Shown here piece after piece: positions 1 through 64,000 of a stretch of 64,000 bases of DNA. Both the position numbers and the translations under genes were made by a program. The notes under the pieces are model-generated. The model was not told the DNA's origin and did not search any database. It saw nothing but the letters and a program-made list of their open reading frames with translations. Where the stretch lies: NCBI GenBank assembly GCA_964016885.1, contig OZ024745.1, positions 50,716,001 to 50,780,000 of the forward strand, read 5' to 3'. Positions within the stretch are counted from its first letter, which is position 1. The number at the start of each line of letters is the position of its first letter. Source of the DNA: Eledone cirrhosa. Its lineage: Eukaryota.

Positions 1-367
1 CCCTGTAAAACATGCCCCCATTAGGGTTTCAGTCTCATGACTGAAATTAAAGAAGAAATGAGAGTAAAAGAATATATGTATACTGTGCATATCAAATGCT
101 TACATCGTTCTATATATATATATGAAAAATATGGGGAGAAGAATACTGCATGGTTGCACATGGATTACATGTTATAAAATGAGTCCCTCATCAGTGATTT
201 GCCAACGATCATTGGTACACACACAGATATATATATATAATGTGATATGTGTATATATAATATATATAAATATAATATATATAGATATAATATGTATATA
301 TATATATGATACATATATATTATATGTATATATATAAATACATATTATATATATATACACGCGCACG

Positions 368-410
<43 letters not shown>

Positions 411-1189
411 ACGCACACGCACACGCACCATATAAACATCTGTTAACTATACACCTGGAATATGCACATTAGTATATGAGATGTTTCTTTGTGATGTATT
501 TAATACCATCTTCCCAGAAATCAAGCCGGTCTGTAATTAATAAATTTTTTTTCTTCAAGTCAAGGCGCTTCCAGATATTTGTGAATATATTAGTGAGTTA
601 ATGTATGTATACATGTTACGTAAATATTTGCACACCTGTTAATGTGTGTACAGCTCTGTTTGGTGCAGGACTGTATTTGTGTGTGTTTGAATGCTCTTTA
701 TGTATGTGTGTGCATATAGCAGGAAAACGAAATGGATGATTCTTTAAAATGTTTTATAAATCTTCACTGTACATGAATCGATTGCATTTGGCGGATGCGA
801 ATCAGTTTACTTTGTTTTTAATTGACGAACCCCAGCATTTAGTAACGTTTGTACAAATCTGTTATTATATAGACCAGTGCATCTATGATAAGTACAAACG
901 ACAATCTATGACCTGAATACAAGAGTTGTAATCTTCGCATTAGTTCACCATAAATATCCTTTTTTTGGCACTATTTCAACTTTTGAGATGCAGTGTTTGA
1001 GTAGGTGTATTCACCACGAGAGTTCCTCAGATTTCGAGGTATCTGGGTTTTATGTGAATAACACTTGTGTGTGTGAGTTTAGAAAAGAATATAAAGGTGG
1101 TATCATCTGCGTTGGAGTGATGTTGTTGGAGTTGACGGAAAATAGCTCGTTGATATACAAGAGGAAAAGTGTGGGAGACAATTGTGAAT

Positions 1190-2850
1190 CAAAACTGAAC
1201 CAGTAATAGTATTATCTGAAATGACATGTAGACACCGGCCTAAGAGGTGCAAGATGAATGTGGATCCCATAGCTGTGCAAGTTTGAGAGAAGAGTGTTAT
1301 TAATGACTGTCTCCATCTTCGAGATATTGAAAATGAGTGCGATTGAACGTTAGTTGGTAGGATCAAAGTGTTAGTCTTCTTGTGGATTCGGCGCATTATA
1401 ACATGTTTAAGATATTTTAAGCATATCATTGTGGAGAGAGAGAGAAGGAGATTGAAGAATTTAGTAAGTATAGAAGACAGTACAGGGATGCATTGCTCGA
1501 AGCTAATAGAAGAGATATTGTTAAAGTTGGTGACTCTTTTGGTCTGAAGCATCCTGAAGTAATTTCCCGCATGATGTATTTGTGTGCCATGGGGTGGGGC
1601 TGGGGTCAGTAGATTGGAAAGAGATAGATTTTGAAGAGAGTCATCTTATGTGTGTGCAGTGTAGAGTTAGATGCAAAGCGGATAATGAACAGAGAGGCTT
1701 CTATGTGAGAGTATTGTTCATAGAAGCATTATGAGTGAGAAGTGGAGTAAAGGAGGATTCCACAGAGTAGAGATCCTTTTGGCAAGGAAACAGAATGATT
1801 GACTTCAGTTTAGGAGACAAGAGAGCATGAAGGCTTTGCAGGTGTTTAAATGGTTGTGGCCTCGGGTAACATCTAGCTAATTTGTCGGACTTGATTATTG
1901 TCTACCCGTGTTTTAAGCTGTGTTCTGTGCCTGAATTTCTGCGATGCAGTTAAGAGGGAACTACTTGGGGGAATTGTAGTTTTTGTGTCGGGTGTAGAGG
2001 GGTATGACTAGAAGTATAGTTTCTGTTACTCACCTAACTGTTGCTCTTGGTCGGAGGTGATGTATATATGTTGCTAATTGTAGTTTGCATAGATCTGGTT
2101 GAGATCCAATCAAACAGCTGGCCTGAAATTCTATAAGGACAGGGAAATAGGAAAGGGGCTCAATCGGTTTTGTAGTATGTGGAAGTGTGTTGAGTAGTTA
2201 GATAAAACTATTGGTTGGTTGACTCAACAGTTGCGAAGATAGTTATGACCTGATGATCTAGTAGAAGTTGGGTGGGGCTGGGTTTTGAATTGAGAAATAT
2301 ATGAATGTATTTAGAGAATCTGGGTGTCAGTCAGAAATAATGACCGCAAATGTCTGAGTGTCAACATTGAACTCATCAATGACTTCGGGAGGAGTGAAAT
2401 GAGATCGATGTCCTCAATCTAGATAAAAATATAATCAAAGAGTTGTTACCAGTTCTAGGTGTTCGAAGAGTAGTTGAGGGACATTTTGAGCCAGAGGAGT
2501 TGTTGATATCAAGGTGAGAGAGTTCAGTTTAGCTACATAGCAGCTGTCACCATCTTTCAGAAGTTTGAGTAAAGAATGTAGCCTGGATAGAAGTGATAGA
2601 CGATAGATAAGTGTTAGAAGATTTATGTCTCGGATGTGCAGTTTGTATGTATTAGTAAGAGGTGACATATGAATTTTAGATTAGATCGGAGTCCACGAAT
2701 TTTAGAAGAGAAGTGTGAGAATGGTTAAGTTGATTTAGTTGGTGCCTGGTACCTACAGTGTCAGAGCGACATAGGATCATGATAATCTCCCGCCGGGAGC
2801 ATTTGTCCAATCTCTTAAAGGCATTAAGCGTCGGTTGGTAGAGTTATATG
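1190..2850 (-). mobile_element. Highly degenerate LINE relic (possible APE endonuclease region near 2400-2700)
   Basis: Long non-microsatellite, purine-skewed block with broken minus-strand ORFs and only weak resemblance to an APE N-terminus; no intact motifs. Confidence 0.35.
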
Positions 2851-3117
2851 GTGCCTTAACATATGTCTTCACTATAGGTAGGCATACTTGTATTTATTTC
2901 ATTAAACATACCAATATTATATACCTGACTTATTGTTGGAGCTTCATTTCGGCGCTATCCAGGAATTAGAAATTCTGAATAGTAATGAAAAGAAACCGCA
3001 ACTTCAAATGTGTTTGTGTGTGTATATATATATATATATGTATGTGTATATATGTATGTATACAGTATATATATATATATAAATATATATATGTGTGTGT
3101 ATATATGTATGTATATA

Positions 3118-3170
<53 letters not shown>

Positions 3171-3615
3171 AGCATGGAACACGGACGTTAAACGTTGATG
3201 ATGATGATGATGATGATATATATATATATGTTATTAGAAAGTGAGGTTTTTTTTTTTTACAAAATGAAAAATAACCGAGGTGTCCTACACAAGTGAAAGT
3301 ATAAGGAAAGAAGAAGAAATCGAAAATGCAACTAGAGTCTTTTTTTTTTTTAATATATATTTATTTGGTTCCTTTACCGGTATCGCAGTTCTTCTGCTTT
3401 TCAAAAGTAGAATTGAGATGGAGGGTCTGTGGCTTTTCTCACATCTGGTTGGTCTTTGAATGTTACTTGTTTTATATGGAAAAAAGTGGCTCGAAATAAT
3501 TTGGTTGGTTGGTAAATAAGTATAATAAATTTCGCGCCAGTTCGCGTTACAAAATTCTTCAAACAATATATATATATATATATATACACAGTATATATAT
3601 GTATGTATGTATACA

Positions 3616-3668
<53 letters not shown>

Positions 3669-3935
3669 ATTAATTTAGTGTATTAAGTACATTTTCCCTC
3701 CACTTTGCAAATTCGAACGTGCAAATACACACACACATTCTCTCTCTCTTTCACACACTCACCTACATGCATGTAAGCACATTAATTCATAGTACTAAAC
3801 TGAAATGACTTAACTCGTAGCACGCATGTTCGCAGTTCTTTACACACATACACACATTCATTAACTCGTAGGCACACGCATCAACTCAGAGAAATGAGGC
3901 AAATTGTGTGTGAGCATGAAAGAGAGAAAAGAAGA

Positions 3936-4005
<70 letters not shown>

Positions 4006-4221
4006 TATGTGTGATTGAAGGAGAAAAACGCAGTTAGATGTGAGACAATAATGAGACTTTACTTCCTCCTCAATTGTTCGTATTTTTTCCTCTCTGACTC
4101 CAACTTCGTTAGAACTTTCAGCCATGTTATTTATCTGCGACACATCTCGATGACCGTGACAAATGGTGACAATGGTTCAAAAAAAAGATACGTGCATGCA
4201 TGTATATATATATATATATAT

Positions 4222-4700
4222 GATAACTTTGATAGGTTTCGGCCAGTATTGACCCAGGCTATGTCTAACCTAATAGCACCACTTGGCGAAGTCTTTCAAA
4301 TCAGGATTTGGACACCATGGCCCACACAAATAGAGAGTTATTGTTTTCGGAGACATATCCGGCTGTAAGAGGTTTATGCGGGATTTCTTGGAGGAATTTG
4401 TCCAAAGATATTTTGAATATTATGGGAGCTGTTTCAGATTTAATGTTTTGGTGTAATGTTAAAGGGGCCAGTTGGGGTGAAATAATTGTGCCGTATTGTT
4501 GTTATGAGATGCGAGTTATATTTCTGTTGTGGGTGGATAGCACGGGACACAAGCCTTAGGTGGCTAACATCATTTGGGCAATGTTGAATGGAATATTTTC
4601 TACATCTTGCAGATATATTGTATCTTTGTGTGAGTATGGGTCTGTTTGTAAGTTTACATTCCTCTGTGTAAAATTGTTTAGATTTTATCCGTGCGTGTAC
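4222..4700 (-). mobile_element. CR1/L2-like LINE 3' fragment with 3' terminus
   Basis: Minus-strand translation contains TNRPI (YRPI-like) and the C-terminal FKISLDKFLQEIPHKPLTAGYVSENNNSL. It is followed by a hairpin terminus GGTCAATACTGGCCGAAACCTATC next to (TA)n. The same terminus recurs at ~46966-47022. Confidence 0.65.
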
Positions 4701-5069
4701 GCACACATCTGTACAGACATGTACGTATAGAAATACATACTTCCACTTTTTCCTTTAAACTGTTCGATGTCACGTCTGCTATTAAAGCATAAATACACCA
4801 ATTTTACAAAACTACCTCATTTAAAATAAAACTGACGTTTATGTATGTGTTTTTTCTTCTTTATTTAAGTTCTTCTTCGCAGAAATCAAACCAGCCATTA
4901 AGAAACTGGCAAATGTGTATTTTTTATAGTCACGGCTGTTGCAGGATTTTTGAATATGTAGGTGAGTTAGTGTGTTAATAGGTGCACTCATTTTATGGGC
5001 ATATATGACTCTTTAGTACACGTGTGCGTGTGTGCATGAGTGTAATTGCTCTTTATGTACGTGTAACGC

Positions 5070-5230
5070 CGCAGCAAGGTCTTGCAGTTAAGAAGTTTGC
5101 TTCACAATCATCGGATTTAGAGATAGATCTCTCTGCGCGGCATTTTGGACAAGTGTCTTTTATCAGTTCCGGGTCGATCGAAGTCTTTGAATGAAATCAT
5201 GTTGAAGGAAACTATTTGGAAGTTCATCGC
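5070..5230 (+). mobile_element. Degenerate tRNA-derived SINE
   Basis: A-box-like GCAGTTAAGAAG followed by TTGGACAAGTGTCTTTTATCAGTTCCGGGTCGATC, which resembles SINE central domains. Confidence 0.5.
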
Positions 5231-6109
5231 ATGGATTGTATCCGTAATTCAAAGGACAAGGCTTGTCCAACACTGTGGCACACTGAATCTCTCTGAGAAT
5301 TTTAAGGATTTACGTCTCTTGAATACGCAGCCACTTACACGTAAATTTGAAGAGTAAACCATTCCGAAGATCTAACACTCATTGTAAAAACCGACGGAGA
5401 TCCATGTATGTCTTATAGGTGTGTTCTTAAGAACTAAGCATGTCTGTGATTATGTGCACAAGTGTATTCCAGGATATTAAGATGGAGAATCACAGGAATG
5501 ATTTTTACAAAACTTTACTATGTCACTAATAGATTGGGTTTGAAGGTTTTAAGGCTCTTACAGTGATTGTTTTTACATAGCTCAGTATGTAATCTATGGT
5601 ATTTGGTGCGAATAAATGTCTGTAGTCTGTATACAAGAGCTGTAACTTCCGTATTATTTAACCATAGGCGTTATCTTTTTCCTCACACTTTAGACTATAC
5701 ATTCACATCAGCTAGGCAGTTGACCTCTACAGCAGTGCATTACCTTTGTCCAAAAATCAGGTCAGTTGTAATTTCACGGTATTCACTAATATTTCTTATT
5801 TTTAAAGTTTGAATACATTCTTGTTCTAGTTTGTATTTATTTAGAATTACCATCAAGCCTACGCTGCCGTTAGCATTCTAAATAGTTTGGTAACTGTGGA
5901 TAATGTTACCCATATCAGCTGCTGAGGATATGTGAGACATCGTCCATGATCAACACATTTCTACCACAGAATGTATTGATCAGGTATTTAATAACCATTT
6001 TTTGTTATCGAATAAAGAAGAAATATGCCTTAAGCTGAGATATATTAAAGTTTCAATAGAGGTTACCCTTCCTGAAAATGCTGGTACCCACTACTCAGGC
6101 ATAACTAGA

Positions 6110-6960
6110 GCTATCATTTGAAATCGAGTATGACTTTATAGTATTTACTACTCGTGAGCATGCATAGACACCCTCTCCACCTTCTTTTCTTTGATCCAGT
6201 GGGAGATCTAGGATGTGACAGCCACTTATTCCTTTCACTAATACTGACAATACCAGTATTGATATAGGAGTTGCCAGTAGAGGTTAGTATCACCCTAATC
6301 TGGTTAAGTGTGTGGATTACTTCGTGTGTCCCAAATGCTAGTAGTACTGGCATTGCAAAAGCAATATGAGTTTTGGCCTCCTTGAATATGAATGTTTCCA
6401 TATCATTCAAAGTCTGCTGGAGTATTCATTATCACAAGCTTTACTCAGCGAACTAAGAGTCACTTGTAGAATTTGTCATTGAAGATAATGAAGGTTGGCG
6501 TGCCTTTGATACTCACATTCCTTGTTTGGTCGAGATTTGTTTCTCGTTTAAATAGCAAATGTGAACATCCTATCAAACTCCTAGCCAAATCCCGTAGAAG
6601 TGTTGGGATCGGCTCAAACTTTCTTTTGTCATGGATATTACAGTTTAAGGTATTTGACTAAAAAGTTGTGGCTGATATTTGTTCTCTTTTCTGTAGATCC
6701 TAAGATCCTTTGTATTTCTTCACTGGCTGCACGAAAAGCATTATAGGAAAGCTGTATTCTAGACTATTAACATTCATGGTTTTCCGAATTCTGTTTGTGA
6801 TCGTTCAAGTTTCTTGAGCCTTTAATGATATCTGTGTGGAATATGTATAGATATTAAGAGCCATTTTAATCTGGTGAAGTTCGTCCTCTTAGCACCAGTA
6901 TAGTAGTTTGCTTTTAAGATTGATGTTATTATGTTCTTATCTGTCTTTGAGGTGTTTTAA
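6110..6960 (-). mobile_element. Degenerate R4/Dong-like non-LTR retrotransposon, RT/thumb region
   Basis: AFAMPVLLAFG...IRVILTSTGN...KKRRWRG resembles the R4-type NTFAVPVL...RKIL...RKxGGRGL region. Confidence 0.55.
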
Positions 6961-7125
6961 TTTTGGATTAGATTTATGAGTTTCAGGTCTTTGATAAGAT
7001 ATGAAATATTTGGTGGATAATTTTGCTTGTGGTGGACGTTGTTTCGTTATATATATATGCTCTTATGCTTACATATTTGTATGTATATATATATGTATCT
7101 TTGTACGAATTTATGTATATATATA

Positions 7126-7187
<62 letters not shown>

Positions 7188-7231
7188 TACATATATATGT
7201 ATATATATATATATACACATACATAAAAATA

Positions 7232-7269
<38 letters not shown>

Positions 7270-7658
7270 CACATAAGTATTTATGATATGTATGTGTGTG
7301 AGTGTGTGTCTATAAATGTGATCCGTTCACTTTTGCGTTTATAACGCCAGTCTATGTGATAGCTTTTTTTTTTTATTAATTTATTAACAATGTTTTCGCT
7401 TATATTTTACTTTTTAAAAATACCTTCCATTTAATTTTTATTATATTTAATTATACTATTTTTCTCATCGTGAAATTATGTTATTTTAAGTTTTCATTCG
7501 GGTTTTTAAAACAAATATCTTTAAAATAAAATGTTTTTTTTTGTCAGTTCTAGAAATATTTTGTATTCGTTATGAAGCAAGGAATTTAGTTAAGTTTCAT
7601 ATTTATATATAATGTATGTATGTATGTATGTATGTATGTATGTATGTATGTATGTATG

Positions 7659-8159
7659 TTATCTCTTTCTCTTAATTTGGAGTATATTTTTTTGACCGGC
7701 CACCTTCCTGGTGGCAAGGTTGTAAAAGAAAAGAAATTGTCATCCCTTGAATCGCAAGAATGTTTTGCAAATTTTGAAGGTGCCAGCTATCGCAGCCATT
7801 TGTAGACTATGAATTAGGGAGCTGCGCTTTTTGTGCGCAAATCCAAGTTCAGTCATACTTTGGTCCAAGTGGGTTGGTATATAACCCGTAGCTCCAATAA
7901 TGATGGGTATGAAGCTAAAGGTGTATCTTGGATACTGGATTCTAAACTCCTCATCAATGGTCCGTAGATGTCCTCCTTCTCCTGTATTTTTCTGACAACG
8001 TTTACACCAAGTGGGCAGCTGATCTCCACAACAGAACACGTTTTCAATGTGTGGTCCCAAACAACAATATCAGGCCGGTTGTGCTTTAATTTGGTGGCAG
8101 TTTTTATTTTCAGGTTCCACCAGTATTCCTTAGTGCCATCTGTCTCAATATATTCTTCC
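7659..8159 (-). mobile_element. 5'-truncated R4/Dong-like element: restriction-like endonuclease (RLE) end and 3' UTR
   Basis: EYWWN...KHNRPDIVVWD...VVEISCP...KEDIY, frameshift, then IPIIIGATG...KICKTFL. The 3' UTR has the hairpin GCCACC-AGGAA-GGTGGC. (CATA)n flanks both sides. Confidence 0.85.
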
Positions 8160-8274
8160 TATGTATGTATGTATGTATGTATGTATGTATGTATGTATGT
8201 ATGTATGTATGTATGTATGTATGTATGTATGTATGTATGTATGTATGTATGTATGTATGTATGAATGTATGTAT

Positions 8275-8864
8275 GCTACTGGTAACATGTATCCCAGTAC
8301 AACCTGTCCCATGGTCGGGTCGTTGGCGACTAAACTGGCAACCCCACCAAGGTTTCTTGGTGAGGAGGGTGACTTTGGACATCCTGCAGGACTAAAAACA
8401 AAACCTGTCAAAGGGTAAAGGAGCTCTTAAGAGTCAATGGCCATCCAAAATCACCGGGAGAGATGACCCCCTTAGCTTTTGTCAAGGCAGAATTCTAGGA
8501 GAAGGATATCTCTGATATAACACCTGCAACCCTGATGGTATCCAATGATGTTGACTTGTTCTTCTTTTTGGTAAATATCATCTTGGTTAAGAGAGTGGGA
8601 CTGGCTTTGTGCAGTGCTTTTCTCACTATAAAAGCTTCACGGTACAGGCATTGCTTTATATCTGGAGATCTCTCTGCACTTGTCGTCACATGGTACCATG
8701 GGCCCAGCACTATGTGTCAATAATTGTCACAAGTGTAGTGTTTGTACCAGAGTTTTCAAGTCGCTGGCTGGACTAAAAAGTCACACTCTTTCAGCGCATC
8801 GGTCGGGGTTCTCCTACATGGATATAAAGTAGTGGCCGTACTCGAAAACGAGTTGGCAGCCACC
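8275..8864 (+). mobile_element. ~600-bp non-coding retroposon, copy 1 (TATG-flanked family A)
   Basis: Near-identical to 34699-35302 (-) and 43423-44026 (+). Constant end GTGGCCGTACTCGAAAACGAGTTGGCAGCCACC followed by (ATGT)n; the opposite end varies between copies. Confidence 0.9.
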
Positions 8865-10570
8865 ACTATGTATGTATGTATGTATGTATGTATGTATGTA
8901 TGTATGTATGTATGTATGTATGTATGTATGTATGTATGTATGTATGAATGTATGTATGTTATATATATATATAACATACATTCATGTGTGTATAAGTATA
9001 TATATATACTTTTACACAGTGTGTTCATTGTGTCTAAGAGAATGTTAGAATCAATAAATCGTGTGAAAAATACAAATAAAATCAGTGACTAATCATTGTG
9101 ATTTCCTGCCCATGTCTTTCGTTTCTATCTTAATTCGGTCTTTACAACTCGGAAGGAAATGTAATAGTAGGAGACAGGGGTTGTTTTGCCTTATCATTCT
9201 GTGATACTTTTGTAACAGTCATACACATACGCGAACGCTCGCACGTACACACGTATACATACCGAAACACATGCATTGAGTGCATCAGAGAGTTCATTTA
9301 TCTGAACGCTGATGCGTACTTCCAAATATAATTTTGATATAAAAGGCAGGGATTTTCAAAATCAAATGCGATGTATTGATGATGACAAAAGTATTTTTGA
9401 ATCACACGGTGAAAATTAGTTGGTAGAGTCAGCTTTAGCAGTATTATCCTAATAATTGGTGAGAAACCCCACTTTCTCACCGAACGGGACACCGGTCTAT
9501 TGTAGGAAATTCCTTTGTATAATGAGTACCAATTTTTCATAACAAGATGGAAGCTGGTTCATAGTAATATAATGGTTAATCCTCCTATTATACGATTTGA
9601 AATTGTAATTAGTCCACCAGACAATGTAATCAGAGATGTTCAACTGACTGGAATATTGTAAAATAAACTGTGATATGAAGTTATTTGTTTATCAGTCTGT
9701 GTATTAATGATAGCCTCTGACATGAGCACAAGGCCAGCAATTTTTTGGGGAAGGGAAAGTCGATTACATTGACCTCAGTACTTGACTTGTACTTTATTTC
9801 ATCGATCACAGAAGTATGGAAGGCAAATTTAGCCTCGGTTGGATTTGAACTCAGAATACCATGTATCCTTTTGCCTGATGCACTAACGATTCTGCACTTA
9901 GCCTGTGTATTAATGATTATACTACAAGGCATATCGTCCCTGGTTTAATAATTCTGTCAATCCATCGCCCAGGAGCAGTACTTTATTTATTGGCTCTGAA
10001 ATAATGAAAGCCAAAGTTGACTGCGGCAGATAGCTGGAACAAATACCGCAAGACAAACTTGATATTTCAGGAGCTGGATAATGCAGTTTCGTCAAGTCTC
10101 TTGAGCACAGGTGCAATACCGTGCAGGCGACAGCCTCCGACAATCGATTCTCGCGACTCTAGCAACTCGTTCATCTGCATTTAAATTGAAACCAACAACC
10201 CGCCCTAAACTGCTTCTGCTCCTACTATAAACGTAAGTGTTTATATATAAGTATTATATATAAGTGTTTATATATAAGGTAAAACCGTCCATCAGGATTT
10301 TATATACGTGCTTTTTCGTTATTCTCTAAAGACCAAACATAATGAAAACATTATTTTACTGAAACCTTCAAAATTCATTATTTTTCAAAATTAATTGAAA
10401 CATTCAATGTATTCCATAAGAGATATAGTCACGAAAAGGTTAACTGCATAAATATAACTTCATTACTGAATTAGATGTGACGTATGCTGTCTTTGCATGT
10501 GCATTTGTGGTCGAGTTTGTGTGTGTGTGTGAGAGAGAAAGCGAGCGTGTCTATATATATATATGTGTGT

Positions 10571-10620
<50 letters not shown>

Positions 10621-11862
10621 CCGCGTGTGTGAATTTGTGTGTTTATGTTGTTATATGTTCCCACGATCAGACCTATGATAAAAGCCATTCCAGCTATCTT
10701 TTTTATATGCAGGGTTCCAGGATCACCTTATATGTCATTTTCGTTGGCTGTGTGTTGTGATATGAGGGAAATTTGGCTGCTATTTCTACCAGGTGGATGC
10801 TTATGTACAGGCTCCTCGTTGACACGTGTGTGCATGTGTGTTGAGTGTATATAATCTCGACCCATTTTTTGAGAAAGGTTTTCAGTTCTGTATTGAGACA
10901 GTTAATCATTGATTTTGATAGTTTATTTTCTGAAAACAATTAAAAATAGCTTTACTGTAGAAGCGGTGATGATGTTTCGAGTTACACTTCACAGGTTTAA
11001 CCAACCGACTCTGAAGGAGTAGTTTTATAGTAGGGCTCCGGCTCTATCGTGTTACATTTTCTAATCACTATGAAGTTGTCAAACCATAGGAGGTGATGAG
11101 ATGATTGACTTTACACCAGCTTGCCATAGGAAAGCTACAGATGCAGAGAGGTTAGATTCATCAGTAACCACAGGAGCAGATATATTGAATTTTGAGCGAC
11201 CAAAATAGCTGGTTATAGGAGCAAACGCTCACTTTCAAGCTTTTCCCAGTTTAGTAGAATACATAACATATACTTTTATTTCATCTGCCCAGGAAGAATG
11301 AAAGGTAAAATTGAGCTCGGTGGAATTTAAGCTCATAAAGTAAAGAATGATAACAAGTAATACCAAGTATTTTGTACATGAACTTTATGACTGTAACAAA
11401 ATACGACCGTCATATATATAAATTAAACATGAATTAGTTACAATAAGGTATAAGTATTAATCTTGATCCTGCTTCCTCTACTGTTTCTGCTGTATAGCCT
11501 CAATAATGACAATAACTATGTTTGACGAGATATAAGGTCAATTTCGTTAGAGGAAGAGGATGGGGATTCGATTGAATTATTTACTTTATATTACGTTTGC
11601 TTATATTACTATCTTCTGAAAATTGAAATGCTATATTATCTTCTGTACTATTCGAACTGTGAACAGAAAGTAGAAGGGAGTGAGATAGCTGGAACTGAAC
11701 TAGAAGGTATGTAGGCTGACTCTTTATCACGGCTATAGTAATAATGCGGAAACAGGTCTATTATGTTGAACCCTTTGTTATTTCTTTTTCTACACTTAAA
11801 ACTTAAATGTGTTCCATTTATTTTAATAGTGTCTCTTCAGTTCTCAGTGAAATGTCAGTGTG

Positions 11863-11952
<90 letters not shown>

Positions 11953-14900
11953 AATACAGAAGCAGAAAGAAGCTTCAATTTAAACATAGCGAGATGGGGG
12001 TAGGATACAGGCTTTAGTTAATGGGTTTGAACCAATTTGAACTGGATAAATCAGAGATCATGATAAATACAATAAACCGGATAGGCGCTGTCATCTCGCT
12101 GCTTATTTCTCATGCAACCCTTTTATATTTTAGACAATCAATAACCATTTAGAAAAAAGCAAAGTTTGCTTATATAATCATATGAACAAACCCATGACAT
12201 CATATAGAAAAGTAATCATGGTTTAAAGTCATATCTATGTTCGTACTAACAGACTAACGAATCCAGAAGTGATTATGTATCATCCCAGCTGTACCAATTA
12301 CAAATGGAATGATGAATGCATTTTTTACATACCAGGATGAGTTTATTATTTTTGTAGATAAGTCAGTATAATTTCATGACTTCTAGTCTCATTTCTAAAT
12401 ATTATCAGTCACTGAGTATTGCTATGTCAATTGTACAAAACACTCCTTTCGATTTCGTCATGAAAAACGAATTTGATACTTTATAAGCTCTTCATCAGCT
12501 TGCATGCTATAGCTCTATAAATAATTGATATTTGCATTGTCAAAAACATAGTTAAAGTTGCGTAATACAGCTTCAGAACTGTCTCCAAACTGAAACTGAG
12601 CTGCTTGGATTATATAACTTTTCTAAGTGTTTCCATGTACACATGATGCGGAACGAAGTTGTCTAAGCGATTATAGGGTAACCAGTTCATCAACCTCTAG
12701 TTGAAAACCACCGCAAACGACTAGTTGTACTTCTAAGCAGAATAATTTTGTCTACTTTGTTTGTTTATCTAGCTAATGAGAACGGACAGCACGTCATCTG
12801 CGACTGTCGTCAGCAAATAGAATAGAAGAATTATTATATTCGCTTGATGCCATAAAAAATAGAGCTAACACCAACGGTGTTTTTGGAGGTATAAGATCCC
12901 AATCGATGGCACAATTAATAAGGTGGCGAAATAACTTTGCTTTTTATTGTTCTGGAGGCGATAAAATAAATTACCAATCAAGTACTCGATTGACAGAAAA
13001 GGGGCAGAGGATTAGCAGCGATTGGTCGAATTGATAGTGGTGAGCAAAATGTCATGTGATATTTAGTTATTGCAATTTAGAGTTAAAATGCGGTATAAGT
13101 TGAATTTGCCTTTCATATATACGGGGTTGATAAAGTAATATACCAGTCAAGTACAGCATGTAAAAAATATTACTATTGATGTTGTTAAGGCAGTGGATGT
13201 AATATTTGGTGGAGCATACTTCCAGATCAATAAACTTAACTATACGTTTCCTCTTGTGCCTCTATTAGAAATGACTTTTATTAATGATATTTTTAAATTC
13301 TGATTAAAGTAGAGGAAATTTACAATATCAAAATCTTCCCGTAATTCTAAGAATAGATTTGTTGTTTCAATCTCTCTCTTTACTCTACACTTCATATCGT
13401 AATTCTCCTATCATTACAGGTACAGTTTGTGAGTTCATATTTCGAACTTTACTGATAATCATTGAATATGGGCACATCTTTGGCACATTAATGTCTGAAA
13501 ACTATACGTGTAAGCTTTGCCTGGAATTTCTCCGATTTTCCTCTGTTTTTACATCTCTTTTTATCTACAGGGACTATATTTGAGTCCACATTTCAAATGT
13601 TACGTATTTCTAGTTCCAGAATTTTCTATTACTTTTTTTAAAGAATTAATTTACTGAGATGTTATTGTCTGGTAGGCACATCATATCAGTAAGTGTCTTG
13701 GATATATAATTTTTATAATGATATCAACGGTGTTTCCATCGTATCTGTATATATTTTCAAATTCCAAAGAATCATGTCATTTTCATTCTCCCCTGCGGTT
13801 TTGGATATGCTTGGGCCGCTTTTCTGCTATCGCGCTTTCATTTGGTTACATATTTTTCAGTAGCTTAATTCCAAAGAAAAAAAATCCTCATATCAGATCC
13901 TGTTATTTTTGTTTATGTTACTGTTGTTGTTATTGTTTCAGGTGTATCTAGGATTACATTATAGAAAATATTTTTTCTGTTATGTACGTATCCAGCCTAC
14001 TTGTAGAGGATGTAAAAATTATCTCTAATTGCAGGAGGTACCTTTATTCATTCTACTAAGGGAGTTTACATAGTATACGTTACCTTTCAGGAGGTCTGAT
14101 GAGAAGTTTGTTAGTTTTATTCTTTTGCTATCTATATTTGGATACTGTCGAAACTGCTACAGTGTTTATTACTATCAAATATTTGTCCGATATTGTTTTT
14201 TTTCATTTTAGCATATTGTATTTTTGTTACTTTCATTAGTTTTCAGATATTTCCGTACATCTTTTGTTCTTGATTCTTTTATTGCAGTACTGATTTCCTT
14301 GTTATTTAGTATTCATTGATTTGGTCAGTCGACTATCATTAAATGTGACTCTGCTACATCTGTCAAGCCTGAACTCCATTTAGCTGTCGGAGTTAGAGTA
14401 TTTTACAATAGGGAAAATATTTTCCAACGGTATCTTTGAATTAGCATTCAGTTTGCAGATCTTGGTCCAGCAAACCTTGTAGCAAATTTCTTTTTTGTTG
14501 TTTAGCTCCAGGGCAGCCCCTATCAAGCAGCCCTAAAATTACAAACATTCCAGCCTTGACTAGTCTGTCTTTTTGTATATCTAAGACTAAATTGTCCAAC
14601 GTACCATTCCTATTTTATGACAAAAAGGTGTGATTTGAGGGAATCTGGTTGCTATTTCTAACAGGTCAAATTACCTTGTATAATTTAGGGCTATACTTAT
14701 TGAGGCTCGAGCCAAATAGAAAATAATTGGAGAGAACGAATCTACCTAATATATTCTAGTTGACATCATTCTTTTTCTATTTGCGCTTGCTAGTTTTTAT
14801 GGATGACTGGTGATAATTTTCACATCTTCATTACTTAAAAAATCTGAGTGCAACGCACTATCATAACGTCTTTCGTTATTTATTCAAAATGCTAGAACAT

Positions 14901-15037
14901 ATTGCGATAAAATTTAACGACTTGTTTCAAAGTTATTTGTCATTGCAGGACCAATATTAATCATTATCAATTAGACCATATTGTTGCTTTTGTGTCTCAT
15001 ATTCACGAGGGGTTGTTTTTAGGCAATGAACAAGTGT

Positions 15038-15074
<37 letters not shown>

Positions 15075-16463
15075 AACGATCGGTCCACGAGCGTATTGAA
15101 TAACTGTAGGCACACTATTAATCGTAATAGTCACCTGCTTTAATTTTTGTCCATTTTATCTCCTTGTGAATATGAAATGTGGTGGTCAAATCAAACAATA
15201 GTTTTCTCTAAATGATCTGAGATATTCAACAGTACTCTCTTCATTTATTTTCTTGGAATGTGTGGTCACTAGTTACCTGATTTGTTGTGTAGTAAGCGAT
15301 GTTTTATATTCTTGCCATCTTTATTGTCTTCGTATTATGTTAATTTGGGATTTTGCATGCTTTCATTGCACAACCGAGTGCAGCTCTGTGCACTTGGCTA
15401 CGTTAATGGTTTTGTGATTTCTATCATATTGAAAAGCTTTACACAATGAGTGCTACTAGTATTCAGTTTCAACATTTAGAAGTCGATTTTTGCTGGAGAA
15501 ACATGGGCAGGAATGGTACCCTGAAACAAAAATGACTGGAGGGTGTAGTTAATGAGGGACATGAGGGTGGAAACATTTTATAAACTACAAGAAGAGACAG
15601 TGTGTGTCTAGTGGGTTTGGATGGAAGGGGTGAATAATTAGCTACTTTTGAGAAGCTACTGTAGTAGTTAGAATATCAATAGAGCACCTGCAGACCAGCG
15701 GTTGTAGGGAGTTTGTAACTGAGTCTTTGCTGTAGAATGACTTAGCTGAGGATGTGGTCTTGGTTATTTATGTATGTGTTAGCGATAAGATAAGAGAAAT
15801 ATTCCGTTGTGAGACTTACGTGATTTTTTTAGGCAGTCAGGAGCTGATCAGAGCTGAAGTATTTTCTAATCCTGGAGTGGAAATTTTAAGCTGAGAAGCA
15901 ATTTAAACTGTTATGATGTGGGATCGCCAAAATAACAATGAGATATTGTGAGGGTTAATACATATTTTAGCAACTTTGAGGATTTAAATTACATTTTGCC
16001 AACGACTAGGGAAAGAATGGTGATAACATTGTTTTCTCGAATCGCAACAATAATGTTTACACTTCTATTAAACGACCAATTAATTTTCTTTCCCATATTC
16101 TGTGAATATTGCAATAGGAGAGTTTATTTCTCTTCTGCTATTATTTAGCTAAAACCTGTTTGACCTTTAGCTTCAATTATAAGACGTCAGCTTTCTCTCA
16201 TATTCAAATATCAATGGAGTTAACGTCAGAGTTCATAATTCCGCAGAATTTTCAAATTTATATGCGTAATAAATCAGTATGGTGTCAAATATTGATTTTA
16301 ATGTTTTTAATATTGGCTTCCAAAAAAGGCACAGTATTGGCAAGATTCGTACAGTGTCTGATAAAATGACATTGTGGTATTTTATCTGGTGTAGAGCCAC
16401 ACAGCTCCGTAGGGAAAATTTGAATATCAATATTCAGATCAGCATTACAATGGCGCCATTCAA

Positions 16464-16530
16464 GGTACGCACGTTTTGTTGATCGTTGATGATCAAGTTG
16501 ATTATTAACGATCAACGAAACGTGCGTACC
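16464..16530. repeat. 33-bp-arm fold-back palindrome; imperfect pairing extends to ~16430-16552
   Basis: GGTACGCACGTTTTGTTGATCGTTGATGATCAA-G-TTGATTATTAACGATCAACGAAACGTGCGTACC. Confidence 0.9.
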
Positions 16531-16562
16531 GCTGTAAATCTGACCTGAATATATATATATAT

Positions 16563-16611
<49 letters not shown>

Positions 16612-16805
16612 GTATACATATGTAAATCAGTAAAACATCCTTACACTTACTTATCTATGCAGCAATGAGTATAAGCAAGAATTTATTCACATCACGGTTC
16701 ATTACATGAATGTTTGAAAAACACAATGCATGGCTACACAACCCAACCAAGCGTACACGCAGACACACAGAAACCCACACACATATTTAATATTATCATT
16801 TATAT

Positions 16806-16895
<90 letters not shown>

Positions 16896-17052
16896 AATTA
16901 ATATTACTCATCACAGTTGTGTGCTACCTAATGTTTCAAAGCCTGCCCCTGTATTTGTCATAATGTTATCTTATGGCAAATACAGGGACAGGTTTTGTGT
17001 GTGCGTGTGTGTGTGCATACACGCATACACAGCCACACAGACACACACAAAT

Positions 17053-17128
<76 letters not shown>

Positions 17129-18285
17129 GCATATATGTTCCCTTCACTCATAGATAAACCATATGAACATTCACACACTCACTGTCTTATGTGGTTAATA
17201 CATAAACCATAAAGATTTAGGTAGATGTTATTTTATAAATTTCAATCTACAGTGATTTAACAAACAAACAAAATTAATTAGATTAAAAACTTATTGAATA
17301 AACTATTTTACATTTATAGAGTTGTCTACAATATCGTATGACATTTTTAAAATAAATGTCTAACAAGACAGTGATGTAGACAAGTTTACCGTAACCATTT
17401 CAGTACCACACTGTTCCGTTTCAAATTCTAGTAGGAAAAATTGCTCTTTCATTCTTTAAGGGTGAGGACATAATTACCAGTAATATACTACTGTAGGTTC
17501 TACATAAAATCATAAGACATAATATACTTCATCAAACCAATTCGCTATACTCATGCAAATACTGTATGTGCTGTTTAGTCACGAGTAGACCCAGGTCGAA
17601 TCATATCTCGTGTAGTTAAATATAGTCAAATCATGACCACCTTGTTTATATATATGTTTTTAAGAGTTTAGCATCGACGCAAATACTCATTTTATTTTTG
17701 TCTTTTTAACAATTTGGCGTCTGGTTTGAGGAGCATTAGACTGTCATTTCTAGCAGATTGGAGACAACGTAGAGGAATATTCGTTATTATTGATGTGATT
17801 ATGCATATGAGAATATTTGCTTTTTTGTTGCTTATTCTCTGTGTGTGTTTGCTCGTGTGTTAACGCGTGTGTGTGTGTTTGTGTACTAAAGTGTAAAGAG
17901 AAGACAGAAAGAATGATAATGGGGTTAAATGGAATTATGCGCTTTGAAGAAGGATGATGGGAAAACATTCCCCCAAATGATGCCTAAATCGAGCAGCTAA
18001 ACACATGTGTGCACAGGCACACACACACATATATACGCATACGCACACACACACGCATAAAGACTCACGCACACATATACGTCCCACACAAATACGCACA
18101 TACACACATGCTGATAGTTCGATCAATAGATAGATATTGTGATAAGACGGGATGGCAGGAAAATTGAAAGTTTATATATATATCATATGCAGGTATGAGT
18201 ATTAATACATGCTTGCATTTCTGTGTTATGAATGCACTTATATGTATGTATATATTCATGCACACATACATACACACCTGTGTGC

Positions 18286-18354
<69 letters not shown>

Positions 18355-18507
18355 TGTGTGTGTGCATTTGTATGCTGAATCCCTTGGTATATGCGGGCAT
18401 ATATGCATATAAACATATATTACACAGATAAACATTAAGTCAATGTATGCGCAAAACTGAATAGCTGAACGTTGAACATATAGCAGGAAGATATATATAT
18501 GTATATG

Positions 18508-18589
<82 letters not shown>

Positions 18590-18783
18590 TACGAATATAG
18601 GTGTATACTTATACCGACATTAAAAAACAAACAAAAATACAAAACAAGCAAATTTTATCTGTTGATACACATAAACATATATTTTATATTTATAAATATT
18701 GATATTTTTCTTCATGCAATCCATATACATACTAAATCAAACATAAAGTAAAAATCTGTATTAAAAAAAATACAAAATCTTAT

Positions 18784-18932
<149 letters not shown>

Positions 18933-20093
18933 AATATACACAAGCATATGTATGCCTGAATGGTGTATATTTGGGTCTCCATATGTAATATATAACATAT
19001 GACTAACACACATACTCAAAGGTCCACACAATTATACTTATACAAATGAACACATAAAAAAACAACAAATTTTGTGAAAAATATTTTCGTTTGTAGGAAT
19101 ATTATAATGTATTGTCTTTTATTTGGAGATATTGTACTTATTTTTCTGTAAACTATGTATATATTGATGTATATCTCTTGTATATTTGTAAAAAATATAT
19201 GAAACAAAAAATGTTTGTTTGTGTTACTTTTTTTTGAATTTTCAAATTATAATAGTGACTTGATTTTTTCTTCTATAAATGTTCGATCTTTAATTGAAAA
19301 GTAATATTTTTAGGACTCACAGTGATCCAAGGATAACTATTTATGCAGAATACAGTCTATATTATAAAATCTATGACATACAATGTCGGCATCGCTTAAA
19401 CTATAACCCTCCCAATGAAGGTATTTTCACAGCCCAATGACTAAAATAGTAACAAAATAAACGAATAAAAGATTTCGAACACAATAAAAACTTCAGAATT
19501 TATTAATTATTAGTAATTTCTAAACTTAGAATAGTACTTTACTTGAAAAATGAACTCCTTAACATTTTGTATTGACATTTTCGAGGGAACAACGAAATCC
19601 AAACCAGAGAACATGAGTAATATTTTCTTTGATTTATTTATTATGTATTTCTATTTAATCCTGTATTTCTTAAGTAAAGTGATATTTGAACCAGAAAATA
19701 GCAGCGTATCACACACAGTCGACACCGGACATGACATGCAAGATATATTGGTAAGTTGTTGTTATCGTTGTTGTTCTCGTCGTCGTTGATGTTGTTCAAC
19801 CCCCAGATGAGTTCTGATAAGCATATCTATGATCAAAGCGATCTGGCCTTGACCATCCGAATTGGTTTTCAGACAATATACCCAGAACTACATATATCAG
19901 TGTTTTGAGAAAAAATCTGGTTGTTATTTCTAGTACGTCAAGCGATCAAGTAGAAGATCACTCGCTGGTTCATTTATAATGCGAATTCCAGAAATATGTC
20001 TCAGCTTTACATAATTGATGACTCAAAACCTGTGAGATATTTAACATTGTCACCACCCACATATAATGACTACTTGGATTTTATTGACGTTTG

Positions 20094-20460
20094 GTCTTCT
20101 TCTTCTTCTTCTTCTTCTTCTTCTTCTTCTTCTTCTTCTTCCCAGGAGGGTCGTGGTGGCAGATCCATCAGATATACCTTCCGGAGTGTCCTGTCAAAAG
20201 CATCCGGCTTGATCCTCAAGCGAGACCAACCGAAGTTGCTCGTGGTCTACCTTTGTGTCACTTGCCGCTTCATTTTTTTCTCGTAAAATCTATGCAGCGA
20301 TTCTTTTCTTAGATATTTTCACCACATGACCGTAGTACCGAAGCTGTAATCTCTTGGTGCGGAGAAGTAGCGGCTCCACCTGGAACAATTCCATGGCATT
20401 TTTTTTTATGAAGTCTAGGATTTCCAATAGCAGTTCCATACCAGATGTAGAGGTTCAATA
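20094..20460 (-). mobile_element. RTE-clade LINE 3' fragment with (GAA)n tail
   Basis: KRLQLRYYGHVVK and GRPRAT-like motifs typical of the RTE C-terminus, ending in a (GAA)n tail at 20094-20140. Confidence 0.7.
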
Positions 20461-20664
20461 GTTATTAGAGGTAGAAGTATTTTCTGATCCCGAAAAGGTG
20501 AATCAATACGGTTTTTACGCTTCTGATAATGTATATGCTCCACGAACGTTCCTCGGTGATCATAAAGCCTAGCATTCGGAGAATTCGCAATGTATGTTGA
20601 TATCTTTTTGGATGGGAAGTACTTGTGTTTTGAGGCGATTGAAAGAGATGCATTAGAGAGCTCT

Positions 20665-20900
20665 TTACATGCCTATGTTTGTGAAATCAATGCATGCTTG
20701 GCTTGAGGAGTTAAAATTGCATGTGAATGACACTTGGTTGGAGAAGGTTAAGAGAGAATGAAGTGTGGTATCATATGCGTAAAGGTGGGTGTTGTTGAGC
20801 TGGATGACTAATAAGTCATTGATGGGGAGAAGGCAGAGTGAAAACACCATAGTTAATAAAGTATGGGACAAGGAGAGCATCGTTATGAAAGCACTACAAT
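20665..20900 (-). mobile_element. Degenerate LINE RT core fragment
   Basis: LPINDLL...HLYAYDTTL corresponds to the FINDL...YADD motif. Confidence 0.55.
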
Positions 20901-21134
20901 AGCACAATATGATGGAAGGCTACTGATAATTATATACTTGGGATGTGGGTATGATTAGGTGATGCTCTGGGTGAATAGTAGTTTTTTCTAGGATAGCACT
21001 CTCTACCTATACGCATAAGCGGAGATTAGAGAAAGGTATCCCAAACAAATGCATGGTCCAAAATATCGGATCAGTCTGTCGCAGCTGGCGGATTGCTTAT
21101 GCAATATGATAACAAAGTTAAAGAAAATAGGAGG

Positions 21135-22269
21135 GTCGGCTAACAAAGATGCTCTCATGGAATGTGACCATATGAGGTTTATTTTTCAACATAGCCCCTT
21201 TTGCGATCCACGCATTTTTTCAAGCGGTGTTGCAATGCATGGATCCCATTGGTGAAGAAGCTTTCATTCTGTAATTTAAAAGTTATCAAAAGCAGATATT
21301 ACGTCAGCATCACTGCGATACTGATTCCCAGCCAAGCGTTGTTTCATGTTGGGGAACAAATGGTAGTCAGATGGGGCCAAATCAGGGGAATAGAGAGGGT
21401 GATCAACCAGTTCAAAGCAGCAACGCAGGACTTGTGTGCAGGAGCATTGTCCTGATGAAACAAGACCCCTTTCATCAGTTTTCCTGGGTATTGGATCTAG
21501 ATAGTTTTTCCTAACTGCCTCAGTACGTTGACATAGTACTTTCCACTGACGGTGTGGCGATGTGGCCCTTTTGCACCCCCCAAAACTGAGGCCATCACCT
21601 TCCCTGTACATGAAACGATCTTTGAAGCAGTTGAGGAAGTGTGTTTCCACTGCATGAACTGTCTCTTTGTCTCAGGCTCAAAGTGATGAATTCAACATTC
21701 ATCCAGCTTGATCTGCCTCTAACAATGTCAGATTTTCCCGTGATGTGATCAGCCTGGTGCACGTTTGACTAGATGTCAGAAGACGTAGCACCCATTTCAA
21801 TTCTTTCACGGGATAAGCTAATAGCATTGGCTATTTGATTTATAGTCAATTGCCTGTAATCCATCATCTTGTGGTGAACACGATCAATGTTTCTCTCGGT
21901 GGTGGCAGTTGCAGGACGTCCAGATCTTCGGTCACCTTCAAGACTCCCCCTTCCCCTCCTAAATTCAGCTTTCCACTGTTGCACTGTTAATAAAGCTGGA
22001 ATGTAATCCCTTAATGTAGCAACAATGTCAGCATGAGTGCTCTTGGAGGATAAACACATTTTCTGCAGGTACTTGATAACAACGACGATGCCAAGAAAAG
22101 TCACTACTAGCTACTTTTGAAATATTTTTTGAACAGTTAGATGTCAGTTTACCTGGAGGAAACAATTCAGTTATTAATAAGAAGAGTTGAAATTAATGCG
22201 CGCAGGATTTCGCAGCTCTAGCGTAATTCCTTCATAGTCAGCCCCTGAACTTCTCAGCCCACTCTAGTA
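21135..22269 (-). mobile_element. Degenerate mariner (Tc1/mariner) transposon with internal deletions
   Basis: HPLYSPDLAPSDYHLFPNMKQRLAG signature; N-terminal WKAEFRRGRGSLEGDRRSGRP. A mariner-type end (TA)CTAGAGTGGGCTGAGAAGTTCAGGGGCTGAC lies at ~22269; the other TIR is eroded. Confidence 0.9.
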
Positions 22270-22589
22270 AAACAAGGCTAGCTAAAAAAGGGCGTATATT
22301 ATAAAAGTAGCATAGAAAAGACACGCAAGAAAGAACCCTTTCCGGATTTCTCGGGAAGATTCAGCGTGACATAAAATTGCAGGTTCAACTAATTTTTGCT
22401 CAAGGACAACGCGCCACCGGGAATCAAACTCATAACCATACGATCGTGAGTCAAATACTCTAACTACTAAGTCATGCACCTTCACTAATTCGATAAAACG
22501 TACCACTTAGTCACTTACGTCAATGGAATCAACTATACCTTCCCGAACAAAAGGTGTGATCTTGTGTCAAAACTAGTAGTCAATATGAA

Positions 22590-22772
22590 ATAATTGTTTC
22601 TACTTTTAGCACAAGGCCAGCAATTATCCCAGTGTATTACTAGTACTTAATTTTATCGACTCTGTAAGGATGAAAGGCAAAGTTAACCTCGGCGGGATTT
22701 GAACTCAGATCATAAAGGGCCATAACTTTATGCTGCAAAGCATGGTGTCCGACGCTCTACTGATACTGCCAT
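22590..22772 (-). mobile_element. tRNA-derived SINE, Deu/Nin-type central domain
   Basis: Reverse-complement copy of 25533-25715. Confidence 0.85.
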
Positions 22773-25532
22773 ATAATGAAACATAATTATCAACTGAAGT
22801 CCGAGCCTAAAACGTCAATTAAATTATGCAAATGATTATACTAAACAATTTTATCTGAGCCATTGTCTATTATATCATTTAAACTCTGTATATATGTCTA
22901 AACACAAGAATAACTCCATGCGAGGAGAATGGTAAACTCGATACTATCGAAAATATTATTGGTACATATTGATTATTGAGGATTCTTTTTACCGATTATT
23001 CAGAAAAGAGCAGTAACCATAACCCTTTATTTTTGCAGGACCTCTGAAACTGGTGAGCGAAAGGAAGGAAAGTATCCTCAAGCCTGAATACCTGAAACTA
23101 AGATAATTCCGCCAAAGGTACCTAAGGGCCAGGTGGGGGTGCTAAACTAAGCGACATTTTAAGCCTACTAGCCAACAGTTCAGAAGGCCAAAAACCAAAT
23201 CAAATACTACAAGGTATTTCGTTCGATACTTTAGCAATGCCGATTAGCCATGGTCCATGACGGGTAGTTTATTTTGTGGACCGCAAAGGAATAAAATCCA
23301 ATATTGACATCCTCATAATTTAATCTCAAGGTGCAAAGAGCCGGAACAAATATCCGCAAAAGGATGTTGACCAAAGCCAAAATTAGAACGGAACTTAGAA
23401 AAGAGTAAACACTTTGATGTAGTTAATCAACTATACAACCTATTCTACGAGACCTCCTTTGAATCATTTAAATTAAAGACCATTTAGAGGAAATAGTGCA
23501 TAAAAAAATAGTCGACTATAAAAAAAAGTAGTATCTAAAACAAAACATGCGTAACAGGAGTGTATTGCAAATAAAAATGGTAAATGATTTCGAATTAATC
23601 TCCGAATATTAATTAAATACATAAACGCTTGTTCGGTACCCTTAATTTGTACTGTTTTAATTTTTTATAAATCTCTTAACCAATGTACTAATCTTCGAGC
23701 ATATGTTGAATAAAGTATATTAATGTATGGCTAATAAAGAAATCAACATCATTATTATTTGACTATTTATCACGAGCAACTTTGATGTTGCTTTGGGCCG
23801 GTTATTTAAGAGAATGCCGGGCTACAGCTAGTAACGTAGAGTAACTCCAGCTTTGTCATATCATTCCTTGTCCTTTTCCTGCTGCTGATAGTCCAGAACA
23901 CTTTTCAATATTCGGGTTGGTCTCGGTAGGCATGTCTTCCGGAGCGGTTCAATCTCAGGTGTAAAGTCTATCTTCGACAGTTAGTTTTCAAGGTTCTTTA
24001 TCGGCAAAATATAGCTATGGCTGTCCTGTTGTTCAACTGAAGTTGTTTTAACACCCATAAGCCACTTCATTCTGGGTAGGAATGATTGAGCCCTGTGGTT
24101 AGTGCGGCAGTTAAGGAGGAGCTTAGATACAACATTGATAAAGAGTGCAGGAGATGAGGGAGTTGAAAGTGTCTGGGTACAGTTGAGACGAAACCAGCCA
24201 GATTCGAGAAACCAAGGCCATTATAATGAGTAGAAAAGGAAGAGAGAGAATACAGCACATATGTGGGCTAAAGACTGGAGTTTGTCAGTAAGTGACTTTA
24301 TGCCAATCAGTGATATGTTGCGTCTAAACATTCCATCGAATAGATATATTTAAATACAGCTCACCATGCTGTAGATATACTAAAGTACAGTTGACTCAGA
24401 TTGCTAAATTACAGTAGAATAAGCGATAGAGCCACTATGTCATCTTTAAATCAGCTAGAAATAGTAGCCAAATCGCCTTCAAGTTACATTTTAAAAATGA
24501 ATGGACACATTAGATAATTTAATCCTATATACTCGTAAAAAGATTGATCTAGGATAAAACAACAACAATCAATGAAACAAACAAAAAGCGTTAACAACAA
24601 GAGCAGCAGAGCGGCGATAGTAACAGAAAAATAACAATTTTAGAAAAAAATGTGTTAGCAGAATAGGGTAGGAGTTAATTTGAAACACTTCCACGTGATT
24701 GCTTCTTTTTTTTTTCTGCTTGGAAAAGTCAGAATATTGAGAACAGTATAAATTGAGACTGAGAAATCAGAAATTCTTGACTGACTGGCTATAAATGTCA
24801 ACCACTTGATCCTCACTTGACATAAAAAAATATATAAAAAAAATATGGCTATGGTTGTCCTGTTGTTCAACTCAAGTTGTTATCACACCCATAAGCTACT
24901 TCATAAATACTTCATGTTTTTGTGTCAACATCTGATAACATTGTTAGTGCGTGAGAATACTAGTGTATGTATGCAGTGTCGGCGGCGGTGGTGGTTGTGG
25001 TGGGAGGATGAAGCAACTATTTGGTGCTTCTTTCGATTCACACATTCTATAAGCATCATTGACTTTTCTCAGGTCTTCTATTTAGCCATCGTACGAACTA
25101 TATCTATCATTATTTAGGGACACCAATCAAAAAGATATCGCCTTCTTTTCTCCTTCTTTTCAACATTCTACTCCTCTTTCTCTTCTTCATTTTTCCTCTC
25201 ATCATCATTACCACCACCACTACTATCACCACCTTGCCACCATTATTATGATGATCATTATCATGATCATCTTAAAGTGCAGTGGAAATAGTACCAAACA
25301 GTACAGCAACTAAATGCCTTGCACTATTTAGTTACATTTCTTAGTTTCAAGTTCAAATCCTATTAGATTTTTACTTTGTTTTCCTTGACACCAGATTTGG
25401 TAAAAAAAAAAAATAAAATAAATACCAGCGCTGTACAGCATTTATTTAAAAGACTACGCTTTTCCATTTAAATGTTTAACCTTTTTTTTCACTGCTAATC
25501 GACAACAGCTTCAGCAACATAAGGAACAGCAT

Positions 25533-25715
25533 GGATTGGCAGTATCGGTAGAGGGTCGGACGCCATGCTTTGACGCAACGATTTACGGCCCTTTCCATTC
25601 TGAGTTCAAATCCCGCCATGGTTAACTTTGCCTTTCATTCTTACGGGGTCGATAAAATAAAGTACCAGTAATGCACTGGGTAATTGCTGGCCTTGTGCCA
25701 AAAGTAGAAACAATT
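25533..25715 (+). mobile_element. tRNA-derived SINE, Deu/Nin-type central domain (reference copy)
   Basis: A box TGGCAGTATCGGTAG, B box GAGTTCAAATCCC, core ACTTTGCCTTTCATTCTTACGGGGTCGATAAAATAAAGTACCAG and tail GGCCTTGTGCCAAAAGTAGAAAC. At least 6 good copies plus many relics (~9720-9890, 11270-11370, 13060-13150, 23270-23350, 26280-26350, 34220-34320). Confidence 0.9.
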
Positions 25716-27184
25716 ATTTATCACCGAGGCAATTTTTGAGACCAAAGATTACAGACAATTTCCAGAATTCTTTGCCCTGGACTACCTAACTGGATGCAAC
25801 ATTCTGCTCGTTAAGTTCTGTTCACGCTGGCATGTTCAAGATGAGAAAAGAACGAGGAAAATGTATTTACAAGCTTGGAACACAGTTCTATTTTAGTACG
25901 TTCCTAACAGTCAAGCAAATCTATCATGAAGATAACCTTGTTAATTCTGGCAAGGACATGTTGAAATAGATTCTTATTGGCGTTATTGTTGTTGTTTTAT
26001 CGCTTGGTCAGGTGTAAAGGATATTGTACATTACCGTTTTCGGGGCCTCCGAAATAATTGTGAGAGAGAAAGGAAAGTGTCCTCAAACGTTAGACCTGGT
26101 CCGTATGCTTGCAATAGAGTGAACTCCACTTACAGGTACTTAAGGTCTAGGTAGTGGCATCAAAAATAGCGATGGATTAAATAAATCACCCAAGTAAGCC
26201 TCGATGGAAAATTAAGAGACACAACAGTTGCTACAGGGTATCCCTGATGTTCCAACGAGTCCATCATCTTAGAAAGACATTTTATTTATCGACCTGAAAG
26301 GATAAAAAGTAAAGTTGACCTCCTTGAGATTAGAACTCAAAATGCAAAGATTTAGATTTTTTTTTCTACACTCTTAGAATTCTGTCAATTCGCCGTCTTG
26401 TTCTTATAGTTAGTCCTAGGTTATCCTTGATCAAGCAAATCTATGAACAAGACTGTTACACCTGTGACGATAACGTCTCTTTTCTTAGGGTTGCAGAATC
26501 GTTGTGTCTAATGCATTCTTTAATTATTTAAAGCGTTAGTGCTTGTTTTGAAAGAAATTTGGTTGCTGTTTCTAATAAGTTGAGCAACCACTTAGATATT
26601 CCATCATTAATTTGACAGTCTAATTGTTTTAGAGTATTGATAAATAAACTCTTCGCTCCTAATCGGTGGGTATTTACTAATGCGGTTTGAGCATTTGTGC
26701 AGCCACACCACATTTATTATGTGCACAGTATTGTAGTGTGTGATGTCTTTGTGCTGTGCATAGTGTCAGCAGCTGTTCAGAGCTGAAATAGTTCTCTACG
26801 TTTCGAATGTAATCTTGGTTAGTTCATGTGAAGCCACTATCATTAAAGTATGTGAAGTCTTTCATTTGTAAAGAATTGGCAAGTCTATTATAAGTGATAT
26901 GACATGATAATATCTCCGAGCTTTTCAATAAAACTAAGTTATTTTGGACCAACTGCAGACTTCTGAATAAGGATATGGTATTCTGTACCTACAGCCTAAT
27001 TAAATTGTATACCGATGTTTCAGGAGACCCTAATGTTTTGGGGCTTTATTCATATTTTCTTTCTCCCTTTTTAATGAGATTAAGATTGTCAAATCTATTA
27101 ATGTTTTTTTCGATTGAGTTAATGCATGAGATATTCTCATTTTTCTTATTACATATGTAATATGTCAATGTAAAGCTGGGATAT

Positions 27185-27400
27185 TGTTAATTAACAATGA
27201 CTTCCATCATGGCATAATCCAGAGTGATTAAGAAAAGATACAATGCCAATGTGTCACCTTGAAGGACACACACTATAATTTCAAAAACTCACTATCACCA
27301 CCAGAGGAGAGTACGCGAGCTTTTGTGTTTTGTGTTTATAGCAGAAACTATAGCATCTGGTATGCTATATGCAACTAGGATTAACATAAGCTGTCCTCTG
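27185..27400 (-). mobile_element. Degenerate RTE-type RT fragment
   Basis: VLQGDTLALYLFLITLDYAM matches the GVLQGDTLAPYLF motif. Confidence 0.65.
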
Positions 27401-29000
27401 TGGATGGAGTAAACAATCTATACACGCATATATATTACATACGATCCTAACCGAGATTGAACCCACGATCAGGATCACAGCCATCTCTTAACACACCATA
27501 CCACTAAGCCATATAGAGAGAGAAAGAGAAAGGGAGAGGAAGGAAGAGAGAGAAATATGTACACATAGATAACATGAAAAACAACCGAAGCACTATTTCA
27601 GTACAGACATCAATTCGTCGAAAGATCTATCTGTTTACACTTCAAATTAACTTCTCTAAGTGCCAGGTTAACAACTTTAATCTCTTAATCACTGTAATAA
27701 ATACCATTAGTTATTTTTTTCTATATTATATGCAACCTTTTTTGTTAACACTTCTCTACTTAAACTACCATTGTAAAGAATCTCTTAACTTATATTCAAT
27801 GTTAATAATTTTGTGGTTTGTTTTCCCTGTCAAATGGTTGACATATCTCACATTATTATATTCCAGTATAGAAAAGAAAAGAATTGTGCGTTAAGAACAA
27901 CTACAGTTAAATGAAGTCCTGTGGGCATTATTATACGCATTGCTTGTAATACAGCACAGTAAATTCTAAGACCCACTTTTCATAGACGCAACAGTCTTAT
28001 ATATAATAAATACTAAATATAGTTTTTGTTCTTTATCGTTGTGATAGCTATCTTTGTTCTTTATGGTTTTAATTTCGAAATGTTATCTCAATGTTAGAAA
28101 GGCTCTGGGGACGATCTTATCTATTTAATGGTATCATTTTAAACTCATGTACACATATACATCTAATTTCTTAAAAAACTGAAAACCCCATCATCATCAC
28201 TACTGTCTCCACAGTATCACTGCATTATATGCACTATCACAACTACTATCATTGATACCTCTACAGTGGCGTTATACAACTTCCTATATTTTAGTCGATA
28301 AGACATTCATTTACCTTTTATTATCTTCAGGAGCTTTAAGCGAATGTTAAATATCTTTCCCGGTCAAACAATTTACCGTCTGCAGCTGGACACGAACTGA
28401 CGATTCTGAAGTTAAATTATTTTGTTGTTTACTTTTTGTATCTAACTTTCAGACAGGAGACAATTACACAACATTTTGAAGGATGGAATAACGCTAAGTA
28501 TGATGTTCATGCTTTTCCCACGGTTTTAGAAGTGCAAATGAGATAAATTGACGTTAACCGTAAAATGAAATCAGATGCCGGTCTCGGCTTGCTACGAAAT
28601 TACGTATTACTTACCTTAACACAGTAAGTGATATTGGCTTCTTCCTTAAGCATATAACATTTTTTAAAAATAAATAATATACTGTAGTTGATAAAATTTT
28701 ATAAGGTTCGTTGGAATTGAGCATGGGACCCTCCCCCTCCAAAAAATATGACACTCGTAAATTATTTGAAAATAAAATTAGAAGACTGCCGTAACTGACT
28801 AAATAAAATAGTCTAACAATAATGGGGCGTATAAAACTACTGAACGGAAAAATATGGATATCAACACAAGAGAGTTGAAACTACACCTGTTGTATGCCGG
28901 AGAAGTACACTACCATTACATCAATGAATCCATATATCTCCTTTTATTGTAAGGAACTTTTACTTCAATTTAGGAGGAGTATTTCAGAAATTTACCATTC

Positions 29001-29031
<31 letters not shown>

Positions 29032-30479
29032 ATTATCGATGCGCTTGGATGATTTGAAATTTCAGTCTTATACACTTAGTTGCTTCACGCCAGAGAAACT
29101 GCAATAGGCACCAGCCTAATGAGCCTCCGGCTTGAGACAGACAGAAACAAGTGGACCGGAGCTCATATCTATAGCACAGATATTCACTCACTACGAATAG
29201 TATGGTTCATAATTTAAATACGTAAATATCATATAGATAATTCATACATATTGAATAAGAACAAGTGGTTAATTGAAATTGCAAATATATTTAATTTATT
29301 TGGGAGCATTATTGAAGAATATATTTTCTTTTTTAGTAGAAATTCTTTTTTTATTTTTTACTATTTATTCAGAGAAGAACGAACAGTGTCCTTTTCAAGA
29401 ATTTCGAGGCAGAGAAGAGGGAGATAGGGAGATAAGGATGTAACTTCAAGCCGGAGACCTGGCCGGAATACCTGTAACAAAGTGGACTCCACTAAAGCCA
29501 CCCAAGATGGTGTTAAACCGTGCAAAGCTGGCCATAAGATCAGAACTAAAAGTTGCAGCAAATAGGACCCTCAAAATCATAAGCCCAGCTTATTTTCCAC
29601 CTTCCACCTTCTTTGCATACACATACACACATAAATATCTGCATACATACACACATAAATATCTGCATACATACACACATACATATCTGCATACATACAC
29701 ATACCTACATTTGATGTTTAATAAGTTTATAGGCGGTGGAGGTGAGAGTGTTAGTTTCTTCCAATCCTACGTTTTGCCTAATTATTTAGTTTCGGTCTTC
29801 TTGCTGATGTATAAAGAAATCAAGTATTTGCAACAACAATCCTTTGTACTGTGAAAGACAGAGGGACAGCTTGAGGAAATATAATATTGTAAAACCGTGT
29901 GTAATAAAAACTATAAGAGAGCTTGCTTTCGGACTTACGACCCTAATTTCCTGGTTTGAGACCGGGTAGAGCAAATGTTAGATATAGCTTGCTCTCTGTT
30001 TGACATGAAATGTTATGAGTCATTCACTGTGCGAAAAAATAACAGCAAGATCTCTCTCAAAATAAACACCTTCTCCTTTAAAAGGAAAGATACTTTGGAA
30101 AATATAGTCCTAAATATAGAATAAAAACGATTAAAACGATTATAACACTTACAAGCATATACATGGCCGTGTACACACGCAAATCAAATCATCAAGCATG
30201 TTTGTATGTATGTATGCATAGATGTGTGTATTACTCTCTCTCTATATATATGAAAGCATATATGCTCATACATACATGTATAGAATAATACTCCACTTAA
30301 TGCTGTTTCGTTTAGAGCTGATTCATTATACCGCTTTTTGAGACAATATTTTAAGTGGCATAGCATTGCATTATTTTAATAACTGTATGCTATTATGTAA
30401 GAAACTATGATTCACACTCAAGTACACCCCCGCATATATATCCGAGCTGTTCACACCGTTGTTTAGTCAAAACGAGTGC

Positions 30480-31900
30480 GAAATGACCTGCTAAAAGTTC
30501 TGTTTCCGGAAAAGAGAAGGAAAACTGCAACTAAGTCGATTTTAAGCTGGCAAACTTAAGACGTAAGTAAATCTTTAAAGTTGGCCAGATCAAGCATTAA
30601 AAATAGAGATAATTTAACAGCTTTTGTATGGGAGAACGATGAAATAAAACAATGCCACCATGCCAACAGATAATGAAAAATTAAGGAGTAACGTCAAACA
30701 CTTGCAAGGAGAATTCAGAATCATTTACAGAAAGTGGAGCTTTACTATGGAGATTTAAGGGTATCATGAGACGTCTCAACTACTCTGCCTAAATTCAATT
30801 ATTTTCTTCTGGAAAATAAAGCCATCATGCACTTTCATATCAGGAGATGAGAAAAAAGTTTCTTGTTTCCTGTTCGGAACATACTATTTAACTACTTGAT
30901 TTAGGTGCGTTCAAGCTGAGGCCAATGCTCGTTTATCATTCAGAAACACAAACACTAATGAAGAAAATACTATAAATATATCTGTCTTTGAGGTGGATAT
31001 CATATGGGAATTCCTGGATGATAATAAATATGTTTATTTTATCTATTTATTCATATATTCGTCCAAAACCTAAGAAATGTTGTGAGGAACAGAGCATATG
31101 ACATTCTTGTTGATTGATAATACTCCAGGATAAACCTTCAGGCATGCATTTCTGTGGAAGTAGGTTTAAAGTCTGTCTCGAGCCCCGGAGTTCTTCAGGT
31201 GCTTATCTCAGTTTCCGTGGCGTTAAGTATCTGAGAGTACAAAACGTCCGTCTTAGGGGTAAATTCCCAGCTATTACTGGTAGTCACTTTCAGCTGAGTA
31301 TACTCGAACAATGTGAAATGAAGGGTTTTGCTCAAGAACACAACACACAACCCAGTCCAGGAATCGAACCTACAACATTATGATCGTAATTCCAACAGCC
31401 TTACCACTAGGCCACGGGCTTCCACCAAAGTACTTTACATAACACTAAAAACCCTTGCCATACACCAAACCGTGGATCACTGAGTACTTTCTAATGTCAA
31501 GCTCTATTGCCTTAGACGTTCTTTCAAACAGCATACTGAGGAAACAAATCGCCAAGCTAAACAATCTCTTAGGAATCATTAGTAAATCTACTGAATCATG
31601 ACGGCCATCGCTAGTATCAAAAGTAACCAAGAATTGCACGGGAAAAGTTTTGAAGAAGCTATAGTTAGAAGTCTGTAATGGTTCTCTGAAATATGAAAAA
31701 GAAATTGTACCAACAGCCATTAATAACATTTCTTGAAGGAGCGACGAAGGTGGTAGACCTTGACATGGGTTGGAGTATGGTTTGATGTTAAGTAAACTAC
31801 TTCGCCAGAAATACTTGTCTGTTTGAAATTCAAAGTTATTGTTTATACTACTAGCTAATAATGGGAAAATGCAAAATGCCAATATGGAAGATTTGGAGGA
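30480..31900 (+). mobile_element. Degenerate pogo/Tigger-like transposase relic, interrupted by a SINE
   Basis: FKLRPMLVYHSE (cf. KLKPLLIYHSENP) at ~30910, followed by an NSWM motif; weaker QPxDQ-like remnants after 31440. Confidence 0.6.
31163..31425 (-). mobile_element. tRNA-derived SINE (second family) nested in the pogo relic
   Basis: Minus strand has A box GTGGCCTAGTGGTAAGG, B box GGTTCGATTCC and then TTCTTGAGCAAAACCCTTCATTTCAC. A related head lies at ~22400-22480. Confidence 0.8.
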
Positions 31901-33816
31901 GTTAATTGAGTCAAATATTGAAATTTTATGTGTTGAAGAACCACAGGACCAGCAACGTATCCATAATTAGCCTGGAGACTCTCTGAATGAATACTTACTC
32001 TTGAATTATTCATAAGCTGCATCACTAAAATTGGAGCAGTTTACTGAAAATTGAATAGGAGTGAAGTATCAAGGCAAAGATAGTTCTCTTTCTTAAATAA
32101 AATATCCTGCTACCATGAATTGATACGTAGAAGGTTCAAGATTACTTACACAACTTCTATCCTCTCTTTCAATTCTTCACTGCAACTGAGTTAATAGTGA
32201 ATAGCCACTATGTTGAATAACTCTCAGATGTTTTGTTAGCATTTAAATGCATAAGAAATTTTCGCCATACCAGAGAGTGATCTGAGTCGTTCTCGCTGCT
32301 TGTTTCAGGACAGGACGCCGGCCCATCGCCAGTTCCTGCAGCGTTGGATGGAGACTGCAATATATTTTTCGAACAGGCTTCTCTACCTATGACCTAAACA
32401 CCCCCTCTTGTTATACTAAGGACGATGCAGTATGAAAGACTTTATTCTTTTCTTATTATACTGAAAAGATTTGGTGGTCTTATTCGCGCCAGTCACCAAT
32501 TTTGTACTTTTTGCAGACTTGCGAACTATATAACGTAAGATGATAAGGGTACCCTTCAGTGCAAGCTGTATGTAAATTATTATATACCTCTCCACACTAT
32601 TTAATTAAATAATTTGTATGGAATATTATCGTTTCGTCGTATTTGAGATAATAGCATATTGCCTTATAGATCTCAATTAAATGAAACTCAAGCTGATAAT
32701 GTGTAGGCGAAGACTAGGCAGCAATAAAAGTGCGTTAGTGTTGGAATACTGAGACCGAGTTGAACTGAACCAGAATGGATCTGATGTGAGCGTCCTACCC
32801 ACCCAACAGCAACGATAGCTAGACTATTTGGCCTCATATTCTTCTAGCGTCTAGTGTTACCACGCTTTTATTCGGGAAAAAACATTTCCTATGGTGAGAA
32901 AAGCTGGGATTGCTCTAGGTGGCAGAGATACTGTATATAATTAGTAAATGTTTTGATGGTGATCAATTCAGAACTTTAAAAGCTTCAGCGGACAAGGCCA
33001 AAGCCTGAAATAGGGGTTGCCCCTCGCCCAAAAATGTAATAAATAAGCAGGACAAAAGATAATTTCTGATGCCCCAAACTCAAGTTTGCTATTGGGGGCA
33101 TGTAATATTTTAGAATCTGTTTAATTAATTTATTCAATCATCTTTCCTTGTAACCTTGTACCCAGACAAGGTTACAAGGGAAAATGATTGAACAAAGCCA
33201 AAACGTAAATAGATATCTAGATGGAAAGATAGGAAGAAAAAAGAAAGAGAGAGAGAAACTTATGATGAAATCTGGAATATATATATAGGTCTTTTTTATT
33301 TCTACTCCGTGTTGTACCATTGAGCCATCCCTGAGAGTTCCAGTAACAGATGATATTCTATGAGAAGAGGTTAGTAGACCATCACCCAGTTCTTCTCAAA
33401 AAGAGAAAGAGACAAAGAAATAAAGAGAAGAATCGAATGAACGTGACAGATAAATGCTTGCAATAATCGAATAGAAACTGCCTGAAAGTTTATTGTCTAA
33501 ATTTTACAGCGTAAAATTTAGACAATAACCTTTTGAAAATAAACTGATGTCACTTTATGATACTTGTGAATGGTTTTATCCTTCGAAATACTTGTAAACT
33601 ATATTTTGTATTTACTTGTAATTCTGTAATTGCTCATTTAATCACCCACAACTGTCCTATTTTCATTGTAAAGAAGGATAGAAAATGAATGTTTATTACT
33701 ATCACCGCCCTCTATTACTACCGTAAATGTGTGAGTTTACGCTTTCTGAAGGAGCAATATATGCACTAGTACTAGATACATATTTAAGTAGTGTATCTAA
33801 CCCCCCCCCCCACACA

Positions 33817-33877
<61 letters not shown>

Positions 33878-34698
33878 CAGTATATAGTTTCTGGTTGCAA
33901 TGATCAAAATTTATACAAATGAATTGTTCGCGTTTATATCTTCCAATACTTCTGTCGCTCTAACTATTCTCTCTCTTTCTTCCACCCCTCTCTCTTTAAG
34001 ACTGTTCTGTACTCTTCTTCCCCTCGAGTTATACTTTGAATATTCTAGTAACTTATGAAGTTTTCTAATAGAAGGGCTTGTCCGCCTCTCGTTCAAACTT
34101 TCTCCATTGCTGGAGAACTAGGTGCTGTTAGTGGACTCCCATGGTTCGCTCATGGCGCATCGTAGCCTATTAAGAGAGAGAAGCAGGGGAGAGGAATAGA
34201 CAAAAGTACTTTTCTTCTACTTTCAGACTCCTAAAAGGATAAAAGGTAAAGTTGACCTCGACATGATTTGAACTTGGAGTGCCTAGAATCGGAACAAATA
34301 CTGCAAAGTATTCTATCTGACACTCTAGTTACTCAACATCCCACCTTTACTAACTATTAATAAGTCATGTAATTTTTTTATAAAAAAAATATTGAATCCG
34401 TATCAAAACTAATACTTATCGCTGTTTTATGATTATCACTAACATTATTTTCCTGTTGTACTTATGTAAATATGAATATACATAATTGAAAACTATTAGC
34501 ACTTCTATTTTTATGTCTGCATATTATAGCTAAAGTTCTGTAGCACTTCTATTTTTATGACTGCATATTATCCATTCGTAATGGCTCCCCCACTATGACT
34601 GACTTATTCTAGGTACAACATGTTTCGGGGCATGCATAAAACATATATGTACATGCATACATACATACATACATACATACATACATACATACATACAT

Positions 34699-35302
34699 GG
34701 TGGCTGCCAACTCGTTTTCGAGTACGGCGACTACTTTATATCCATGTAGGAGAACCCCTACCGATGCGCTGAATAAGTGTGACTTTTTAGTCCAGCCAGC
34801 GACTTGAAAACTCTGGTACAAACACTACACTTGTGACAATTATTGACACATAGTGCTGGGCACATGGTACCATGTGACGACAAGTGCAGAGAGATCTCCA
34901 GATATAAAGCAATGCCTGTGCCGTGAAGCTTTTATAGTGAGCAAAGGCACTGCACAAAGCCAGTCCCACTCTCTTAACCAAGATGATATTTACCAAAAAG
35001 AATAACAAGTCAACATCATTGGATACCATCAGAGTTGCAGGTGTTATATCAGAGTTTTCCTTCTAGAATTCTGCCTTGACAAAGGCTAAGTGGTCATCTC
35101 GCCCGGTGATTTTGGATGGCCATTGACTCTTAAGAGCTCCTTTTCCCTTTGACAGGTCTTTTTTTTAGTCCTGCAGGATGTCCAAAGTAACCCTCCTCAC
35201 CAAGAAACCTTGGTGGGGTTGCCAGTTTAGTCGCCAACGACCCGACCATGGCACAGGTTGTACTGGGATACATGTTACCAGTAGCACCAACTGGTGACCT
35301 GA
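34699..35302 (-). mobile_element. ~600-bp non-coding retroposon, copy 2 (family A, longest 5' end)
   Basis: Reverse complement of 43423-44026, flanked by (CATA)n on both sides. Confidence 0.9.
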
Positions 35303-35384
35303 CATACATACATACATACATACATACATACATACATACATACATACATACATACATACATACATACATACATACATACATAAT

Positions 35385-35452
35385 GATGGCTGCCCCCTCG
35401 TTATCGAGTATGGCCATTGCACATATACCATTATTAATAATTATTAATTAAT
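35385..35452 (-). mobile_element. 3' tip of related family B retroposon
   Basis: Terminal hairpin ATGGCCATACTCGATAACGAGGGGGCAGCCAT abutting the TATG array; matches 45160-45214. Confidence 0.7.
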
Positions 35453-35489
35453 TCTATCGTGCAATGCCTGTGCGTGAAGATATTTTTTA

Positions 35490-35850
35490 TCGTGCAGTGC
35501 CTGCGAAAGATCCTTCGTGTGTCCGGGCGCGACCGAGTGCGAAACGAGGAGATCCTGCGGAGAGCCGAGTCGTGGATGCTACAGAGAGTGGTCACAGAGC
35601 GTCGGTGCCGTCTGGCTGGCCACATTCTGCGTCTGCCAAATGAACGGCATTCGAAAACAGCGATGAAACTGGACTCCGCCTGGCGGTAAACGGAGGCGGG
35701 GTTGCCCAAGGATCACCTGGCGACGAACGTTCCGGAAGGACCTGATGGCAGACAACATAACCTGGCACGGTCTCGAAAAAGTTGCTGCTGATCGTGACCG
35801 TTGGCGAGTACTTACTGATCGATCCGCCGAACGGCGTGGAAAAATCTAAG
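35490..35850 (+). mobile_element. RTE-clade LINE 3' end
   Basis: QCLRKILRVSGRDRVRNEEILRR...RRCRLAGHILRLPNERHSK, frameshift, then KRRRGCPRITWRRTF; ends in ATCTAAG. GC-rich and CpG-retaining. Confidence 0.9.
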
Positions 35851-35879
35851 ATGATATATATATATATATATATATCTTG

Positions 35880-36260
35880 GGGTAGTCAATGTAATTTTGA
35901 GCCAAACCACTTCTTGCTGCAGTCATTTTCTTGTATAAGATATATAACCTTTTCTGCCATGGGCCCTGAGACGGCAATCAAGCTCCAACTTTCTTATAAA
36001 TCTTTTATGGCAGATATGACTCAATTTAGTAAAGGATATTATCAGCATTTGCAGTGGTCACGTATGGATTTTCCAGCCAATAGTAGAAGTTCACACATTT
36101 GAACATACAAGACATAGGGTTGATGGAATTGTATGTCTGAAAAGGTTCAGTGTGGTCACCAGATATTGTGATGTCCCCACAGCTGACAAGGCTGGCTTTT
36201 AGAAGTGTTGTACGAGAGCAGACGGTACAGGTGATATCGTCCATTTTGAACTTTTCGTCC
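35880..36260 (-). mobile_element. Degenerate LINE RT fragment
   Basis: ITISGDHTEPF...NADNI spacing resembles RT motifs (xxxSExF...YADDI); several stops. Confidence 0.4.
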
Positions 36261-36281
36261 ACTACGTTTCATTATTTGATG

Positions 36282-36640
36282 GGTGATGGATTGGCAGTAT
36301 TGGTAGTGGGTCGGACGCCATGCTTTCAAGCATAGTTACGTCCCTTTACGATCTGTGTTCAAATCCCGCCGAGGTTGACTTTGCCGTTCATCCTTACGGA
36401 GTCGATAAAATAAAGTACCAGTAATGCACTGGGATAATTGCTGGCCTTGTGCCTAAAGTAGAAACAAGTATTGGTAGTGGCTCTGACGCCATGCTTTGAC
36501 GCATGGAGTTACAGCCCTCACCATTCTGAGTTCAAATCCAGCCGAGGTTAAATTTGCCTTTCTACCTTACGGGGGTCGATAAAATAAGGTACCAGTAATA
36601 TACTGGATAATTGCTGGCCTTGTGCCAAACGTAGAAACAG
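36282..36640 (+). mobile_element. Head-to-tail dimer of the Deu/Nin-type SINE
   Basis: Two consecutive copies (36282-36468 and 36469-36640); the second lacks its first few 5' bases. Confidence 0.85.
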
Positions 36641-37227
36641 TTATAATGTTTATCCACATGTGATCGTCTAAACATATCAACTAATAGTTATTCAGTAGTA
36701 ACCAGATTATTGTTTATCTACAACTTGCGTCTCTGTAATACACTGTATGCTGCTCATACGAGGATAATTTCTGTAATGCTAGGATTTTGTTTTGTTTTGT
36801 TCGATTGATTTTTTGAGATTCTGATCGGAGTAATATTTGTAAAATTCGATTGTGAACTTCGTATGTAAACTGTAATGACATGAATTGTATTTTACAATCG
36901 GGTATTTGCTGGCCTTGTGCCAAAAGTAGAAACAATTATTTGATGGGTGATAGGATTTTATATTTAATTGCAGGTTGTTCTTTCTTGTTACAGGATAACC
37001 ATTCAATTCTATTCAACACAAGAGATTCCCAATTTATAATGTTTAATGTGTCTAATAAACATCTGTTGGAAATATTCTACACTTGACACAGAAGTGCTGG
37101 AAAAGGCAGGGTACCTCAGTATGGGTGGTTACCGCATAAAGTAACATACGCTGGGTTGGTCTATTTATCTGGTTTGGTGAGGTCTAGGTAAGCGTCCTCA
37201 GCACTAACCAAAGCACACACACACACA

Positions 37228-37326
37228 CAGGGTGTTCCAAAAATGTATACACACTTTGATTACCTGTAGAGGCAATATTTATTAGAATGTTGCTGAAGTG
37301 TGTATATATTTTTGGGGGACACCCTG
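37228..37326. mobile_element. 99-bp MITE (Tc1/mariner-type ends)
   Basis: ~30-bp imperfect TIRs CAGGGTGTTCCAAAAATGTATACACACTT / AAGTGTGTATATATTTTTGGGGGACACCCTG; TA on the right flank. Confidence 0.8.
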
Positions 37327-37451
37327 TATATATAAATGTTTATGTGTAGGCAAAGTTTAAATCTTACGCGTCGCCCAGTGGAGCCGAGTTTCTTAAATAT
37401 ACGGTTACGCCTCTCGCTACTGGAGGAGTTCGAAAGTAAAAGCCAGCGAGT

Positions 37452-37565
<114 letters not shown>

Positions 37566-38033
37566 GTTATATAAATATATATATATATGTATATATATTA
37601 TATATATATATATACACCATATACTCATATATGTACGTACACACACAAACATAGGTACATACATATATACATCATATATATATATACATATATATAACCA
37701 TACAATTATTCACTTATACAAACATATATCATGTTTATATATGTATGCACAAATACAAACACATACAGGCATAATGCAATATAACGTATTTCTATGCAGT
37801 GTACATTCAGAGGATAGATAGATACAAGTACAGAGATGTTTATACATAGATACAAATTGCTCATCGACGGCTTAGTTCAGTCATAATTCAAAGACTGTAA
37901 AGCGAAAAGAGACAATGCGCTGTTAACAGTTGTGACAGAAAGAAGCTAATGGATATTTGAATTGAGAAAGAATGAAATAGCGTGTGAGTGTGTGTGTGTG
38001 GGTATGTGTGTGTGTGTGTATGTGTGTGTGTGT

Positions 38034-38090
<57 letters not shown>

Positions 38091-38380
38091 AGACATTACC
38101 ATCCTACCACTTCCATCCCGATAATCATCTGTTGTTGCCATAAGAAATAGCATGTGTTGTTGACGCTGATAATCAGAACCAGGCCTACTTCGATTGTCGT
38201 GTGATCAGCCGAGCTGACACTTTCCCACGCAGTACCGACCGTCGCTGTAGTTTTCTTCGCTGCTTGCATTGCATACATCATACAGCAGCCCGAAGCACAC
38301 ATTGTCAGAGCGGTGGGGTTACGACTGACTCGCAGAAGATTCTGTTCGCAGATTGGATGCCACTGTAAACACTGTTTCAT

Positions 38381-38547
<167 letters not shown>

Positions 38548-38602
38548 TATACACATACACACACATATATATATACACACATATATATTTATATATATAT
38601 AT

Positions 38603-38644
<42 letters not shown>

Positions 38645-38725
38645 CATATATATACACACACACATATATATATACACACATATATATATATATATACACA
38701 CACATATATATATATATATATACAT

Positions 38726-38759
<34 letters not shown>

Positions 38760-38788
38760 CACACACACATATATATATATATATACAT

Positions 38789-38852
<64 letters not shown>

Positions 38853-38853
38853 C

Positions 38854-38918
<65 letters not shown>

Positions 38919-38968
38919 GGAGAAAAAATTTACGAAATGGAAATGCGGGTATATAGAATTTATTAGGT

Positions 38969-38993
<25 letters not shown>

Positions 38994-38999
<6 letters not shown>

Positions 39000-39861
39000 T
39001 TAGAAACACACAGATACATGCGGACGCACACATATATACATGAACGCATCCGCACCCAACTGTGAGTTAAGGGTGCCAACTTCACCGATGTTGCTCAATG
39101 AATGACCGGGATAGACTAATTCAGTTTGAACTAGACTGAAACAGTATCAGAGTTAAAAATACATTATGAAGAGAGAAGAAACATTTAGATATAATTAGTA
39201 ATAAAATGTATCATACCTAAACTGTTCCTAAATTCCTCGACTACGTAGTTTCGTGGCATAAACAAAAACAATATATCAAAGATATAGAGTCCTTGCGAGG
39301 TCTGCCGACTTATCAAGAGGATACCTCATTTTACTAGTCTCAAGAACGCGTCTACACGACGTGAGAAAGAATCCCAAAAGGCGGAGGGGGAGATAGTCAC
39401 GCGATATAACTGTCGAGAAACAGAGCTAAGCCTCCTATAACCACGAAGAAAATACCACGGAGGCGGAGGGGGTATTCATATCGAGGCCGTAGAAGAGGTA
39501 GTGAAGAAGGCGAGAAGTATGAGTAATGGAAGCTTTCCAGTTGTCCCCACACCTCGAAGATTGCTCGACCAGAGGGAGTTATTAATATATTTAGAAACAC
39601 ACAGATACATGCGGACGCACACATATATACATGAACGCATCCGCACCCAACTGTGAGTTAAGGGTGCCAACTTCACCGATGTTGCTCAATGAATGACCGG
39701 GACAGACCAATTCAGTTTGAACTAGACTGAAACAGTATCAGAGTTAAAAATACATTATGAAGAGAGAAGAAACATTTAGATATAATTAGTAATAAAATGT
39801 ATCATACCTAAACTGTTCCTAAATTCCTCGACTACGTAGTTTCGTGGCATAAACAAAAACA
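38994..39861. repeat. 277-bp direct repeats (38994-39270 and 39585-39861) flanking a 314-bp unique segment
   Basis: Offset is 591 bp; only two substitutions were seen (gggatagactaat vs gggacagaccaat). Confidence 0.9.
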
Positions 39862-40401
39862 CACGCACACACACACACATATATATATATAATATATATA
39901 TACACGCATGTATATACATATATTGAGATAGAAACCACTTTATACCAATTTTTAAAAATGTATTTTCTTTTTTTTTTATGAGTTTCTTTTTTTAAACTCA
40001 ACTTTTTATTCCAGTATATATGGTGGTATTTATTCTTCGGTCTTTTTTTTTTTTAACACCTTTACTCTATTTAACACTTTTACACTTCAGCATTGATCGT
40101 CACCGATGCAAGTATACGTATGTGATGTGACAATGTATGGACCCGCAATGTCTGATGGAATTATAGTGGGTGTGGTAGAGACATTATAACATACCTGGGC
40201 ATTTTTTAAATGTGGTTGAGACCAAACCCACTCCAGATCTAAATACAGACTATTTCTTCCGGAGAGAGAGGGTGGAGGGATAAGTAATATAGAAGTAGAT
40301 TTAACCCTGCTTACTTTACTGCTGAAAGACAAAGTTGACCACCGCGGAAGTATATTTATACTGTGTGATAAATATGCATTCTCTCTCTCTCTCTTTCTCT
40401 C

Positions 40402-40442
<41 letters not shown>

Positions 40443-40583
40443 AAAAATTGAACGGAAACAAAACAGAGAGGCAGTACGAACAAATATATATATATATATA
40501 TATATACGTAGGTCCCGGATTGAGTCGGGGATAACCACAGTAAGTAAGGTACTCAATACATGGCAGAGTAAAATTTTTTTATT

Positions 40584-40688
40584 TTATAGAAGGAGCTTCC
40601 ACAGGACTAGTACTGTTTCATTCAGACGAAATCCTGAGGATTTCGTCTGAATGAAACAGTACTAGTCCTGTGGAAGCTCCTTCTATAA
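40584..40688. repeat. Perfect palindrome, 52-bp arms with a 1-nt spacer, centred on a hammerhead core
   Basis: The arms are exact reverse complements around G40636. The right half reads CTGAGGA-TTTCGTCTGAAT-GAAA-CAGTACTAGTC. Confidence 0.92.
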
Positions 40689-40691
40689 TAT

Positions 40692-41119
<428 letters not shown>

Positions 41120-41124
<5 letters not shown>

Positions 41125-41154
41125 CTCTCTCTCTCTCTGTATATATATATATAT

Positions 41155-41241
<87 letters not shown>

Positions 41242-41513
41242 ATCTATCTATCTCTCTTTCTCTTTCTGTATATATATATAATCTTTCTCTCTCTCCCCTC
41301 TCTCTCTCTGTATATATATATATATATATATAATCTCTCTCTCTCTTTATCTCTATCTCTCTTTCTGTATATATATATAATCTCTCTCTCTGTATACATA
41401 TATATATATATAATCTCTCTCTCTCTGTATATATATATATATAATCTCTCTCTCTCTCTCTCTCTGTATATCTCTCTCTCTCTCTTTCTGTATATATATA
41501 TATAATCTTTCTC

Positions 41514-41569
<56 letters not shown>

Positions 41570-41625
41570 CCCCCCTCTCTCTCTTTCTGTATATATATAT
41601 ATATATAACCCCCCCCTCTCTCTCT

Positions 41626-41675
<50 letters not shown>

Positions 41676-41710
41676 CCCCCCCCTCTCTCTCTTTCTTTCT
41701 CTCTCTCTCT
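41120..41710. repeat. Compound (TA)n/(CT)n higher-order microsatellite
   Basis: Reiterated unit (TA)n-ATC-(TC)n-TG with drift to ACCCCC variants. Confidence 0.85.
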
Positions 41711-42028
41711 GTACCTTGTTGAAGTACGCGGTAAATAAGTTTCAAGAACATTTCAGTTTTCAATACTCATATCATCATAGTTGTAAATACATAAGGAGCG
41801 AACGGTCGAAAATAACCATTCGGATTCAACAGGAACATATTCCATGTTAATTATAATAACAATCAATGGTGGCTATTTAATATTAGATATACAAAAATAC
41901 TGGATAGCCGCGGATGGAAAGCCTTTCATCATAGGTGTACTCAACCAAGGCTTGCTCAAAAAAAGATTACACCACAAATAAAAACAAATACACATAGTAG
42001 CTATTCTGTGTTTGTCAGTGTGTGTGCA

Positions 42029-42065
<37 letters not shown>

Positions 42066-42570
42066 ATGTGTGTGTGCGTGTGTGTGCGCGCCTGTATGTA
42101 TGTACTCCAGGTTTTATTATTTCTCAACAATAGAGGAGAGAGAAAGAGAGAGACAGTGAGAGATAGCGAGAGAGAGAGAGAGAGGGAAAGAGAGAGAGAG
42201 AGAGGGGGAGAGAGAGAGTGAGAGATAGAGAGAGAGAGAGCGGGGGAGAGAGAAAGAGAGAGATAGACGGAGAGAGAGAGAGAGAGAGGGAAAGACAAAG
42301 AGAGGGGGGGGGGGGGGCGAAATAACTTCTAACCGAAAAACAGCTCTTTCATTGAAATTTAGATACTATCACTTGGATAATTATATGTGTCTGTCTGCAT
42401 GCATGTGTGCAGTCAAGGGTGTCATTGCATATGTTGAATTTGCATGCTCTAAATTATATGTGCACATATATACCTATTCTTAGATCTACATGTAAATATG
42501 TCCAGGCGTTACATGCTAAATATCTGGAATGTTTTACATATTTTTACAATGCAGAACATGGCCTGTACTA

Positions 42571-42755
42571 TAATTGTTTCTACTATTGGCACAAGGCCAG
42601 CAATTACCCAGTACATTACTGGTACTTTATTTTATCGACCCCGTAAGGATGAAAGGCAGAGTTAACCTTGGCGGGATTTGAACTCAGAATGGCAAGGGCC
42701 GTAACTCTATGCGTCAAAGCATGGCGTCCGATCCTCTACCGATACTGCCAATCCA
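42571..42755 (-). mobile_element. Deu/Nin-type SINE
   Basis: Reverse-complement copy of 25533-25715. Confidence 0.88.
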
Positions 42756-42782
42756 CTGTACTATAATGTTCTAATTTGACGT

Positions 42783-43353
42783 GCTCATTCTGGTTTTGTG
42801 TAGACCAGATTTTCAAGATTTCTGTTGAGGTAATTAGTAACATATCCAAGTGCACTAATAACCACAGGCACAAATATAAAGCTATAATCAAGGTGGAGTA
42901 TCTGTATATATGTATGTTCTTCTGGTTTTATAATTTCACACATTTTTGCCAATAAAGAGAGAGAGTCGGTTTCTAACATAGTTACAAGACTCTCTCATTG
43001 GAATTTACACAACATCAACTAGGTAGATATGTATGCATGTCTGCATGTGTAGATATGGATGTTATTGTATGAGTGGATGTGTATGTTTTGAGTTGTATGT
43101 GTGTATGTACATACGTTTTGTATCTGTACATGTGTATATGCAGTTATTAGATGCAACACTTTTGGAATGTTTGACATATTTTTACTGTTCCATTAATGGA
43201 TTGTATATGTAATTACCTAACTAGTTGTGTTCTTTCTGTTTCTGTGAAGCCCAGGTTCTCAAGATTTGTATTGAGGCAGTTACTAACATATCCTAGTGCC
43301 CCAATAATCACAGGCATAAATCTGAAGGTATAGTCAGGTATAGAAGGTACGTT
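42783..43353 (-). mobile_element. Two tandem R4/Dong-like 3' fragments (42783-42905 and 42916-43353)
   Basis: PDYTFRFMPVIIGALGYVSNCLNTNLENLGF and ILHLDYSFIFVPVVISALGYV. The 3' UTR is near-identical to 44070-44300; a short CATA run separates the fragments. Confidence 0.85.
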
Positions 43354-43422
43354 CGTATGTATGTATGTATGTATGTATGTATGTATGTATGTATGTATGT
43401 ATGTATGTATGTATGTATGTAT

Positions 43423-44026
43423 GGTCACCAGTTGGTGCTACTGGTAACATGTATCCCAGTACAACCTGTCCCATGGTCGGGTCGTTGGCGACTAAACTGG
43501 CAACCCCACCAAGGTTTCTTGGTGAGGAGGGTGACTTTGGACATCCTGCAGGACTAAAAACAAAACCTGTCAAAGGGCAAAGGAGCTCTTAAAAGTCAAT
43601 GGCCATCCAAAATCACCAGGAGAGATGACCCCTTAGCCTTTGTCAAGGCAGAATTCTAGGAGAAGGAAAACTCTGATATAACACCTGCAACCCTGATGGT
43701 TTCCAATGATGTTGACTTGTTCTTCTTTTTGGTAAATATCATCTTGGTTAAGAGAGTGGGACTGGCTTTGTGCAGTGCCTTTGCTCACTATAAAAGCTTC
43801 ACAGCACAGGCATTGCTTTATATCTGGAGATCTCTCTGCACTTGTCGTCACATGGTACCATGGGCCCAGCACTATGTGTCAATAATTGTCACAAGTGTAG
43901 TGTTTGTACCAGAGTTTTCAAGTCGCTGGCTGGACTAAAAAGTCACACTTATTCAGCGCATCGGTAGGGGTTCTCCTGCATGGATATAAAGTAGTGGCCG
44001 TACTCGAAAACGAGTTGGCAGCCACC
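43423..44026 (+). mobile_element. ~600-bp non-coding retroposon, copy 3 (family A)
   Basis: Near-identical to copies 1 and 2; (TATG)n on both sides. Confidence 0.9.
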
Positions 44027-44069
44027 ATGTATGTATGTATGTATGTATGTATGTATGTATGTATGTATG

Positions 44070-44915
44070 TTCTTGTGGTTTTATAATTTGACAAATGTTT
44101 ACCAATAGAGAGAGAGAGTCGGTTTCTATCATAGACACAAGACTCTCTCATTGGAATTTACACAACATCAACTAGGTAGATATGTATGCATGCATGCATG
44201 TGTAGATATGGATGTTATTTTATGTGTGGATGTGTATGTTTTGTGTTGTATGTGTGCATGTGTATATGGTTTGTATCTGTACATGTGTATATGCAGTTAT
44301 TAGATGCACAATTTGGGGAATGTTTTACATATTTTTACTGTTCCATTAATGGATTCTATATGTAATTTCCTAACTAGTTGTGTTCTTTCTGTTCCTGTGA
44401 AGCCCAGGTTCTCAAGATTTGTATTGAGGCAGTTACTAACATACCCCAGTGCCCCAATAATCACAGGCATAAATCTGAAGGTGTAATCAGGGTGGAGTAT
44501 CTGAAGATTTCTCATCAGTTCTGCATAAATATTCTCCTTTGCGCTAATCTTTGATATTATATTGGCATCTGCTGGGCAGCTAATTTCCACTACTGTGCAT
44601 GCTTTCTTCTCTGGTCTGTTATGTCTGCATTTTATTGGGTGTTTTACTGGAATATTCCACCAGTACTCTATTATATTATGTACATGGATATCTTCCACAT
44701 TGCTGTAGCTTTTAATGTGTTTATTATCGGGGCTATTTTTTCTACGGATTGCATCGTACAGTGTTTTAGCCACTACATCATGCCTCATAGGTAGATAGTA
44801 CCGCGATGACATCTTTGGACAGCTGCTGATGACATGGGTGACATCTTCGATGTTAATTCTGCGGAGTCTGCACTTGCTATCACATCTAGGTGTTTTGCCT
44901 GCATCCCTATCTCTT
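44070..44915 (-). mobile_element. 5'-truncated R4/Dong-like element: CCHC knuckle, RLE domain and 3' UTR
   Basis: CRLRRINIEDVTHVISSCPKMS (CCHC with one Cys lost), RHDVVAK, EYWWN, HNRP (short deletion), VEISCP, KENIY. The 3' UTR hairpin CCAATGAGAGAGTC...GACTCTCTCTCTATTGG is followed by (ACAT)n. Confidence 0.9.
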
Positions 44916-44925
44916 TGTATGTATG

Positions 44926-45214
44926 TGACATAGAAATAATCGGGCTGGATAGGTTAAACCACTGGGAGTGAAGGCCCCCCCTAACCTTTGTGAGGGCATT
45001 CTTCTAGGAGAAAGCAACTCAGGAAACTGGAATAACTCCGACATAAAACCTGCGGCTCAGTAGTTACCGATGATGTTGATCTTTTCTTCTTTTCAGGTTA
45101 TAGCTAGTGTCGCTCAGAGAGTGGGGTTGGTTTAGTGCACAGCCTTTCCTCACTTAGCTTAATTGATAATTATTAATAATGTTATATCGTGCAATGGCCA
45201 TACTCGATAACGAG
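44926..45214 (+). mobile_element. Family B non-coding retroposon (diverged relative of family A)
   Basis: Shared blocks CTAGGAGAAAGCAACTC, GATGATGTTGATCTTTTCTTCTTTT and GAGAGTGGGGTTGG. The terminal hairpin is cut by a (GA)n array. Confidence 0.75.
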
Positions 45215-45252
45215 AGAGAGAGAGATGGAGAGGGAGAGAGAGAGAGAGATAG

Positions 45253-45374
<122 letters not shown>

Positions 45375-45421
45375 AGAGAGAATAGGAAGTCAGATTTGCA
45401 GTTTTGATATGAAACTGTATT

Positions 45422-45509
45422 GCATATTACAACTGTTTCGATAACGATCAGCTCGGGTTTGATCAGGCGATCGGATACCGACTCTTAATCGACATCTCCT
45501 CAGATATGC
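45422..45509 (-). ncRNA. Type I hammerhead ribozyme motif with extended stem II
   Basis: GCATAT-CTGAGGA-GAT...ATC-GAAA-CAGTTG-TA-ATATGC on the minus strand. Confidence 0.75.
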
Positions 45510-45537
45510 GTGTTTAGATGGGACCACTCATGTAAAC

Positions 45538-45629
45538 TTGCATATCTGAGGAGGTTTCGATTAAGTGTCGGGATCCGTTAGCCTGATCAAACCTGAGCTG
45601 ATCGTTATCGAAACAGTTGTAATATGCAA
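45538..45629 (+). ncRNA. Type I hammerhead ribozyme motif with extended stem II
   Basis: Stem I TTGCATAT/ATATGCAA, core CTGAGGA (45546-52), 57-nt stem II domain, GAAA (45610-13), minimal stem III and GUA cleavage triplet. Confidence 0.78.
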
Positions 45630-46594
45630 TACAGTTTCATATCAAACTGCAAATCTAACTTGCTATTGTCACTCTATATACACACTCTGCAAATTACAGC
45701 CGCCTTATACCTGGAGCATAACCCAACGAGAAGCGGAGCCTGTAACAGCATCAAGTGCTTTGAGCAGCGTCACCGCTAGTAACCACAAGTTACTCACTTA
45801 AATAACGCTCTATTCTCGATGACTGGTCATTGTACGAAGACCTACTGGATTATTTTCATTTATCAGAAGATTTAAATCTCAACTCTCAAGATGATGATCA
45901 GTTGACAGCTCAGAGATTTTTAAATGATCACACACAGCACGATATCGTCCTAGCTTATAAAACGTGAAGTAGACAGTGGCCGTTCACTCATTCAGTCGCG
46001 GATATTGATAGCAATGTTGGTGTGGTTGCAGGTCGGTTGATTGTGATATCCTGTGATGTCTATCTCTGACTCACTCTAAATTAATTCATCTTTACATGTC
46101 TCAACACATGCTATCATTTTATCTGTTCAATCATTCATACAATTTATCTACACACAAACATTCTGTAGTTCACCATTTTGCTTCATTAATTGGTCATGAT
46201 CTTTTTATTGCTAACTTTGTGATTTTCCACCAATTCTCCTAACATTTCAATGTAGTTTCAAATCCAATATTTGACGAAATATATATACCTCTATTTTAGA
46301 CAAATATATGCATTTGTTTTCCCTGTTCACTTTTGTCATACGCCTTTGTGACAAAACATAAATAATGGGTATGGAATGAAATTTTGCTGAGAATTTTTTT
46401 AACGTGCTTACCACGTGTTCTTTGGTATATCTTAGTTTACCCAAACTACAATTCAACAAATCTTCCTCAAACAAACAACAACCAAGGCCTCCTAGCAACA
46501 CACCATCAATCTCACATTGAATTTCTCTTACTAACAATCATACATTCCTAACATACATTTTTACATCGTATCGCTTTCACCATCACATCATACC

Positions 46595-46683
<89 letters not shown>

Positions 46684-47021
46684 ATGTATGAGAGCCTGTC
46701 TGCGTATGAGTGTGCGTTTAAAAGATTGTGTTGTGTGAGTCTCTATTTTCAATAGTGTGGTGTGTAAGCGTGTGTATATGGAATGTAGTCTTAAACCACC
46801 ACTCGGTTTAAAACCCTCAGCTGACAACCTTTAGGGGAATCTACTCTGTTACAAGCATTCAGACCAGATTTAGGATCTGAGGATAATTTCGTATTTTACT
46901 GTGTCGGAGGGTGTCAAAAATGTGTGGACGCTGCTCTTAATGTTTTAACAAAGCTATATATATAATCAACTTTGATAGATTTCGATCAGTATTGGCCCTG
47001 GCCATGTCTAACTTAATAGCA

Positions 47022-47062
<41 letters not shown>

Positions 47063-47151
47063 GGGGTGGAACACTGGAAGGTAATATCCGTAGTGGTAGA
47101 GCACTCAGTCCAAGGGATGAGTTAGGTAGAAGTGTTTACACAACAGTTAGT

Positions 47152-47212
47152 TCACCATACCGAGAACAATTGTTTCACCTTCCCGGATCTTCAGCTCGGG
47201 GTGTGTATGGTT
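47152..47212 (-). ncRNA. PLE-associated minimal hammerhead ribozyme
   Basis: CCGAG-CTGAAGA-TCCGGGAAGGT-GAAA-CAATTG-TT-CTCGG. Confidence 0.8.
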
Positions 47213-47396
47213 ATAGGAACAAGAAGGGCAACCGTACGAACGCGCATGCGCAGAAACTCGGTTACTTCACACAGGCAATACTAGACTGCGTGCGGGCGGG
47301 GGGGGGGGGGGGGGTGTAAGGGAGATAACTGCGAAAGTCCGGAAAATTTTTTGGTTGAAAATAAAATAAAAAAATTAAAAATAAAATTACAAAGAA

Positions 47397-49010
47397 TCAG
47401 TCCGGAGCCTTGTAGTTATGCAATAGATGTTTGGTGACGTGTGGACAACGTGTGAAAAATTCACTCCTCGTGTTTAGGCAATCACTATTGCGTAATCTCT
47501 TTAGGATAGTTATTCGTTCGTCAATACATAAGCCACACGTCGGATTTCCCCTTGCGTATGGCTTGGACTTAGTGATGGCTTTCCATTGAATGGAGTACCC
47601 TAGACTTGAGTCCTTGAGGGACCATACGTGGCTCGCGAGTTTCGTGGATGAACGTCTGTCCGGGTATCTGAAGGTAGACTGGTGGTTCAGGAAACGTTCC
47701 TTGAATCGGCCTTCCGCCATGCCCACATAGGATTTGACCTCCTGTGGTTCGTTTGGTCGGTTGGAAGTGACCACAGCTTCATAGATTACAGCTGGTGTGT
47801 TGCATTGTTGTTGAAGGAGGCAAGCTTCAGTCTTACGGCAAGAGCACCCTGGTGGGGTGTTGCTCCTAGGGCTGCTGGTGATGTGGGCCTTCATGTTCTT
47901 AGCGCAGGAGTATCCTAGTTTAACTTTGTGTCGGTTAAAGATGGAGCGGTATTTATGACCTATGAGGAAGTGTCTATCTAAGAGGGCTAGAAATTTATTT
48001 CCTACATTGGTTTTAACGTTGAGTGAGAAGGGAGGAGAGACCCAGATAGTTTCTCTATTGATGCGCTTACTTTTCTTAATGGTGTTGTTGCTAGTGGGAG
48101 AGTAGGTGATAGGTTGTGAGAAGCCGCTGTTAGCCAACGCCGTGTTATAGTAGGGTGCCGCCCTGTCAAAGATAGCCTTATTAGAGGAGAAGTTTGAGAT
48201 TCTAATACTAATATTCTTAAGTTTCTAAAAACAGTGGGAGGGTGGCATGAGTCCCTGTGAATGTAATTAAGTTTCTCGTTTAGCTTATGGAAGGGTCTGT
48301 TGGTGTGTGTGCGAAGGTCTAAATTAATGTCTAAGAAATCTACGCTAGAGAGGTTGGTGGCTACTGTTATCCTAAGTCCTAACTCATTGAAGGTAAAAGC
48401 TAAGTCTTTTTTAAACCGGTCGAGGTCGTGACCACTTTTATGGCTCGATAAAGTCAGTCCATCGTCACGGTATATTCCCGTGTGGAAGTCCGGGAATCTA
48501 ACACGTAATATGTCTAATATAAAAAGGCCAACCAAGTCACATACGTCAGCACTGTCAGACGATCCCATGGAGACGTCGAACAGGTCTGAAGATGTAGACT
48601 TCTTTGCCCAGGCTACTCCGTTGTTGAAGGGGAGAGTTTTCGGCGGTTAGCGATGATTTCCCTTTCTAAACCATGGACGGTGGTATAAGTGGTAGCGAAG
48701 TCCAACGCTTTGTTTAACAGGGTCTCTGAGATCGACGGGTAAAAATCGACAATGTCAAACTGTGTGAACTTCGCTTTTTTGGATTTTAAGGAGTTAAACT
48801 ACTTAATTACGGAGTCGCTGTTCTCCCACTGGGGCAGGTTGGACTTGGTACTAATGGTCTTAACTATGTTTCTAAGTATGGCCTTACTGACTAGTCCCAT
48901 ATCTTTGCGTGCCGGGTTTATTAGTCTACATGTGGGGTTAGAAGTAAAGTCTACCTTGTGATCTTTCAGGGTGAGGAACGCCTCCCGCTTAGCTAGAGAT
49001 TGTAGCTTTT
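47397..49010 (-). pseudogene. Frameshifted PLE reverse transcriptase / GIY-YIG endonuclease ORF (Naiad-like Cys pattern)
   Basis: RT motifs PTCRLINP, FDIVDFYPSI, FDVSMGS and YRDDGL; linker IWVSPPFS and CSC-x5-C-x5-C; endonuclease motifs VIY...YVG, FKERF, CGLC and LNTRSE...CPH. Frameshifts near 48640 and 48210. Confidence 0.92.
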
Positions 49011-49147
49011 TATTTTCAACCAAAAAACTTTCCGGACTTTCGCAGTTATCTCCCTTACACGCCCCGCACGCAGTCTAGTATTGCCTGCGTGAAGTGACCG
49101 AGTTTCTGCGCATGCGCGTTCGTACGGTTGTCTTTCCTGTTCCTATA

Positions 49148-49205
49148 ACCATACACATCCCGAGCTGAAGATCCGCGAAGGTGAAACAATTGTTCTCGGT
49201 ATGGT
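49148..49205 (+). ncRNA. PLE-associated minimal hammerhead ribozyme (inverted copy)
   Basis: CCGAG-CTGAAGA-TCCGCGAAGGT-GAAA-CAATTG-TT-CTCGG, with stem I extension ACCATA/TATGGT and palindromic stem III. Confidence 0.82.
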
Positions 49206-49244
49206 GAACTAACTGTTGTGTAACCACTTCTATATATATATATG

Positions 49245-49950
49245 TATGTATAGAAATTTCGTATTTCCAAAGAAATACGGTCTTAGGAAGCCGTAGCTAT
49301 GCAAACACGAGAGGGGGGGGGGGGCTAATGCCCTCTGGTGATGTGTCCAGCAGAAGCAAGGGGGACAACCGTCTATGCATTTCAGGCTTGACTGGCCATC
49401 GTCGGGACGATCCCACCCACTGCTTGCGACTGCAGGACTAGAAGACGGCCGAGAATATATAGTTTTCTCGTCTGTGTAAATGATGTGATTAATCTCATTT
49501 GCATATGAAGCTGCATAAGTTGGCTCAACTTATAATAGAAAAGAAATAAGATTTCGCTTCAAGCATAGCTTTATACAATATGTATAGAAATTTCGTATTT
49601 CTAAAGAAATACGGCCTTAGGAAACCGTAGCTATAGCCACATTATGCAGCTTCATATGCAAATGAGATTAATCACCTCATTTACACAGACGAGAAAACTA
49701 TATATTCTCGGCTGTTTTCAAGTCCAGTAGTTGCAAGCGGTGGGAGGGATCGTTCTGGCAATGGCGAGTTAAGCCTGAAATCCATAGACGGTTGACCCCT
49801 TGCTTCTGCTGGACACCACCAGAGGGCGTTATACCCCCCCCCCCCCCGGTGTTTGCATAGCTACGGCTTCCTAAGACCATATTTCTTTAGAAATACGAAA
49901 TTTCTATACATATTGTATAAAGCTATGCTTGAAGCGAAATCTTATTTCTT
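49245..49950. repeat. ~335-bp unit: one copy, a partial tandem copy, then an inverted copy
   Basis: ATGTATAGAAATTTCGTATTTC at ~49246 and ~49580; 49635-49950 is the reverse complement of the unit. Confidence 0.85.
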
Positions 49951-51863
49951 ATATATATATATATTTATATATATATATACATATGTGTGTGTGTGTGTGT
50001 ATGTGTAAACATGCACAAACGAAAAATTGTATTAGTACTATTTTTAGTAGCTAGTTTGACATGAAAGAAATAGCAGCAAAATCTTCCACCATCCATTGGA
50101 TAATGTCATCCTGCTCCTCCAAAAGACATATGACGGTCATCGTTGGATTATCTTTGATTATACATTTTCTCGATCAGAAATGATGTGCGACTGAACAGCA
50201 ACAACGACTTTATCCATAAAATATTTTCAAAATAGTTCTTTAGTACATGATAACTAGCATATTTAAATTGCATTTTGTGTTGAAATACCACAGAGGTTAG
50301 CATAGCCTTTCATTGTTCCGGGATCGGAAAATAAACTTTCAGTCTGAGACGGTGGAGTGACGAAATCCTCAGACCGTTGTGAATTAAAATTATTTGCCCA
50401 GTTTAACATCACCACTTTGCCCTTGGTTGTCTTTAGCGGAGTCCACTCTATTGTAAGCATTCGAGAATGTTCTCCACACTCTCTCCCTCTTATTAGTTTC
50501 TGAGGCCCCTTAATCAAATATATTTGCATAAATGAATCAAGATAAATATATTTGCATAAATAAATCAAGATAAATATATTTGCATAAATGAAACAGGATA
50601 ATAAAAACTGTTACTTTGATTAAAGTAGGCTGATATGCTGGTATATTTCGTTACCATCCAAGTTACGAATAAATAAGTAGTCGTCTGTTGGTTCAAATAT
50701 TAATCACTCCTGCTTGAAACACGAATCCTTACAAATGTGCACTTATAAGCCTTGACAAACATATATCAACACTAACAATACACATACATCTTATGATGCA
50801 AGCGTAAACACATCCATGCTGAAACACTCTTGCATATACTTGTAACCATAGATTTCATGAATATATTTTCACAAAATGATAAATATTATGTGGCATATAA
50901 TGAGCGATCTCTCTCTTTCTCCCTCGCCCCCTCTTTCTCTCACCCCCTCTCTTTTTCTCCCCCTCCCTCTTCTGTTACAAACACAGACGTAGAAAAACAT
51001 GTTATGTTACATTTTGTTAGAGTTATTAGTGCAAATATCATTGAATAACCTCCAAAATACATTTCAACTTCCTGTGGTATCTCTTTTCTTGCCTAAATCT
51101 GTCACGTTCCCTTTCGTTAAGATATTTGAGTAATGTTTATCAGACATCAGGTTCTTGAAAAATCATAACAGGACTGGTTGAAAAATCTAACGCTTCTCAC
51201 TTTAATTGCATTCTTCGAACAATTGCATTATGGAAAACAACAACGAAAGGAACTACTGACGTTTCCCTAATAACAGTTGTAGAATCTAGATTCACAAATG
51301 AATCTAATGATCCGGTTTTCAGCCGAGATATCATTACTGTTGATTTTTCTCATTGACATAACTTTTTACATTTTGTAATAGAGCTACATTCGATTATCTC
51401 GAGCCTATTATATCAAGAGTACATTATTTCATTGATTCGTTGAGAATGAAGAGCAAAGTTGGTCTCGGTCATTCATACAAGTTGCATCTCCGAGAGTAAA
51501 TGAATCCGTCCTACACTCTCTCCCAAAAGAGAACGCTATTCCTCTCTGCAACTCTGCCCCATTTTTCGTGATGAACATGTGATGATAGAAAAGCAAGAAA
51601 GGCAAAGTACCGGAGAAACTAGTAAAGGAAGAAAAACCAAAATAATCTGGCAATCCCTACATGATAAAAATAAAACACAGGTCACTCGCCAGAATTTCTG
51701 GTAGCTTGAGCCTAGTACGATGTGTTATATAGTTAGGTCGTCTGCTTGGTAAAAAAAAGGGGGATTTTAGGACACTCAGCGGAAGGAAAAAATAAAATTT
51801 ATCAAAGCGCGCGATGAACTCACGAAAGGCAATGATCATCCAATTGTGTGTGTGTGTGTGTGT

Positions 51864-51895
<32 letters not shown>

Positions 51896-51945
51896 TGGCG
51901 CCCGGCAGACTGGTCGGTCAAGGTGGTCAAAGTGATATATATATC

Positions 51946-52020
<75 letters not shown>

Positions 52021-52022
<2 letters not shown>

Positions 52023-52691
52023 TGTTATACTTTGGGAGAGTCATGCTGCTAATAAAAACTCACACACCTGTTGGTTTTCACTTTAATTTATGATACATTT
52101 CCGGCTGGTTGGTTCGCTAACCGGATGGTTGTTTATATATTGTAAAAAATCTTTCGTCACATATTCCGTGACCTCCTCAGTGACTGCATTTTTATTTTGT
52201 CCTACACCAAGAAAACAAAGCAGAGACACTATCTGCTTCAACATACGTTTTCAGATAAGAAATCTTGCAAAAAAAATTAAAAAACGAACTATATATATAT
52301 ATATATATGTATATATATGAACATGTATATATATGAACATATATTAATAAAAAATTAAAAAACGAACTATATATATATATATACATGTATATATATGAAC
52401 ACATGCGCAAACTAAGCACACAACACACACACACAAAAACAAGATGGCGTAGGACAGAACAAAGGAGAGGCACAAAAAACAAAGAAAAGAACCCCAGTCA
52501 CTGAAGAGGTCACAGAATGTGTGACGAAAGAACTTTGACATTATATAAACAACCATCAGGTTGTGGAATCAACCAACCAACCGGAAATTTATAAATTCCT
52601 AAATTTATAAATATATTATAATAAATTGAAGTGAAAGCAACTGGTGCGTGTGTTTCTTATTGGCAACATGACCCTCCCAAAGTATAACAAT
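52021..52691. mobile_element. Inverted pair of hammerhead-bearing repeats (52021-52215 and 52420-52691)
   Basis: Ends ATTGTTATACTTTGGGAG ... CTCCCAAAGTATAACAAT; the two arms are diverged members of the 40789-41085 family. Confidence 0.8.
52496..52539 (+). ncRNA. Minimal type I hammerhead-like motif
   Basis: GTCA-CTGAAGA-GGTCAC-AGAATGT-GTGAC-GAAA-GAAC-TT-TGAC; a more decayed counterpart lies on the minus strand at 52141-52186. Confidence 0.65.
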
Positions 52692-52745
52692 ATCGGTTTC
52701 AACACACGTTTTCAGATAAAGAATCTTGCTAAACAAATTCAGAAA

Positions 52746-52779
<34 letters not shown>

Positions 52780-53039
52780 GGAAAAAATGAAACGAAATTT
52801 CATTTCCCACTCTTAGTACGGCTGTTACTTAAATATAACTATGTACACGTACATACATATATGCATACAGACGTACAGTAGTATGTATATATATATATAC
52901 ATACATGCACACATATATATATGTACGTATGGATTCACCGAACATTTATTGTAATGCTCGGTGTGTTTGTAAACAAACATCCCGTATTAAGCCATAGTGT
53001 CTAGCAACCACCGTTGCTTGTTTGTTCAACACTGACAAA

Positions 53040-53056
53040 GGAATATATATATATAG

Positions 53057-53112
<56 letters not shown>

Positions 53113-53258
53113 TGGAATATATATATATATATATATATAATGGAATATATATATATATATATATATATAATGGAATATATATATATATATATATATAATG
53201 GAATATATATATATATATATATATAATGGAATATATATATATATATATATATAATGGA

Positions 53259-53285
<27 letters not shown>
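53040..53285. repeat. (TA)n-ATGGA minisatellite
   Basis: (TA)n tracts punctuated every ~28-30 bp by AATGGAAT. Confidence 0.85.
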
Positions 53286-53341
<56 letters not shown>

Positions 53342-54134
53342 CATGTATGTATATGTATATATATATATACATGTATACACAGAGCAATTAAAGAGCGAGA
53401 GTGAGAGAGAGAAAGAGAGGAGGTGAGAGAAAGAGAGAGGGGGAGAGGAGAAGAGAGAGGAGAGAGAGAGAAAATAAAAAGGGAGGGGGGACGGAGAGAA
53501 ATGACTGTGTATGGTCACTTTGTTTCATTAATGGATAGATGCAGAAAAGAGTGTGGTGAGAACTTGCACTCGAGTTACTAAATACGAACATTCCAAGTCA
53601 ACACACACACACACACATACATACATACATATACACACACTCACACACATACTGTCTCTCTCTCACACACATAATATTATAAATTAATCGTCCTTGACAA
53701 GGCCATTCATTGTGGCATGAGCAGCAGGAACCTTCGCGTCTTTCATCAATTAAACAAAAATAATACTTAAGAGAAAAACAAATATATTTAGGTAGGGCAC
53801 AGCTAGAATCAGTCAGAGTTAGTCCAAAAGAAAATATGCTAAATTGGGGAACAACCTAACAAACGTCAATAACATTTGAAGAAAAACGTGAACGTAATAT
53901 AATGCTCTCTTTCTGGGAGAGGAGACCACTCCTGTCTTTTTGTCTTAGTTCTTAATAAAAGTACATCCACATAGGGAACAGGCACCCAATACATAGCCCT
54001 AGCTACTATAAAACACCAAGAAACCCTAGGCTGTATCGCTACAGATTAGGTCCTTCAGACGGAAAGATACCCGGAATATACTATTGCAGCTCAAACTCAG
54101 CAAAGCAAAACCATGAAAAAACATTCCCTTAAAG

Positions 54135-57100
54135 CAGGGGTCGGCAACCTTTTGGAGAGAGAGGGCCAAACAGCTATGCAGTGTCATGGAGGAGGGCCAT
54201 GTTATTAAATATGTAAATACATTTTCTGGAGGTTTAAAGCAAAACAAGGAATTTAATATAATTTTACTTTAACAAGGCCCCTTATTTTACTGCAGGAATA
54301 ACAAAAAAAAAAAAGAAGAAAATTAACTACAAACACATTCAACAAAAAAAAGCAAATTCCTTATTTTACTGCAGGAAAAACAGAAAAACAACTACTATCA
54401 TAATCAACAAAAAAAAAAAGCAAATTCCTTGCTACAAACGAAATACAGTTAGAAATGGTAAATGATTTAATGAGACACTTGTTTCTGCTTATTGTGCGAT
54501 AACTTCTCCACACCAGGTGAAATATTTGTCGATGACAGGAGCAAAACATCATCCAGGTGGTCGTCACGCAACCTTGTTCTTAAATGACTTTTAGTATATT
54601 TCATTTTGGAAAAAAGTTGTTCACAAGCATATGTACTTCCAAATAATGATATCATCAGTTTCGCATTAGTCAAGATGTTTTTATATTTTCCGCTTGGCAA
54701 TATATATTTATTGTAGAAGTCAGCAGTGGATTCGAACTGAAATTTCGATTTCAAAGATTCGTCGCACTGTAGGTCAATTAACTCCAACTGATATTCTTCT
54801 GCCACATCTGTTTCGTAAGGAGTACCAAATAACTTAAATAGAGTTCCATATTGCCGGAAGTCAGCAAAACGAGAGGAAAACTCGTTTCTCAAATCCTTAA
54901 TAGAGCTCACAAAGATGTCTGGTATTATATCTCTCTTGTGATTTTGGAGACTTGGGAAATGAGAGTAGTTTCCGTTTTGAAGTTGTGATTCCCACATTCG
55001 AAGTTTTCTCTCAAAAGCAGTAATTTGACCAAACATCTCAAATACAACCTTGTTCTTTCCTTGAAGCTCAAGATTCAAAGTGTTCATGTTGGTCGTGATG
55101 TCCACTAAAAAAGCTAACTTGACAACCCACTGTGGATCCTGAAAGTAAGAATTATCTTGGTATTTGCTCTCTAAAAACATAGAAATCTCTTCTCTCAATG
55201 CATATACTCGTTCTATCATTTTCCCGCGGCTAAGCCATCGAACATTTAAAAAATATGTAAGGTCGCCATACTCTGCTTCAATTTGTTTTAGAAATTCTTG
55301 AAACTGGCGGTGATTTAGTCCTCTTGACAGTATAAAATTCACTGTTTTCACGACCACTGCCATGATGTCCTTAAAATTCAGTGACTTTGCACATAATGCT
55401 TCTTGATGAATATTGCAATGAAGTTTGATTAGTTTTTTATCAATACCGATGTGGTTTTGGAGCAATGCAACAAACCCCTTTTTCTCTCCAACCATTGCTG
55501 GTGCTCCATCTGTGATTACTCCAGAAAGCTTTGATAAATCCAGATTCATTTCGGTAATCCATTTCATGCTTCCCAAAATATCTGCTCCAGTGCTAGTGTC
55601 CTTCATAGGAATCAATTGTACAAATTCTTCCACAATATTGGTGTTACACCCCTCACAAACACTGCAAGTTAACAAGTATCCTTCATATCTGTGGTTTCAT
55701 CGATAGCAATGGAATAATACTCCAGATTATTTAAAATGCCCTCCAAGCCACTTCTGACATTTGCTGCCAGCTCTTCAATTCGCCTTGTTACTGTTCTTGC
55801 TGATAAGCTGATCGCAGAAAATAATTCCCTTTTTTCTGGACAAACAACATCTGCTACCTTCAACAATAATTCTTTGAAGAAATCTCCACCAGTAAAAGGT
55901 TTCATCCTTTCTGCAATTAGTTTTGACACCTCGTAGCTAGCACGAGTGTTTCGGTCACTTTCTTCAACTTTTCTAGTGAAAAAGGATGATTGCTTTGTTA
56001 CATTATTTCTCAGCCGTGCAACTTCGTTTACTCCTGTTTTTCCAGTAAAACTGTTGTAATGATTATGACGAGTTTCATAGTGCCGTTTAATATTTGAAAC
56101 TTTCTTCACGGAAATGGTTTCTTGACAAATTAAGCAAACACATTTTCCGAAGTGTTCAATGAAAAAATAGCTAAGTGTCCAGCCATCGTTAAAAGTTCGG
56201 CACTCCAAGTCCACTTTTCTTTTCTTAGCTTCCATGGGCTTGTTTTTGTTCAAACAAAAAAGATTTATGGAAAGGGAAAAGAACAAAAAGTGTAATAATT
56301 AGAATGAAGAAATAAGAAACAATGAAAACAAATGTAAATGCGAATACAGTAATGCGATAAAATATGATAATTGTGAATAAATTATATAAAACCAGGTTTC
56401 TAACCATGTTGTTAGATCAGGGTTGCCATTTGTTTTTTTAAACCACTTTTGGCCAAATTCTAATAATAATAATTCACACAATTTATCATAAATAATTAAA
56501 TAAACGTTATTATCGAATAAAGATACCTACTGTATAGTTGTTATACCACAAGACAAAAAACTCAAATGAAAATACTCTGGGGAGGAGGGAACGGAGTAAT
56601 TTTTCAAAGGACATCTTTACATTGTGCCGGGGGGCACAGGTAAGGTCAGGCAAACAAAGACGACAATAATTCACGTGTGATTTTATTGAATGACAATATG
56701 GGTATAAAAGCGAGTCATGCGAACCGTAAGGTAGTATACTTTCCATTCGCTGACGAAAATGCATACTTCCAGCCAACATGTGTGTTTGTGAAATGCAACA
56801 AAAACACATACATGAAATCACAGGAAATAATAATACAGGTGATATAATGCTTGGCGGAAAGCCAAGAAAAAGATGGATAATAATAAATGGAAAATATAAT
56901 AAGGTTACAAAGGTATCTGTAAATATATACCGTATGAGCAGCGATTTGTGATGGGCATCAGGTCGACACAACTTTGAGTGAACTACTGTATCTGTATTCG
57001 ATACTAATTACATAATTAGTGTCCAGTGTAAGATGGCGGGCCGGACAAGAATCACTCGAGGGCCGGATGTGGCCCGCGGGCCGGGGGTTGCCGACCCCTG
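54135..57100 (-). mobile_element. Full-length hAT DNA transposon (SPIN/Charlie/Buster group)
   Basis: Perfect 15-bp TIRs CAGGGGTCGGCAACC / GGTTGCCGACCCCTG; 8-bp TSD CCTTAAAG / CCCTAAAG (7/8, NNNTANNN type); internal transposase. Confidence 0.96.
54467..56235 (-). pseudogene. hAT transposase (GTF2IRD2/SPIN-like) with a nonsense codon and a frameshift
   Basis: MEAKKRKVD; BED finger CVCLIC...IKRHYETRH; AIDETTD; ITDGAPAM; HCNIHQEALC; VRWLSRG; STYACEQLFS. TAA at 55669-71 lies in DTC*LAVFVRGV, and the frameshift is near 55640. Confidence 0.93.
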
Positions 57101-57849
57101 CCCTAAAGCATATGAAGAATATTGCAACGAACTACTTAGCAACCTGTCTAATCTATTTCCCCCCTATAGGTTACCTCGTGTTTACTTTTAAGCCTAAGGA
57201 AACTTACCTGTGTATGTGTTGATAAACGAGAGCCTTCAAAGTAAATTCATAAAAGTACTGACCTATATTTTAACATTAGAGTTCAAGCCAAACGAGAGTC
57301 ATTGGGAACATTTCAGCTGATGAAGGTGGAGCTGGGAGTTCCCATCAACGGTTTATGCAAGAGATAGGATGCTGCAACTATGCAAAATGCACACAAGATA
57401 TTGCGAATTAGCACTCAGAGCTATGTTGTTAATGTAGTATAAAAATATCGTTGTACGAAAACCAATGCTGTTATGGCAAGCACTGCACACAGAACTGTGG
57501 CTTCCTGTGATCAGTCATCAGATTATAGAACAAACATCCGGAGATTGAATCTGCAAGAGTTTAGTTGATGAAATGCGAACATTCAAAAGTCGTGTCAACA
57601 AAACAAGCCAGTAACATGTTCCCTCAGAAATGCTGTTTTACGTCACTTAAAGTTCATATGTCTCCGAATGCATATTTAAAGAAACATCGCTCTTGGCAAG
57701 AAGACACCAGGATATGGTTTAATGCTAAAAACAGCAGTAATACTGTAAAGAAAGTAAGTGTTTCATTAATTTGGAGTGTGAGAAACTTCTGACATTGCCT
57801 ATGGGCATGGTCAACAAATGCAATGTCTTCATTGCTCAAAGCTCATGTA

Positions 57850-58560
57850 AGCTCAAGTATACAAAGCATATATTCATACATTTGTTGTTAGTGTCACGCT
57901 TTCTGTGTTGAACTTCGATAACGTAATTTTTACACACGGCTAAGTAGAACAAGTAGCCATCTTGTCACCAGTGGAGGAATTTATCACCAGGTGTTTCTTT
58001 GAATGCACATTGCAGTAAGACCGCAAAACATACTCCAAACTATAAAAAGAATGATGGCAACTAGGAAGCTATCCTTGACTCCACACTTGATATCAAATCT
58101 TTCTGAAGTGGATCCATCAAGCTGTACAGTAGCCTTCATATCTATATGGATTGAGACAATTAGTTTCAGTGATGCTGGAGGGCACCCACTTAATCCAGCA
58201 TCTTAATATGATCTGACCTAACTGAATCAAATGCTTTAATTAGATTTACGAAATCAGCGTGAAGCTTTCTTCTCTGTTCCCAACACTTTTCTTACTGATG
58301 GTTCTATGAAAATATGAAATTAATAGTAGATCAACCACAATGGAACTAACACTGACTTTTCTATAGTATCTTTTCTGCTTTAGGAGATGGTGGACAAATA
58401 TTTTTTCTGCAATGCTCAGCAAAGCAATTCTCTTAGAGTTATCGCAGTCGCCCTTGCCACCTTTGTTCTTATACACCGTTATAATATTGGCGTTTTAATT
58501 TCATGTTGAATAATTCCCTATCTCTAACAAAGGATTAGGAGTTGAGTGAAGTTCCTTTCG
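57850..58560 (-). mobile_element. Degenerate RTE-clade RT region
   Basis: YKNKGGKGDCDNSKRIALLSIAEKIF matches YKxKGDxSDCxNYRGIxLLSxxGKIF. Confidence 0.75.
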
Positions 58561-59450
58561 CAAAGCTCACCCGAAATATCGCTACCAGGTGATTTGCCGT
58601 TCGATAGTTCATGTATACTTTCGAGATCTCTTCCGAAGTGGATTCCTCATCACATTTTAGAGAGTTTAGGAATCATATTATTCAGTTATTTTGCTATATC
58701 GCTTTCTCCCGTGCTAGTATAGCATCAGGTTGCTATTGAAGACTGTAGAAAAGCAACTTCCAAGACTTGAGTGTAGAGGGCAGACTATATGTTGTTGTAC
58801 ATTGTCCTGAAGTTTTCTATATTTGGATTTGTCCCAATATTCATTAGAACACTTGCAAGTTGTTCTTTGTACTCTTGACTTTAATATTTGAAACTGATTG
58901 ATTGTAGATTTTGTTCGATTTTTGTAGTTCTCTTTTCTCTTAACAGTGATATGACTTCAGCCCAGTCCATATCGGATGAAAATGTTAATGTATATATATA
59001 TACATATATGAGAGAAAGAGTGTTGGGGGAAGTACACAGAGGAAAGAAAAGAGCACGCACTACGCCTCGTAAAGTGTTTATGTTTCACTCAGAATTGCCA
59101 TTACAGGAGTGGAAAAAGCGTGGTGATCCTTGGTCATGATTAAAGAAACTTTGGCAGCTTCTAAACTAAGTTGTTTCCCATTAGATATTGAGAAAGGCTT
59201 CGTCGTCAGTTGATTCAGATCACGTGATGAGATCGATGGCTGACAGTTTGTTGCAGACACCAGATACATATCAGTGTTCAAATATACATACCCCAATGCA
59301 AACATAGGTTGTTGTTGTTCAGTCACAGGTTAAGCTACACATAATTTGTAAGGTGACCTCTCACTCTATTTAAATATTTATCACACGTTCTCTCTGTTTC
59401 TATTTTACTGTTTTACGCCCACCTACACTCTGTCTATTTTATAATTTTTC

Positions 59451-59510
<60 letters not shown>

Positions 59511-59534
59511 ACACGCCATCTCTCTCCCCCCCAT

Positions 59535-59571
<37 letters not shown>

Positions 59572-59720
59572 CTCTCTCTCTGTATGCATGTTCTGTCTTT
59601 ATCTTACTTTGTCAACTAAGCATTTTCTGTCTATCTTACTTTATGTCTTACTCTCTCTTTCTCTCACTTTATCGTGGAATTCCATTTACTTGTCTGGGTA
59701 ATATATATATATATATATAT

Positions 59721-59965
59721 ATTGTTATACTTGGGGAGGGTCATATTTGTGTAATATTGCCAGAATTAATAACAGAACACACTCACTGTTTGGTTGGTTT
59801 TCGCTTTTTGCTTCTGTGTCTTTTATATCGGTAATCTAATTTATTCGGTCCTCAATGTTGCCATTGACTGACCGGCGGTCAAAAATAATACAGATACAAT
59901 ATAGACACAAACACATATATATAGTTTATCAGAGTTCTTTCGTTGCACATCTGCATCATCGTATA
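59721..59965 (-). mobile_element. Diverged member of the TTGTTATACTT-terminated repeat family
   Basis: Same terminus ATTGTTATACTTGGGGAGGGTCAT; decayed core GATGA-TGCA-GATG-TGCA-AC-GAAA-GAAC-TC on the minus strand. Confidence 0.55.
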
Positions 59966-60077
59966 TGTATATATATATATCTATATATATGTATATATAC
60001 ATATAGGTGTGTGTGTAAAAGGTAAACAAAAATAACAAAGCAAACGACATAGTACATGGAAGAATTATATATATATA

Positions 60078-60974
60078 CTAGCAGTAAAGCCCGGCGTTGC
60101 TCGGGGTCGCTCAGTAGCTGTGTTAAAGTTACAATGTTAAGTTTCTTTCTTGGCTTAAAAACTGTAGTGTCTACTGTGCAGACTTGCATGTGGTGTTTTT
60201 GATTAATATTCCCTCAACCAACAATATGCCTTATGAAGTTAAGAAAACATAACGATAACCCGAATGTTATAACAAAAGAGGATGCTGGGGATAGAAACTG
60301 CACTGGTTATTTATTAACAAAGATCGAAAATGTAAACACTGCAACGCAGAGAAAAACATTAGCGTAACCAAATTATCAGTTATGTCTGTCTGCACGCCTA
60401 TATCAACTCTCTGCACGACTGTCTGTCTGCACGCCTATATCACCTCTCTGCACGACTGTCTGTCTGCACGCCTATATCACCTCTCTGCACGACTGTCTGT
60501 CTGCACGCCTATATCACCTCTCTGCACGACTGTCTGTCTGCCCGCCTAACGACGAAATATTTGCTTGTTTTACGTAGTCTTTAAATAGACTTGTTTTCAA
60601 GTAAAAATATTGTTTTAAAATGCTTTTAAATGGAAATGAAGCAAAACGGAAGCTTAGTGTTCGAACTGATGAATTTTGCAGGTCAATATTTTGCTGGCTC
60701 GACAACTGTTAAAGCCAGCGTAATTTTTTACGTAAGACGCTCAATGTAAACAGAACAAAGGGAAATAACTGATAACTTACGCTCAAAAATCGATACATTA
60801 TATTCGATTTCGTCACATAGGGTGGGTCAATTTGACATTTTTTTTTCCGATGTCTTCGCTAGGGCTCAATGTACAAGTATAGCAATTTCGGTGCAATTCG
60901 GTGAGAGATTCTAAGAGGAGATGTGTGCCAAAAATCGATAGACAGACAGACAACCACAGTTTTATATATATAGA
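60078..60974 (-). mobile_element. Non-autonomous Helitron
   Basis: Minus strand reads A|TCTATATATATAAAA ... CCCGAGC-AAC-GCCGGG-CTTTACTG-CTAG|T: 5' TC, subterminal hairpin, 3' CTAG, AT target and no TSD. Confidence 0.88.
60383..60547. repeat. 37-bp minisatellite (~4.4 copies) inside the Helitron
   Basis: Unit TGTCTGTCTGCACGCCTATATCACCTCTCTGCACGAC starting at 60383, 60420, 60457, 60494 and 60531. Confidence 0.92.
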
Positions 60975-61158
60975 TTAGACTATATTATATAGTCCAAAAT
61001 ATTACGACGACGCTTCTATTTCTATTTCAATTCCAAACTCCGTTCAAGACATACTATCTATATATATATATATTATATACAGACATGTGTGTGTGTGTGT
61101 GTGCGTGCGTGCGTGTGTGTGTGTGTGTGTGCGTGCGTGTGCGTGCGTGCGTGTGTGT

Positions 61159-61199
<41 letters not shown>

Positions 61200-61211
61200 T
61201 GTGTGTGTGTA

Positions 61212-61296
<85 letters not shown>

Positions 61297-62194
61297 GCGT
61301 GTGTGTGTGCGCGCGCACGCGTTTGTGAGTGTAGACAGTCAGATGATAAATGTAACAGCTCTGGACAATACCATTTTCATGAATCTTCTCTCTCTGTTTG
61401 GATTCTGCCGAGATCTACACCACCTTTTACTCATTCGAATCGTTAAAATTAGCAGCTGTATTTTTCCGCGTTATATTAAATTATTAATTCACCTTAGGAA
61501 AAAATTAAGCTTGCGCCTGCACAATCAAAAATAATTACGATCAATTAATTTGAAAAGGAAAAAAACATTCGTTGAAATACAAATAAAACACAAATAACGA
61601 TTGTAAAAATATGTTATCTCACATTTCTATGCTTAAAACCGGATTTGTTTTGTTTATACGGTCAAGAAACCTAAGTAGTCATCACGGGAAAATAGCGGCA
61701 ACATTCTGAGATTGTGGCCGAGTGAATTGTTTAGAAGTAGAGTTGAAAGTTTTGTTTGCCAATTCTTTCGAATGCAACACTAACCAGTTACATACAATAG
61801 GTATTTAGTAAGAAAACAAAATCATCTTTATTGTAAATGAGAAACTAGCCATACTGATTACAAATATTATATTATCGTTTTAAGTTGAAACCGTTTCATT
61901 AGCCGGCTTCTTAACCTCTGCGTCATCTCAACTCCGAACAACAACGTAATTGAGATATATATATATATTGAAAGAGGGAAGAATAACATGGTCAACATTA
62001 CAAAAAAGGTTTTTATTTACAGTATTAACAATTGTTTCACTGATTAAGTTGTTTAAAAATTGCTGAACACTTGAAGCTGTGCCACTCAATTTTAAATACG
62101 ATGTTAGCTTAACCAGATCACCAGAAAGGACTGTTAAAAACATACTCAGCGTTTACGAATTAAAATTACAACATCATTAATAAAGAAAGAGAGA

Positions 62195-62460
62195 GAAAAA
62201 AGAAAAAAGAAAAAAGAAAAAAGAAAAAAGAAAAAAGAAAAAAGAAAAAAGAAAAAAGAAAAAAGAAAAAAGAAAAAAGAAAAAAGTAAAAAGAAAAAAG
62301 AAAAAAGAAAAAAGAAAAAAGAAAAAAGATATAGAGAAAAAAGAGAGAGAAAAAATAAAAAATAAAGAAGAGAAAAGGATGAAAAAAAAAAAAAGATAAA
62401 AAAAATAGAAAAATAGAAAAATAGAAAAATAGAAAAATAGAAAAATAGAAAAATAGAGAG
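62195..62460. repeat. (GAAAAAA)n and (AAAATAGA)n simple repeats
   Basis: Read directly from the sequence. Confidence 0.9.
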
Positions 62461-62475
62461 AAAAAATAATAAAGA

Positions 62476-62662
62476 TAATTGTTTCTACTTTAGGGACAAG
62501 GACAGCAATTACCCAGTACATTACTGGTACTTTATTTTATCGACCCCGTAAGGATGAAAGGCAAAGTCAACCTCGGCGGGATTTGAACTCAGATCGTAAA
62601 GAGACGTAACTATGCTGGAAAGCATGGCGTCCGACCCTCTATCGATACTGCCAATCCACCGC
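62476..62662 (-). mobile_element. Deu/Nin-type SINE
   Basis: Reverse-complement copy of 25533-25715. Confidence 0.88.
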
Positions 62663-62890
62663 CCTCGTAACATTATATTGATACTGCCAATAATAATAAT
62701 AAATGAATACATGTTAATAAATAAGTTATAACAAAGATGATAAAAATAATACAAAATATGATAAAAAATAAATAAAAAAATTTAATATGTGTGCGAAGAA
62801 AAGTAAACATAGTATGATTATTGAGAGTAGTTGTGGTGTTGGTGGTTAAAATATAGAGATATGATAGTATAAACATGAAAAGGTTAAATA

Positions 62891-62998
62891 TATTTCTGAT
62901 GATCTGGTTAAGCTAACATCGTATTTAAAATTGAGTGGCACAGCTTCAAGTGTTCAGCAATTTTTAGACAACTTAATCAGTGAAACAATTGTTAATAC
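62891..62998 (+). ncRNA. Type I hammerhead-like motif with 79-nt stem II domain
   Basis: TATTT-CTGATGA-T-CTGGTTAAG...CTTAATCAG-T-GAAA-CAATTG-TT-AATA; stem I is weak. The minus-strand twin has a mutated core (CTGGTGA). Confidence 0.62.
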
Positions 62999-63257
62999 TG
63001 TAAATAAAAACCTTTTTTGTAATGTTGACCATGTTATTCTTCACTCTTTCAATATTATTACTCCAAGATAAACTTACATAGACATTCCCGAGAACTCACA
63101 AACTCGCCACCTACTGAAACCTCTTGTTGAGTCAAACAACGCCGTACGCTAAAACTATCCACAATACGGAGTATTCACAACCTCTAACTGGATTACCTAT
63201 AACGATATTTTGTTATCCCTTATATCTATATAAGGGATAACAAAATATCGTTATAGG

Positions 63258-63312
<55 letters not shown>

Positions 63313-64000
63313 AATATCTTTAAGTCGTTTGGAAGCCTCGACAATGCAAATGGGTAAATCTCCGGGTAACAAGATCCGGTGGTGGAGAGAGAGAGATGTA
63401 AGTGGGTGTACGTTGAGATGCGTGGTGTGTATAAGATGTGTAAATGTGTAGAAGAAAGAAGGGAAGAGTATAAAGGATAAAATAAAAATAACAACACAAG
63501 AGAGAGTTACCTTGGGAGAGATTTAATAGTCCCTATATATTTCGGATTCACATCCATCAACTGGGGTTTTTTTCCGGGGTAAAGGTTGTCTGTCGGACAG
63601 GTGCGAAACGCGTCCTCCGCTGTTTGTTGTTTTGAAGATCTGAGGTATTCGGCAGAGCGCGCGTGCGCGTGAAATGGGAAATGGGTCGGTCGGGCAGAGG
63701 TCAGCGGCCAAATATTGGAGTGGGGTGGCGCTAGCTGTCAGTCCATTCTCTGCCTGTTTGTTAAATGTTTCTGTGTGTGTGTGTGCGTGTGTTGTTGTCT
63801 CGCTTGAGTGTGTGTGTGTGTGTGCGTGTGTTGTTGCCTTGTTTCTCTGTATTGGCAGTGTAGTATGTTCGTATGGTGGAATGCTACTGTGTGTGTGTGC
63901 GTGTGTGTGTGTAATTGTCTCGTTTGTGTGTGCGTGTGTTGTGTGTTGCTACATCGTTTGTTAACTTAAACCAGCCATCTCATTTCGCTTCTCTCTAATC

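Follow-up and report, generated by a model that had tools for sequence, protein, structure and literature searches.

Results

A (CATA)n array subdivided by four insertions

The window, by which we mean the whole 64,000-nucleotide stretch of Eledone cirrhosa contig OZ024745.1 that was analysed, is animal DNA of approximately 36% GC and is rich in microsatellites. Between positions 42093 and 44926 a single (CATA)n array is subdivided by four insertions, three R4/Dong-like LINE 3' ends (R1, R2 and R3) and one copy of a second family, family A. The features of this chain, its neighbour (a family B copy) and two further clusters are as follows.

42093..42104, minus-strand reading: (ACAT)3 array remnant at the R1 3' end, left edge of the chain
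42105..42904, minus strand: R1, 5'-truncated R4/Dong-like copy, the oldest
42570..42755, minus strand: 190-bp SINE-like repeat within R1, flanked by a 12-bp target duplication and without a link to the microsatellite
42905..42917, unstranded: degenerate 13-bp array remnant, from the R2 3' end to the R1 5' break
42918..43338, minus strand: R2, 5'-truncated R4/Dong-like copy, 93% identity to R3
43339-43354: filler of 16 nt, from the R2 5' end to the array
43355..43423, unstranded: (GTAT)17 array, 17 units, 69 bp, from the R2 5' end to the A 5' end
43424..44026, plus strand: family A, non-coding bipartite element with RTE-5'UTR-like motif, finger remnant and stem-loop
44027..44070, unstranded: (ATGT)11 array, 11 units, from the A 3' end to the R3 3' end
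44071..44916, minus strand: R3, 5'-truncated copy that includes a zinc-knuckle region, an RLE domain and a hairpin in the 3' UTR
44916..44926, unstranded: 11-bp array remnant, right edge of the chain; in reads the R3 family continues differently
44952..45214, plus strand: family B copy, both ends damaged, outside the array, running into (GA)n at 45214
7612..8959, unstranded: second cluster, consisting of (ATGT)12, R0, array, A copy, array
7660-8159, minus strand: R0, third RLE family, PD motif intact
8160-8275 (116 bp) and 8867-8959: arrays of the second cluster, either side of the A copy at 8276-8866
34656..35490, minus strand: third cluster, consisting of the 3' end of a truncated B with an (ATGT)n tail of 81 bp, and a 43-bp array
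34699-35301: A copy of the third cluster, within the (ATGT)n tail of the truncated B

The original prediction described a chain of five CATA-linked insertions that began with an R4-like fragment at 42783. The order of the elements, the arrays at 43355-43423 and 44027-44070, the opposite polarity of the two element types and the similar clusters at 7612-8959 and 34656-35452 were all borne out by the sequence. The first fragment, however, is part of a longer copy, R1 (42105-42904), which is split by the SINE-like repeat and a (GA)n tract; because the R1 3' end runs into ACATACATACA at 42093-42104, we place the start of the chain near 42093. Two of the links are long arrays as described, but the R1-R2 link is a degenerate 13 bp and the last link is 11 bp. 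Similarly, four of the insertions do lie in one array, but B lies 25 bp beyond its edge at 44926, separated from it by non-B sequence at which read depth drops approximately 25-fold or more. Since four elements subdivide one array, B is a neighbour of the chain and not a linked member. R1 and R2 resemble each other weakly over the last 28 bp of R1 (17 bp, 88%).

CATA-type runs of at least 11 bp occur 23 times in the window, 11 of them at R, A or B ends and 12, all short, elsewhere. All seven arrays of at least 40 bp touch an R, A or B end. As a control, two CATA units within 40 bp were found at none of the eight copies and fragments of the 190-bp repeat in the window. Repeat totals in the window are 1760 bp for AT, 884 bp for AC, 470 bp for AG and 464 bp for ACAT.

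Several other repeats were seen. The 190-bp repeat, which we take to be a SINE, is present in six copies, two of them tandem, that are 81-95% alike (22590-22771, 25532-25717, 36287-36645, 42570-42755 and 62475-62659). The (GA)n tract of approximately 170 bp at 42132-42304 interrupts the R1 3' UTR at the place taken in R2 and R3 by a short, GA-rich arm of a hairpin, and is possibly a microsatellite born within R1. A 163-bp inverted repeat, 98% identical and MITE-like (61965-62127 and 62893-63055), encloses a SINE copy and a T-rich tract, and a 277-bp direct duplication, 99% identical (38994-39270 and 39585-39861), is either a recent duplication or an assembly artefact. ORF remnants at 47397-49074, 54467-56298 and 21276-22110 presumably derive, respectively, from a Penelope-type RT that carries a GIY-YIG nuclease, from a hAT-type transposase and from a mariner transposase.

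The R elements are dead R4/Dong-clade copies

The window holds three RLE families (R0; R1; R2/R3), one more than the two R4-like families that had been predicted. R2 and R3 are 93.1% identical, and R1 is 78% identical to R3 in the coding part and 67-70% in the 3' UTR. Of 31 longer proteins drawn from 329 candidates, most match the zinc-knuckle and RLE region of R3 with their C-termini at 43-54% identity. Judged by the RLE motifs given in PMC4838377 (zinc knuckle, RH and PD-(D/E)), R0 retains RPD...E-x-S and R3 has the knuckle region and RHD. A 21-bp deletion, private to the R3 copy according to the reads, takes out the PD catalytic motif. The Pfam scan did not recognise the RLE fragments of the window. 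The R elements are dead, 5'-truncated copies of R4/Dong-clade non-LTR retrotransposons. Two further RLE fragments, at 746-967 and 5604-5826, are degraded and show neither clear ends nor a clear array.

R1 (at 42904) and R2 (at 43338), from different families, lost their 5' parts at nearly the same point of the element, no more than a few codons apart. A target-like stretch next to these breaks is a possible preferred joining point.

CATA-type arrays at the 5' junctions of R copies

The 5' break points differ among all four defined R copies (R0, R1, R2 and R3). A tail encoded by the element would leave the microsatellite at the 3' end and random sequence at the 5' flank. Instead, three of the four truncated copies have a run of at least 11 bp of (ACAT)n within 16 bp of the 5' break, and the fourth, R1, has a degenerate run. 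The 5' end of R0 abuts the 116-bp array directly, R2 reaches the 69-bp array after the 16-nt filler, and R3 joins the 11-bp run. The rough chance of three such 5' junctions in four is 3e-8 to 2e-7 if junctions are independent; those of R and A are not, because most of these copies sit in chains (three of four for R, two of three for A).

Reads covering 44059-45222 were taken from four of the 20 listed runs. In these reads the R3 family goes on past 44916 as coding sequence, so the 11 bp at the R3 5' end are not element sequence; R3 and the array overlap by a single base, or by three bases should an A have slipped within a run of A. Among the 15 joints listed (of 228), three lead from internal R sequence to ATGT and the 3' end of a next R. 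These joints, at R positions 44308, 44355 and 44691 with 10, 4-5 and 1 distinct read starts per run, respectively, are tandem R chains elsewhere. Mixed loose ends without an array were also found at 44313, 44314 and 44367, with approximately 4,500-6,300 reads per site (X18 and X19; 24 listed of 3023). They fall on AATT, where library fragments end, and are therefore read as probable library ligation products. It is very likely that the R elements target CATA-type arrays.

Full-length relatives carry CATA or CTTA arrays

A scan of unrelated metagenomes supplied relatives; the best 80 of 168 confirmed loci were kept, and the contigs may be collapsed consensus copies. Three full-length relatives examined each have a single ORF of 1149-1162 aa with Pfam RVT_1, a part absent from the window copies, and Pfam found no APE family in them. 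Their best matches among solved structures are R2 proteins (E 9e-48), and the protein atlas returned unnamed eukaryotic clusters only.

CATA or CTTA arrays are present at nine of 15 clade loci, all in element-sense polarity, at the 5' side of six, at the 3' side of six and at both sides of three. Arrays flank both ends of L002 and L004 (CATA) and of L003 (CTTA). Further CTTA arrays are found at the 5' side of L001, L006 and L010 and at the 3' side of L005, L007 and L014. In L001, 400 bp of non-array flank precedes the array; L007 has (AAT)17 at its broken 5' end (L007:1-51) and CTTA at its 3' end. The six clade loci with no array are mostly contigs that stop within or near the ORF. Outside the CWTA group, more distant loci include L015, which abuts (TAA)n on either side, and two full-length RLE elements, L019 and L021, whose flanks are rDNA-like; a 14-bp target duplication is present at L019. 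We take these flanks to be the 28S R4 site and both loci to be linked to R4. The end of L014 (3748-3885) is a compound array that passes from CTTA to CTGA to GACG.

A tree of C-terminal domains (32 rows, 254 columns, root unreliable) placed R0 and R3 in a 20-row clade (100/99) with all seven CTTA loci and both CATA loci; R1 and R2, whose length did not suffice for tree building, were compared by BLASTP alone. The CATA rows form one side of a branch (86/91), and the four target labels need three changes. Over the C-terminal domain, identity with R3 is 41-52% for seven CWTA loci and 31% for another two; it is 28% for L015 and 22-24% for the rDNA-inserted L019 and L021. The locus nearest to R3 by raw identity is the CTTA-flanked L001 (52%), and for that reason the position of R3 within the clade is loose. 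An RT tree was built from 47 of the 80 loci and eight proteins with a midpoint root, 33 loci being dropped for short matches; its references are identified by their flanks, and it includes no named R2, NeSL, HERO or CRE rows. In this tree the CWTA clade joins insect proteins and the loci flanked by TAA or inserted in rDNA (SH-aLRT 99), and an Argonauta protein groups with the CATA loci.

These data strongly support insertion of the R lineage into CWTA tetranucleotide arrays, CATA here and CTTA in sister families. The CATA-directed R4/Dong lineage of the original prediction is supported by the 5' junctions, the tandem read joints, the relatives flanked on both sides and the grouping in the RT tree, and proves to be wider, including the CTTA sisters.

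A predicted model of the N-terminus of L002 contains three helices (pLDDT 74), and its top structural matches are mostly Myb/SANT domains with middling scores (Z 5-6.3). Foldseek, Pfam and profile comparisons of this putative Myb-like domain gave nothing significant; L005 was left out of the N-terminal alignment on account of a stop codon.

Two records filed as bacterial genomes (G001 and G002; L081-L104) include long animal contigs with Ceph-type SINEs and Dong-like fragments. They contain only distant RLE fragments, two of these near TAA-type runs, and L081 includes a tandem run of 123-bp SINE pieces.

Families A and B resemble RTE-derived non-autonomous elements

The three A copies are 96.8-97.6% alike, and no long ORF was found in the family. 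Their 3' end is constant and carries a hairpin in all three (z -2.8 to -3.1), whereas the 5' start shifts by as many as 16 bases from copy to copy. Arrays of at least 10 units lie on both sides of every copy, and a target-site duplication within a perfect array would look like the array itself. The copy at 8276 lacks 14 bases that form a hairpin, and loss after insertion could explain this. Family A also contains a C2H2-like finger remnant of 57 aa, for which a protein search with three candidates returned no homologue, and no autonomous partner of A came to light in this way. The remnant and the hairpin may be of the kind seen at RTE ends.

An RTE-5'UTR-like motif lies near 43635-43687 (A positions 212-264). 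It matches the RTE-derived half of Ceph-SINEs over approximately 54 bp at 80-81% identity, a match that includes the 20-mer used as the search query. The 3' half of Ceph-domain SINEs derives from an RTE 5' UTR, and the same RTE-like segment occurs in one coral R4 (R4-1_ADi) and one Ingi element (PMC5786205). The motif had no matches in viral contigs. Its 24 matches in genome contigs were considered as autonomous RTEs and rejected, all being SINEs. Scans with Rfam gave nothing at the gathering level in the window, the weak hits being confined to 43380-45260 and driven by the microsatellite, and found no ribozyme family, the 5' HDV-like kind of some RTE families included.

Family B is 72% like A over 127 bp and has a similar end. 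As predicted, the family reads into (ATGT)n, both in the copy at 35383 and in 69 contigs of run X1 (agreement 0.61), but the copy beside the chain enters (GA)n at 45214. Neither B copy in the window has an array at its 5' side. Comparison of A and B with the R copies and with 80 RLE or other LINE loci revealed no shared sequence except one 34-bp match (E 0.047). In sequence, both families resemble non-autonomous elements that derive from RTEs and end in (ATGT)n tails.

A separate plus-strand fragment at 35470-35875, an RT C-terminus ending in (AT)11, meets the truncated B copy head to head across a short sequence common to both. We assume this RT fragment to be RTE-like.

Because the A copies are 96.8-97.6% alike and R2 and R3 are 93.1% alike, A looks younger than R2/R3, and it is seemingly the latest arrival at all three sites. 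The likely order of arrival in the chain, judged by divergence, is R1, then R2 and R3 in tandem, then A between R2 and R3. The idea of a second retroposon sharing the array holds for A, which is RTE-like and lies inside arrays in three of three copies, but B is not linked to the array here. With three copies to go by, A probably targets arrays.

Discussion

Relation to known target-specific elements

The original prediction names Rex6 among the R4-clade elements that target simple repeats. R4/Dong elements insert into rDNA or into microsatellites, the latter being (TAA)n in most insects, molluscs and cnidarians (PMC7998251, PMC2887409). Dong resembles the relatives described here in having an RT, a C-terminal zinc knuckle with RLE and microsatellite on both sides, and perhaps in its Myb/SANT-like N-terminus (PMC7998251, PMC3812793), and the TAA-flanked L015 falls in the same RT clade; the targets here are, however, (CATA)n, or (CTTA)n in the sisters, and not (TAA)n. 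R4 itself inserts into 28S rDNA, and the relatives share an RT clade with L019 and L021, but the target here is a dispersed microsatellite. The Waldo elements (WaldoAg1, WaldoAg2 and WaldoFs1) target ACAY microsatellites, ACAT included (PMC3812793). They are, in contrast, APE-type elements of the R1 clade from insects, while the R copies carry an RLE; the CATA-type target is a case of convergent use by Waldo and the R lineage. Some HERO families also target microsatellites, and Togen targets (TG)n (PMC4640811).

Among molluscs, R4-Dong is found almost only in cephalopods (PMC10294476). Dong-R4 and RTE elements are abundant there, with no target stated in the available text (PMC13282606, PMC8967140), and in Octopus vulgaris Dong-R4 is abundant and recently active, with five families and 1129 recent insertions (PMC13282606). 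The R copies may well be among these annotated families. The available parts of PMC4758252, PMC5035012 and PMC13708176 hold nothing on targets. In the literature searched we found no CATA- or CTTA-targeting R4/Dong family, which may be on record in Repbase Reports or subscription papers; going by the literature searched, the CWTA tetranucleotide is a new target variant of the known Dong-type microsatellite targeting.

Family A shares with bipartite non-autonomous RTEs and the Ceph-SINE half a 5' UTR-derived segment joined to a 3' end, the lack of an ORF and a microsatellite tail (PMC5786205). It differs in its size of approximately 600 bp, its finger remnant and its position within long arrays. 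Published overlaps between tail and target of animal RTEs are one or two bases (PMC6007223), whereas A lies in long arrays.

Proposed mechanism and alternatives

We propose, with a probability of roughly 0.72, that a CWTA-array-targeting R4/Dong lineage and an array-entering, RTE-derived family A build chains by repeated hits on the same array. By analogy with R2 biochemistry, the putative N-terminal Myb-like domain and the restriction-like endonuclease of R would recognise the array, the (ATGT)n strand would be nicked and target-primed reverse transcription would begin there (PMC4838377). Each insertion would leave array on both sides, so that the same array could be hit again to give head-to-tail chains. 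The RNA of A and B would end in a stem-loop and (AUGU)n; in a tail-pairing model of the kind put forward for RTE elements (PMC6007223), the (AUGU)n tail of A would pair with the nicked (ACAT)n strand, and A, as its three copies suggest, would enter the opposite strand. Chains would form because R and A insertions both leave target on each side. The original prediction went further and had the two element types regenerate targets for each other. No R copy was seen in a tail made by A, which looks younger than R2/R3, and nothing indicates a new array made by R. The tails of A and B can supply targets, and it is possible that R in turn exploits those left by A.

The part of this proposal that concerns A has an unlikely but respectable competitor, in which R targets CATA, the (ATGT)n upstream of A comes with the RNA of A itself, the master copy of which lies within an array, and R later uses the arrays that A delivers. 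The starts of all three A copies fall in a span of 16 bases, the shortened copy lacks a hairpin that could have been deleted after insertion, and RTE insertion sites do not appear sequence-specific (PMC2887409), all as this account would have it. Set against these points, A looks younger than its neighbours (96.8-97.6% versus 93.1% for R2/R3), one copy sits within a B tail with no R nearby, and all three abut an older element, which would be rare under random insertion. Considerably less probable is movement of A and B in trans by the R4/Dong protein, their opposite polarity being a mere choice of transcribed strand. That A and B occupy the same arrays as R, and that coral R4-1_ADi has an RTE-like 5' UTR segment (PMC5786205), would fit such movement, but A and B share no R or LINE sequence other than the 34-bp match (E 0.047), and the invariant, hairpin-bearing end of A is the end that reads into (ATGT)n.

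Least probable of all, by a small step and in our estimate very improbable, is that the arrays are element-encoded 3' tails that expanded after insertion, with the chain a passive pile-up or a product of repair at fragile repeats. The repeat does stand at the end of every R, A and B family, the seeding of microsatellites by RTE elements is known (PMC2887409), and the two old RLE fragments at 746-967 and 5604-5826 have no arrays. Arrays nevertheless stand at the 5' junctions of truncated and full-length copies alike, with strict polarity and with a target that tracks the tree; the AT, AC and AG repeats each exceed ACAT in the window, yet the R 5' ends lie in ACAT; and L002, L003 and L004 contradict a tail-only origin directly. 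Repeated targeting of the array by R, with entry of A, is accordingly the reading that we prefer.

Implications

The analysis assigns a target to an abundant and recently active group of LINEs in cephalopod-type genomes. In practical terms, any CATA microsatellite marker developed in such a genome will be flanked by repetitive sequence. If the result for A holds genome-wide, it would stand out as an exceptionally strong example of an RTE-type element guided to its target by its tail. A bolder and rather doubtful extension is that the R copies belong to a widespread, undescribed R4/Dong sub-lineage that changed its target from TAA to CWTA and diverged into CATA- and CTTA-specific branches, with a strongly array-directed RTE sharing the niche in this genome through its (AUGU)n tail and both re-entering it. 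If that were true, two unrelated endonuclease types would run one microsatellite niche from opposite strands, with RTE tails seeding targets. The intact relatives, with one-base differences in target (CATA, CTTA) and a TAA outgroup, form a natural series for tests of specificity, one that could separate the roles of the Myb-like domain, the endonuclease and the RNA tail.

Follow-up and report, generated by a model that had tools for sequence, protein, structure and literature searches.

A fold-back with two long-stem-II hammerhead cores in the Eledone cirrhosa genome, probably a decayed insertion of a Hydra-clade Penelope-like element

Penelope-like retrotransposons of the Hydra clade encode a reverse transcriptase (RT) followed by a GIY-YIG endonuclease at the C terminus, and their marks include a CxCX5C linker, the CxxC, CxH and DKT motifs, and (TA)n target sites (PMC8557442). 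They carry a type I hammerhead ribozyme near the 3' end, with a palindromic loop III, and an inverted, 5'-truncated copy has already been described for such elements in the same work, whose File S2 also lists Penelope-13_HM with an antisense hammerhead. By our own count from that file, stem II of the published Hydra hammerheads is about 12-26 nt long. The minimal metazoan Penelope hammerheads (Cervera and De la Pena 2014, PMC4209133) are likewise of type I, with a minimal palindromic helix III and a dimer model, and dual hammerheads located 100-700 bp apart on opposite strands have been reported there; the largest helix II in the portion of that paper considered here is 6-8 bp, with no multi-segment arm. 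A longer domain is found in PLE-X1_sMoe of Selaginella, marked as non-canonical in PMC8557442 File S2, which has about 54 nt between the core halves. In PAc, a Poseidon element of Anolis, a tail that extends past the pseudo-LTR arises when initiation occurs internally on RNA that has not been cut, extension takes place on both target strands, and the ribozyme cleaves only with the element protein (PMC11167929). Non-LTR retrozymes (PMC7229834; bioRxiv 10.64898/2026.07.22.740005) are short, ORF-less repeats with type I hammerheads, related to pseudo-LTRs and defined by tandem units.

The locus described here lies in a 64,000-nt stretch of the E. cirrhosa genome (contig OZ024745.1, positions 50,716,001 to 50,780,000, forward strand), referred to below as the window. 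It is a fold-back that very probably consists of a decayed, 5'-truncated Hydra-clade insertion together with an inverted copy of itself, in which a stem II of 57 nt was inherited from parent elements where it was likely under structural selection, as it is not here. Its family shares with the Hydra clade the order of the coding domains, the linker, the DKT motif, the (TA)n targets, the 3'-proximal type I hammerhead, the palindromic loop III and the inverted truncated copy. Unlike the published Hydra hammerheads, the families studied here have a stem II domain of 57-63 nt with a conserved internal loop, which also sets them apart from the minimal metazoan hammerheads; with respect to the latter, the window's family needs no extra nucleotide ahead of stem II. 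Since PLE-X1_sMoe reaches about 54 nt, stem II length alone has precedent, but that element belongs to a plant and to an endonuclease-less clade, its sequence is unrelated, it lacks the GAGUC/GAGC motif described below, and it is a single listed family. The tail past the pseudo-LTR recalls PAc, which differs in its clade, in a hammerhead that overlaps the ORF start, and in that its description, in the part considered, includes no long arm. The short, ORF-less copies resemble retrozymes, although they are dispersed, truncated and inverted rather than tandem. None of seven strings specific to the families turned up in the supplement text of PMC8557442, where line breaks could mask a match, and no long-armed family with GAGUC/GAGC was found in the portions considered of PMC13725137, PMC7229834, PMC6765202, PMC3088659 and the 2026 retrozyme preprint, the comparison being confined to these texts. 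What appears to be new lies at the family level, namely a long arm with an internal loop at a fixed distance; the locus itself is ordinary. At least seven families keep the arm and the loop spacing while their helices change, which makes them ready-made mutants for learning which peripheral domain a ribozyme of this kind requires, and thousands of this genome's copies go uncounted when genomic hammerheads are tallied with models built for short stems; the single locus, being a decayed copy, has no such value.

The fold-back is formed by inverted-repeat arms of 118 nt (45403-45520 and 45529-45646) that are 92% complementary and separated by an 8-nt spacer; complementarity reaches about 45380 and 45670 once one indel is allowed. 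Stem I together with the 3' portion of the core (its second half) is found exactly twice in the window, one time on each strand, against a shuffle expectation of 0.09. A type I hammerhead descriptor gave five matches in the window and none in any of 30 Markov-shuffled windows; two of the five are the fold-back arms, in which the stem II domain measures 57 nt. Both arms have the type I core CUGANGA...GAAA...UH and stems I, II and III, stem I being of 6 bp and stem III of 2 bp closed by a self-complementary loop. Two complete back-to-back cores, one on each strand, each with a stem II of 57 nt, had been proposed in the initial annotation and are borne out by these matches, and the cleavage site that it had placed after GUA at 45621 coincides with our predicted cut after A45621. 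An inner, short-stem core was also considered for the window's arms and rejected, as none fits CUGANGA.

The right unit (45512-45806, plus strand) corresponds to the 3' end, or pseudo-LTR, of a Hydra-clade Penelope-like element with a long tail: BLAST to the natural copy L066 covers 45512-45801, and other copies match to 45806. Its hammerhead (45540-45627) comprises stem I at 45540-45545 and 45622-45627, the core CUGAGGA at 45546-45552, GAAA at 45610-45613 and a self-complementary loop III. The 57-nt stem II domain (45553-45609) carries the conserved motif at 45565-45569, damaged at 45566, and at 45595-45598, 11 nt ahead of GAAA; it is predicted to misfold (z -0.81). The tail 3' of the ribozyme (45628-45806) is homologous to the segment between the upstream hammerhead and the RT in the related copy L258. 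The left arm (45380-45522, minus strand) is an inverted, 5'-truncated copy of the same 3' end, the BLAST match to L066 covering 45392-45522 and the arm-to-arm alignment extending to about 45380. It ends with the family's common short tail, about 50-60 nt beyond the predicted cut, and next to it lies a (GA)n-rich microsatellite (45212-45371) that is likely the target site or an expansion of it. The left-arm hammerhead (45422-45509, minus strand) has its core at 45503-45497, its stem II domain of 57 nt at 45496-45440 and its predicted cut at 45428/45427; the GAGUC/GAGC motif is intact and the predicted fold is that of the family model, with a weak z-score (-1.08). The inversion junction (45509-45541) coincides with a hairpin native to the family, immediately 5' of stem I, that is also present in the natural copy L012 with a DNA fold of -10.4 kcal/mol. 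The right flank past 45810 was considered as a possible ORF of the element and rejected, as it matches another repeat. This dispersed repeat, at 45922-46550, is 70-81% identical to other copies and has no ORF similarity to the element.

The 3.0-Gb host genome is rich in microsatellites, and the arm is a dispersed repeat in it, with 797 candidates, 40 of which were scored and gave 42 matches. Most of the 28 other loci examined are single copies of about 190 bp flanked by microsatellites, and (TA)n or (CT)n stands at the end of most copies of the family, the (TA)n flanks being a mark of the Hydra clade. Copies of the family are also present in four sets of contigs from two organisms. Longer copies show a staggered 5' extension through a pyrimidine-rich UTR of about 0.9 kb into a GIY-YIG endonuclease, which is found upstream of the repeat in L125 (endonuclease 5774-6358 and arm 7248-7392, on one strand) and in L080. 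In L124 an RT lies upstream of an endonuclease whose DNA is 82% identical to that of L080. The related, X-like copy L258 has on one strand a hammerhead with a 59-nt stem, then a homologue of 45681-45806, then the RT, an order that identifies the right unit as a pseudo-LTR plus tail; a pseudo-LTR upstream of the ORF is present in L258 and also in L260, from another family. The translation of L125 includes, by eye, the CxCX5C linker, CxxC and CxH, with no CCHH and with one Cys within the GIY-YIG core, and the DKT motif is found in L124 and L258. The RWK motif is present in L129/L260, another long-stem family; L124, L257 and L262, whose 5' parts are decayed, did not show it there. A Pfam search of four broken ORF fragments gave no significant match; the Penelope-like assignment rests on these motifs and on BLAST to a neighbouring element in the window. 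ORF-linked copies belong to sister subfamilies of the window's exact subfamily (L125 is 76% identical to the arm), and no intact full-length copy was found among those examined. The neighbouring element (47060-49232, minus strand) is of Hydra type and of a different family; it is 5'-truncated, with a broken RT and GIY-YIG, and has inverted pseudo-LTRs at 47127-47366 and 49008-49232 that are 90% identical, with back-to-back hammerheads of 11-nt stem II at 47194 (minus) and 49165 (plus).

The 57-63-nt stem II domain is shared by at least seven element families in the genome, four of seven having been chosen via a search in which the motif was obligatory. When the gap was set to 35-65 nt, the pattern matched 1,679 times against 6 for its reversed control, a number that includes non-long-stem matches since one family in it (L136, L144, L161 and others) has an inner short-stem core. 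The core plus AGUC and GAGC gave 10,104 matches against 1,398 in the control, and a strict four-part pattern gave 4,665 against 0. GAGC lies 11 nt from GAAA in all but two of 63 copies (61). Outside this genome the strict pattern hit 77 metagenome loci and one viral locus, which we attribute to chance: none of 71 distinct matches passed the pairing checks that were passed by 28 of 52 own-genome copies.

To these counts can be added a sequence-only, cross-family alignment of 51 hand-picked copies of the W, X and Y groups, for whose retrieval the motif was not a condition. Both-side changes occur at seven of the eight pairs of the lower stem II and at five of the six of stem I, and when the structure is slid along the alignment its score drops strongly. 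Cells with both-side changes number 122 against 59.5 after shuffling, and with one entry per family 80 of 91 cells are paired against 65.6 and there are 11 extra Watson-Crick types against 5.2, tests that overstate the number of independent events because the families are related. Loop III varies in sequence and keeps its self-complementarity in six of seven families, and for copies of three other families the predicted fold agrees with the model, at z from -2.3 to -3.7, a fold of L201 with misplaced coordinates being left out of account. The first stem II pair is often mismatched (unpaired in 28 of 51 rows), as also shown for other Hydra elements in PMC8557442 File S2. Within the window's own family, where 55 of 66 full copies were aligned, only 4 pairs had changes on both sides against 6.1 after shuffling. 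Covariation of stems I and II among genomic copies, for which the initial annotation had called, is thus seen across families and not within that of the window.

Rfam hammerhead models gave no match at E<=10 on 45380-45820, nor at E<=5 on six family loci, the scans returning just sub-threshold scores for microRNA-like hairpins; the models miss these predicted ribozymes because of the long arm. Judged from these comparisons, the 57-nt stem II is a real, conserved family trait that Rfam models do not detect, and earlier suggestions of a Penelope-like hammerhead, of a non-canonical long-stem-II class, and of its being overlooked by standard descriptors are all supported.

Alternatively, the long stem II may be a tolerated insertion in which selection kept the lower helix alone, the distal motif having been retained by recent descent and without function, a reading to which we give a minority but appreciable weight. 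Unconstrained RNAalifold on the cross-family alignment gives a structure of -0.38 kcal/mol in which stem I is absent and just six pairs, all of the lower stem, are present; the neighbouring Hydra family works with a stem II of 11 nt, and the unrelated long domains of L160, L192 and L260 indicate that length alone seems to be tolerated. On the other hand, the motif and its 11-nt distance from GAAA are kept (61/63) across families that are about 40-70% alike in their stem II seeds, as a rough ratio, and the pairs flanking the motif co-vary (A-U to G-C, C-G to U-A).

Conservation of the motif at a fixed distance suggests a docking role for the internal loop. The GAGUC/GAGC loop in the long arm would then offer a place for docking, and the protein encoded by the element is our preferred guess as the most likely partner. 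A more elaborate proposal, which we put forward tentatively and consider rather improbable as a whole, is that the arm is a bolt-on domain evolved in a large radiation of Hydra-clade elements in this genome: its loop would bind the element's own RT-endonuclease, or dock on stem I, and so gate cleavage, while the palindromic loop III would pair two RNAs so that priming occurs on both target strands, a process that would account for the inverted copies. If it were true, the genome would contain thousands of natural ribozymes gated by a protein, none of them visible to current models. The internal loop may resemble bulged-G (loop E) motifs; a kink-turn reading was dropped by eye, as it calls for a G-A that the Y families have not retained.

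Two further families (L160, L171, L192 and L260, the last at 1504 on the minus and 1835 on the plus strand) have a stem II of 59-65 nt without the GAGUC/GAGC motif, and long arms may therefore have arisen more than once. L260 includes an inverted copy, a pseudo-LTR and an ORF start with RWK. The lower stem II of family X (L151, L199) resembles, by eye, the published short-stem hammerhead of Hydra-1_oBim (PMC8557442 File S2), and sequence likeness suggests that the long arm could have grown from a short-stem ancestor of that kind.

Inverted copies were surveyed at 57 loci from core patterns (60 taken, 3 duplicates dropped). An inverted copy of the element's own 3' part lies just upstream at 14 of them, two being doubtful (L141 and L148), and two full cores are present at 3; in addition, five back-to-back pairs occur among the first 100 listed matches of the 35-65-nt-gap pattern. 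The back-to-back layout is a routine insertion geometry of Penelope-like elements. With one core per strand, the usual dimer cannot form within one transcript here.

The ends of 114 copies, taken as BLAST ends with related families included, bear on the way in which such insertions are made. Only 2 of the 3' ends fall within 5 nt of the cut, while 73 lie 30-59 nt and 15 lie 170-199 nt beyond it; 51 of the 5' ends are 91-120 nt before the cut, near the native hairpin just before stem I. As ends are rarely at the cut, the template RNA would have been uncut, in line with PMC11167929, where reverse transcription of another element proceeds from uncut RNA and the protein extends both target strands in vitro. 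By our proposed mechanism, cDNA synthesis was primed by the element's protein on each strand of the microsatellite target, using as template RNA not cut at this ribozyme, and reverse transcription started in the tail. The right unit would have been primed from the long-tail site and the left arm from the short-tail site, and the two cDNAs would have met at the hairpin that the family has 5' of stem I, which fits microhomology joining. In parent elements the ribozyme would cleave as a dimer through the palindromic loop III.

The inversion could also have been generated by snap-back, a single cDNA having folded at the native hairpin and copied itself. We regard this as the less likely course, though far from negligible: the junction is exactly the family hairpin and three rare variants are common to both arms, whereas the left arm stops beside the microsatellite at the usual short-tail end, like a separately primed cDNA, and extension of both target strands by a Penelope-like protein has been seen in vitro (PMC11167929).

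Both arms are decaying. With the most frequent letter of each column in 29 other copies as the reference, the right arm has changes at paired positions that break four pairs, keep one and compensate none, and those in the left arm break three, keep one and compensate none; one broken pair is common to both arms. The differences between the arms had been proposed to preserve pairing in part, with selection or co-variation of both arms at the locus implied. The private changes instead break seven pairs, keep two and compensate none, and the absence of any compensatory change between the arms leaves that selection unsupported. Non-CpG substitutions in 53 copies, with 8 subfamily-diagnostic columns left out, amount to 5.2% in the columns of the core, to 4.6% in those that pair and to 3.8% in those that do not, and these even rates argue that no selection acted after insertion.

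An alternative we hold to be very improbable is that the locus is a host-adopted regulatory hairpin, in which the read-through duplex would hide an active ribozyme and supply ADAR or Dicer with substrate. The whole fold-back is predicted to form one long hairpin of about -206 kcal/mol, both cores are intact, and the arms are identical over about 49 nt (45598-45646 and 45403-45451), a tract that takes in GAAA, the whole of loop III and stem I's 3' strand, with 10 arm differences located nearer the fold-back centre. This identical tract, however, contains three variants that are rare among other copies and present in both arms, one of which breaks a stem II pair; a shared template or later gene conversion suffices to explain it, and selection is not needed. 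Gene conversion inside the palindrome is possible given the identity over about 49 nt and the three shared rare variants; no clear tract of this kind was found in four other arm pairs. The balance of broken and compensated pairs given above also speaks against a host function, as does the equal geometry at 3 of 57 other loci. Formation of a dsRNA that would be a substrate for ADAR or Dicer, as the initial annotation had suggested, is physically plausible, and it would hold equally for many other such insertions. Finally, most copies, being short (about 190-300 bp) and without ORF, invite the idea of a non-autonomous retrozyme that multiplies by way of circular RNA, one that we discount almost entirely, as the loci viewed include no head-to-tail arrays, only single or inverted copies, 5' ends are staggered into the UTR and ORF, copy ends avoid the cut site, and the ORF-linked copies largely refute it.

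Other features were noted in the window and in the copies compared. A hammerhead with an 18-nt stem II, from yet another repeat family, is located at 40991 (minus strand) and also in L146, L260 and L261. The region 49300-49961 consists of nested inverted repeats (49531-49634 and 49857-49961, 94%) and includes at 49405 (minus strand) a hammerhead-like motif with the core CCGACGA. The copies L136, L144, L161, L163, L172 and L188-L190 have in most cases a likely core CCGAUGA (U4C), a 7-bp stem II and a matching stem I, and could represent a natural core variant. Two long frames at 54467-56298 (minus strand) resemble what we take to be a hAT-type transposase, and fragments at 7740-8158, 44300-44953 and 21276-22110 are presumably related to non-LTR restriction-like endonuclease domains and mariner-type transposase. 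An inverted repeat of 163 nt, 98% identical, is found at 61965-62127 and 62893-63055, its two copies lying about 770 nt apart.
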